From Coprobacillaceae bacterium (lineage in GTDB: Bacteria; Bacillota_I; Bacilli_A; Erysipelotrichales; Coprobacillaceae): a stretch of DNA of 32,000 nt. Below, piece after piece: positions 1-32,000 of the stretch. The stretch spans positions 1,680,001 to 1,712,000 of the forward strand of contig OY780959.1 of assembly GCA_963675915.1 (NCBI GenBank), read 5' to 3'. Both the position numbers and the translations under genes were made by a program. Under the pieces are notes generated by a model. The model was not told where the DNA came from, ran no database searches, and worked only from the letters and a program-made list of their open reading frames with translations. Within the stretch, counting starts at the first letter, position 1; every line of letters begins with the position of its first letter.

Positions 1-704
1 ACGTTGGTCTGATAAATCAGCTCTTTGACATTTTGGGCAGTCACCCCACAGCCGGCAATTATCTCAATTTGGTCACCATAGTTTCTAACCAAATATCTAA
101 GCATGTCCACCCCGGCAACTGCACTTGGTGCCTGTCCTGATGTCAGTAAACGGTCAACACCCAGACTCACCAAAACCTGAATCGCTTCAATCGGATCATG
201 GCATACATCAAAAGCCCGATGGAATATCGCCTTTTTATCGTAGGCATGGATCAGTTCGACCACTTCTTTGACACGATAATAATCGACGCGTTGATTCTTA
301 TCCAAAAATCCAAAGACGATTCCGTCCACATCCGCTTCCAGCAAATCAATAATTTGATTCTTGATCACCAGATATTCTTCATCAAGATAGTTAAAACCAC
401 CCGAACGGGGTCTGACCATCGCATTGACTTCCAAATTCAGATTGTTTTTTACCAGTTTGACTGTCGAGATATCCGGAGTCAACCCGCCCAGCGTCAAGGC
501 GCTGTTGAGTTCGATTCTTTTGCCTCCGGCCTTATGAACCTGCAAGGCATCATAATAGCTGCCACAGCATATTTCAACACTGGTTTTTTTTGTCACCAAT
601 CTTTTGGTGTAGTCGTGGTCAAGAACCGGACCGACTCCCTGAAATATCAAATCATTAAGATAGATATCGACCCAACGGCCACTTAAATATATTTTGTTTT
701 TCAT
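1..704 (-). CDS. cutC: Copper homeostasis CutC-family protein (N-terminus and most of the protein in window; C-terminus runs off the left edge)
   Basis: My own reverse-strand translation from ATG 704-702 gives MKNKIYLSGRW...KKTSVEICCGSYYDALQVHKAGGKRIELNSALTLGGLTPD...AMVRPRSGGFNY...FHRAFD...RLLTSGQ...IIAGCGV, which matches CutC TIM-barrel signatures. SD GAGGTGA lies 4 nt upstream. The gene is absent from the ORF track because it is open at the window edge. The track ORF 198..686(+) is its antisense shadow. A roughly 40-aa N-terminal extension precedes the usual CutC start, so the start is uncertain. Confidence 0.8.
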   Translation of the reverse strand, partial: MKNKIYLSGRWVDIYLNDLIFQGVGPVLDHDYTKRLVTKKTSVEICCGSYYDALQVHKAGGKRIELNSALTLGGLTPDISTVKLVKNNLNLEVNAMVRPRSGGFNYLDEEYLVIKNQIIDLLEADVDGIVFGFLDKNQRVDYYRVKEVVELIHAYDKKAIFHRAFDVCHDPIEAIQVLVSLGVDRLLTSGQAPSAVAGVDMLRYLVRNYGDQIEIIAGCGVTAQNVKELIYQTN

Positions 705-737
705 TAACTCACCTCATAAATCAATATACACTCCAAA

Positions 738-766
738 TAAAAAGTATGTTCATCACATACTTTTTA
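738..766 (-). terminator. Rho-independent terminator after the giant pilin gene
   Basis: Hairpin GTATGT-tcatc-ACATAC (744-760), flanked by an A-run and a T-run, 24 nt downstream of the stop at 790. Confidence 0.55.
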
Positions 767-789
767 TAATTCAATTAAATTAATTATAT

Positions 790-2508
790 TTAGAAAGTGT
801 ATTTTTCAATAGTATAACTTATGCCTGCATTACTATAACTGTACGAACTTGGATTATCAATGAAGGTTTGGTTGTAATAATCGTTGACGGCTGAAGCTAC
901 TGTGTTTGCCGCACTCTCTGTAATTATATCGGTATCAAATGTAATCACATACACTTCGTCATGTTCATTACCGAATATAAAGACCTGATCACCCACAACA
1001 TAACACGAGTTCGGATCGTATTGGTTGGACTGAAGTTGCCATCCACCGGAAACTCGATCACTCTCGGTTCCAGGATTGGTATCGTCTCCAGTTGTCACCT
1101 TCTTGAATATCTCTTTATGCCCAATCTCAACGCTGCCAGGTGTGTAACCGGCACCGTCTGCATAGGTTACTTTAACATATGCCCCTGGGGCATATGATTC
1201 ACTACTAGAAAAATCAACTGTCTCATCACTGAGAGTATAAATATCATCCTTGGTTACAATCAAACCTGGATAGATATCTTCATTATACAATTCATCCAGT
1301 TTGATAAACCCATCACCATCATACCAATACAACGAAGTACCGGCATAAACCATATCTCCAAGTTCATATGATCCGGATGAATTTGGAGTGTTTTCAGGCA
1401 ATACATCTTCGTATTCAACAGTTTGTTGTTGTTCAGAAGACAGCAAAGTCACCAAAATGTCCTCGGTAATTTCTTCCCAACGACCATCCTGATTAAAAGT
1501 GAACTCAAATTTATTCCAAACATTCTTTTTATCAAGTTTAATATCTTCTCCCTTATTCCCTGTTCTTCTCCAATATTTGTCACCAATTTTTATAATGGTA
1601 CCTAGGCGGAACTTGAAATTTCGATTATTGTTTGGTGCTACCACTTTAACATAACCGTTAGCATTTTCACTCAACAAATACAGATATTTTGTCAAATCAA
1701 TATCAAAATCGACCTTGACAATGTTATTAAGATCATCACCTAAAAGTTTATCTGCAGTCAAGTCAATTATATATTCGAAATCTTCACCATTGTCCGGATA
1801 TTCAAAAGGTTGCAAATTATTGAAGACCTGATACTCAGATCCATCCCAATAGAGCATTCCAAAAATGTATGTTTGCTTATCCTCTACAGTGAATGAAGGA
1901 TCTGATAAGTAGTATGACAAAATCGCATCAGGATCTAGAGGAGTCGCAGTATTAATCGCTTTTTTAAACACTAACATATCCGCGTCATTTCTAAGCAAAT
2001 ACTCATCATTTGATCCATTATAGCCAATTCCATTATAGTCAACACTCGAATCATTGAATAGTTGGGTGGACAATGTTCGAGAAATCAAATTATCGGTCCC
2101 ATCGCCGCCGTTATAATTTAGATTAAACTGCAGTTGGTCCATTTCAAAAACATCTTTTAAAACATACAACTCCAAAATGTTGATAGCTCCAGTATCACTG
2201 GTATAGAGTGTCATCACATTTTCAGAATGTTTTAATTGCAAATTACCTGACATATCAGTGTATATGCCGTACTCATCATCATCCAAATCGGAACTTGCAG
2301 GTACTATGGCAACATCCATAGCATCCTCAACTTGTTCATTAAGAATCTCATTGACATCATTCAGAGCCAATGTTTGGATTTGGGTTATCGACATATTGCT
2401 ATAAGATTTAAAATTTCCTACAAATGTCTGCCCAATCACCGCGGAAACAATTGCCCCCATCGCCAGAACAACGATGATTTCAACCATAGTAAAGCCTTTT
2501 TTATTCAT
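790..2508 (-). CDS. Giant prepilin-type N-terminal cleavage/methylation domain protein (572 aa; type IV pilin/pseudopilin-like with a large C-terminal region)
   Basis: The N-terminus MNKKG|FTMVEIIVVLAMGAIVSAVIG is a class III (prepilin) signal with Gly-1, Phe+1 and Glu+5. SD GAGGTG lies 6 nt before ATG 2508; the track start at 2517 is a GTG inside the RBS. The rest of the protein resembles no family I can name. Confidence 0.75.
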   Translation of the reverse strand: MNKKGFTMVEIIVVLAMGAIVSAVIGQTFVGNFKSYSNMSITQIQTLALNDVNEILNEQVEDAMDVAIVPASSDLDDDEYGIYTDMSGNLQLKHSENVMTLYTSDTGAINILELYVLKDVFEMDQLQFNLNYNGGDGTDNLISRTLSTQLFNDSSVDYNGIGYNGSNDEYLLRNDADMLVFKKAINTATPLDPDAILSYYLSDPSFTVEDKQTYIFGMLYWDGSEYQVFNNLQPFEYPDNGEDFEYIIDLTADKLLGDDLNNIVKVDFDIDLTKYLYLLSENANGYVKVVAPNNNRNFKFRLGTIIKIGDKYWRRTGNKGEDIKLDKKNVWNKFEFTFNQDGRWEEITEDILVTLLSSEQQQTVEYEDVLPENTPNSSGSYELGDMVYAGTSLYWYDGDGFIKLDELYNEDIYPGLIVTKDDIYTLSDETVDFSSSESYAPGAYVKVTYADGAGYTPGSVEIGHKEIFKKVTTGDDTNPGTESDRVSGGWQLQSNQYDPNSCYVVGDQVFIFGNEHDEVYVITFDTDIITESAANTVASAVNDYYNQTFIDNPSSYSYSNAGISYTIEKYTF

Positions 2509-2561
2509 TAAAAACACCTCGCAATCTTAAATGCAGATTCAAAACTACTATTTTATATAAT

Positions 2562-2879
2562 TTATTCTATTCCGTAACCATCATATCTTGCAAAAGAAAT
2601 GCTTGATTCTTCATCAGAAGTCAAGATAAGTTTCTTTGCTTTGACCGTCTTGGTTACATTATTATTATATACAACATCAACCGTTACTTCAGTCCCGCTG
2701 ATATGGTTCCAATTATCAATTTCTATTTTAATCTCATCACTGATTTTTTGATATTGAGCAGTGCTGACATCCTGTCGCAAAGATGCCGCGAATCCGGTCC
2801 CAACAGCCAGTAGAATTATTGATAAGATTACTATTGAAACTACAACTTCAATCAAAGTCATCCCTTTGTTATTTAGCAT
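2562..2879 (-). CDS. Small prepilin-type pilin/pseudopilin (105 aa)
   Basis: N-terminus MLNNKG|MTLIEVVVSIVILSIILLAV with Glu+5. Overlaps the upstream gene by 11 nt, indicating translational coupling. Confidence 0.75.
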   Translation of the reverse strand: MLNNKGMTLIEVVVSIVILSIILLAVGTGFAASLRQDVSTAQYQKISDEIKIEIDNWNHISGTEVTVDVVYNNNVTKTVKAKKLILTSDEESSISFARYDGYGIE

Positions 2880-3318
2880 AATTTTGAAGCCTCCAATCCC
2901 ATCCGATTCCTTCGACTCCTGATGCTGATATGATTCCAGTCAGTGAATATTCAATTGCTCCTTTATACACTGTTACTGAGATTTCAGCTACATTTTCACC
3001 AGTTCTGGTGATTGAGGCAGTACCATCTTTAATTTGGCCAAAAGCACTATCATCCAAAGTGATATCAAGTGGATATGTAACACTCGGATCTGCTTCAGGG
3101 GGAACCATACCCGCAGCCACCGGATCAGTTGAATTTTCAATAGGGTAAGCCACCATATCAATTACATTTTGGGCCGTCAATTCCAACTGGTCTTCAACCA
3201 TGGTATGAATTATCCTATTTGATTGAAAATTAGACAAAGTTAAAAGCGAGACAATCAGAACAATTGCCACTAAAAATATTCCTAATACTGAGACTAGACC
3301 AAATCCCTTATTATCCAT
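2869..3318 (-). CDS. Pilin-like minor component lacking Glu+5 (149 aa; ComGG/PilX-like topology)
   Basis: N-terminus MDNKG|FGLVSVLGIFLVAIVLIVSLL is a prepilin-like hydrophobic helix with Ser instead of Glu at +5. First gene of the three-gene unit. SD AAGGGAG upstream. Confidence 0.55.
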   Translation of the reverse strand: MDNKGFGLVSVLGIFLVAIVLIVSLLTLSNFQSNRIIHTMVEDQLELTAQNVIDMVAYPIENSTDPVAAGMVPPEADPSVTYPLDITLDDSAFGQIKDGTASITRTGENVAEISVTVYKGAIEYSLTGIISASGVEGIGWDWRLQNYAK

Positions 3319-3357
3319 AGCATTAACTCCCTTATAAACATTATCCTATATAACTGT

Positions 3358-3386
3358 ATTATAACTTCATATCATGTAAAAATCAA
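3358..3386 (-). promoter_or_regulatory. Sigma-A type promoter of the pilin operon
   Basis: On the minus strand: TTGATT (3386-3381), a 17-nt spacer, then TATAAT (3363-3358). Lies about 40 nt upstream of ATG 3318. Confidence 0.5.
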
Positions 3387-3654
3387 GACTGGTGTGTAAC
3401 CGTGTGTGAAAAAAAACAAGAAAACCTTGAGATAATCATCGTTTTTGCTATAAAGCTCCAGTGTAGGAAAGCGCCTTCTCAGTATTCATAATCATCTAGC
3501 AAGTCATTATCTCCTTGTTTCAAGCGATATCAACACCCAAATAAGTATTTTGATTGATAGCATATTTTCCATTAAAGCACCTTACATATGACTATATTAT
3601 ACTTGTATAGATTGGATTAACATGAGATAACCATATGAATATAAATTTTGGAAA

Positions 3655-3684
3655 GAAAAAATGCCGGAGCCTTTGGCTACCGAC
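3655..3684 (-). terminator. Probable intrinsic terminator after the 449-aa surface protein gene
   Basis: Imperfect hairpin GCCGGAGCC / GGCT(A)CCG with one bulge, followed on the minus strand by a T-run (TTTTTTC). Confidence 0.4.
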
Positions 3685-3690
3685 ATTTGA

Positions 3691-5040
3691 TTAGATGCTT
3701 TGTTTTTTCAAACTCCGACTTTTACGCGACTTGATCAAAACCAATAGGGTTCCAAGCCCCAAGGCACCACCAAGTCCATAAGTTGCGTAAGTATAAGTCT
3801 GCAATGAACTTTCAAGATTGTCGACTTGGGAGATCATCGCTGAATATTGCTCATTGGAAATTGTACTTCCTTCCCAAATCTGCAATGTGTTTTGGGATAA
3901 TTCATACTGATAAATATCTTCGTTTCCAGCTTCATCCATATAATAGATCAAACGGTAATCACTGAATTGTTCTTCATCAAAAGTCCATCCTGGTACTTCA
4001 CGGTCATCAATTCCGATAATCGCCGGAGTGCAACCTTCGATATCAATCAGTTCCGCAGGAACCGTAATTATATAACCATTTAGCCCCAGCAAAGTTGCTG
4101 CTGAGATCTCAGTTAAAATTTCATTGTCGGCAACAACATACCAACTCTCCTGTCCTTGTTCATCTTCAAGATAAACAAGGTTTCGGGCGATGTTCTTGGC
4201 ATAGAAACCAGCTATTTCCTGATCACTTACCGTAACCGGTTCTTCCGAGTAATCATCTGGAATCGACACATTCTTGAAATCTCGGACGACTCCCAAAGTT
4301 GCAGATCCATATGTAAGGAATACTAACGGTTCAAGTTTACGATGAACATTTATTTTATAAGTCGATTTCGATCCATTCTCAGCTGTACAGACAACTTCAA
4401 AATTGTTATCCCCTTCGCTGATTGTTTTTTCTCCAGTTCCGCTGACACTTGCCTTGGAATCGGTTGCCGCAGCATTGATGGTGATTTTTTCAACATCCGC
4501 TGCCACACTTACATTATACTCCTTGGTGCTTGAGTTGAATTCAACATTCAAATCATGTCCAACCACACTCAAAGACGATATTGTTGACACTGACGACTTG
4601 ACTGGCGCCGCCGGAGTTGTCGGCGTCGGAGTTGGGGTTGGGGTTGGAGTATTTGATGATGTATCTTCCGGCTCAGTAATATGCACAAAAACAGTTTTTG
4701 TAAGTGTTTTTGTGGAGTAATTCAGCTCTCGATTGGTGTATGAACCATCTACTTTTATCGTTACTGTCCCTGATTGTCCAGCAATACACTTAAAGGTATT
4801 AACCGAATTAGTATAATACGCTTCGGTACCAACATCTCCACTTCCATTGGTAACATCAATCGAATATTCTGCGGAATTTTCCCCGGTGGAAACTGTGACC
4901 GTAATCGTTCCCCCAGGGGCAACATATGCTGGACTAACCTTTATGCTTGGTGGTGCAATCACAGCATCCGACTTTAACATATTACAACAAAAAACCAAAG
5001 ATAAAGTTACCATTATCATTAATAATCTAGTTAATTTCAT
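3691..5040 (-). CDS. Secreted surface protein with Ig-like N-domain, (TP)n linker, cadherin-like beta-sandwich domain and C-terminal membrane anchor
   Basis: Signal peptide MKLTRLLMIMVTLSLVFC. TPTPTPTPTPTT linker (nt ~4611-4652). SLSVVGHDLNVEFNSSTKEYNVSV...STYKINV matches the cadherin-like beta-sandwich pattern. The C-terminus GLGGALGLGTLLVLIKSRKSRSLKK is a TM helix plus basic tail with no LPXTG. Confidence 0.65.
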   Translation of the reverse strand: MKLTRLLMIMVTLSLVFCCNMLKSDAVIAPPSIKVSPAYVAPGGTITVTVSTGENSAEYSIDVTNGSGDVGTEAYYTNSVNTFKCIAGQSGTVTIKVDGSYTNRELNYSTKTLTKTVFVHITEPEDTSSNTPTPTPTPTPTTPAAPVKSSVSTISSLSVVGHDLNVEFNSSTKEYNVSVAADVEKITINAAATDSKASVSGTGEKTISEGDNNFEVVCTAENGSKSTYKINVHRKLEPLVFLTYGSATLGVVRDFKNVSIPDDYSEEPVTVSDQEIAGFYAKNIARNLVYLEDEQGQESWYVVADNEILTEISAATLLGLNGYIITVPAELIDIEGCTPAIIGIDDREVPGWTFDEEQFSDYRLIYYMDEAGNEDIYQYELSQNTLQIWEGSTISNEQYSAMISQVDNLESSLQTYTYATYGLGGALGLGTLLVLIKSRKSRSLKKQSI

Positions 5041-5048
5041 TTATTCAC

Positions 5049-7220
5049 CTACTTAATTTCCTTTAAAATTCCAACTATATAATCTCTGACCATCATATAA
5101 TCGCCAATATCTATCTTTCCATTGTGATTAGCATCAGCTAAAATTCTTTGATTGTCATTAAGATTTACTTCCCCTACTAACGCATCTCTAATCATCATGT
5201 AATCTCCGATGTCTATTTGCCCGCTATTAGTCACGTCTCCATAAACATATACAGGTTCCGGTTCTAGCTCTGGCTCAGGTTCTGGCTCAGGTTCCGGTTC
5301 TGGCTCAGGTTCCGGCTCTGGTGTTTCAGTTGTTCCGTCACTAGGTTCTTCCACCGGTGTTTCATTTGGTTCCTCGGTAGTAGTATCACCAGGCTCTTCA
5401 GTCGGTGTTTCGCTTGGTTGCTCAGTAGTAGTATCACCAGGCTCTTCAGTCGGTGTTTCGCTTGGTTGCTCAGTGGTAGTATCACCAGGCTCTTCAGTCG
5501 GTGTTTCGCTTGGTTGCTCAGTAGTAGTATCACCAGGCTCTTCAGTCGGCTCTTCGACTGGTTCCGCCCCCTCATAATATGAAATTACATTCAAATCGGA
5601 TGTTTGAATATAGACATAATCTCTAGTGTAATCATAAAATGCTGCTGTAATACTGGTGAAATCCCTAGCTGTCCTATCGGTATTCAACGGACCATCTGAC
5701 TGGATTTTCACCCAACTCGCGTCTGGATTGCTTAACAGTAAAATCGGTGAATAAATCACATTATCCTGACCTACTGGAGCACCAGAAGCCGTGGTATATA
5801 CGCGATAAGATGATGTACTGGTCGCCAAATAAGTCGGTGTGATTGTTGAAACATAACCGATATCATAATTGTACAAATCGGTTGTTTCTACATTCTTCTC
5901 CTCAAGGTAATTTTTCAACATGTATCCCAGGCCAGCCGCTTTTTCACCCCAATAAGGATCAGAAGCATAGCGGACATTCAAGCCAGATTGTTTGTCGCCA
6001 AGATTGGTTCCAAAATATTTCCAGTTCCATGGATTCAAATATCCATAAGAAAGGAACCGGTTGGCATGGGAAACCACACCTTGATAAACTGTATCGTAAG
6101 AATATCCATTTGATGTATCACTGTCATAGACCGCATGACCAAAAAGGTTGTTTTTCAAAAATGCGTTCTTTGAACATCCATAATAAGATTCATTGATGGC
6201 TACCCCAAGTATCAATAGGGCATTGACACCGTACTCATTTTGGACTTTGATCAAATCTTCACCGATTCCAATCAATTTGGAATCATAAGGATCCAATCCA
6301 GAACCCGGAAGGCTTCGGTCAATGTAACTTTGGATTGAATTGTAATTCTGAGTTATTTTGTCATAAATATATTCGTTTAATTGAGTAGCTGAAAAGGTCG
6401 TCTTGCTGCGATGACTCAAGGCCTGATAATAATTGAAATATGGTTTGGCACTGTTAATGGAATTCGCATATGTATGATTCATATAATCATCAAGCATGAC
6501 CTTGTAGTCAGTATAGAAATAATGACCGTCATAACTGAAGTATGTTGCGCCATCAGTCATATATGATTGTTGATATCCAACAATATACGAAGCAGCCGCA
6601 TTGGTCATATTGGTGGTGATGTAGTGATAGATATTTCCATTGATAACCTTGTAACGGCTGGTATACAATGAATCGCTGTAGGCAACAACCTCAACTTTAT
6701 CAGCCGCCACCCGGCCAAATACACCGGCCTGTTTGAATAGAACATTGCCATTGGCATCAGTTCCAAGGTACGCGGCATCAGGTGCAATCCCACCATAAGT
6801 ATAGCCGCTGGAATATCCCGTTTCGACATTGGTATAAGTAGTAGTAACTCCATAAGTTTGATCAAAGATTACTACTCCGTATGTAATTCCATTACTGTTT
6901 GAGGTCACTTCTTCATCGGTGGTCCCCACATTGGCTGATTTCATTTGGACAACTTGACCGTCGCCGTCGTAAACTTTGTTAATTTCTTCAGTTTCCGAAG
7001 TATCAACAACTTCAGTCACTTCCAAAGCATTTTCCAGAGCGCTGGCATCAATACTGTTCTCTTCAAATGAAATTATATTTCCGTTTTCATCTACACTCAT
7101 GTAGATATTATCTTCGAGCATATATTGATCACCATAAACTTCCGTGTTGTCATTAAGTTGGACCAAAGTTGTTACCAGCGAAAATATGCATACCAAAGAT
7201 ATCAATCTTTTATATCTCAT
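5049..7220 (-). CDS. Secreted N-acetylglucosaminidase-domain (mannosyl-glycoprotein endo-beta-N-acetylglucosaminidase family) protein with acidic tandem repeats and C-terminal dockerin
   Basis: Signal peptide. The motif VNALLILGVAINESYYGCSKNAFLKNNLFGH fits the glucosaminidase A.ESg.G.S...NN.FG pattern. Four repeats of TEEPGDTTTEQPSETP and an (EP)n tract follow. The C-terminus GDVTNSGQIDIGDYMMIRD...DANHNGKIDIGDYMMVRD is a duplicated EF-hand-like dockerin signature. Confidence 0.75.
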   Translation of the reverse strand: MRYKRLISLVCIFSLVTTLVQLNDNTEVYGDQYMLEDNIYMSVDENGNIISFEENSIDASALENALEVTEVVDTSETEEINKVYDGDGQVVQMKSANVGTTDEEVTSNSNGITYGVVIFDQTYGVTTTYTNVETGYSSGYTYGGIAPDAAYLGTDANGNVLFKQAGVFGRVAADKVEVVAYSDSLYTSRYKVINGNIYHYITTNMTNAAASYIVGYQQSYMTDGATYFSYDGHYFYTDYKVMLDDYMNHTYANSINSAKPYFNYYQALSHRSKTTFSATQLNEYIYDKITQNYNSIQSYIDRSLPGSGLDPYDSKLIGIGEDLIKVQNEYGVNALLILGVAINESYYGCSKNAFLKNNLFGHAVYDSDTSNGYSYDTVYQGVVSHANRFLSYGYLNPWNWKYFGTNLGDKQSGLNVRYASDPYWGEKAAGLGYMLKNYLEEKNVETTDLYNYDIGYVSTITPTYLATSTSSYRVYTTASGAPVGQDNVIYSPILLLSNPDASWVKIQSDGPLNTDRTARDFTSITAAFYDYTRDYVYIQTSDLNVISYYEGAEPVEEPTEEPGDTTTEQPSETPTEEPGDTTTEQPSETPTEEPGDTTTEQPSETPTEEPGDTTTEEPNETPVEEPSDGTTETPEPEPEPEPEPEPEPEPELEPEPVYVYGDVTNSGQIDIGDYMMIRDALVGEVNLNDNQRILADANHNGKIDIGDYMMVRDYIVGILKEIK
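5254..5319. repeat. Hexanucleotide GGYTCN x11 microsatellite-like tract encoding (EP)n
   Basis: Read directly as ggttcc ggttct agctct ggctca and so on. In frame within the glucosaminidase CDS. Confidence 0.85.
5356..5547. repeat. 48-bp tandem repeat x4 (three near-identical units plus one diverged), coding
   Basis: The unit ggtgtttcgcttggttgctcagtagtagtatcaccaggctcttcagtc starts at 5356 (diverged copy), 5404, 5452 and 5500. It encodes the 16-aa unit TEEPGDTTTEQPSETP. Confidence 0.9.
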
Positions 7221-7410
7221 AAAACCCTCCGTTTATTTACAGAAAATATATTTTGTTACATAAAATATTCGGCAATATCCCATTTTTAATAAAAATAATT
7301 ACCCATATATATCTATATTACTACAACCGAGTACTAAAAATCAATGATTTATAAATATTAGTAAAGTAAATGCATCTTGAAAAAAGATTGATAAAATCAA
7401 GATATTTTCA

Positions 7411-9024
7411 TTATGTAACGGCTTTGATTTTTTTGTATACATAAAATAATAAAGTGAGTGTCCCCAAACCAAGCAGAATATCCTCATATATGTAACTAAT
7501 ACTATCTGATGTATCCACTATTGCGCTATTATTCTTAATAATGTGTATATTTCTAAATGTTATCCAATCTGTCATAATGTCGTTTTTGTAACACTGACAT
7601 TTTGCCACCAGAACCCCCTTACAATCGCTGACTATAGCTTCAACCTGATAAACCGTCTCATCATAGGAGTAATCCGGATTATCCCCGGCGACTTCATTTA
7701 TCTGAAAATTATAATTTCCGGGCTGACTGAAAGTAAGATCAAAGACCCCTGTCCCAACAGTTGACCCCTCGGCGTTGATGGTTAAATACTTGTTTTTTAT
7801 AGTTTTCGGTTGATTCGTATCAATCTGACTTAGTTGAAATGTAAACGAGATAATTGGATTATTGTCACCACCCACTATCTCCTTTTTAATCTGAATTTGC
7901 GAAGTCACCGGGACCGCTTGATAAATGTTTTCAAACTCAATATTATTTTCAATATCTCCATTCTTGGTGATTGTTATAGTGGGAATTCCATAACTATCAG
8001 TAACCATCTTGACAGTATATTCACTTTGATCATATGTATAGTAGGCTGAGTCATTGGGTTCTTGCCTGATATTCACCGCATATTCGGTATCAGGATACAT
8101 ATCAATCCCAAAACTACAGTTATCAGTGGCGGGGTAATCAATCTCTATTTCGCTGTTGAGCAACTCACCAAAGGGAAGAATGTCGAATATCGCTATTTTG
8201 AACTTTTCTGCCATCGGGTTCAATCCGCTTATCGAAAGCGTCGGATATATCTCTACTCGAGTGATATTACTATTATAAATATTTAAGTAGCGGATATCGG
8301 AGACACTTTCACCATCTTTGCTAATCGTTCCTTGATGAACCTCCAAATCCCCAGACCCATCATATTCGACCTGGTAGGCCACTGTGTATCGGGACTCGTC
8401 AAAACTAAAATTTTGATAATCCTGTTTATTTTGATTCAGGGTAAGGAGATATGATCCGGGTTTGGTTACGTGATAAGCCATGCCGGCGTTAATGATCACT
8501 TCGCCGTTTGAGTTCACATAATTGACAACTTCTACAGTCTCACCCCCAGGAATTGTCAGCAAGGTTTCAATCTCAAAATCAGGATAGTTTCCCTTAGCCA
8601 GAACCGCTCCATTATACAAATCAATCTTGGCATCCGGAAATTCAAGCTGACCGTTCATGACTAGCTTATTGATGATCTTGATTTGATTGCCAACCTGTTC
8701 ATATGTTGTTTGATAACCAGGGACTTGATCCTGCATTACTTCATAATCGTATGCAACCCCCTCACCATATTGTTCAAGTCCGTTAAAGGTTAATATCGGT
8801 TTGGTAACCTGACAGGTCTCAATAACTTCAAAATTGTCCTGACCTGGCCGGTGCCCAAGCAGATGAATATTAACTGGTTTGAATCCACCATAGTCAAAAT
8901 CGATTGTAACAACAATACTATTAGTCCCACTTAAAGCCCGAACATTGTTTGCGTTTAGACAGGTTACAATAACAACTGCAATCCCTGAAACAAGAATCGA
9001 AAATAGAATTTTTTTGATTTTCAC
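7411..9024 (-). CDS. Surface protein with CnaB-type domain and Spy0128/FctA-like pilin isopeptide-linkage domains and a non-LPXTG C-terminal anchor
   Basis: Signal peptide MKIKKILFSILVSGIAVVIV. The CnaB-like segment is HLLGHRPGQDNFEV...YDYEVMQDQVPGYQTTY. There are repeated modules of the type FTFQL...GNYNFQINEVAGDNPDYSYDETVYQVEAIVSD. The C-terminus is LLGLGTLTLLFYVYKKIKAVT. Confidence 0.65.
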   Translation of the reverse strand: MKIKKILFSILVSGIAVVIVTCLNANNVRALSGTNSIVVTIDFDYGGFKPVNIHLLGHRPGQDNFEVIETCQVTKPILTFNGLEQYGEGVAYDYEVMQDQVPGYQTTYEQVGNQIKIINKLVMNGQLEFPDAKIDLYNGAVLAKGNYPDFEIETLLTIPGGETVEVVNYVNSNGEVIINAGMAYHVTKPGSYLLTLNQNKQDYQNFSFDESRYTVAYQVEYDGSGDLEVHQGTISKDGESVSDIRYLNIYNSNITRVEIYPTLSISGLNPMAEKFKIAIFDILPFGELLNSEIEIDYPATDNCSFGIDMYPDTEYAVNIRQEPNDSAYYTYDQSEYTVKMVTDSYGIPTITITKNGDIENNIEFENIYQAVPVTSQIQIKKEIVGGDNNPIISFTFQLSQIDTNQPKTIKNKYLTINAEGSTVGTGVFDLTFSQPGNYNFQINEVAGDNPDYSYDETVYQVEAIVSDCKGVLVAKCQCYKNDIMTDWITFRNIHIIKNNSAIVDTSDSISYIYEDILLGLGTLTLLFYVYKKIKAVT

Positions 9025-9265
9025 TTCAATAATTCCTCCTTGTCATATATTTACCGGAATTATATCACTTTAAACCGCTTACATTAAGGGGCCCCGGCCC
9101 GCATCACTCATTTATTAGAATATCTTTAGAGAAATTTTAGATAATCTTTAATATTATATCTATTATACTTTTGTATAATGAATAGTGGTAAAATTCACCA
9201 GACAATACTATTTTATGATATTGGTTTATTTTGTGGCTTTTTTTACTATAAATAATTCATTTGAG

Positions 9266-9295
9266 TTGATAATACGTGCTTTTTTTTGATAGAAT
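9266..9295 (+). promoter_or_regulatory. Candidate sigma-A promoter of the pel-cotH-VTC operon
   Basis: TTGATA (9266-9271), an 18-nt spacer, then TAGAAT (9290-9295). Lies about 37 nt upstream of ATG 9332, which has SD AGGGGGAG. Confidence 0.4.
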
Positions 9296-9331
9296 GAAAT
9301 CAATAACGTTCATGGATTAAAGGGGGAGACT

Positions 9332-11193
9332 ATGAAAATATTAATTATTGGCCAAAACAGCGACTTCAACAAACACCTCATCGACGAAATCCGCAAAGAT
9401 AACGATGAGGTTTTTCTTCTAAGCAAAGAAGATTTCAAACCTGGCACCAAACCTAATTTGACATATCGTCATTTCAAATACACCAAATTCCGCAACCTGA
9501 TCATCTCAAGCATCAACCCGATATCATCATTATTGGTGATATCGAGCCGGATGGAACCTACCTTAATGAAATGTCAGCCTTTGTCCAGTCAGCAAATGAA
9601 AATGACATCAGAATTGTTTTTCTTGCCAACGGAGATTTTGACACCGACATGGCAGAAATCATCATCAAACAAGCAAATAATCACCTGATTTTAAAAGCGG
9701 ACAAACTTTACTTTGGAAACGATTTTAAAGCTGAAAATAAAATCATCAGTCCTGTTCATTTTCTCGATGCCATCTATGCACTCAAAGTCACTTTCAATAC
9801 TTTGATCAAAAACAAGACATACACCCTATGTGGTGAAGCAGCCTACAACAGTCTTGATTTGGCTCAGGGTAAAGTTTTGAAACTTCAAGACTGCACTATG
9901 GGGAAAGATTTTAGCAACGATTTTGGTTGGAAAGCAATCCGGGACATATCTGATTACATCAATAATCAACCACAAAAAAAGTCCGCTATCGCGGTTGAAT
10001 CAAGAAAGGAAAACCGTTTGCCGGTTCAATTGGTCGAAAACGCCTCCTTGTTTTCAGTAACGCTGCTGATAAACTACCTTACCAAAGACAGCGCTCTGTT
10101 CGCCCATATCGATTTCACAATCATTTATATTGTCGTGATCTCACTTTTCTACAATATGTATTTCATAATTTCTGCAGTTGTACTCGGAATTTTGATGTAC
10201 CTGGGATTCAATACTGCCAACATCTATAACCTGATGGCGTTGAATTTGTCTCTTAGCACCCTGATTCATATTCTTGAATATCTGGTCACCGGTTTTTTGG
10301 TTGGCTATGTGGTTACCCAACTAGATACGAATAACCGGAGACTAAAAGAAGACAACGAATCTTTGCTTGAGGACATCGAGGAAGTGATCACGATCAATAA
10401 CAAAAACGTGGCCATCAAAGATGAATACAGCAAAAGATTGCTTACCAGTACCAATTCACTGCCCCAGTTATATAAATACGTCAATGATATTGTTTCAAGT
10501 GATCTGGAAATCATCTATTACGAGTTACTGAGCGTAATGCAAAAATTGATCAAAACCGATAATATCCGGATTTATTCTTGCAACAGCCATGAAGGTTTCG
10601 CCCGGCTTGAAGCAACTACCGATACCAAGGCATTGAATTCGCTCAATATCTCCGATCACCAGTTCCTCAGATATGTATTTGAAAACCAGGACATCTATAC
10701 CGGTGATCACTTCAATAACGAGGTCGACATTGTTGCGCCCATCGTCTTCCAAGGCCAGGTTATCGCCCTGATCATGATTGACGAATTGGAATTCTTCGAC
10801 AAGACCCTTTATCAAATCAACCTGATCCGGATGATTTGCAATCTTAGTGCCAACTCCATCGAACAGGCCCGAATCAACCAGCAATCCAACTTCATTGAAG
10901 GCAGCCGGGTGTTCGCATTCGAATATTTCAGCAAACTTTGTCAGGAACATCGCGAAAAAGATGCCCAGTACAACATCACTACCACTCTGGTCAAATGTCA
11001 AAGCAACCGCAGCTTTGTCAGCCTCTATAACGACATTTCCCGGCAGTTGCGCCAAGTTGACACCTTGGGCCTTAACTCCAAAGATCAACTTTGCATTCTC
11101 TTCCATAATGTTTCAACTGCCAATGTCCAGCTGGTTTTGAACCGCCTGAAATTTGATAATGTCGAATTCAAAGTGCTTGAGGGGCTTGATTAA
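9332..11193 (+). pseudogene. pelD: PelD-like c-di-GMP receptor (degenerate SDR/Rossmann N-domain, 4 TM, GAF, degenerate GGDEF), interrupted by a 1-nt frameshift near 9499
   Basis: Two overlapping track ORFs (9332..9688 and 9571..11193) join cleanly. The first frame reads ...KYTKFRNL and ends at 9499; the second reads DHLKHQPDIIIIGDIEPDG from 9499. One extra G would fuse them. Downstream are TM helices (IIYIVVISLFYNMYFIISAVVLGILMYLGF...), a GAF-like block (...VDIVAPIVFQGQVIALIMIDE) and a GGDEF-like C-terminus with RQVD. The position, first in a pelEAFG cluster, matches Gram-positive pelD. Confidence 0.7.
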
Positions 11194-12035
11194 TGGAAAT
11201 TGCAATCATCCTCACTGTCAATCTGATTGTTTCAATCATCTTCTTGGCAGTCAAAAACGAATATTCACATCGGATTCCCCTATTGGGCCTGTTTGTCTTT
11301 ATGCCCATCTGCGGAATCACGATATTTGCCCTGGCCGATTACTTGTACCGTCGGTTCGACCGACCCGAATATGACAAGAAAACCCTGAACTACCGGCTTC
11401 CCCAACAATTTGTTTCCAACCAAGTCAATATGGATGAACAACTCGATATCGTCTCAATCAGCGACCTCAAGAATTTGGCATCATCAAGTGAGAAACGGGA
11501 AGTGGTCCTGAACCAGCTCAAGGAAAATCTTACCCGCAACTATGCCCATATCATCGAAATGCAAAGCGACAGCGACAGCGAGACTGCTCATTACATCGCT
11601 GCTGCCAAGATGGAATCCTATGATCATTTCATTCGCAATCTCGAGACGGCCCGCCAAAAATATTACCATGACAATTCTACTTTGGAAGACTACCTGGACA
11701 AAATCCGGGAAACCATCGACTCCAAACTCCTTAGCTCTGTTGAACAGGAGAAATACCAGAATTTGTATCTGCAGTTATCTCAGGGACGTTTTGACGATAA
11801 CAGTTACAAATATATGTACGATTTGAAAATGTATGATGAACTATTGGAAATTAATGATATCCAGGAAAACGAGACTCTTTTTCTTTTGGTGCTAAAATAC
11901 CATTACAACAATAAAAACAAGATCGAATTCCAACGCCAGCTTAACAAGATGATTGTCAGCCAATTGACTTTTTCATATGATGCCTTGGAAATCATCAGGA
12001 CCTATAAGTCGAGGTATCTCAATGATCCAGCTTAA
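11193..12035 (+). CDS. pelE: PelE-like inner-membrane helical-repeat protein
   Basis: Two N-terminal TM helices (IAIILTVNLIVSIIFLAV, LLGLFVFMPICGITIFALADYL) precede a helical, TPR-like soluble region. TAATG overlap with pelD. The call is mainly positional (pelD-E-A-F-G order). Confidence 0.55.
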   Translation: MEIAIILTVNLIVSIIFLAVKNEYSHRIPLLGLFVFMPICGITIFALADYLYRRFDRPEYDKKTLNYRLPQQFVSNQVNMDEQLDIVSISDLKNLASSSEKREVVLNQLKENLTRNYAHIIEMQSDSDSETAHYIAAAKMESYDHFIRNLETARQKYYHDNSTLEDYLDKIRETIDSKLLSSVEQEKYQNLYLQLSQGRFDDNSYKYMYDLKMYDELLEINDIQENETLFLLVLKYHYNNKNKIEFQRQLNKMIVSQLTFSYDALEIIRTYKSRYLNDPA

Positions 12036-13419
12036 AAGATTCGCGGTTATCCTGGTCATCTGCATCTCGCTTGGGATCATGGCAATCAGCCAGATTCTGC
12101 CTCAAACTCCCAAAGCGGCGCCATCCTCGCCACTTGAATACCGCCACAGCGAAATCGGCTATAACGAATATTTTTATTTGGTAGCAGGCGATGACAATCC
12201 CGTCAAAGATGCCACGATTGAGTTGCTTGAAAGCAAGAAATTCACCTATTCAACCGATCTTAAAGACCTGAATTCCAATTCTGTCTTGATATTTACTTCG
12301 GCCAACATCGCCGACTATCTGGATTTAAAAACTGTTGCCTCATTGCCCAATTATGTCCTGTTTGCGGGTGGCATTGGCGCCAACAGTGAAAACAGCTATT
12401 TGAACAATGTTTTGGGAATAAACCAAAAGCATGAATTGGTAAGACTTGACTATCTGATGTTTAAAGGAACCGAGGTTGAGCTTAGTGACTTTTACAATAC
12501 CGCTTTGATTGATTTACGAGAATCGACCCGGATAATCCTCGATGGTTCCAATCCGATCATCTTCAAAAACAACAATTTCGCTGTCATCAATTCATCCTTG
12601 GCTCTTAGGAGCGGATTCATATTGATGGCACTTGAAAATCTGGTTCCGGATTTGATCTATCCGATTACTGCCACGACCAATATCCTGATTGGGAACATCC
12701 CGGTGAATTTTGCCAGTCTCGATGTAGTTTTGGAATATCGAACCAATGACTTCATCCAGGAAGTGTTTCTGCCTTCCATCAAGGCCCTCGCTCTTTCTAA
12801 CAATCTTAATTACAGCATCGGTCTTTTGAAATACAGCGGAAGTTTCACCGCAACCGATATTCCCCTTTTAAACAGCATTACAGCTGACGATTTCTTGGAT
12901 TTTATTTATGAAGGAGATTTCTCCGGTGATTTTATCGAAGACAATCTAAATTTAAGCACGAACTATATCAACTGCCTCTATGGTAGTATGAACCAGTCCA
13001 AGTATCAGGATATCTCGATCGATTACCATCAATTCCGTGATTTTAGGGACCTTGATATCATCAATGATCAATTGCTCAATCGCGAATTTTTGCTTAGAAT
13101 CGACACGCTTGATTTTATCAGTGATTATGAGAGCAATCTCGACAAGCTAACCAAACTGCTTGGCAGTGTCGAAAGCCCCAGCTCGTCAATCGGTCAATAT
13201 TTGAATATTCGAGAAGCCTACCAAGAAGTTGACTACACATCCAACCATCAGGATGATGAATTGGTGATAAAAGTTGACAACGAAGCCGGTCAGAGTTTCT
13301 TTTTGAAAAGCGCCGCCGCAATATCGGTGACCAACGGAGATTTCCAAAAAGTTCCAGGTGGCTATGTCATCACAGTCAAAGATGTTGAAGTGATTATCAA
13401 GATAGGAGAAGAACGATGA
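12022..13419 (+). CDS. Membrane-anchored extracytoplasmic protein in the PelA-deacetylase (PelA_DA / DUF2194-like) position
   Basis: The preferred start is ATG 12022 (MIQLKRFAVILVICISLGIMAIS, SD GAGG 7 nt upstream) rather than the track start at 11977. The 3' end overlaps the pelF start (ATGA). The assignment is positional; I cannot see the CE4 His-His-Asp motifs. Confidence 0.45.
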   Translation: MIQLKRFAVILVICISLGIMAISQILPQTPKAAPSSPLEYRHSEIGYNEYFYLVAGDDNPVKDATIELLESKKFTYSTDLKDLNSNSVLIFTSANIADYLDLKTVASLPNYVLFAGGIGANSENSYLNNVLGINQKHELVRLDYLMFKGTEVELSDFYNTALIDLRESTRIILDGSNPIIFKNNNFAVINSSLALRSGFILMALENLVPDLIYPITATTNILIGNIPVNFASLDVVLEYRTNDFIQEVFLPSIKALALSNNLNYSIGLLKYSGSFTATDIPLLNSITADDFLDFIYEGDFSGDFIEDNLNLSTNYINCLYGSMNQSKYQDISIDYHQFRDFRDLDIINDQLLNREFLLRIDTLDFISDYESNLDKLTKLLGSVESPSSSIGQYLNIREAYQEVDYTSNHQDDELVIKVDNEAGQSFFLKSAAAISVTNGDFQKVPGGYVITVKDVEVIIKIGEER

Positions 13420-14831
13420 GAATCTGTTTTATATGTGAAGGATCATATCCCTATGTACGAGGCGGGGTATCGTCCTGGATTAATACAATCATCACTGCAA
13501 ATCCCGATTTGGAGTTTGCAATATTTTCGATTGCCACAACCGAAGCGGAAATGTCCGAATATAAATACGAAATCCCGGATAACGTCAAAGAAATCAAGAC
13601 TTTCTACATTTCTTCACAAACCATTTTGGAAAATGTCAAAAAAATCAAATTGACCAGAATGGACCTGGCAATCCTCGATCATTTGCTTTTGGGAAATGGC
13701 GATGATATCGACTGGAAAGCCACTTTGGATTTCATGAAGGAACATCGTGAACATCTAAGCGACATTTTGATGTCGCCCCAATTTTATGAGCTGGTGCTCA
13801 AAACCTACCAGGCCAAATATGGAAATCTCTCATTCAATGATTTCTTATGGAATATGCGCTCAATGTACCATCCTTTCATGAAATTGCTTTCTACCTCGGA
13901 CATCGAAGCTGATATCTATCATCCGGTTTCAACCGGTTATGCCGGGATCCTCGGGGCGATATTCTCTAAAATTCACGAAAAGCCGCTATTGCTTTCCGAA
14001 CATGGAATCTATACCCGGGAACGCGAAGAAGACATTATCAAATCCCAGTGGCTCAAAGGTAACTTCAAGGATATCTGGATTAGCTTTTTCAAACGTTTAT
14101 CCTATATTGCCTATCATCAGGCCGAAAAAGTCACCACTTTGTTCGAAACCAATAAATCCCTGCAAATCGAACTAGGATGCGATGATCATAAAATTGAAGT
14201 GATTCCCAATGGCGTCGATACTGAAACTCTGGGGAACCTCAAACCCCGTTCCGACAAAAGCCGGAAATATTTCAATATTGGGACAGTCTTAAGAATCGTC
14301 CCGATCAAAGACGTAAAGACAATGATCTTCGCATTTCAGATTGCAAAGGCCCAAATCCCCAACGCCCGGCTTTGCATTATGGGAAACTACGATGAAAGTC
14401 CCGGATATTATCAGGAGTGTCTTGATATCGTCGCTCATCTGGGAATCAGTGATATCATCTTCACCGGTCAGGTTGACATCAAGGAACATTTGAATGAGTT
14501 CGACCTGCTGCTGCTCACATCAATATCCGAAGGCCAGCCTCTGGCAGTTATTGAAGGTATGGCGGCCCGCAAGCCTTTTATCTGCACAAACGTCGGTTCC
14601 TGTCAGGAACTGCTGTTAAGCGATGACGGATTCGACCAAGCCGGATTCATTGTTCCAATTATGGGAGTTGAGGAATTGGCCGATAAAATTGTCTACTGCG
14701 CCAACCATCCTGACGAAATCAGGCAAATGGGCTTGAACGGCCAAAACCGGGTGAACCGCTTTTACCGCAGTGAAATATTTTTGAATCGATTTAAAGAAAT
14801 TTACAAGGAGATGGCACCATGGCAGGCATAG
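13416..14831 (+). CDS. pelF: PelF glycosyltransferase (DUF3492 + GT4)
   Basis: The N-terminus MRICFICEGSYPYVRGGVSSWINTII is the hallmark PelF/DUF3492 motif (EG.YPYV.GGVSSW). The C-terminal half has a GT4 Rossmann signature (LLLTSISEGQPLAVIEGMAARKPFICTNVG). Confidence 0.9.
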   Translation: MRICFICEGSYPYVRGGVSSWINTIITANPDLEFAIFSIATTEAEMSEYKYEIPDNVKEIKTFYISSQTILENVKKIKLTRMDLAILDHLLLGNGDDIDWKATLDFMKEHREHLSDILMSPQFYELVLKTYQAKYGNLSFNDFLWNMRSMYHPFMKLLSTSDIEADIYHPVSTGYAGILGAIFSKIHEKPLLLSEHGIYTREREEDIIKSQWLKGNFKDIWISFFKRLSYIAYHQAEKVTTLFETNKSLQIELGCDDHKIEVIPNGVDTETLGNLKPRSDKSRKYFNIGTVLRIVPIKDVKTMIFAFQIAKAQIPNARLCIMGNYDESPGYYQECLDIVAHLGISDIIFTGQVDIKEHLNEFDLLLLTSISEGQPLAVIEGMAARKPFICTNVGSCQELLLSDDGFDQAGFIVPIMGVEELADKIVYCANHPDEIRQMGLNGQNRVNRFYRSEIFLNRFKEIYKEMAPWQA

Positions 14832-16186
14832 GTTTTGAAATCAGGAAAATGTTCGGAAAGAAGACAATTGCTTCAGGCATAAAGGGAACATTCTACGCAA
14901 TTTTTGCAACAATCGGCCCGATAGTAATCTTCATGGCAATGTCGATTATCTTGAGGTTATTTATGGAAATGATGGCGATCTCGTATCCGGACAAGCTGCT
15001 GTTCAATTCCAGCTTCACTTACTGCTTCCTAGTGGCAATTATCACCTCCAGCTTGTTCACCAATACGGTTTCCCGTTACGTTGCCGACAAAATATACGCT
15101 GACCGTGAAGCCGATATCTCTGCGAGCATCATCGGCGTCCTGACTCTTGGAAGCATCATCAGCGGGACTGTGATGGCGATAATGGTCTGGCGGATGAGTC
15201 AAACCGGAGCCTACAGCGCCGCGACACTTCTGGCCTATTATCTAACCGGGGTTCTGGCATGCAATGTCTATAACATCATGACCTATGTTACCGCAATCAA
15301 GGAATATCAAAAGATCTTCAGAGCCTTTCTACTCGGCCTTTCCAGCACATTGATTCTGGTTAATGTCTTTGCCTATCTTAATCTTGAATTCATGTTCAAT
15401 TTCTATCTGGCGATTGCAATCGGTTTTTTCATCATTTTAACAATGGTAATCTATGAATGTGTCAAAGCATTCAACCGTCCCAGTGATAAAATTTTTGAGT
15501 TTATTTCTTATCTCAACAAATACCCGCTTTTGTTTTTTACTTCTTTTATTTTCACCACCGGTTTTTATATTTCCAACATCATCTACTGGAATATCTCCGA
15601 CAATGCGCTTCAAGTGAATATCTTCAGGACATTACCGGCATATGACTTGGCAATGATGTTGGCGATAATGGCCAATCTTCCGGCCCTGGTAATCTTCGTA
15701 GTGAAAATAGAGACCAGTTTTTACGAGAAATATATCGAATATCTTTCCGCTTTGAACAACGATACTTACAAGGTGATTGAGAAAAAGCGCAAAAACATGA
15801 TCCGGGAACTCAGTCTTCAGTTATTTTTCATCTATGATCTGCAGCTGATTTTCTGCCTGTTCCTCCTGATCATTTCATATATCATCTTTCCATATTTGGG
15901 AATTTCCAATCAGACTTTTTTCTATTTCAGAGTCCTGATCATCGCCCTCTATGCCTTGTTTTCAATGCAGTTTACGATGATCATCCAGTACTATTTCGTT
16001 GACTACAAATCAACTTTTATCGCGGCAATAATCTACTTTGCTGTCGAAGTGATCTTATGTCTGATAGTTGGTTACAATTATTATCAATACCCGCTTCTGG
16101 TCGGCAGTTTGGCTGGATGGGCAATCAGTTTCATCACATTGAGAAATTATCTCAAGAAGGTCAATGTGAATTTATTATGCAGGTAG
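14819..16186 (+). CDS. pelG: PelG polytopic membrane protein (PST/MOP-like exporter component)
   Basis: Begins MAGIGFEIRKMF, the conserved PelG N-terminus (MAGIGFELRK). About 12 predicted TM helices. Overlaps the pelF end by 13 nt. Confidence 0.9.
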   Translation: MAGIGFEIRKMFGKKTIASGIKGTFYAIFATIGPIVIFMAMSIILRLFMEMMAISYPDKLLFNSSFTYCFLVAIITSSLFTNTVSRYVADKIYADREADISASIIGVLTLGSIISGTVMAIMVWRMSQTGAYSAATLLAYYLTGVLACNVYNIMTYVTAIKEYQKIFRAFLLGLSSTLILVNVFAYLNLEFMFNFYLAIAIGFFIILTMVIYECVKAFNRPSDKIFEFISYLNKYPLLFFTSFIFTTGFYISNIIYWNISDNALQVNIFRTLPAYDLAMMLAIMANLPALVIFVVKIETSFYEKYIEYLSALNNDTYKVIEKKRKNMIRELSLQLFFIYDLQLIFCLFLLIISYIIFPYLGISNQTFFYFRVLIIALYALFSMQFTMIIQYYFVDYKSTFIAAIIYFAVEVILCLIVGYNYYQYPLLVGSLAGWAISFITLRNYLKKVNVNLLCR

Positions 16187-16194
16187 GTGAATAA

Positions 16195-17898
16195 ATGAAA
16201 AAACTTATTAAAGATTATTTCCCACTGACAACCGTTTTAGTAGCTGCGGTACTTTTTGGATCCCTGTACGTCGCAAATCTTGAAAAAGTCAACGCTCCGG
16301 CCAGGATTGAGAGTGACCCTGCCGATTTTGACCTCGTTACAACCGGAACCATCCATGACAACCAGGCCATCTACGACTATGACTCAACCATTTATGATGT
16401 CTATCTCCGGGTTTTCCCAACCAAAGATGAATCTGGAACTACTCTGGTTTTCGATGACTTTCAAAAGCACGAGGCTTTGGATCATGATTATAACCCGGTC
16501 TTGAACTGCAATATTCAGATTCTTGATGAAGATCAAAGCCTGGATCCGATGATTGTGACTTCAATGACAAACGCCACAATCAGAGTAAGAGGTAACTCAG
16601 CCAGAGGTGAAGCAATCAAATCATATAAAATAAAAATGGATGATGATACCAACGGATTCAAAGGACAATACAGCCTCAATATCAACAAACATATGGATGA
16701 CATAACCCGAGTCACCCAAAAATTTTGCACCGACCTTTTGGCATTGACCAATACCTTGATATCCTACCGTACTAATTTCATGCGGGTTTATATTCTTGAT
16801 GATGCCAAAAACTCCAATGAATATGAATATTATGGTCTCTTTACCAATTCAGAACAAGCCAATAAGACATACTTGGGGATCCATAACCTGGGATCATCAT
16901 CGAATCTTTACAAAGCGGAAGATTTTTCATTCAATCAGGATGACCGGCTAAAATCAACCGCAAATCCCCTTTATAAAAAGAAAGATTTCGAAGAAGTGCT
17001 TTCGATCATGGAAGGTGATTCCAATCACGAACCGCTCCTCGCTATGATCGATGCCATCAACGACAACTCACTTGGCATGGATGACCTGTTTGGCCAATAT
17101 TTGAATCAGGACAACTATCTTGATTTTCTGGCTTTCAACATCCTGGTTGGTGGCGATGATATCCTTAACCATAACTTCTTGATTTATAACCCAAATAACA
17201 GTACCACTTTCTATCTTATCCCTTATGACTTCGACAAGAATATGCAGGTTGAGGATGCCAGCTACATTCCCTATTCGCTGATGGGCGGCCAAAAATACAA
17301 CATGTCACCTTTGCACCATAAGTTTTTGACCAGCGAAAATGGCTTTGCCCAATTGAAACAGCGAGTTTTGGAACTAAAGGACAAATTCCTCACCAGTGAT
17401 ATCCAAGTACTGCTGGACTCATATCAGGAAGTTCTAAGCAAAACCATTTACTTAAGCCCCGACCTGTCCAGTCTGAAGCAAACACCAAGCCAGACTTTGG
17501 CCTATCTCCAGTCTTATCCGGAATTGATCGAGGATAATTATACCAGGTTCCTCAATGCATTTGACTATCCGGCACCGATTTTCACAGCCACACCGGTATT
17601 CAATCAAGACCGGACCCTTCATCTGGCCTGGGATAACTCTTATTCATACCAAGGTCTCGATCTGCATTATCAGGTCCGGATCTACAACGACTATGCGAAG
17701 TCAACTATTATTTACCAAAACGACAGTGTGATTGATACCGCCACCGATACCGATGTGACTTTTGGCCCCGGAACTTATTATCTCGAGGTCAACAGTGTCG
17801 ACAGTGCCGGTCACGTTCAGCCCTCATTGGAACATTTTGAATTCAAATCGACCGAATTCGTCTATGTATCCGGTCTAATGGAGTTTACCCTGCAATGA
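16195..17898 (+). CDS. cotH: CotH-family atypical protein kinase with N-terminal membrane anchor and C-terminal FN3-like domain
   Basis: N-terminal TM/signal anchor LTTVLVAAVLFGSLYVA. CotH-type blocks IRVRGNSARGEAIKSYKIK, YLDFLAFNILVGGDDILNHNFLIYNP and FYLIPYDFDKNM. The start is 8 nt after the pelG stop, with SD AGGTAGGTGA. Confidence 0.8.
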   Translation: MKKLIKDYFPLTTVLVAAVLFGSLYVANLEKVNAPARIESDPADFDLVTTGTIHDNQAIYDYDSTIYDVYLRVFPTKDESGTTLVFDDFQKHEALDHDYNPVLNCNIQILDEDQSLDPMIVTSMTNATIRVRGNSARGEAIKSYKIKMDDDTNGFKGQYSLNINKHMDDITRVTQKFCTDLLALTNTLISYRTNFMRVYILDDAKNSNEYEYYGLFTNSEQANKTYLGIHNLGSSSNLYKAEDFSFNQDDRLKSTANPLYKKKDFEEVLSIMEGDSNHEPLLAMIDAINDNSLGMDDLFGQYLNQDNYLDFLAFNILVGGDDILNHNFLIYNPNNSTTFYLIPYDFDKNMQVEDASYIPYSLMGGQKYNMSPLHHKFLTSENGFAQLKQRVLELKDKFLTSDIQVLLDSYQEVLSKTIYLSPDLSSLKQTPSQTLAYLQSYPELIEDNYTRFLNAFDYPAPIFTATPVFNQDRTLHLAWDNSYSYQGLDLHYQVRIYNDYAKSTIIYQNDSVIDTATDTDVTFGPGTYYLEVNSVDSAGHVQPSLEHFEFKSTEFVYVSGLMEFTLQ

Positions 17899-18605
17899 GA
17901 TTCGAAGGTAATAATCTCAGAAACGAACTTAAATATTATATCAGTTATAATGAGTACCTGGTTTTGAAGTCGCGCCTGAAACCTTTGATAAAGGCCGACC
18001 CCAATATGCCAGATGAGCAAGGGTACCTGATTTCTTCGGTCTATTTTGACGATCTTTGCAGCAGTGCCTACCGCCAGAAGATTCGCGGCGACCGCTTCAG
18101 AAACAAGTTTCGAATCAGAACATATCAGCGCAGTGACGCAAAAATTAATTTGGAGATGAAATCAAAGTTCCATGACTTCATCGCAAAACAGTCCGCTCCT
18201 CTTTCCCGCAAAGAATTTGAGAGCATTTTGGAAGGTCGGTATGAATTCCTTATCAATAGAAATGAAGAAGTATGCCAACGGCTTTTGCTGCACAATCGGC
18301 TTCACTTGCTCAAACCCAAAGTGGTGGTGGAATACCTCCGGGAAGCTTATGTATTCAAAGCAGGAAATGTCCGGATAACATTCGACAAAAATCTGGCCGC
18401 CAACGACACGACCATGAATATCTTCAGTGATCAGTATTCAAGCCACGGAGTCATGCCCGATGACCAGATGATTCTTGAAGTTAAATATGATGATTTTCTG
18501 CCGAATATGTTGAGTGTGATATTAAAAGATACAATCAGTACCCGCGGCGCTATCAGCAAATACGTTATGTGCATCGATGATAAAAGGAGTAAATACAGAT
18601 GGTAA
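17895..18605 (+). CDS. VTC-domain (CYTH/triphosphate-tunnel, polyphosphate-polymerase-like) protein
   Basis: NELKYYISYNEY..., SSVYFDD, FRIRTY, INLEMKSK, VVVEYLREAY, RITFD and ILEVKYDDFLP together give the alternating charged beta-strand pattern of bacterial VTC-domain proteins. ATGA overlap with cotH. Confidence 0.75.
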   Translation: MRFEGNNLRNELKYYISYNEYLVLKSRLKPLIKADPNMPDEQGYLISSVYFDDLCSSAYRQKIRGDRFRNKFRIRTYQRSDAKINLEMKSKFHDFIAKQSAPLSRKEFESILEGRYEFLINRNEEVCQRLLLHNRLHLLKPKVVVEYLREAYVFKAGNVRITFDKNLAANDTTMNIFSDQYSSHGVMPDDQMILEVKYDDFLPNMLSVILKDTISTRGAISKYVMCIDDKRSKYRW

Positions 18606-19264
18606 CATTCAGTGATATTTTTAAAAACAGTTTCCTCGAGTCCAGCGGGAACCTGACAACCGCAAGTTTTGCAATGAGCATGCTTGCCTGTTATATGTGC
18701 GCGATGATCATTTATTTCATCTATCGCAACTTTTACAAGGGCGTTATTTACAACAACAATCTCAATATCCTGTTGGTTCTGGTTTCCCTGATAACCTGCT
18801 TTATCGTGATGGTAATTTCCAGCAACATCGCTTTGTCACTCGGGATGGTTGGGGCGCTCTCGATTGTCCGCTTCAGGACAGCAATCAAGGACCCGCTTGA
18901 TGTCGGTTTTCTTTTCTTCTCAATCAGTGTCGGAATCGTCACCGGCGCCGGGCTCTATCTCTTTGCCCTGGCCGGAACTTTGATGATTGCACTTGCGTAT
19001 ATCATCTTGATCAATATCAAAACCAAAAAACGTATCTATATGCTGTTGGTTTCTTATGAAAAGGAAGTTGAAGCCCAACTTGAAACGCATTTGCAACCGC
19101 TAAACAAGATATTGAAAAACAAGACTTCAACGCGAGAGTCGACCGAAGCTACCTATGAAATCAAAATTTATAATGAAAATACCAGTTTCCTCGATGAGAT
19201 ATCCGCTTTGCCGGGAGTGCATTCCGCCATGGTGGTTGATTTCACCGGAGATTATATGGAGTAA
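18599..19264 (+). CDS. DUF4956-family membrane protein
   Basis: Four TM helices and the family motif LSLGMVGALSIVRFRTAIKDPLDVGFLFFSISVGIVTGAG. Overlaps the VTC gene by 7 nt. SD AGGAGT lies 8 nt upstream. Confidence 0.75.
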   Translation: MVTFSDIFKNSFLESSGNLTTASFAMSMLACYMCAMIIYFIYRNFYKGVIYNNNLNILLVLVSLITCFIVMVISSNIALSLGMVGALSIVRFRTAIKDPLDVGFLFFSISVGIVTGAGLYLFALAGTLMIALAYIILINIKTKKRIYMLLVSYEKEVEAQLETHLQPLNKILKNKTSTRESTEATYEIKIYNENTSFLDEISALPGVHSAMVVDFTGDYME

Positions 19265-19303
19265 AAAAATCCGTTATTGAAAATAATCAATAACGGATTT
19301 TTA
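19263..19303. terminator. Bidirectional intrinsic terminator shared by the pel-cotH-VTC operon and the convergent Rieske gene
   Basis: Perfect 12-bp stem ATCCGTTATTGA (19269-19280) / TCAATAACGGAT (19287-19298) with loop AAATAA. An A6 run precedes it and a T-run follows. Confidence 0.85.
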
Positions 19304-20263
19304 TTTGTCTCCACCATATTGAGCCAACTTTTTGCGATACTCGACAATCGGGAGATCACCGGGTATTAGTTTTTCATCCATTTTCAATTGGGTATGATCA
19401 GGCAGTTGGGTCAATACGACTCTGCGATCCTGATGAAGAATGATCTTATTGAACTGATTAGAGATTTTGGCTACAATACCGCCGAGTCGGTTTGGCAGGA
19501 ATTTTTGATAAAAACGCAGATAAATCTTGGTATGATGATCATCTACCGGCACGAAGGCAACGAAAATACGGACCTTGTCTGAGATAAGATTTTGCCAGGT
19601 ATTCGGCAATTGGAGTTTGACTCTAAACAAGCTCCTGTAATTATCGATTTCACTGGCTTTCAATGCAATTTCCTGCCCGTTATCCCTCCTATTTTGGACG
19701 TAGACAGTCATTCGGTCATTGTCCCACTCAACCACCGGACCATCCACAATAGTCCGATTACCGCGGCCAATCGTAGTTTCATGGACAAAAGGAAGATGCA
19801 CGACATCAAGCTGATTTTCAATCGCCCTGGTCAGGTGGACATTCCATGTTTTGCTGAATTCACCATACACAAAACCATCGAGGAGCTCGTCAAAAAATGG
19901 AATTTCCTCAGTCGGCTCGGCTTCGCCATACCAAATCCAGATCAAATCGGCTTTTTCAGCTACGTGATAACTCTCGATTCGGTAACGTTCAGGAACTTCG
20001 TATTTTCGGCCCATGGCCGGGATTACAACAACCTTACCACTACCGTCATATTCGAAGCCATGAAAAGGACAGGCAAGATGATTGTTATTTATCCGTCCCA
20101 ATTCTAATGAGGCTCCCCGATGACAGCAACGATCGCAGATACAATTCAATTTGCCGTTATCCTCCCGCCAAAGCACCAGTTTCTCATTGAAGCGGGTTAC
20201 TCCGACCGGTTTCGACTTCACCTCATAGCTATTCATAACCGCATACCACTTGTCTTTTATCAT
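19301..20263 (-). CDS. Rieske [2Fe-2S] non-heme iron oxygenase (ring-hydroxylating alpha-subunit / PaO-KshA-like)
   Basis: Rieske motif CDRCCHRG...(17 aa)...CPFHGFEY. Mononuclear iron motif NQLDVVHLPFVH (D-x2-H-x4-H). SD GGAGGTG upstream. Confidence 0.85.
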   Translation of the reverse strand: MIKDKWYAVMNSYEVKSKPVGVTRFNEKLVLWREDNGKLNCICDRCCHRGASLELGRINNNHLACPFHGFEYDGSGKVVVIPAMGRKYEVPERYRIESYHVAEKADLIWIWYGEAEPTEEIPFFDELLDGFVYGEFSKTWNVHLTRAIENQLDVVHLPFVHETTIGRGNRTIVDGPVVEWDNDRMTVYVQNRRDNGQEIALKASEIDNYRSLFRVKLQLPNTWQNLISDKVRIFVAFVPVDDHHTKIYLRFYQKFLPNRLGGIVAKISNQFNKIILHQDRRVVLTQLPDHTQLKMDEKLIPGDLPIVEYRKKLAQYGGDK

Positions 20264-20411
20264 AATACACCTCCATATTTTAGTCCTCTCCTCAAATTAT
20301 ATTCCAAATAAGCTATATTTGCATCTTATTTGCCTGTTAAGAGCAATCATAAGCATATTTTCAAGATGGGATTATCCAATTTAACTTCAGCAGGAGACTG
20401 GATTTGATAAT

Positions 20412-20443
20412 AAAAAAAACCATTGGAGAAAATACTCCAATGG
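20412..20443 (-). terminator. Intrinsic terminator after the cps-module operon
   Basis: 9-bp stem CCATTGGAG (20420-20428) / CTCCAATGG (20435-20443), followed on the minus strand by T8 (A-run 20412-20419). Confidence 0.8.
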
Positions 20444-20464
20444 TAACTATTTCAATTTTATTAA

Positions 20465-21136
20465 TTATTTTGAACTAGCTTTTTTAGCAATTACAACCAC
20501 AACAGCTGCAGCCACCAAAGCTGCTCCACCATAAAGGAAGTAAGTGGTCAAGTTTGATTGTGACGCTTCTGTCCAAGTAACGATAGCTACTGGAGAGAAA
20601 CTTGTAAAAGTAGCAGTGATTTCACCATTTGTTACAACGGTATCAACAGCTTCCCATACTCCGGTATCTTCATTAAAGTGCAAAACTTGGTAATGGTCAC
20701 CCTCAGATACGTTAGGACGATCGAAAGTAACTTGAACTGAACCATCTTCAAGAGTTACAAAATTTTCATCAGATACCAAATCAAGATTCATCATTTCAGA
20801 TACATCGAATTCCGCTCCGGCAATATCCATGATATCTTCAATAACTGCTTGGGCATCGTCTTTATCCAACATCGCTACAACAGCTTCCAGTTTGGCACCT
20901 GACAATTCAGGATACATTTCTGCAATTGCTTCTTCATTGGCTTCAATCATTGTAACCAATACTTCAACCGCATCAAGATTGATGACGTTACCTTCACTGG
21001 TAACAACTACGGTTCCCTGTGAGAAAGTCCCAGTAGTCTCAACCCCAACAGTCGGACTTGGCGCCGCCATTACAGTACTTATACAAAGAGCGCAACTTAG
21101 AAAAAACACATTAAGTGCTACGACTAATTTTTTCAT
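20465..21136 (-). CDS. Secreted, highly acidic protein with C-terminal TM anchor (function unknown)
   Basis: The preferred start is ATG 21136 (MKKLVVALNVFFLSCALCISTVMA, SD GGGGGA 7 nt upstream) rather than the track start at 21163. The protein is D/E rich. The C-terminus is LYGGAALVAAAVVVVIAKKASSK. Confidence 0.6.
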   Translation of the reverse strand: MKKLVVALNVFFLSCALCISTVMAAPSPTVGVETTGTFSQGTVVVTSEGNVINLDAVEVLVTMIEANEEAIAEMYPELSGAKLEAVVAMLDKDDAQAVIEDIMDIAGAEFDVSEMMNLDLVSDENFVTLEDGSVQVTFDRPNVSEGDHYQVLHFNEDTGVWEAVDTVVTNGEITATFTSFSPVAIVTWTEASQSNLTTYFLYGGAALVAAAVVVVIAKKASSK

Positions 21137-21168
21137 ACAAATTCCCCCTAATTTATTACTCATTCTTT

Positions 21169-22125
21169 TTAATTTACTTCATTATAGAACATTTCAATCA
21201 AAATGTCATCCATTTTTTGCTCATCTATGTAAAATTCTTCATATGTGTCACCCATTTGTTTTTCGCCTGGCACAAACGCGGTTTTCGTGAAGTCAACATC
21301 ATAATCCGACAAGTCGTCAATCTGTTCGCCCGTTAGATCGGTCATGACATAATCATCGAGCATCGTCGAAAAAGTATCATAGAGATTATCAAGATTCTTG
21401 GACTTGACTGTATTGACCAAAGCACTGAGGTACTGGACTTGACGTTCCATTCGTTCTGCATTGCCGCCAATGCCCTCAATAACCCGCCCCCGAACATATC
21501 TTTCGGCCTGATGGGCGGTCAGGTTCAGGGTTTCCCCTGCAACAAACTCCGGTTCAATGTCGGTGTAGTCTTCTGGAATGGTAAGAGTGACTCCGCCAAC
21601 CGCATCATTGATAATTCCAATTGACTCGATGTTGAGATTCAAGTAGCCATCGATTCTCAGGTCATTTAACATTGCGCTGACAGTATTGACCATCGCCCAA
21701 CAGCTCTGAGTACCACCCTTGGCAACTGAATATTGAAGACAAAGTTGGGCAAACGAAGTACCAATTACATTGCCATGGATGTCATACAGATCGATATCCA
21801 CCATGCTGTTTCTGGAAATCTGCAGCATTTTGGCTTTTTTGGTACTTTTATCCAACGAAAGCAAGATGATGCTGTCAGCCTGATTGGTGTAATTTCCGTA
21901 TTCTTCTTTTTGGATCAGATCATTGCTGTCGATTCCGATAAAAAGAATATTGGTCAGATCCGTGTTATAACGGTAGCGGCTACCGTTGTACTCAACAATA
22001 TTTGCCTGTGATTGGCCATTGTCGATAATCATTGGAGTCGTTTCGCGGGTTAAAGCATAAATCCCTCCACCCACTACTGCAACAAGCACAACAGCGATAA
22101 TAATATTTTTCCAAGACTTAATCAT
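21169..22125 (-). CDS. LytR-CpsA-Psr (LCP) family glycopolymer transferase
   Basis: An N-terminal TM helix followed by LCP motifs: NILFIGIDSND, DSIILLSLDKSTKKAKMLQISRNSMVDI and ...ERYVRGR. Confidence 0.85.
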   Translation of the reverse strand: MIKSWKNIIIAVVLVAVVGGGIYALTRETTPMIIDNGQSQANIVEYNGSRYRYNTDLTNILFIGIDSNDLIQKEEYGNYTNQADSIILLSLDKSTKKAKMLQISRNSMVDIDLYDIHGNVIGTSFAQLCLQYSVAKGGTQSCWAMVNTVSAMLNDLRIDGYLNLNIESIGIINDAVGGVTLTIPEDYTDIEPEFVAGETLNLTAHQAERYVRGRVIEGIGGNAERMERQVQYLSALVNTVKSKNLDNLYDTFSTMLDDYVMTDLTGEQIDDLSDYDVDFTKTAFVPGEKQMGDTYEEFYIDEQKMDDILIEMFYNEVN

Positions 22126-22127
22126 TA

Positions 22128-22862
22128 TTAGCGTCCTAGAAGATTTCTTTTGGTTTGCAAGTCATTGTCATGTAACGGAATGACCGCCAAAGTATTGACA
22201 TCGAGATATTTTTCAATATCGTCTGGTGTTTTCAAGTTGTTGTTCAACAAGAATCTTCCGACAATGAATCCGGCTGAAAGCAAGAGTCCCACTGCCGCCC
22301 CGATAACTGTGTTTCGGGACTTGCTTGGACTTACTGGGACATAATTGGCCTCAGCTCTTTCAACTGTTGTCGGCTCATCAGACTGCATTATATAAGCCAT
22401 TTGAGATGCGGTTTCTTCGGCCACTGCATTGGTCACCCACGATGCGATTTCCGGATCAGTATAGGTAGCGCTGATAGTCAAAATCCGGGTGTTTGCAGCA
22501 TTGCTTACACTAATCATGCCTATGATTTCACTACGAGTCAATTCAATATTATACGTGCGGTCAATCTTATCGATTGCTCCGTCAATAACCGGTTTTGAGG
22601 TCGCGATGATGGCGAAGTCTTCTGTCAATTCCGATCCCAGCTGCAAATCAGCCAATGATGTAACGCTTGTTGTTTTGGTCAGGATATATAGCATTGAATC
22701 CGATTTGTATTCCGGACTGACAAAGAAAATCGTATATCCCAATGCCAGTACTCCGACTAGAACAGTGGAGATTGCAATGAGAATCCAATTTCTCAACAAG
22801 ACAAAAAACAATTCCTGTAAATCTATTTCCGTCTCATCTAAATATTCTTCATATTCATTCAT
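22128..22862 (-). CDS. cpsC: Wzz/CpsC-type chain-length / BY-kinase transmembrane modulator
   Basis: Two-TM topology (ILIAISTVLVGVLALGYTIFFV and VIGAAVGLLLSAGFIVGRFLL) with the YKSDSMLYI motif typical of CapA/CpsC. The stop lies 2 nt before the LCP start. Confidence 0.8.
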   Translation of the reverse strand: MNEYEEYLDETEIDLQELFFVLLRNWILIAISTVLVGVLALGYTIFFVSPEYKSDSMLYILTKTTSVTSLADLQLGSELTEDFAIIATSKPVIDGAIDKIDRTYNIELTRSEIIGMISVSNAANTRILTISATYTDPEIASWVTNAVAEETASQMAYIMQSDEPTTVERAEANYVPVSPSKSRNTVIGAAVGLLLSAGFIVGRFLLNNNLKTPDDIEKYLDVNTLAVIPLHDNDLQTKRNLLGR

Positions 22863-22876
22863 TTCCCATCTTCCCC

Positions 22877-23572
22877 CTAGTCATTATTCTTGTATTCATA
22901 TTCGTAGTATTTATAGTATTTTTCACCACCATAATATCTAGCTTCATGAACATTGAATTTGCTTAATACTACCCCCAAGAAATTAGGGTTTGCCGTTGTA
23001 AGCTGTTTGATTGTCGCTTTGACTCTTTTTGAAGTTGCCGTATTCGAAGCAACTACCAGTAAAGAGGCATCGCTGACTTTAGCGATGATAGCCGCATCGA
23101 TTACCGCTCCAAGTGGTGGGGTATCGATGATAATGTAATCAAACTTGGTTTTCAGTTTGTCCAACATATCTTTGAAAATTTCTTTTGAAAGAAGTTCGGT
23201 CGGATTAGGTGGGAACTTACCAGTCGTAATTACATATAGGTTTTCGATGTCGGTTCCGGAGATGATGTCATTGATTGTTGCCATTCCTGACAAATAATGT
23301 GATAATCCCATGACAGCCGAACGACTATGACTGTTGATCAATAATGATTTACGTAAATCAGCATCGATAAGCAATACTCTTTTCCCACTTTGGGCAAAGG
23401 CATTGGCCAAATTCAATGATGTCGAAGACTTTCCGTCTTCGGGATTGGAACTGGTGACAGCAATCACTCTGTTATCCAAACCGGTAAATTCGATATTAGT
23501 TCTTAATGTACGATATGCTTCACGGATATGGAAATCATCCAATATACGGAATTTCAATTTTAAATTAAACAC
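22877..23572 (-). CDS. cpsD: CpsD/CapB-type bacterial tyrosine (BY) kinase
   Basis: Walker A VTSSNPEDGKSS, Walker A' LLIDADLRK and Walker B YIIIDTPP. C-terminal tyrosine cluster YYGGEKYYKYYEYEYKNND. Confidence 0.9.
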   Translation of the reverse strand: MFNLKLKFRILDDFHIREAYRTLRTNIEFTGLDNRVIAVTSSNPEDGKSSTSLNLANAFAQSGKRVLLIDADLRKSLLINSHSRSAVMGLSHYLSGMATINDIISGTDIENLYVITTGKFPPNPTELLSKEIFKDMLDKLKTKFDYIIIDTPPLGAVIDAAIIAKVSDASLLVVASNTATSKRVKATIKQLTTANPNFLGVVLSKFNVHEARYYGGEKYYKYYEYEYKNND

Positions 23573-24284
23573 CTAATCTTTCTCCTCTTATTACTCTCTC
23601 TTGATTTTCCCTGAAAAGCTTGTTTGCGGTATCCAAGTCGAATTTCTTGGCTACAACCGAATATGCAGCTTTCAAATTTATCTTTCTCTTTGAATCATTG
23701 TGGCCATCGCTGGCAACAAAATGAATCAGATTGTTCTTGATCAGATTAAAAGCAAATCGCTTTTTCATAAAACCATAATCACCCAGAATGATACTCGTAT
23801 TCATCTGGCAATAGGCTCCGATTTTTTCCAGAACGTATATCTTTTTGACATCACTGATGAACTGATACCGCTCCACGTGGGCAATAATCGGGATATAACC
23901 ACTGCTAGTAAGGTCGTGAATTGCCGCTTTCAACTCTTTGAATTGAATGTAAGGCGGGAATTCAACCAGAACATAATCGGTGTTGTTGATTGTGGGAAAT
24001 TTTCCATCTTCCAACATTTCAAGGGCCAATGATGAATACATTATTTCTCCGCCCAGATAGAATTTAATCTCAAGTCCGGATTCTTCGATGATATCCTGGA
24101 TTGCCCGATAACCTTCCACAACCCTTCGAAGATAGTCCTTGCTGGCATCATGACGGAAATGAGGTGTCGCAACGATACAATTTATTCCTTGCTTAGCTGA
24201 CTGCTGAATCATTTTTAGTGTGACTGTCTTATCTCTAGCGCCGTCATCGACTTGCGGCAGGATATGGCAGTGAATATCAATCAT
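23565..24284 (-). CDS. cpsB: CpsB/CapC-type PHP-family tyrosine-protein phosphatase
   Basis: The N-terminus MIDIHCHILPQVDDGA is the diagnostic CpsB motif. Later motifs are ATPHF, AHVERY and ASDGH. Strong SD AAGGAGGGG upstream. Confidence 0.9.
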   Translation of the reverse strand: MIDIHCHILPQVDDGARDKTVTLKMIQQSAKQGINCIVATPHFRHDASKDYLRRVVEGYRAIQDIIEESGLEIKFYLGGEIMYSSLALEMLEDGKFPTINNTDYVLVEFPPYIQFKELKAAIHDLTSSGYIPIIAHVERYQFISDVKKIYVLEKIGAYCQMNTSIILGDYGFMKKRFAFNLIKNNLIHFVASDGHNDSKRKINLKAAYSVVAKKFDLDTANKLFRENQERVIRGERLGV

Positions 24285-24572
24285 ATCTCAACCCCTCCTT
24301 ATTGAACAAGGATCGCCTCATCCATTGCAAATAATTCTCTTATCAAAACATAAAAATATGCAAACAAACATTATTTTCCCTTATAATGTGTCTTTGTGAT
24401 TATAACCCTTTAATAGTTCAAAATCAATATCCTGAGAGATTTTTATAAAATTTTAAGAAACGTTTTTTAAAATTTGATTAATTATCTATATTAATGTAAA
24501 TAAATTATATAGATGTCAAATATTATCATGATATTTGACAATCTGAGTCGCATTCTCAGGAGTAAACAGCAA

Positions 24573-24655
24573 ATCGAGTAGGAGGAAATAAATAAAATTT
24601 TATTTCCGACCTCTCACACCACCGTACGTGCCGTCCGGCATACGGCGGTTTAAAT
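24573..24655 (-). ncRNA. Group II intron domains V and VI (3' ribozyme segment)
   Basis: Domain V is as described above. As I recall it, it is close to the Oceanobacillus iheyensis IIC intron domain V. Domain VI is GAGAGG-UC-GGAAAUAAA-loop-UUUAUUUCC-U-CCU-A-CUC with a bulged adenosine. Confidence 0.7.
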
Positions 24656-25492
24656 CTATACTAAAATATGTTTTAACTGATATTGGTCTAGCAGTGATGC
24701 TAGACCATTTCTTTTGAGTACTTTGTTTGTTATTTTGGTTCGCAGAAACGTGCTTGCACAGCGGGCATATGATTTCCTGGAATTTGACCATGATTCATAT
24801 TGCCATCTTTGGGCCCCTAGTTTTCTCAACTGTTTTCTACGGTTCTTGATGGTTTTCCATTTCTTCCACAGGTACATTCGGATTCTAAATCTAATCCAGC
24901 CATCCAGCCTTGCACATTTGGATTTGAAATTTCCGATTCGGTAGTAATTGATCCACCCGACAATAAGTTGCCTTATTTTCATTCGGCGAAATTCCCATGA
25001 TACTGACCAACTTCTATTAGTCAGTTCTCTGAGCTTATCTTTCAAGATAGCTATTGATTTAGCATGTGGTTTGGCTTTCCATGACTGGCTGAAGTTGTCA
25101 TAATAGAATCCAAATCCCAAGTATTTGATATCATTTGGTTTGGATACTTTGCTTTTGGTCATGTTGACCTTGAGCCCCAACTTCTTTTCAATGAACTTTC
25201 GCACATTCTCCATAACTCTATCTGCAGCTTTACTGCTACCGACAAATATCATGCAGTCATCAGCGTACCTAGTAAAATGCAACCCTCTAGCCTCCAATTC
25301 TTTGTCGAGTTCGTTAAGGACGATATTACTCAACAATGGACTCAACGGACCTCCTTGGCTTGATCCGATTATTGACTCTTTGTATTCTCCATCAATGCTT
25401 ATTCCACTTACCAGGAATTTTCTTATCAGTGATACAATTTCACCATTCTTGACATCTTTCATGATTAAGGTAATCAATTTATCGTGGTTGAT
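24656..25492 (-). pseudogene. Group II intron reverse transcriptase/maturase, C-terminal fragment (RT domains 3-7 + X/maturase)
   Basis: ...INHDKLITLIMKDV..., SQGGPLSPLLSNIVLNELD, RYADDCMIFVGS (YADD box) and an X-domain RQLIVGWINYY. The first 12 codons of the track ORF (MVRWHQIKWLAT) are read out of the transposon end. Confidence 0.9.
25487..25492. repeat. Left copy of the 6-bp target-site duplication GTTGAT
   Basis: An identical hexamer abuts the other transposon end at 28807-28812. Removing one copy and the element restores ...FFDNINHDKL.... Confidence 0.8.
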
Positions 25493-25516
25493 TGTAGCTA
25501 GCCATTTTATTTGATG
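25493..25516. repeat. Left terminal inverted repeat TGTAGCTAGCCATTTTATTTGATG
   Basis: Matches the reverse complement of 28783-28806 at 22 of 24 positions. Confidence 0.85.
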
Positions 25517-25700
25517 CCATCTAACCATAATCTAGTCATAATAAATAAAGGTCAATTCCAAATAATTTGATGAATTTTTCTTCAAATTGCTTGAGATTGA
25601 CCTTTTGCTTTGTTATTTTATTGGTAATAAATCTAGAGAAAGAAAAAATGAGAGACGCCACCACCAAGCAGTTTCTCTCATTTGCCATATAGACAAGAAT

Positions 25701-26255
25701 ATGATAACGTATCACGGAGTAAAAATCAATAATAAATTGATGAAGATTGATTCGCGGGCCAAACTCCAGGCCTATTATAATGAATTGGTTTCCAATATCA
25801 ATCGTTTTTCCTTGAGTTGCGCTGGTGACTGCCAGGGCAATTTCATAATTCATGGTTATTATAACCGAAGGGTGAAACTGCCTTTTGGCTTTTTTAATTT
25901 GAGAATAATGCGGCTAAGATGTAAGGATTGTGGCAGAACCCACGCAATTCTTCTTTCATGTTTGGTTCCATATTCAAGTATCCCGTTGGCTGTTCAAGTT
26001 GAGATTTCCATACATAAAAATAATCAGAAACTATTAAAAGCCATTCTTGATCGAAATCCCTATATGTCTGAGTGTGAAATTTATAATGTTGTGAGCAGGT
26101 ATATCAATGTTTGGCAGCAACGTTTGATGTCGTTGAGAATTGAATCAAATGATATTAACCGTCTTGTTGAAAGCTGTTTTTCAAATTATTTGATGCAGTT
26201 CATGCAATGTAGAAATACCATAAATATCCTGTATACAATCAACCACATAGGATGA
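25701..26255 (+). CDS. Transposon-associated zinc-ribbon protein (DUF6431-like)
   Basis: Contains SCAGDCQG...HGYYNRRV...LRCKDCGRTHAILLSCLVPYSSIP, a Cys-pair/THA pattern typical of DUF6431 proteins found beside transposases. The start is uncertain: the track uses TTG 25587, and ATG 25701 lacks a clear SD. Confidence 0.5.
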   Translation: MITYHGVKINNKLMKIDSRAKLQAYYNELVSNINRFSLSCAGDCQGNFIIHGYYNRRVKLPFGFFNLRIMRLRCKDCGRTHAILLSCLVPYSSIPLAVQVEISIHKNNQKLLKAILDRNPYMSECEIYNVVSRYINVWQQRLMSLRIESNDINRLVESCFSNYLMQFMQCRNTINILYTINHIG

Positions 26256-26303
26256 GTTAAATAATCGATTCTATTAGTATATAGTGGGTGACGGAGGTAT
26301 TAT

Positions 26304-27551
26304 ATGGATAAAAAAGAACAAGAATACGTAGCGTTGATGCGCCATCGGATCATTCATGACATCATTACCGGAAATTATGATGCTGCATGGTCTAAGAATC
26401 AGGCGATTACGGAAGCTACCAAGAAAGTCTATAAGAGTTTCGACAACCGTGATTTCACTGTCTCAAGCAGTACCATCTCCAGATGGATTGCTGCTTACGA
26501 AGAAAAAGGCTTCGATGGATTGATTCCTCAAAAGCGGAGTGATTGTGGCAAGTCAAGAAGACTGGATGATGACATCGTTGAAACAATCAAATATTATAAG
26601 ACAACCTATCCTAGATTGCCGGCAACTGTAATATACGGCAAGTTGATTGAGAAAGGAATCATCAAGAAAACTGATGTTTCCCTATCAACCGTTAACCGAT
26701 GTGTCAATCAGATAAAGTCGGAATTGCGGCTTTCAAACAAGAAAGACATGCGTCGCTACGAAGTGCCCCATATCAATATGAACTGGGCTGGCGACAGTTC
26801 GGTCGGCCCTTACATAACCATTAATGGCAAGAAGAACCGGACATACATGATTGCCCTGATCGATGATGCTTCAAGGATGATCGTCCATCTTGATTTGTAT
26901 TTGAATGACAACACAGTCAATTTGATGGATACCATGAAAAGTGCGGTAACAAAATATGGAGTTCCTGAGATGTTCAGGTTTGACAACGGCTCCAATTATC
27001 GAAATCACCAGATCAAGATGATTGCAGCAAGGATTAATTCAACCATTAGCTACTGCAAACCGTACTCGCCGGAAGGAAAATCAAAAATTGAGCGGGTGTT
27101 TCGGACGATCAAAGATCAGTTCTTCGCCCAAATAAACATAAAAGATTACACAAACAATCTAGAAGGTTTGAAGCAGGATTTAAGCCAGTTCATCAATGAT
27201 TACAACAACAAGGTGCATTCGTCTTTGAATGGATTGACACCTCATCAACGTTTTTTTCAGGAAAGCAACCTTATCAAAAGGCTTGATGATGACTTTATCG
27301 ACAACACTTTCCTGTTCGAAGTAGAGCGGTCTGTCAGTACTGATTCGGTAATCAAAATAGATAATCGGGAATACGAGATTGATTATATCTATTCTGGTGA
27401 AAGGCATATGTTCCGATATACTCCGGACTTGGAAAACGTCTATATAGTCAACAAGAATACCGGCGAACTGGAACGGATTCACCTACTTGATAAAAACGCC
27501 AATTCAAAAGTAAAACGAGTGCAGCCAAAATTATGCGGAGGAGAAGATTAA
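26304..27551 (+). CDS. DDE (rve/integrase-core) transposase with N-terminal HTH, Mu-A/TnsB/TniA-like
   Basis: The DDE triad context is WAGDSS..., RFDNGSNYRN and SPEGKSKIERVFRT. N-terminal HTH segment (SSSTISRWIAAYEEKGFDGLIPQKR). SD GGAGGT upstream. Confidence 0.85.
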   Translation: MDKKEQEYVALMRHRIIHDIITGNYDAAWSKNQAITEATKKVYKSFDNRDFTVSSSTISRWIAAYEEKGFDGLIPQKRSDCGKSRRLDDDIVETIKYYKTTYPRLPATVIYGKLIEKGIIKKTDVSLSTVNRCVNQIKSELRLSNKKDMRRYEVPHINMNWAGDSSVGPYITINGKKNRTYMIALIDDASRMIVHLDLYLNDNTVNLMDTMKSAVTKYGVPEMFRFDNGSNYRNHQIKMIAARINSTISYCKPYSPEGKSKIERVFRTIKDQFFAQINIKDYTNNLEGLKQDLSQFINDYNNKVHSSLNGLTPHQRFFQESNLIKRLDDDFIDNTFLFEVERSVSTDSVIKIDNREYEIDYIYSGERHMFRYTPDLENVYIVNKNTGELERIHLLDKNANSKVKRVQPKLCGGED

Positions 27552-28354
27552 TGGAAAAATATTGGACCAGATATGGATTGGAATTCAATCCGTTTATCAA
27601 GAACTCAAAGAATTTATTTATTGAAACAAGTGAATACCAGGAATTGAAAGTACGCCTTAACAGCCTTTTTGAAATCAAGGGTTTCGGACTAATAGTCGGT
27701 GAACCCGGCCATGGCAAAACAACCATGATCAGAAACTATATCAAAACACTCCCCAAATCAGCTTACAAGATAATTTATTTGTCAATGTCGACCCTTACAG
27801 TCAAGGAGTTCTATATGCAACTAGCTGAGTCGCTGGATCTGACTCCTCGGTATCGAAAGAATGATCTGTTCAGGGAGATCCAATCAGCCATAAACCAGTT
27901 GATTTACGAAAAAAGGATTACCCCGGTGTTTATCTTTGATGAATGTAATTACATGAATAACGCCATTCTTAATGATTTGAAGATGATCTTCAATTTTGAT
28001 ATGGATTCCAAGGATCATGCTGTAGTCTTGATGGTCGGATTGCCGACAATAACAAGGAACCTGAAATTAACCGCTCATGAACCATTGCGCCAGCGAATGA
28101 TTATCAATTACAAACTTGAGCCATTGAACAAGAGTGAAAGTCTTGCTTATATCAAAGACAAGCTCCAAGGCGGAAAAACAATTCAAGAAGTGTTCAATGA
28201 TAATGCAATTGAGGCAATCATCAATGCATCCAACGGCACCTGTCGGGTTATTGATCGGATATGTGACCGGGCAATGTTTATCGGAGCAATCAGAAAAATC
28301 GAAGTAATTGATTCCGATTTAATCCTAGAAACAATCGAAGAGGTAGTAATTTGA
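27551..28354 (+). CDS. TniB/ExeA-like AAA+ transposition ATPase
   Basis: Walker A GLIVGEPGHGKTTM and Walker B VFIFDECN. The preferred start is ATG 27551 (MEKYWTRYGLEFNPF), which has a TAATG overlap with the transposase stop and SD GGAGGAG. Confidence 0.8.
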   Translation: MEKYWTRYGLEFNPFIKNSKNLFIETSEYQELKVRLNSLFEIKGFGLIVGEPGHGKTTMIRNYIKTLPKSAYKIIYLSMSTLTVKEFYMQLAESLDLTPRYRKNDLFREIQSAINQLIYEKRITPVFIFDECNYMNNAILNDLKMIFNFDMDSKDHAVVLMVGLPTITRNLKLTAHEPLRQRMIINYKLEPLNKSESLAYIKDKLQGGKTIQEVFNDNAIEAIINASNGTCRVIDRICDRAMFIGAIRKIEVIDSDLILETIEEVVI

Positions 28355-28659
28355 TAATCGAATACTTCTGCAACTATGATGAAAAAACATGGGCCAACGA
28401 GATAGTAATAGTCTCACAAAACCCAGATAAGTGTGAATTCCAGCTAAGATATGACGGAAATGAAATCGAAGTGATAGTAGGTAAATCAGCCAAAGGGAAC
28501 TGGATTTGCATCCCGTTGATGAAGCTGGGACTGGAACTATCATATTTCAAAGACAAATTTTGGAACAAGTCAGCTCTATTGCGCGAGATAGATCCAATCA
28601 GCAGCGAAGCAATATCACAAGCAATCTACAAAATAAACGAGTCAGGGATAATCGTCTAA
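28351..28659 (+). CDS. Small transposon-borne hypothetical protein (102 aa, TTG start)
   Basis: The ORF overlaps the ATPase stop by 4 nt, with SD GAAGAGG upstream. I recognise no family. Confidence 0.4.
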   Translation: MIIEYFCNYDEKTWANEIVIVSQNPDKCEFQLRYDGNEIEVIVGKSAKGNWICIPLMKLGLELSYFKDKFWNKSALLREIDPISSEAISQAIYKINESGIIV

Positions 28660-28782
28660 AAAGGCGATTATTTTCTTTTTCCTCTAAAACATCATTTCAA
28701 ATAAACTGAATATTCCATTCGATTAATTTGAAGAGCATCAAAAAAGGGCCAAAAGAAGGCCCATATAATTTGAAGAATCATC

Positions 28783-28806
28783 CATCAAATAAATTGACTA
28801 GCTACA
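28783..28806. repeat. Right terminal inverted repeat (reverse complement TGTAGCTAGTCAATTTATTTGATG)
   Basis: See the left IR. Followed by the TSD copy GTTGAT at 28807-28812. Confidence 0.85.
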
Positions 28807-29259
28807 GTTGATGTTATCAAAGAATTTCTCCAAGTCAATGTCAACAATCCATTGGAAACCATCATTCATGTATTCCAATGATTTGATGATTGCCATCTCA
28901 CAATTTCTATTAGGTCTAAAACCGTAGCTGTTATCGCTGAACAAGGGTTCATAGATAGGAATCAATACCTGGGCGATGGCTTGTTGAACGAACCTGTCGA
29001 GCACTGTTGGCACTCCTAGGTTTCTAACTCCACCATCTAGTTTAGATATTTCCACTCTTAATACAGGCTGTGGTTTGTATTTCCTGTTTTGTATCATTTC
29101 CTTTATTTCATCAAGATGTTCATCGAGATGTCCTTTGAGGTCCAATACTTTCATTCCATCAACGCCACTAGCGCCTTTGTTTCGTTTTACTTGGGTATAT
29201 GCCTTTTTGAGATTGATATCACTAAGCATTTCTTCAAGTAATGTGTTATCAGTATTCAT
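28807..29259 (-). pseudogene. Group II intron reverse transcriptase, N-terminal fragment (RT domains 0-2)
   Basis: MNTDNTLLEEMLSDINLKKAYTQVKRNKGASGVDG..., RVEISKLDGGVRNLGVPTVLDRFVQQA, YGFRPNRN and DIDLEKFFDNIN. The preferred start is ATG 29259, with SD GGAGGT 9 nt upstream. The frame then runs into the transposon end and stops at 28798. Confidence 0.9.
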
Positions 29260-29373
29260 ATTTCCGTTACCTCCATTGATTTCGCTATTCATCAGGCTCA
29301 CTTCCCCTACATTCTTCTTTCGGGCCTTGATAGTGTGTTCGTCTGTCTTTGCGGTTTCGCGCGATGAAATCAA

Positions 29374-29783
29374 GCCTAATTTTAATAACTGATAGATTCA
29401 TTCAGTCCTTCACTCCATGGCCATTACAGCCACTTCTTCGCTACTACGACGTCTGCTGACTTCTTGCGATTCGTTGTTACTAGGATTGCTCCCTCGCAAG
29501 ATCTCCCGGGATAAGGTCATATCTCTTTCACCCCATATATCCGCCACATTTACATGTAATAGTTGTATTCCGCAACCTCTTATGACTTCGCGTTGTTTGG
29601 CACGCTCGTCCCCATTACCTGCCTGATATGTGATTTGTGTGCCTCGGACCAGGGTTTTGCCTCCATCTTCTTTCAGATTCCACCTCACGATGGACACCCT
29701 TGATATTGGCTAGTGGTTGGCAGTTGCGACGTCACCCCCACAGTGGACTTTCACCACCTAGATATATGCCATGCCCGGCATAC
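29374..29783 (-). ncRNA. Group II intron 5' ribozyme segment (domains I-III / IVa)
   Basis: Starts GUAUGCCGGGCAUGG. It contains AAGGGUGUCC...GGUGGAAUCUGAAAGAAG, which parallels the IIC intron domain I sequence as I recall it. The track ORFs here (29410..29697 and 29417..29626) are not credible as CDS. Confidence 0.65.
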
Positions 29784-29784
29784 C

Positions 29785-29819
29785 AAAAAAAAACAGATAA
29801 CCGCTAAGGCCATTATCTG
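29785..29819 (-). terminator. Intrinsic terminator of the upstream LCP gene, and the insertion target of the IIC intron
   Basis: Minus strand: AACAGATAA-tggccttagcgg-TTATCTGTT, then T9 (plus-strand A-run 29785-29793). Begins 10 nt after the stop at 29830. Confidence 0.8.
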
Positions 29820-29829
29820 TTTTACCATA

Positions 29830-31449
29830 TTAGTTTGCAGTGTCATTTGAATTAACATATGAACTTTCGTTGTCGAAAGTAACTGTAATTCCATTGGTCA
29901 CTTTTTCAATATTTTCATTTGCTTCGTCAATCGAATCTTGATCAGGCAAGGTCACATACAAATTGTACCCAACTGATGAATAACAGTGAGTCGAACGTGA
30001 TGGTGTCCCTTCAAGATACTGATGTTGCAGATTCCAAGATCCCCCTTCATTCAACTGAGCCTTGATGATATTAGTGATGAGTCCGGTTGACATGTTGGTC
30101 TGCATCGCTGAAAGTCCAGCCTCCAGCAATGAAGGATAATTGGCAATTATTGAAGGCGAGATTGCCTTATCGATGATCGCAGAGATAATCCGTTGTTGGT
30201 TCGCAATCCGATCATTGTCTCCTCCTGAGAGGGTGTGTCGTTCGCGGGAATAATATAATGCCTGTTTACCATTAAGATGAATTTCACCTTCTGGCATGTA
30301 ATAGGTTCCTACTGCCGTAAATGTTTTAGGATTGTAGAAGTCGATGCCATCTAGAGCATTGACAATATCAATGACCGAAGAGAAGTTTACCCGGATATAG
30401 TAATCGATATCAATTCCCATCAGGTCCTCGATTGTGGCAACACTTTCCTCTGCTCCGTATAGGCCGGCATGGGTAAGCTTGTCAGGTTCCTGATAAGTAT
30501 GAAGAGTCACATAATAATCACGGGGAATTCCCGTCATCAGAATCTCATGAGTTTCAAAATTGATTGTCAGAATCATATTGACATCGGATCTCGAGACTGT
30601 TGAGATCGAACCATAGGTATCAATCCCTGAAACGAACACGTTCATCACTTCAGGTACAGTTGTACTGGTATTTACCGGTGGCACTGTGGTGTCCGGATTT
30701 TCATCTTCTACTTCTATTTCGTAAGATGCGATTACTCTGGTCAACTCCTGGTAGGTTTCAGTTGCGATCCCCTGGTTGTCAGATTGAAGTTGATCATCGT
30801 AGGCAGAAAGATAGATCTCATCCACCGTATCGATGACAATCGCTGCCGTGTTACCGTCATAAAGGTCGGCTGCCAAGTCGCTGAAGTTATCAGCTATTCC
30901 AGTTTCCAGTCCATGATCGTTTTGAAGGATGTTGATGTACTCTGAAGTATATTGGGCGGTATCATTTGTATCTGATCCGATACAGAATTCGATTTCCTGT
31001 CCGACCAGATCTTCCAGGGTTTCATAACTTGAATCAGCCATGACCCTAACATTGATTGTATGGACAACTGTTTTATCGATATCGGTTATTTCGTCAAGGG
31101 TTGAGGTGCTCAAATAGATATAATAATTTCCCAGAACCAAAATGATACAGTTGATGATGACTAAAATCATCGATACCTTCTCCCTTAGAAGCATTTTCCT
31201 TTTGCTAAAGAGCGATTTACTCGATGTAGTCTTGCCATGATTCTTTCTTTTTGTTCCGTTCTTTGATTTCTTGGCTCTAGGTCTTCTTTGTAAAAACAAA
31301 TTAAAAAACCAGATTACCAGCAAAACGGCACCCAAAAGGATTGAATATTTATATGGTAGGAAATTGAAATCCAAAATTAGTTTCATCAGGAAGACCGATA
31401 AGCCCAACTGAACGATTAAAGCTACTCGTGACAAAAATTTAAGCATCAT
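29830..31449 (-). CDS. LytR-CpsA-Psr (LCP) family protein with multi-TM, basic N-terminal region (CpsA-like position)
   Basis: Motifs NVFVSGIDTYGSISTVSRSDVNMILTINFETHEILMTGIPRDYYV and ...ALYYSRERH. N-terminal TM helices and a K/R-rich linker. Confidence 0.85.
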   Translation of the reverse strand: MMLKFLSRVALIVQLGLSVFLMKLILDFNFLPYKYSILLGAVLLVIWFFNLFLQRRPRAKKSKNGTKRKNHGKTTSSKSLFSKRKMLLREKVSMILVIINCIILVLGNYYIYLSTSTLDEITDIDKTVVHTINVRVMADSSYETLEDLVGQEIEFCIGSDTNDTAQYTSEYINILQNDHGLETGIADNFSDLAADLYDGNTAAIVIDTVDEIYLSAYDDQLQSDNQGIATETYQELTRVIASYEIEVEDENPDTTVPPVNTSTTVPEVMNVFVSGIDTYGSISTVSRSDVNMILTINFETHEILMTGIPRDYYVTLHTYQEPDKLTHAGLYGAEESVATIEDLMGIDIDYYIRVNFSSVIDIVNALDGIDFYNPKTFTAVGTYYMPEGEIHLNGKQALYYSRERHTLSGGDNDRIANQQRIISAIIDKAISPSIIANYPSLLEAGLSAMQTNMSTGLITNIIKAQLNEGGSWNLQHQYLEGTPSRSTHCYSSVGYNLYVTLPDQDSIDEANENIEKVTNGITVTFDNESSYVNSNDTAN

Positions 31450-31679
31450 TTGTATCCTTTCAAATTATATTTATTAAGCCATTACAATTTAATATTATCT
31501 AACTTTTTTCAAGTAAAGTCAACTGGATAAAAAATAATGGGTAGATATTGCTCTTTTAGTGGATTGTAGATAATAATATATCAATAACCGCCAAAAATCA
31601 TTCAAACGGTGAATTTCACACAATATCCTATATTTATCGCCGAACCCGAATAAATTAACCACATCTAGCAAAAAAGACA

Positions 31680-31702
31680 AGGGTCACTTGTCGTTATAGC
31701 AA
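31680..31702 (-). terminator. Intrinsic terminator after the lipid kinase gene
   Basis: GACAAG-tgacc-CTTGTC, followed by T6 on the minus strand. Confidence 0.6.
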
Positions 31703-31714
31703 TTAAGATAAATT

Positions 31715-32000
31715 TTACGGTTTTGGAACAATCAATGCTAACTTACGGGATATAGCATCAATTCTAACTGGAAGGGCTGGTCCCTTTTCCCCGTCGATAT
31801 CAACATTGAAATCATGGTTGGGACTTGATATTTCAATCACCCGTCCCTGATGGTATTCGATATTACGGTTGTTAATATGGTTACCGGCCAGAATATCGGT
31901 AGATACCTGAATCAACTCCACCGCATTGCATGATTTCAAGATTTGAATGTCCAGCAATCCGTCCTGAATCGAAGCATAGGGAATCATTTTGTCAAAGCCC
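31715..32000 (-). CDS. Diacylglycerol/lipid kinase (YegS/DagK/BmrU family), C-terminal part; N-terminus beyond the right edge
   Basis: IQDGLLDIQILKSCN...NVDIDGEKGPALPVRIDAISRKLALIVP matches the C-terminal accessory domain of DAGK-like lipid kinases. The frame stays open to nt 32000. Confidence 0.7.
   Translation of the reverse strand, partial: GFDKMIPYASIQDGLLDIQILKSCNAVELIQVSTDILAGNHINNRNIEYHQGRVIEISSPNHDFNVDIDGEKGPALPVRIDAISRKLALIVPKP

Follow-up and report, generated by a model that had tools for sequence, protein, structure and literature searches.

Within the window, a 32,000-nt stretch of contig OY780959.1 from a Coprobacillaceae bacterium, ORF calling reveals a run of co-directional reading frames on the plus strand at positions 9332-19264 (Table 1). 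Five genes in the order pelD, pelE, pelA(DA)-like, pelF and pelG are followed by a trio encoding a CotH kinase-family protein, a VTC-domain protein and a DUF4956 protein.

Table 1. Genes and sequence signals of the pel locus, in window coordinates
Feature	Position	Strand	Description
Promoter-like site	9266-9295	+	TTGATA-18-TAGAAT with TG; 5' of pelD; best-scoring match
pelD (frameshifted)	9332-11193	+	ORFs 9332-9688 and 9571-11193
Frameshift site, pelD codon 62	9515-9516	+	AA versus AAA in sister genome (DNA alignment)
pelE-like	11193-12035	+	280 aa; two N-terminal TM helices and helical region; same-position gene in 35 loci (phmmer)
pelA(DA)-like	12022-13419	+	465 aa; signal anchor; resembles N-terminal half of DUF2194; lacks deacetylase motifs
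pelF	13416-14831	+	GT4 glycosyltransferase with DUF3492 N-domain; NF038011 1.1e-108, PF11997 6.8e-78
pelG	14819-16186	+	Polytopic membrane exporter-like; hydrophobic segments; PF16933 4.1e-89, full-length
cotH kinase-family	16195-17898	+	567 aa; N-terminal signal anchor; PF08757 1.3e-36
VTC-domain gene	17895-18605	+	236 aa, no TM; PF09359 2.3e-38
DUF4956 gene	18599-19264	+	221 aa; PF16316 3.7e-14
Hairpin	19265-19302		Perfect 16-bp stem, A-run and T-run flanks; between convergent genes

The ORF coordinates reproduce every junction listed in the original prediction. The pelD and pelE genes share one nucleotide (TAATG, 11193); pelE overlaps the pelA-like gene by 14 nt (12022-12035, with the pelA-like start placed as called in the sister genome); the pelA-like gene meets pelF at an ATGA (13416-13419); and pelF overlaps pelG by 13 nt. 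An 8-nt gap separates pelG from cotH, whose AGGTG Shine-Dalgarno sequence overlaps the pelG stop, while cotH joins the VTC gene through another ATGA and the VTC gene overlaps the DUF4956 gene by 7 nt. A single promoter and a strong terminator had also been proposed. The terminator holds up: the hairpin is likely bidirectional, the convergent Rieske gene ending at 19301. The promoter is suggestive only, since the total number of promoter-like matches does not exceed the shuffled expectation. No further plus-strand terminator-like site was found within the unit. Judging from this layout, pelD to DUF4956 appears to form one transcription unit.

Of the eight same-strand genes originally described, seven are intact, but pelD is not. 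Pairwise DNA alignment with the sister genome (L001) shows a 1-nt deletion (AAA to AA) that yields two ORFs of 118 and 540 aa, while PelD of the sister genome (P0002) is intact at 620 aa. This break may have silenced or weakened the Pel system of this genome, except if the missing nucleotide reflects a mistake in the assembly or if ribosomes can start again at the ATG at 9571.

Family assignments and protein features

HMM searches confirm the five families open to such a test, namely PelF, PelG, CotH, VTC and DUF4956 (Table 1). PelD, PelE and the PelA-like protein have no Pfam or NCBIfam match in the window; their assignment, also part of the original prediction, is backed by position and by phmmer matches to syntenic orthologues in 41, 35 and 11 loci, respectively. 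There is no Pfam family for the PelE-like protein, one orthologue of which (in locus L003) shows a weak TPR match. Transmembrane helices, anchors and topologies given here are hydropathy-based predictions.

In PelD, a degenerate SDR/epimerase-like N-domain and four TM helices occur together with a region resembling GAF and another, degenerate and GGDEF-like, that carries an RxxD I-site. Its orthologues carry Epimerase and GAF Pfam domains. The I-site residues R574-x-x-D577 and R605 are kept in 31 of 32 orthologues, with spacing identical to that of R363/D366/R395 in Bacillus cereus PelD, residues that were mutated by Whitfield et al. 2020 (PMC7112168). The PelA-like protein aligns to the N-terminal half only of the DUF2194/PelA(DA) family (hhalign E=3.7e-4), and none of the CE4-type motifs DD, HGYNH and SHFxHP, which Bacillales orthologues keep, was found in it. 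Given the loss of these motifs, the polymer is probably largely N-acetylated and neutral.

CotH carries an N-terminal anchor at residues 8-32, so its domain is predicted to be extracytoplasmic. Such a hydrophobic anchor is present in 61 of 63 CotH proteins, at least 21 of which have a lipobox-like Cys. Alignment to B. cereus CotH (5JD9) identifies D322 and D345 as counterparts of the catalytic D228 and D251; they are conserved in 58/65 and 63/65 proteins, respectively. For the VTC protein, a profile search against PDB sequences returned no relative at E <= 0.01, and the nearest relatives, about 57% identical, are clostridial or metagenome sequences. Its structure model (pLDDT 88.7) finds its best Foldseek matches in Vtc4 (3G3R, 8I6V, 7YTJ; E 1e-12, TM-score 0.68-0.72), and the gene product is thus predicted to be a cytoplasmic Vtc4-like triphosphate-tunnel enzyme. 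The DUF4956 protein is composed of about four TM helices and a soluble C-terminal domain of about 75 aa, with weak MgtC matches and the invariant motif SLGMVGALSIVRxR..K.P.D.

Distribution and earlier descriptions of the gene arrangement

We surveyed 80 species-level VTC loci with their fetched flanks. Colinear Pel genes and trio occur in 43 of them (40 complete and three cut by contig ends), spread over several orders. The survey thus argues against an adjacency confined to a few closely related genomes. VTC and DUF4956 lie side by side in 78/80 loci, and a CotH gene adjoins the pair in all 43 Pel loci and is detected in about 20 of the 37 others (in two by Pfam only), in agreement with the earlier view of a recurring trio in Firmicutes. 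Furthermore, single PelG~CotH ORFs of 1029-1088 aa are found in eight loci, representing eight species of several genera and forming one clade. In the remaining 37 loci no Pel genes were found in the fetched flanks; among the genes nearby are those for an ABC sugar transporter, a purple acid phosphatase and housekeeping functions. That the trio or the VTC-DUF4956 pair occurs in these loci indicates a core function that is not Pel-specific. Rearranged variants still adjoin PelF-like, GH114 and HD-GYP genes.

The coupling of the trio to Pel, which had been thought undescribed, was published by Whitfield et al. 2020 (PMC7112168), who reported that pelDEA(DA)FG in streptococci, clostridia and bifidobacteria is directly joined by an accessory group made up of cotH, DUF4956, DUF4832 and a gene for a poly-phosphate polymerase. 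Raju et al. 2025 (PMC12345266) then deleted each accessory gene in Streptococcus intermedius. Loss of CotH lowered cell-associated Pel and loss of DUF4956 raised the Pel level, and in sputum medium both mutants reached less than half of wild-type aggregation. Deletion of the polyphosphate polymerase left aggregation and Pel unchanged, and Pel production needed none of the four genes. Given this 2020 publication and the genetic tests of 2025, the locus is not a discovery; it is a divergent new example of a known arrangement, and possibly a broken one.

A working model and its alternatives

We consider it probable that the locus is a Gram-positive Pel operon of the described accessory-gene class, pelD-pelE-pelA(DA)-like-pelF-pelG-cotH-VTC-DUF4956, working along the following lines. 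PelF would polymerise a GalNAc-rich chain in the cytoplasm, and the membrane proteins PelD (with its c-di-GMP I-site retained), PelE and PelG would move it out; the PelA(DA)-like partner, devoid of deacetylase motifs, probably leaves it largely N-acetylated. CotH, a putatively catalytically competent kinase-fold enzyme signal-anchored on the outer face beside PelG, would act at the exit site, with the polymer or else a component of the machinery or the wall as its target, and thereby tune the amount of cell-associated Pel. The Vtc4-like enzyme, on the cytoplasmic side, would be obligately paired with the 4-TM protein DUF4956; together they would handle a phosphate or polyphosphate species at the membrane and may feed the external CotH kinase. 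That the VTC deletion has no phenotype and that no accessory gene is required argue against a linear VTC to DUF4956 to CotH pathway essential for Pel. We know of no member of the trio with a known biochemical activity in any Pel system.

A first question is whether the locus works at all in this strain. Decay into a non-functional state, which is compatible with the other readings, is somewhat unlikely in our view. Pseudogenisation is suggested by the frameshift in pelD, by a PelD N-domain that is shortened and degenerate, and by a PelA-like protein without its motifs; these two proteins are invisible to Pfam, unlike their orthologues, and no DUF4832 hydrolase gene was found at the locus. A natural pelD nonsense mutation in S. 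intermedius AP2 abolishes Pel and aggregation. However, no break is seen in the remaining seven ORFs, whose junctions are coupled, the sister genome carries equally degenerate proteins yet an intact pelD, and Streptococcus thermophilus JIM8232 forms a pel-dependent biofilm although its PelD lacks the entire N-terminal domain. Furthermore, the affected bases belong to a short homopolymer in an assembly of metagenome style, and an error in the consensus could explain the indel. We may also ask whether the trio belongs to the Pel system or is an autonomous cell-surface or phosphate module with an unrelated job, hitch-hiking on the pel promoter. The Pel-less loci, the absence of a Pel phenotype in the VTC mutant and the presence of VTC, a 226-aa membrane protein and CotH by a chitin-synthase-like gene in Clostridium perfringens NELoc-2 are in its favor. 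We nonetheless hold such independence to be unlikely: the slot directly 3' of pelG is kept in 43 species-level loci of several orders, the in-frame PelG~CotH fusion is retained across several genera, deletion of CotH or DUF4956 alters Pel level and aggregation, and even rearranged variants still have PelF-like, GH114 and HD-GYP neighbours.

Two further readings concern what the trio does for Pel. Whitfield et al. 2020 (PMC7112168) hypothesized that CotH regulates the Pel machinery through protein phosphorylation, replacing c-di-GMP control. The sole demonstrated CotH activity is indeed that of a Ser/Thr protein kinase on spore-coat proteins, and the catalytic Asp residues are conserved; we find this role distinctly unlikely here, as CotH is predicted to have its domain on the outer side of the membrane, whereas PelD and PelF have their regulatory domains in the cytoplasm, and CotH is dispensable for Pel production in S. 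intermedius. With the I-site kept in the window PelD and nearly all its orthologues, no substitute for c-di-GMP is needed. The original prediction had instead envisaged that cationic, deacetylated Pel and anionic polyphosphate are made together and associate in the matrix. Pel of Pseudomonas aeruginosa is cationic according to the literature, the VTC protein is Vtc4-like by family and fold, and its constant partner is a membrane protein possibly able to export a product. The missing deacetylase motifs weaken this idea, as does S. intermedius Pel, which reportedly appears to be predominantly GalNAc and would thus be neutral. No bacterial VTC-domain protein is known to make polyphosphate, and the phenotype-free polymerase deletion in S. 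intermedius (PMC12345266) also speaks against co-production. We judge it highly improbable.

Relation to known systems

Our preferred reading, a Pel operon with its accessory trio, finds its closest parallel in the S. intermedius cluster, where pelDEA(DA)FG is followed by SIR_1594 (CotH), SIR_1593 (polyphosphate polymerase), SIR_1592 (an MgtC/ACT-type membrane protein) and SIR_1591 (a hydrolase) (PMC12345266). Both share the order from pelD to a DUF4956-type 4-TM protein, a CotH predicted to be secreted or extracytoplasmic and a degenerate SDR-like N-terminal domain in PelD. Unlike S. intermedius, the window has no hydrolase gene of the DUF4832 (SIR_1591) type, its pelD is frameshifted, and its PelA-like protein is both shorter and devoid of deacetylase motifs; its PelD retains the RxxD, whereas streptococcal PelD lacks the c-di-GMP I-site region. 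As originally proposed, the core five-gene order is that of B. cereus ATCC 10987 (PMC7112168), with the same PelF and PelG families and PelD RxxD...R spacing. The B. cereus accessory genes are different: a divergently transcribed PelA-hydrolase-like gene and galE.

Outside Pel, C. perfringens NELoc-2 encodes VTC, a 226-aa membrane 'tubulin/FtsZ' protein, CotH and a chitin-synthase-like GT (PMC2879425). Judging by its size and location, the 226-aa protein is a putative member of DUF4956. Here too, VTC, a small membrane protein and CotH adjoin a polysaccharide synthase gene, but the synthase belongs to another family, Pel genes are missing and the VTC pair is present in duplicate. CotH itself shares its Pfam family with the spore-coat kinase CotH of Bacillus subtilis and B. 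cereus; 5JD9 is matched only weakly in sequence (E 3.5e-4), and the D228/D251 equivalents have the identical 23-residue spacing. Spore CotH phosphorylates CotB and CotG and is not described as secreted, whereas the window protein bears a signal anchor and an additional region at its C-terminal end. The mBio 2025 authors point out that streptococci with the same module do not sporulate (PMC12345266).

The yeast VTC complex shares a Pfam family with the window VTC protein, whose model is closest to Vtc4, and likewise has an obligate small polytopic membrane partner. In yeast, a Vtc4 catalytic tunnel domain is combined with a Vtc1-type membrane channel. The window VTC protein has neither an SPX domain nor a TM domain of its own, and DUF4956 is unrelated to the Vtc1 TM domain. 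The VTC-DUF4956 pairing suggests a yeast-like logic, in which synthesis is coupled to translocation.

Organization of the Pel unit

From 9332 to 19264 on the + strand, ORF calling gives a run of co-directional ORFs in the order pelD, pelE, pelA(DA)-like, pelF, pelG, cotH, VTC and DUF4956. All the junctions of the original prediction are reproduced exactly by the ORF coordinates (see table). The strong terminator claimed for the unit is a perfect hairpin and the only + strand terminator-like site associated with it; this terminator and a convergent Rieske gene follow DUF4956. The claimed promoter keeps its top score, but promoter-like matches total 31 against 28.5 in shuffled sequence, so that this call is suggestive only. 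The Pel unit is probably one transcription unit. We also considered an upstream c-di-GMP riboswitch, which was rejected: Rfam at gathering score returned only group II intron domains over the whole window.

Five of the eight family assignments originally proposed (PelF, PelG, CotH, VTC and DUF4956) are borne out by Pfam and NCBIfam. PelD, PelE and the PelA-like protein have no curated family match even at E <= 1, and their assignment relies instead on position and on phmmer matches to same-position genes in 41, 35 and 11 related loci, respectively. PelF, a GT4 glycosyltransferase with a DUF3492 N-domain, matches NF038011 (1.1e-108, exceeding the cutoff of 100 bits) and PF11997 (DUF3492, 6.8e-78). 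As in a Gram-positive Pel locus, a polytopic PelG is encoded immediately 3' of pelF; PF16933 (4.1e-89) covers positions 1-449 of its 452. CotH matches PF08757 (1e-36; 127 bits for a gathering cutoff of 23.8) and aligns weakly to B. cereus CotH (5JD9), with D322 and D345 falling on the 5JD9 Asp pair (catalytic D228/D251 in B. subtilis) at an identical spacing of 23 residues; these positions are conserved in 58 and 63 of 65 homologues, respectively. A look-up of proteins identical to the window CotH yielded no record. DUF4956 (PF16316, 4e-14; 53.2 bits for a gathering cutoff of 30.6) has about four TM helices followed by a soluble tail of about 75 residues, an invariant motif, SLGMVGALSIVRxR..K.P.D, and a weak similarity to MgtC. 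In the 236-aa VTC protein, Pfam detects the VTC domain alone (PF09359, 2.3e-38). Since its profile found no relative in the PDB by sequence, the link to Vtc4 required a structure model (pLDDT 88.7), whose best match is the Vtc4 polyphosphate-polymerase tunnel domain (E 1e-12, TM-score 0.68-0.72); Vtc4, Vtc2 or VTC-complex chains fill the first 13 places of the Foldseek ranking, and other triphosphate-tunnel enzymes come lower.

It had been proposed that the coupling of Pel to the cotH-VTC-DUF4956 trio was undescribed. This does not hold, as the same arrangement is already in the literature. Directly adjoining pelDEA(DA)FG in streptococci and clostridia, Whitfield et al. 2020 reported a 'second accessory gene group' whose products are a kinase resembling CotH, a poly-phosphate polymerase and the DUF4956 and DUF4832 proteins; they found a variant of it in bifidobacteria and noted its correlation with an N-terminal epimerase-like extension of PelD (PMC7112168). 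Deletion mutants of each accessory gene were made in S. intermedius C1365 by Raju et al. 2025 (PMC12345266). The window therefore adds no new kind of system. It has cotH, VTC and DUF4956 contiguous and downstream of pelG, as well as an SDR/epimerase-like N-terminal PelD extension; no DUF4832 gene is found among the scanned window ORFs of at least 110 aa. We assign the locus with high confidence to the known accessory-gene class of Pel-type operons. It is a divergent new member of that class: it lacks DUF4832, both its PelD N-domain and its PelA-like protein are degenerate, and its pelD may be non-functional.

The unit is flanked by a divergent cell-surface gene set and, just downstream, by a capsule-type polysaccharide locus with two LytR_cpsA_psr copies, a CpsB/CapC phosphatase, a CpsD-like P-loop protein and a Wzz chain-length protein. 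This locus is interrupted, between its first LytR gene and cpsB, by a group II intron which itself contains an inserted element, that is, one mobile element nested in another. When the intron/transposon region was compared with plasmids by megablast, the matches were all short and confined to intron RNA. Together with the nearest homologues, the dockerin of the cell-surface set points to Clostridia, and it suggests a host of the cellulosome or amylosome type.

Features of the window and PelG~CotH fusion ORFs of surveyed loci (L-numbers denote VTC loci from other genomes, in locus coordinates)
Feature	Position	Strand	Description
575-aa protein	790-2517	-	N-terminal methylation (type IV pilin) motif
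Cadherin-like-domain protein	3691-5040	-	
Glucosaminidase	5049-7220	-	Type I dockerin
Cna_B/FctA isopeptide pilin-like protein	7411-9024	-	
Cell-surface gene set	790-9024	-	Upstream of Pel unit, divergent
Promoter-like site	9266-9295		Region's top-scoring match
pelD/pelE junction			1 shared base, TAATG
pelE/pelA-like junction			14-nt overlap; start at 12022 taken from sister-genome call
pelA-like/pelF junction			ATGA overlap
pelF/pelG junction			13-nt overlap
pelG/cotH junction			8-nt gap; AGGTG Shine-Dalgarno overlapping pelG stop codon
cotH/VTC junction			ATGA overlap
VTC/DUF4956 junction			7-nt overlap
Terminator-like hairpin	19265-19302		Perfect 16-bp, between convergent genes
Capsule-type polysaccharide locus	20465-24284 and 29830-31449	-	Just downstream of Pel unit
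Group II intron	24573-29694	-	5' domains 29405-29694; 3' domains 24573-24650
Intron reverse-transcriptase/maturase ORF	28798-29373 and 24656-25528		Split by opposite-strand inserted element
Inserted element: DUF6431			
Inserted element: rve-family transposase	26304-27551		
Inserted element: AAA_22/TniB-like ATPase	27533-28354		
PelG~CotH fusion ORF	L053:6733-9999		
PelG~CotH fusion ORF	L059:6889-9978		
PelG~CotH fusion ORF	L067:6871-9993		
PelG~CotH fusion ORF	L070:6901-9999		
PelG~CotH fusion ORF	L071:6879-9998		
PelG~CotH fusion ORF	L072:6883-9999		
PelG~CotH fusion ORF	L074:6861-9998		
PelG~CotH fusion ORF	L078:6892-9999		

PelD, PelE and the PelA-like protein

Originally read as a single gene, pelD is in fact split in the window, a point missed at the time: ORFs 9332-9688 (118 aa) and 9571-11193 (540 aa) lie in different frames. 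A related genome of about 2.57 Mb with the same locus (hereafter the sister genome) encodes an intact 620-aa PelD, and DNA alignment locates the difference at position 9515, in codon 62 of pelD, where the window has AA and the sister genome AAA. A genuine inactivating change or an error in the consensus sequence could account for this 1-nt difference; pelD may be broken in this strain. Programmed frameshifting was rejected, since in the sister genome the gene is read through in a single uninterrupted frame. In S. intermedius AP2, a naturally occurring nonsense mutation of pelD abolishes Pel and aggregation; S. thermophilus JIM8232 shows pel-dependent biofilm though its PelD lacks the whole N-terminal domain.

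PelD has four TM helices. Neither the window nor the sister protein matches Pfam or the PDB, a GAF domain being detected in orthologues only, and a PDB search with the window PelA-like protein likewise found nothing. The motif R574-x-x-D577, which has the RxxD form of a c-di-GMP I-site, and R605 (sister protein numbering) are conserved in 31 of 32 orthologues, with a spacing identical to that of R363/D366/R395, the B. cereus PelD residues mutated by Whitfield et al. 2020 (PMC7112168). Retention of these residues makes it plausible that c-di-GMP control is preserved. The N-terminal 250 residues or so align with orthologues whose N-domain matches PF01370 (2.5e-63 in L037, 1e-10 in L003); in the window, four deletions have shortened this SDR-like domain, and Pfam does not recognize it any more. 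PelE has two N-terminal TM helices, and only a weak TPR_14 match in one orthologue.

The 465-aa PelA-like protein is a degenerate member of the DUF2194/PelA(DA) family. Bacillales orthologues have a full-length DUF2194 (2e-199) with the CE4-like motifs IDDFP, HGYNH and SHFxHP; in orthologues of the clostridial type the His motifs are gone, and the match to DUF2194 is confined to its N-terminal half. All three motifs are missing from the window protein, which reads IGNIPVNF at the IDDFPAP position and aligns to the N-terminal half only (hhalign E 3.7e-4); the extracytoplasmic CE4-type deacetylase domain of PelA(DA) is not recognized in it. Owing to the missing motifs, this positional homologue is predicted to be catalytically dead and not a deacetylase. 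The PelA(DA)/DUF2194 profile also matches a CE4 esterase. Furthermore, it matches PDB entry 9ZAU chain A over nearly its full length (E 2e-104); this 593-aa protein was deposited merely as 'Predicted membrane protein, putative', and an experimental structure of the family thus exists. Locus L025 has a separate CE4 gene (Polysacc_deac_1, 11616-12533) after DUF4956; its own PelA(DA) is motif-less, for which the extra gene might compensate.

Accessory genes across genomes and the PelG~CotH fusion

GTDB species representatives were searched with a VTC alignment, and the best 80 of at least 588 matching loci were annotated with HMMs built for the purpose. Long ORFs were left out of the PelG and CotH models because fusion proteins pulled the PelG HMM into CotH, and domain-level hits were used. 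Nearly all of the best 80 loci are from Bacillota, bar a few MAGs with other labels. The neighbourhood check shows that the Pel-cotH/VTC adjacency extends well beyond one genome: 40 of the best 80 loci have the complete colinear order pelD-E-A-F-G-cotH-VTC-DUF4956, and three more are cut by contig ends (43/80). Hosts include Lachnospiraceae, Clostridium, Erysipelotrichaceae, Oscillospiraceae, Trichococcus, Paenibacillus, Brevibacillus, Cohnella and several genera of Bacillaceae and Planococcaceae. In 78 of the best 80 loci, the VTC gene has DUF4956 as its immediate neighbour. A DUF4874+DUF4832 gene lies 3' of DUF4956 in 11 of the 43 Pel loci (four confirmed by Pfam, seven inferred from an ORF of the same size at the same position) and is absent from the window and sister genome loci. 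Genes after DUF4956 vary: L029 has a GGDEF cyclase (11516-12673) and L038 a GH114 hydrolase with an HD-GYP-type protein (11432-14065).

In eight of the best 80 loci, PelG and CotH form one ORF of 1029-1088 aa. The hosts are Bacillales species: Paenibacillus abyssi, two other Paenibacillus, Rummeliibacillus stabekisii, two Sporosarcina, Psychrobacillus psychrodurans and Ca. Pristimantibacillus. The junction between the two parts is a lipoprotein-type signal peptide (for example, LVLSAC or LLTAC). That the eight loci form one clade on the VTC tree argues for a single fusion event, kept across genera. The main text of Whitfield et al. 2020 makes no mention of this fusion (PMC7112168).

The fetched flanks of the remaining 37 of the best 80 loci contain no Pel genes. 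Some have CotH (460 aa)-VTC-DUF4956 and are nested inside the clostridial Pel-linked clade on the VTC tree; others, in Paenibacillus and Cohnella, have the order VTC-DUF4956-CotH. Among apparent pair-only loci, two of those checked, L040 and L076, proved to carry divergent CotH genes. The trio thus recurs in Firmicutes, as originally stated, and does so outside Pel loci, which contradicts the remark of Raju et al. 2025 that the three-gene synteny is not found there (PMC12345266). An older published example, C. perfringens NELoc-2, adjoins a chitin-synthase-like gene. Trio loci in either gene order with no Pel within 8-10 kb include L017:8263-11075, L021:8588-11373, L066:9980-13531, L077, L080, L081, L040:6769-11451 and L076:9989-13677, sometimes with large LTD-domain CotH proteins. 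Neighbours at non-Pel loci include an ABC sugar transporter (L017), a purple acid phosphatase (L066), GH114 with HD-GYP, and a rearranged PelF-like cluster. The last is found in a Bacillaceae MAG (L027:8337-19017), where CotH-VTC-DUF4956 is followed by a stand-alone NAD-dependent epimerase, a 586-aa PelF-like glycosyltransferase (DUF3492 + GT4) and three proteins with no Pfam family; it could represent a second type of arrangement in which the trio is joined to a PelF-type synthase.

Possible roles of CotH, VTC and DUF4956

In the window CotH, the N-terminal MKKLIKD precedes a hydrophobic stretch at residues 8-32. An N-terminal anchor is present in 61 of 63 surveyed CotH proteins, the remaining two being just below threshold, and at least 21 have a lipobox-like Cys. 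From this anchor, the kinase-fold domain is predicted to lie outside the membrane. The product of a Gram-positive Pel locus is an alpha-1,4-GalNAc-rich polymer. We may hypothesize that PelF, PelG, PelD and PelE synthesize a GalNAc-rich chain and bring it out of the cell; with no functional deacetylase, this chain would probably stay neutral. CotH would act on the outer face beside PelG, its target being either the polymer or a component of the machinery or the wall, and thereby affect the amount of Pel kept on the cell. VTC and DUF4956 would form an obligate cytoplasm-plus-membrane pair handling phosphate species, and possibly supply the external CotH kinase. For a kinase located outside the cell, no source of ATP is apparent.

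Experiments in S. intermedius bear on this model and on its rivals. None of the four accessory genes is required for Pel production; the CotH mutant has less Pel and the DUF4956-type mutant more, aggregation of both falls below half of wild-type in sputum medium, the polyphosphate-polymerase mutant has no phenotype, and the DUF4832 protein is an active glycoside hydrolase (PMC12345266). The null VTC mutant, together with the frequent occurrence of the trio without Pel, argues against a simple Pel-essential pathway, and our confidence in the mechanistic part of the model is accordingly low. The original prediction envisaged a matrix combining deacetylated, cationic Pel with anionic polyphosphate. 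The Vtc4-like fold agrees with its polyphosphate half, but the idea as a whole is weakened by the motif-less PelA-like protein and by the S. intermedius polymer, which behaves as predominantly GalNAc (PMC12345266) and would thus be neutral.

Three other explanations can be set beside the model. CotH phosphorylation might regulate the Pel proteins themselves; the conserved catalytic Asp pair speaks for this, and a kinase domain predicted to face outwards and a polymer that is still made without CotH speak against it. The trio might be autonomous and merely share a promoter with the pel genes, as its Pel-free loci suggest; here the fusion clade, which ties CotH physically to the exporter, points the other way. 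Finally, the locus might be decaying in this strain, considering the split pelD and the degenerate domains; against this stand the seven other ORFs, which are intact, and the intact pelD of the sister genome. The fusion clade, the near-universal CotH anchor, the VTC-DUF4956 pairing, the frequent occurrence of the trio or pair without Pel and the clostridial-branch loss of deacetylase motifs may, we believe, be useful to the Pel field, and that combined they narrow the possible mechanisms.

A more daring and, in our estimate, unlikely proposal is that the trio constitutes a self-contained extracellular phosphorylation device. In the cytoplasm, the Vtc4-like enzyme would convert ATP into polyphosphate or some other carrier of phosphoryl groups, DUF4956 would move this carrier across the membrane, and membrane-anchored CotH would phosphorylate nascent Pel or a wall/matrix target at the PelG exit, a site which the in-frame fusions of the eight Bacillales species would mark. 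If true, this would explain how a kinase works where ATP is absent. Eukaryotic Vtc4 has a covalently attached membrane channel and SPX domains, whereas the window VTC has neither a TM segment by hydropathy nor an SPX domain by Pfam; under the phosphorylation-device proposal, bacteria would have in the VTC-DUF4956 pair their first VTC-type polyphosphate synthase/translocase.

Follow-up and report, generated by a model that had tools for sequence, protein, structure and literature searches.

A Vtc4-like tunnel enzyme gene and a distantly MgtC-like DUF4956 gene as a conserved pair closing a Pel/CotH operon in a Coprobacillaceae bacterium

Across the Bacillota, the gene for a triphosphate-tunnel protein of the VTC family and the gene for a membrane protein of the family DUF4956 form an obligate two-gene unit. 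The example analysed here lies in a window (the whole stretch of DNA considered, 32,000 nt long) from a Coprobacillaceae bacterium, assembly GCA_963675915.1, contig OY780959.1, positions 1,680,001 to 1,712,000 of the forward strand. In this window, the pair closes an operon of approximately 10 kb that also comprises pelD-, pelE- and pelA-like genes, pelF, pelG and cotH.

The gene pair and its operon

Both open reading frames occur where an earlier note on this DNA had placed them, and Pfam bears out the family identities it had given: PF09359 for the predicted cytoplasmic VTC protein of 236 aa (17895..18605, + strand, E 2.3e-38) and PF16316 for the DUF4956 membrane protein of 221 aa (18599..19264, + strand, E 3.7e-14). 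The Pel and CotH context was absent from that note. It had also regarded the overlapping genes as tightly coupled, and this is confirmed both locally and in other genomes. In the window the two genes share 7 nt (ATGGTAA), and AAAGGAG stands 10 nt ahead of the DUF4956 start. Elsewhere, a DUF4956 gene lies directly downstream of the VTC gene at 78 of 80 genome loci, and a VTC gene directly upstream of DUF4956 at all 76 evaluable metagenome loci; 27 of 79 junctions are overlapping, 19 of them as ATGA. A VTC-DUF4956 fusion protein was encountered neither among 150 representatives nor among 160 loci. That the two genes are neighbours by chance, with no relation other than lying side by side in this genome, is extremely improbable: their order is kept in Lachnospiraceae, in Paenibacillus and in further groups, and start and stop often overlap; such conservation of linkage rules out chance adjacency.

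The operon, encoded on the + strand throughout, opens with a PelD-like gene (9571..11193, 540 aa), whose homologues stand first in the same operon at 30 related loci. Its product is a short form devoid of the N-terminal epimerase domain: with the PelD-like protein of locus L001 (epimerase plus GAF_3-like) as a tblastn query, the alignment with the window starts only at query residue 244, and Pfam matches of the window protein are weak only (DUF4118, GAF). The names of the next two genes are based on the published operon order pelDEA(DA)FG (PMC7112168). The gene in the PelE position (11193..12035, 280 aa) is named by position only, and the name of the gene in the position of PelA (deacetylase; 11977..13419, 480 aa) is inferred from the same order; family searches gave no match for either protein. 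The former stays flanked by PelD-like and PelA-like genes in 31 loci, and the latter keeps its place upstream of pelF in 28. The GT4 glycosyltransferase encoded by pelF (13416..14831) matches the NCBIfam PelF model NF038011 (364 bits, cut-off 100, E 1.1e-108), as well as Pfam DUF3492 and Glycos_transf_1, and the polytopic membrane protein encoded by pelG (14819..16186) matches Pfam PelG PF16933 over its full length (E 4.1e-89). The gene for a CotH kinase-fold protein of 567 aa (16195..17898; Pfam CotH, E 1.3e-36) follows and shares its final 4 nt (ATGA) with the start of the VTC gene. Directly 3' of the DUF4956 stop, a consensus scan alone marks a terminator-like hairpin (19265..19302; 16-bp stem, 6-nt loop, T-rich flank), which the operon shares with a convergent Rieske oxygenase gene.

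The window pair belongs to a module that has been described before. Whitfield et al. 2020 (PMC7112168) listed cotH, a 'polyphosphate polymerase' (PPP) and DUF4956, along with DUF4832, as accessory genes of Gram-positive pel loci, and the counterparts in Streptococcus intermedius are SIR_1594/1593/1592 (mBio 2025, PMC12345266); the two descriptions assign no function to the set. What is new here is the Vtc4 match of the enzyme model, the residue mapping, the strict pairing in both directions, the frequent adjacency of an extracytoplasmic CotH with its catalytic aspartates, the likeness of DUF4956 to MgtC and not to Vtc1, and the trios outside pel loci. The window shares with the published set the order pelF-pelG, cotH, VTC, DUF4956, and the same kinds of products, i.e. 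a secreted CotH, a polyP-polymerase domain, and an MgtC-like transmembrane region combined with an ACT domain. It differs in having no DUF4832 glycoside hydrolase gene, the operon stopping at the hairpin after DUF4956 (the related locus L016 has DUF4874 and DUF4832), and in a PelD without the epimerase domain, which PMC7112168 correlated with these accessory genes. Furthermore, the trio often occurs outside pel loci in the present sample (at least 20 cotH-VTC-DUF4956 trios), whereas PMC12345266 reported not finding it there.

The tunnel enzyme

Sequence comparison and structure modelling support the view that the window enzyme resembles the active polymerase Vtc4 and not a typical TTM hydrolase. 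The Pfam VTC match spans residues 9-227 and scores 132.5 bits (cut-off 23), and all six strand motifs by which the protein had initially been recognized are present (YFDD at 50, RIRTY at 73, LEMK at 86, VEYLRE at 145, RITFD at 160 and LEVKYD at 194). The AF2 model (pLDDT 89.5) shows a tunnel of eight strands and a C-terminal helix at 222-235, an architecture shared with TTM hydrolases and cyclases (E. coli YgiF, AtTTM3, CyaB-type cyclases, SaTTM). Searched with Foldseek against the PDB, the model finds the Vtc4 catalytic domain as its best match (E 5.6e-13 to 4e-11, TM 0.69-0.72); ranks 1-10 are all occupied by chains of the yeast VTC complex, Vtc2 (3G3O) ranks 11th, and no hydrolase or cyclase TTM appears before rank 14, with ygiF and others below Vtc4 at E 3e-8 or worse.

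A profile built from 30 bacterial homologues matches Vtc4 at E 4e-8. According to the profile alignment, K13, R73, R75, K89, Y147, R149 and E195 of the window protein correspond to the Vtc4 ligand residues K200, R264, R266, K281, Y359, R361 and E426, respectively, E87 to E279, and R9, K98, R160 and K197 to R196, K294, R373 and K428 of the basic exit path. The mapped Vtc4 residues are known to bind triphosphate and Mn2+ or, in the case of the basic exit-path residues, to ring the tunnel exit, and all the mapped active-site and exit-path positions are invariant in the 30 diverse bacterial homologues. The conserved basic tunnel exit is compatible with a product either inside or outside the cell. 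Active Vtc4 is distinguished from inactive Vtc2/Vtc3 by the catalytic K458 (with its neighbour Ser457), the one ligand in which they differ, and the equivalence of K222 with this residue is probable but ambiguous in sequence alignment: S221-K222 fits S457-K458 by position, and K222 is invariant and located at the N-terminus of helix 222-235. An alignment made by MAFFT with fungal fragments paired AISKY with AVPKF, i.e. with K455, and the profile alignments ended before this segment.

Hydrolase TTMs have an acidic patch of four positions, three of which can be mapped onto the window protein. At two of these the residue is basic, as it is in Vtc4 (R9 and K197, matching R196 and K428), and the third is the invariant and acidic E11, which takes the place of T198 of Vtc4 and occupies the metal-site-2 Glu-4 position of the hydrolases; the fourth (E90 of AtTTM3) has no mapped counterpart. 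The retention of this one acidic-patch glutamate, where Vtc4 has a threonine, bears on a different reading, in which the tunnel enzyme would be a non-polymerase that converts a triphosphate (tri- or polyphosphate, an NTP or a nucleotide signal) and would constitute, with DUF4956, a sensor or effector for CotH or Pel. The ambiguous alignment of the K458 counterpart would also suit such an enzyme, as would the case of AtTTM3, in which a Vtc4-like tunnel centre is no guarantee of polymerase activity (Martinez et al.), and the lack of an aggregation phenotype upon deletion of the VTC gene in S. intermedius. We nevertheless consider a non-polymerase rather unlikely, given that two of the three mappable acidic-patch positions are basic, that the mapped residues ringing the tunnel exit are invariant, that Vtc4 ranks over every hydrolase and cyclase TTM in the structure search, and that the protein falls into the Pfam family VTC, not CYTH.

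The membrane partner

As judged from sequence profiles and the structure model, the DUF4956 protein is distantly MgtC-like. Its match to the family's own Pfam model reaches 53.2 bits (cut-off 30.6). The AF2 model, of moderate quality (pLDDT 70.5), places helices at 21-45, 53-72, 75-94, 99-116 and 120-139, and on the basis of this model and the distribution of loop charges we favour five membrane helices, with the N-terminus out and the C-terminus in, over the four helices originally counted; with five helices assumed, the K/R-rich loops all fall on one side. The motif RFRTAIKDP, which had been singled out together with the four helices, is indeed found at residues 91-99 and is conserved: among 79 DUF4956 homologues, R91 is retained in 100%, R93 and K97 in 98%, and P99 in at least 97%. 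The family has a strictly conserved core, LSLGMVGALSIVRxRxxxKxPxD, and the strictly conserved R-x-R-x3-K loop, adjoined by the conserved D98 and D101, is predicted to lie at the cytoplasmic face together with the C-terminal domain.

This C-terminal domain (147-214) is modelled as an ACT-like beta-alpha-beta-beta-alpha-beta unit, and its best fold match in the PDB is the C-domain of MgtC (2LQJ), while ACT and NikR domains rank next. The Pfam model MgtC PF02308 matches the window protein at E 0.017 with 15.9 bits, below the cut-off of 31.4, and similarly weak matches were obtained for 25 of 25 family members tested (best 5.8e-5); NCBIfam MgtC models give 20-22 bits, their cut-offs being above 200. 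The likeness to the MgtC/SapB family consists in a weak but consistent similarity over the last three helices and in the common arrangement of a hydrophobic N-domain and a C-terminal ACT-like domain. In contrast to MgtC/SapB proteins, DUF4956 scores under every curated threshold, has a conserved core of its own, and is always encoded together with the VTC enzyme.

In comparison with the eukaryotic VTC complex (Vtc4/Vtc3 or Vtc2/Vtc1), the window enzyme has a homologous tunnel domain with the same triphosphate and Mn2+ ligands and the same basic exit path, and it is likewise tied, here genetically, to a small polytopic protein whose basic residues are predicted to be cytoplasmic. It is, however, a soluble, basic protein made up of the tunnel domain alone (pI 9.3), with no hydrophobic segment and no transmembrane segment of its own, and a Pfam search detected no SPX domain in its 236 aa. 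The partner differs as well: in place of a three-TM subunit of the Vtc1/DUF202 type stands a protein of five predicted helices that resembles MgtC and ends in an ACT-like domain, and whereas the pentameric Vtc1-type channel carries K/R rings, the five predicted DUF4956 helices contain no basic residues. The transmembrane chains of VTC structures in the PDB gave no sequence or fold match to the window DUF4956. We also considered DUF4956 as a Vtc1-type channel subunit and rejected this assignment, as the protein matches DUF4956 and, weakly, MgtC, and no Vtc1-type family. Of the split bacterial analogue of VTC proposed in the earlier note, the identities of the two genes, their tight coupling and the Vtc4-like character of the enzyme are supported, while a partner related to Vtc1-type channel subunits is not; a split synthase/translocase may still be envisaged, albeit tentatively.

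CotH, Pel and the fate of the product

The third member of the trio is relevant to where a product might be used. The window CotH is, by its sequence, predicted to be extracytoplasmic: its single hydrophobic segment (residues 8-32, with K2, K3 and K6 on the N-terminal side) corresponds to an N-terminal anchor or signal sequence. It also keeps the catalytic aspartates, D322 and D345 being the alignment counterparts of D228 and D251 in Bacillus CotH. A cotH gene adjoins the pair in 64 of 80 loci, the product nearly always having one N-terminal hydrophobic segment, and in PelG-CotH fusion ORFs the region leading into the CotH domain contains a linker rich in K and R, a hydrophobic stretch and a lipobox-like LxxC. 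At 12 loci, the trios of Paenibacillus are accompanied by a divergent gene for a membrane-anchored, purple-acid-phosphatase-like protein. In a subgroup of loci, the pair occurs with no CotH within 10 kb.

Pel polysaccharide is cationic where it has been characterized. It is possible, if short of probable, that polyP is made by the pair, exported, and serves CotH or Pel at the cell surface. The VTC enzyme would dock onto DUF4956 on the cytoplasmic side of the membrane and polymerize phosphate from ATP; the polyP would then pass to or through a DUF4956 oligomer and reach the surface, where the polyanion could serve the extracytoplasmic CotH or associate with the Pel polysaccharide. In favour of export speak the Vtc4-like fold and active site, the strict linkage, the adjacent extracytoplasmic CotH, the one-sided K/R loops, the anchored phosphatase of the Paenibacillus trios, and the genetics of DUF4956 and CotH in S. 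intermedius. Against it speak the missing relation to Vtc1, the distant likeness to MgtC as a described regulator, the helices free of basic residues, D98 and D101 next to the basic loop, the modest pLDDT of the DUF4956 model, the absence of fusions, the invariant E11, the ambiguous equivalence of K222 and K458, the CotH-less subgroup, and the result of the VTC deletion.

The genetic data come from S. intermedius, in which deletions of the DUF4956 and CotH orthologues alter the Pel level and aggregation, acting on the former in opposite directions (deletion of DUF4956 raises Pel), and no phenotype was reported for deletion of the VTC gene (PMC12345266). The lack of a VTC phenotype combined with the opposite effects of the other two genes fits a simple linear pathway poorly. 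The same paper describes MgtC as a regulator acting on other membrane proteins, not a transporter, its targets being ATP synthase and PhoR, and thus phosphate metabolism (PMC12345266). It is nearly as possible as export, and likewise short of probable, that polyP synthesis is tethered to the membrane and the product stays inside, with DUF4956 anchoring the enzyme and regulating it through ligand binding by the ACT-like domain, and the unit tuning Pel output via local levels of ATP, phosphate or polyP. The homology of DUF4956 to MgtC in both the transmembrane and C-terminal domains, the action on phosphate metabolism described for MgtC, the rise of Pel upon DUF4956 deletion, as expected for a negative regulator, and the lack of basic pore-lining residues in the helices all agree with retention in the cytoplasm. 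Left unaccounted for by it are the extracytoplasmic CotH so often found beside the pair and the anchored phosphatase in Paenibacillus, as well as the persistent linkage of the pair at some 20 or more loci that lack pel genes nearby.

Export of polyP, if it takes place, admits a more specific and, in our view, quite unlikely extension, in which the trio would be a phosphoryl supply line across the membrane. The Vtc4-like enzyme would turn ATP into polyP, DUF4956 would conduct it to the outer face of the membrane, and CotH, lacking extracellular ATP, would take polyP as the phosphoryl donor with which it modifies Pel, the wall or surface proteins; the anchored phosphatase-like enzyme of Paenibacillus might trim or recycle the product. 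Relative to the eukaryotic complex, the target would be the cell exterior and not the vacuole lumen.

Bacterial polyP synthesis is classically attributed to PPK1 and PPK2, the folds of which are unrelated to VTC. These enzymes share with the window pair the presumed product, polyP from a nucleoside triphosphate, and none of the searches made here revealed any similarity between them and the pair. PPK1 and PPK2 are not known to work with a membrane partner of their own, and VTC-type polymerases have been treated as eukaryotic and always coupled to membrane transit. Should the enzyme prove to be a hydrolase, or its partner a mere regulator, the finding would shrink to an annotation of a published gene set. 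If the supply line is real, it would represent a bacterial counterpart of VTC with a non-homologous membrane partner, and an answer to the missing extracellular ATP. A widespread Vtc4-like enzyme that is never without a membrane partner and usually stands beside a surface-exposed kinase offers a route to the question of PPK-independent polyP synthesis. The pair likewise bears on the route by which polyP might get to the cell surface or into the biofilm matrix, on the phosphoryl donor usable by an extracytoplasmic kinase, on the accessory genes that streptococci and clostridia carry at their Gram-positive Pel biofilm loci, and on the ancestral role of the MgtC family.

An operon that closes with the VTC and DUF4956 genes

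Both open reading frames delimited in the earlier note are confirmed, the VTC gene at 17895-18605 (plus strand; 236 aa; Pfam VTC PF09359 at residues 9-227, E 2.3e-38, 132.5 bits against a cut-off of 23) and the DUF4956 gene at 18599-19264 (plus strand; 221 aa; Pfam PF16316, E 3.7e-14, 53.2 bits against a cut-off of 30.6), and on sequence grounds these matches lie far beyond chance. The genes overlap by 7 nt, with an AAAGGAG 10 nt ahead of the DUF4956 start. The note had looked at the two genes by themselves; their coupling holds, but rather than being isolated they close an operon of about 10 kb, made up of tightly packed genes on the same strand. It comprises a PelD-like gene (9571-11193, plus; recognized by synteny and tblastn), genes placed by synteny only in the PelE position (11193-12035, plus) and the PelA-deacetylase position (11977-13419, plus), pelF (13416-14831, plus; NCBIfam PelF, E 1e-108), pelG (14819-16186, plus; Pfam PelG, E 4e-89) and a gene for a CotH kinase-fold protein (16195-17898, plus; Pfam CotH, E 1.3e-36), whose stop codon overlaps the VTC start as ATGA. 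A terminator-like hairpin with a 16-bp stem (19265-19302) directly follows the DUF4956 gene, ahead of a convergent Rieske oxygenase gene. A small ORF (9332-9688) upstream of and overlapping the PelD-like gene has no family match.

Gene sets of this type are already known. Whitfield et al. (2020; PMC7112168) reported that pelDEA(DA)FG of streptococci and clostridia is adjoined by accessory genes, namely cotH, a 'poly-phosphate polymerase' gene, DUF4956 and DUF4832, and found that an epimerase domain on PelD correlates with the cotH/VTC/DUF4956 accessory genes. In Streptococcus intermedius, the orthologues are annotated as a secreted CotH-FN3 protein (SIR_1594), a protein with a polyP polymerase domain (SIR_1593) and one that combines an MgtC-type TM domain with an ACT domain (SIR_1592) (mBio 2025, PMC12345266). 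A 2010 list for the Clostridium perfringens locus NELoc-2 contains a VTC protein, a membrane protein of ~226 aa mis-annotated as tubulin/FtsZ, and CotH, the pair of VTC and membrane protein being duplicated there around a resolvase (PMC2879425). Judged by its gene content, the window locus is a further member of the published class of pel accessory cassettes, differing from them in the absence of a DUF4832 gene and of the N-terminal epimerase domain on its PelD-like protein; this domain is seen in related loci gathered for comparison (the PelD-like protein of one of them, L001, has 689 aa). Our literature search found no paper characterizing a bacterial VTC protein, combining DUF4956 with VTC or proposing a synthase/translocase for this gene set, and some papers naming DUF4956 mention it in expression tables only. 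The split synthase/translocase suggested in the earlier note is thus a reasonable hypothesis on a known gene set, apparently unpublished; the mechanism of the set is something we only infer.

The surroundings include surface-protein genes upstream of the pel operon (3691-9024, minus), encoding a pilin-like Cna_B/FctA isopeptide protein, a cadherin-like beta-sandwich protein and a glucosaminidase whose type I dockerin suggests a Clostridia host of the cellulosome type, and, beside the operon on the opposite strand, a second polysaccharide locus (21169-24284, minus) with LytR-CpsA-Psr, a Wzz chain-length determinant, a CpsD-like tyrosine-kinase ATPase and a CpsB phosphatase. An Rfam Intron_gpII match (24573-24650) inside the cps-like region abuts a truncated-looking reverse transcriptase/maturase ORF (24656-25528, minus; RVT_1 and GIIM), and the 5' part of a second group II intron lies at 29405-29694 (minus; D1-D4 models).

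A Vtc4-like enzyme and an MgtC-like membrane protein

The VTC gene encodes a cytoplasmic, basic (pI 9.3) tunnel enzyme resembling Vtc4, the catalytic subunit of the yeast VTC polyP polymerase complex, and all strand motifs that the earlier note quoted are present in its sequence. The AF2 model (pLDDT 89.5, pTM 0.86) has as its closest PDB neighbours crystal and cryo-EM structures of the Vtc4 catalytic domain (E 5.6e-13 to 4e-11, TM 0.69-0.72), followed by the inactive paralogues Vtc2/3 and then by YgiF, CyaB-like proteins, SaTTM and thiamine triphosphatase. When solved structures were searched by sequence, the protein alone matched Vtc4 at E 0.019, over its N-terminal half only, and a narrow profile gave no match; a broader one, built from 30 diverse bacterial homologues, matches Vtc4 at E 4e-8. 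The residue map from the profile alignment coincides exactly with the published functional residues of Vtc4: R9 corresponds to R196, K13 to K200, R73/R75 to R264/R266, E87/K89 to E279/K281, K98 to K294, Y147/R149 to Y359/R361, R160 to R373 and E195/K197 to E426/K428. Every residue so mapped is invariant across the bacterial VTC family.

Does this make the protein a polymerase? Of the acidic-patch positions of hydrolase triphosphate tunnel metalloenzymes, E2 and E171 are basic in the window enzyme (R9 and K197), as in Vtc4, and the E4 position is occupied by E11, invariant in the bacterial family and T198 in Vtc4. The residue separating active Vtc4 from Vtc2/3 is K458, whose natural counterpart is S221-K222, an invariant pair where the C-terminal helix begins; MAFFT pairs K222 with Vtc4 K455 rather than K458, profile alignments ended before the segment that would meet Vtc4 S457-K458, hhalign to a fungal fragment ended at residue 167, and a 55-aa C-terminal query had no PDB match. 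Martinez et al. pointed out that a Vtc4-like tunnel centre is no guarantee of polymerase activity, a caution that suits the alternative of an enzyme with some other activity. On balance we lean slightly towards polymerase activity and regard that alternative as rather unlikely.

For the DUF4956 protein, the earlier note correctly reported the RFRTAIKDP motif and the gene overlap, but its four TM helices fit less well than five, as indicated by the AF2 monomer model (pLDDT 70.5) and the loop charges. The model has helices at 21-45, 53-72, 75-94, 99-116 and 120-139, followed by an ACT-like beta-alpha-beta-beta-alpha-beta domain. Because this layout puts all K/R-rich loops (46-52, RFRTAIKDP at 91-99 and IKTKKRI at 140-146) on one side, the protein is predicted to be N-out/C-in, with both the basic RFRTAIKDP loop and the ACT-like domain on the cytoplasmic face. 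Lys and Arg are absent from the helices, and the basic loop is flanked by D98 and D101. The family is large (6008 representative clusters at E <= 1e-3, 3293 at E <= 1e-10), with a length of 218-233 aa in almost all of the best 150 of the 6008 clusters; the longer proteins checked among these 150 have no VTC domain, and one of them is a citrate-synthase chimera. The conserved core consists of N76, L79-R91 (LSLGMVGALSIVR), R93, K97, P99, D101, F106, G112 and G116, each conserved in at least 96% of the 79 sequences compared.

This protein is unrelated to channel subunits of the Vtc1 type and gives weak MgtC matches. All 25 aligned members match Pfam MgtC weakly at residues 60-140, below threshold even for the best of them (E 5.8e-5), NCBIfam MgtC models match weakly too, and in the PDB the model comes closest to the C-terminal domain of Mycobacterium tuberculosis MgtC, with ACT and NikR domains next. 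No pore could be identified in the monomer model; nothing in it speaks against an oligomeric pore, which would be compatible with it. The likeness of the proposed system to the eukaryotic VTC complex would lie in the working principle, the shared family being that of the catalytic domain only; tests for an SPX domain and for a Vtc1-type channel were both negative.

Conservation of the pair and its link to CotH

VTC and DUF4956 form an obligate pair of enzyme and membrane protein. DUF4956 lies directly downstream of VTC in 78 of 80 loci sampled from the VTC side (one-genome-per-species contigs), the two exceptions being short contigs, in one of which the VTC gene ends ~250 nt from the edge. Among 80 metagenome loci sampled from the DUF4956 side, VTC is directly upstream in 76; in the other four the sequence upstream is shorter than 300 nt. 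Such constancy of order excludes chance adjacency. The junctions overlap in 27 of 79 cases (19 as ATGA), and no VTC-DUF4956 fusion ORF occurs in the 160 loci.

The third member of the trio is CotH, found next to the pair in 64 of the 80 loci with an iterated HMM; the initial HMM, which gave a lower count, missed divergent large LTD-CotH proteins (Pfam confirms CotH in one such locus, L033). The CotH proteins beside the pair almost always have one N-terminal hydrophobic segment. That of the window protein spans residues 8-32 and is preceded by lysines, from which an extracytoplasmic location of the domain is predicted; in alignment, the catalytic residues D228 and D251 of Bacillus CotH fall on D322 and D345 of the window protein. 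Paenibacillus, Sporosarcina, Psychrobacillus and Rummeliibacillus have a single PelG-CotH ORF of ~1030 aa (in L041:6889-9978, Pfam PelG at 1-454 and CotH at 593-902), and such ORFs were also seen in L038, L046-L049, L053 and L061. Their junction has a K/R-rich linker, a hydrophobic stretch and a lipobox-like LxxC (LLTAC, ILVGC, LLSAC, LISAC), which would again place the CotH domain outside the membrane, be it in a true fusion or, from an in-frame internal start, in a separate CotH lipoprotein. Two CotH paralogues, in tandem upstream of VTC or flanking the pair, were noted in L020, L021, L022 and L077 and in L026, L034 and L078.

The 2025 study (PMC12345266) reported finding no trio outside pel loci. 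In our VTC-side sample the whole pel operon is present in 30 of 80 loci; of the loci with complete 10-kb flanks, at least 20 carry the trio but no pel genes, including 14 Paenibacillus-type loci with the order VTC-DUF4956-CotH and loci with LTD-CotH proteins of ~1050 aa. The individual loci with no pel within 10 kb of the trio are L014, L018, L030, L033, L037, L040, L045, L050, L052, L055-L058, L065, L066, L068, L069, L071, L072, L074, L079 and L080. In the Christensenellaceae-type MAGs among them (L030, L033, L037, L040 and L079; e.g. L033:6754-9918), the ~1050-aa CotH protein is encoded upstream of VTC-DUF4956 and has three lamin-tail domains and a chitobiase/Fn3-associated domain. Neighbours of pel-free trios are mostly unrelated housekeeping genes, the exception being a divergent gene for a purple-acid-phosphatase-like metallophosphoesterase beside 12 Paenibacillus-type trios. 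Its one representative examined (L069:8489-9862, minus, divergent from VTC-DUF4956-CotH; Pur_ac_phosph_N and Metallophos) has an N-terminal membrane anchor, a hint that phosphate chemistry may take place outside the membrane.

In L027, L054, L059, L063 and L075, from Oscillospiraceae and related uncultured Clostridia, the pair occurs with no CotH within 10 kb and always beside a conserved divergent cluster of genes for ~117, ~98 and ~530 aa. The last of these matches the YidC-type 60KD_IMP family; from size and order, our guess is that the other two are rnpA and jag.

What the trio may do

The trio thus brings together a putatively ATP-using cytoplasmic enzyme, a membrane protein and, usually, a co-encoded kinase fold outside. 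In the reading that we rank first, as a tentative choice among possibilities, the VTC enzyme would dock on DUF4956 and build polyP from ATP, and the product would be delivered outward across the membrane, there to serve CotH or to accompany the Pel polymer as a polyanion. Where Pel has been characterized, it is cationic. The ranking reflects that outward delivery alone explains together the linkage of the trio, the clade-specific anchored phosphatase and the conserved basic exit path of Vtc4. Its main weaknesses are that DUF4956 is MgtC-like rather than channel-like, that E11 is retained and that contact between the enzyme and the membrane protein is itself an inferred step. The genetics of S. 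intermedius weakens it as well: no change was reported on deletion of SIR_1593, the enzyme gene, and the other two deletions had opposite effects, loss of SIR_1594 lowering Pel and loss of SIR_1592 raising it while reducing aggregation (PMC12345266). The raised Pel fits the closest rival, somewhat doubtful in its turn, in which polyP stays inside the cell and DUF4956 is an MgtC-type anchor and regulator; this, however, leaves the linkage to both CotH and the phosphatase unexplained. The authors of the S. intermedius study suggested an undefined link to phosphate metabolism.

The polymerase and coupling halves of the idea that we followed up are thus strengthened, and the translocase half is not. 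Delivery of polyP to the outside is our tentative first choice. The system is widespread and matters for two questions, PPK-independent synthesis of polyP and the supply of an extracytoplasmic kinase.
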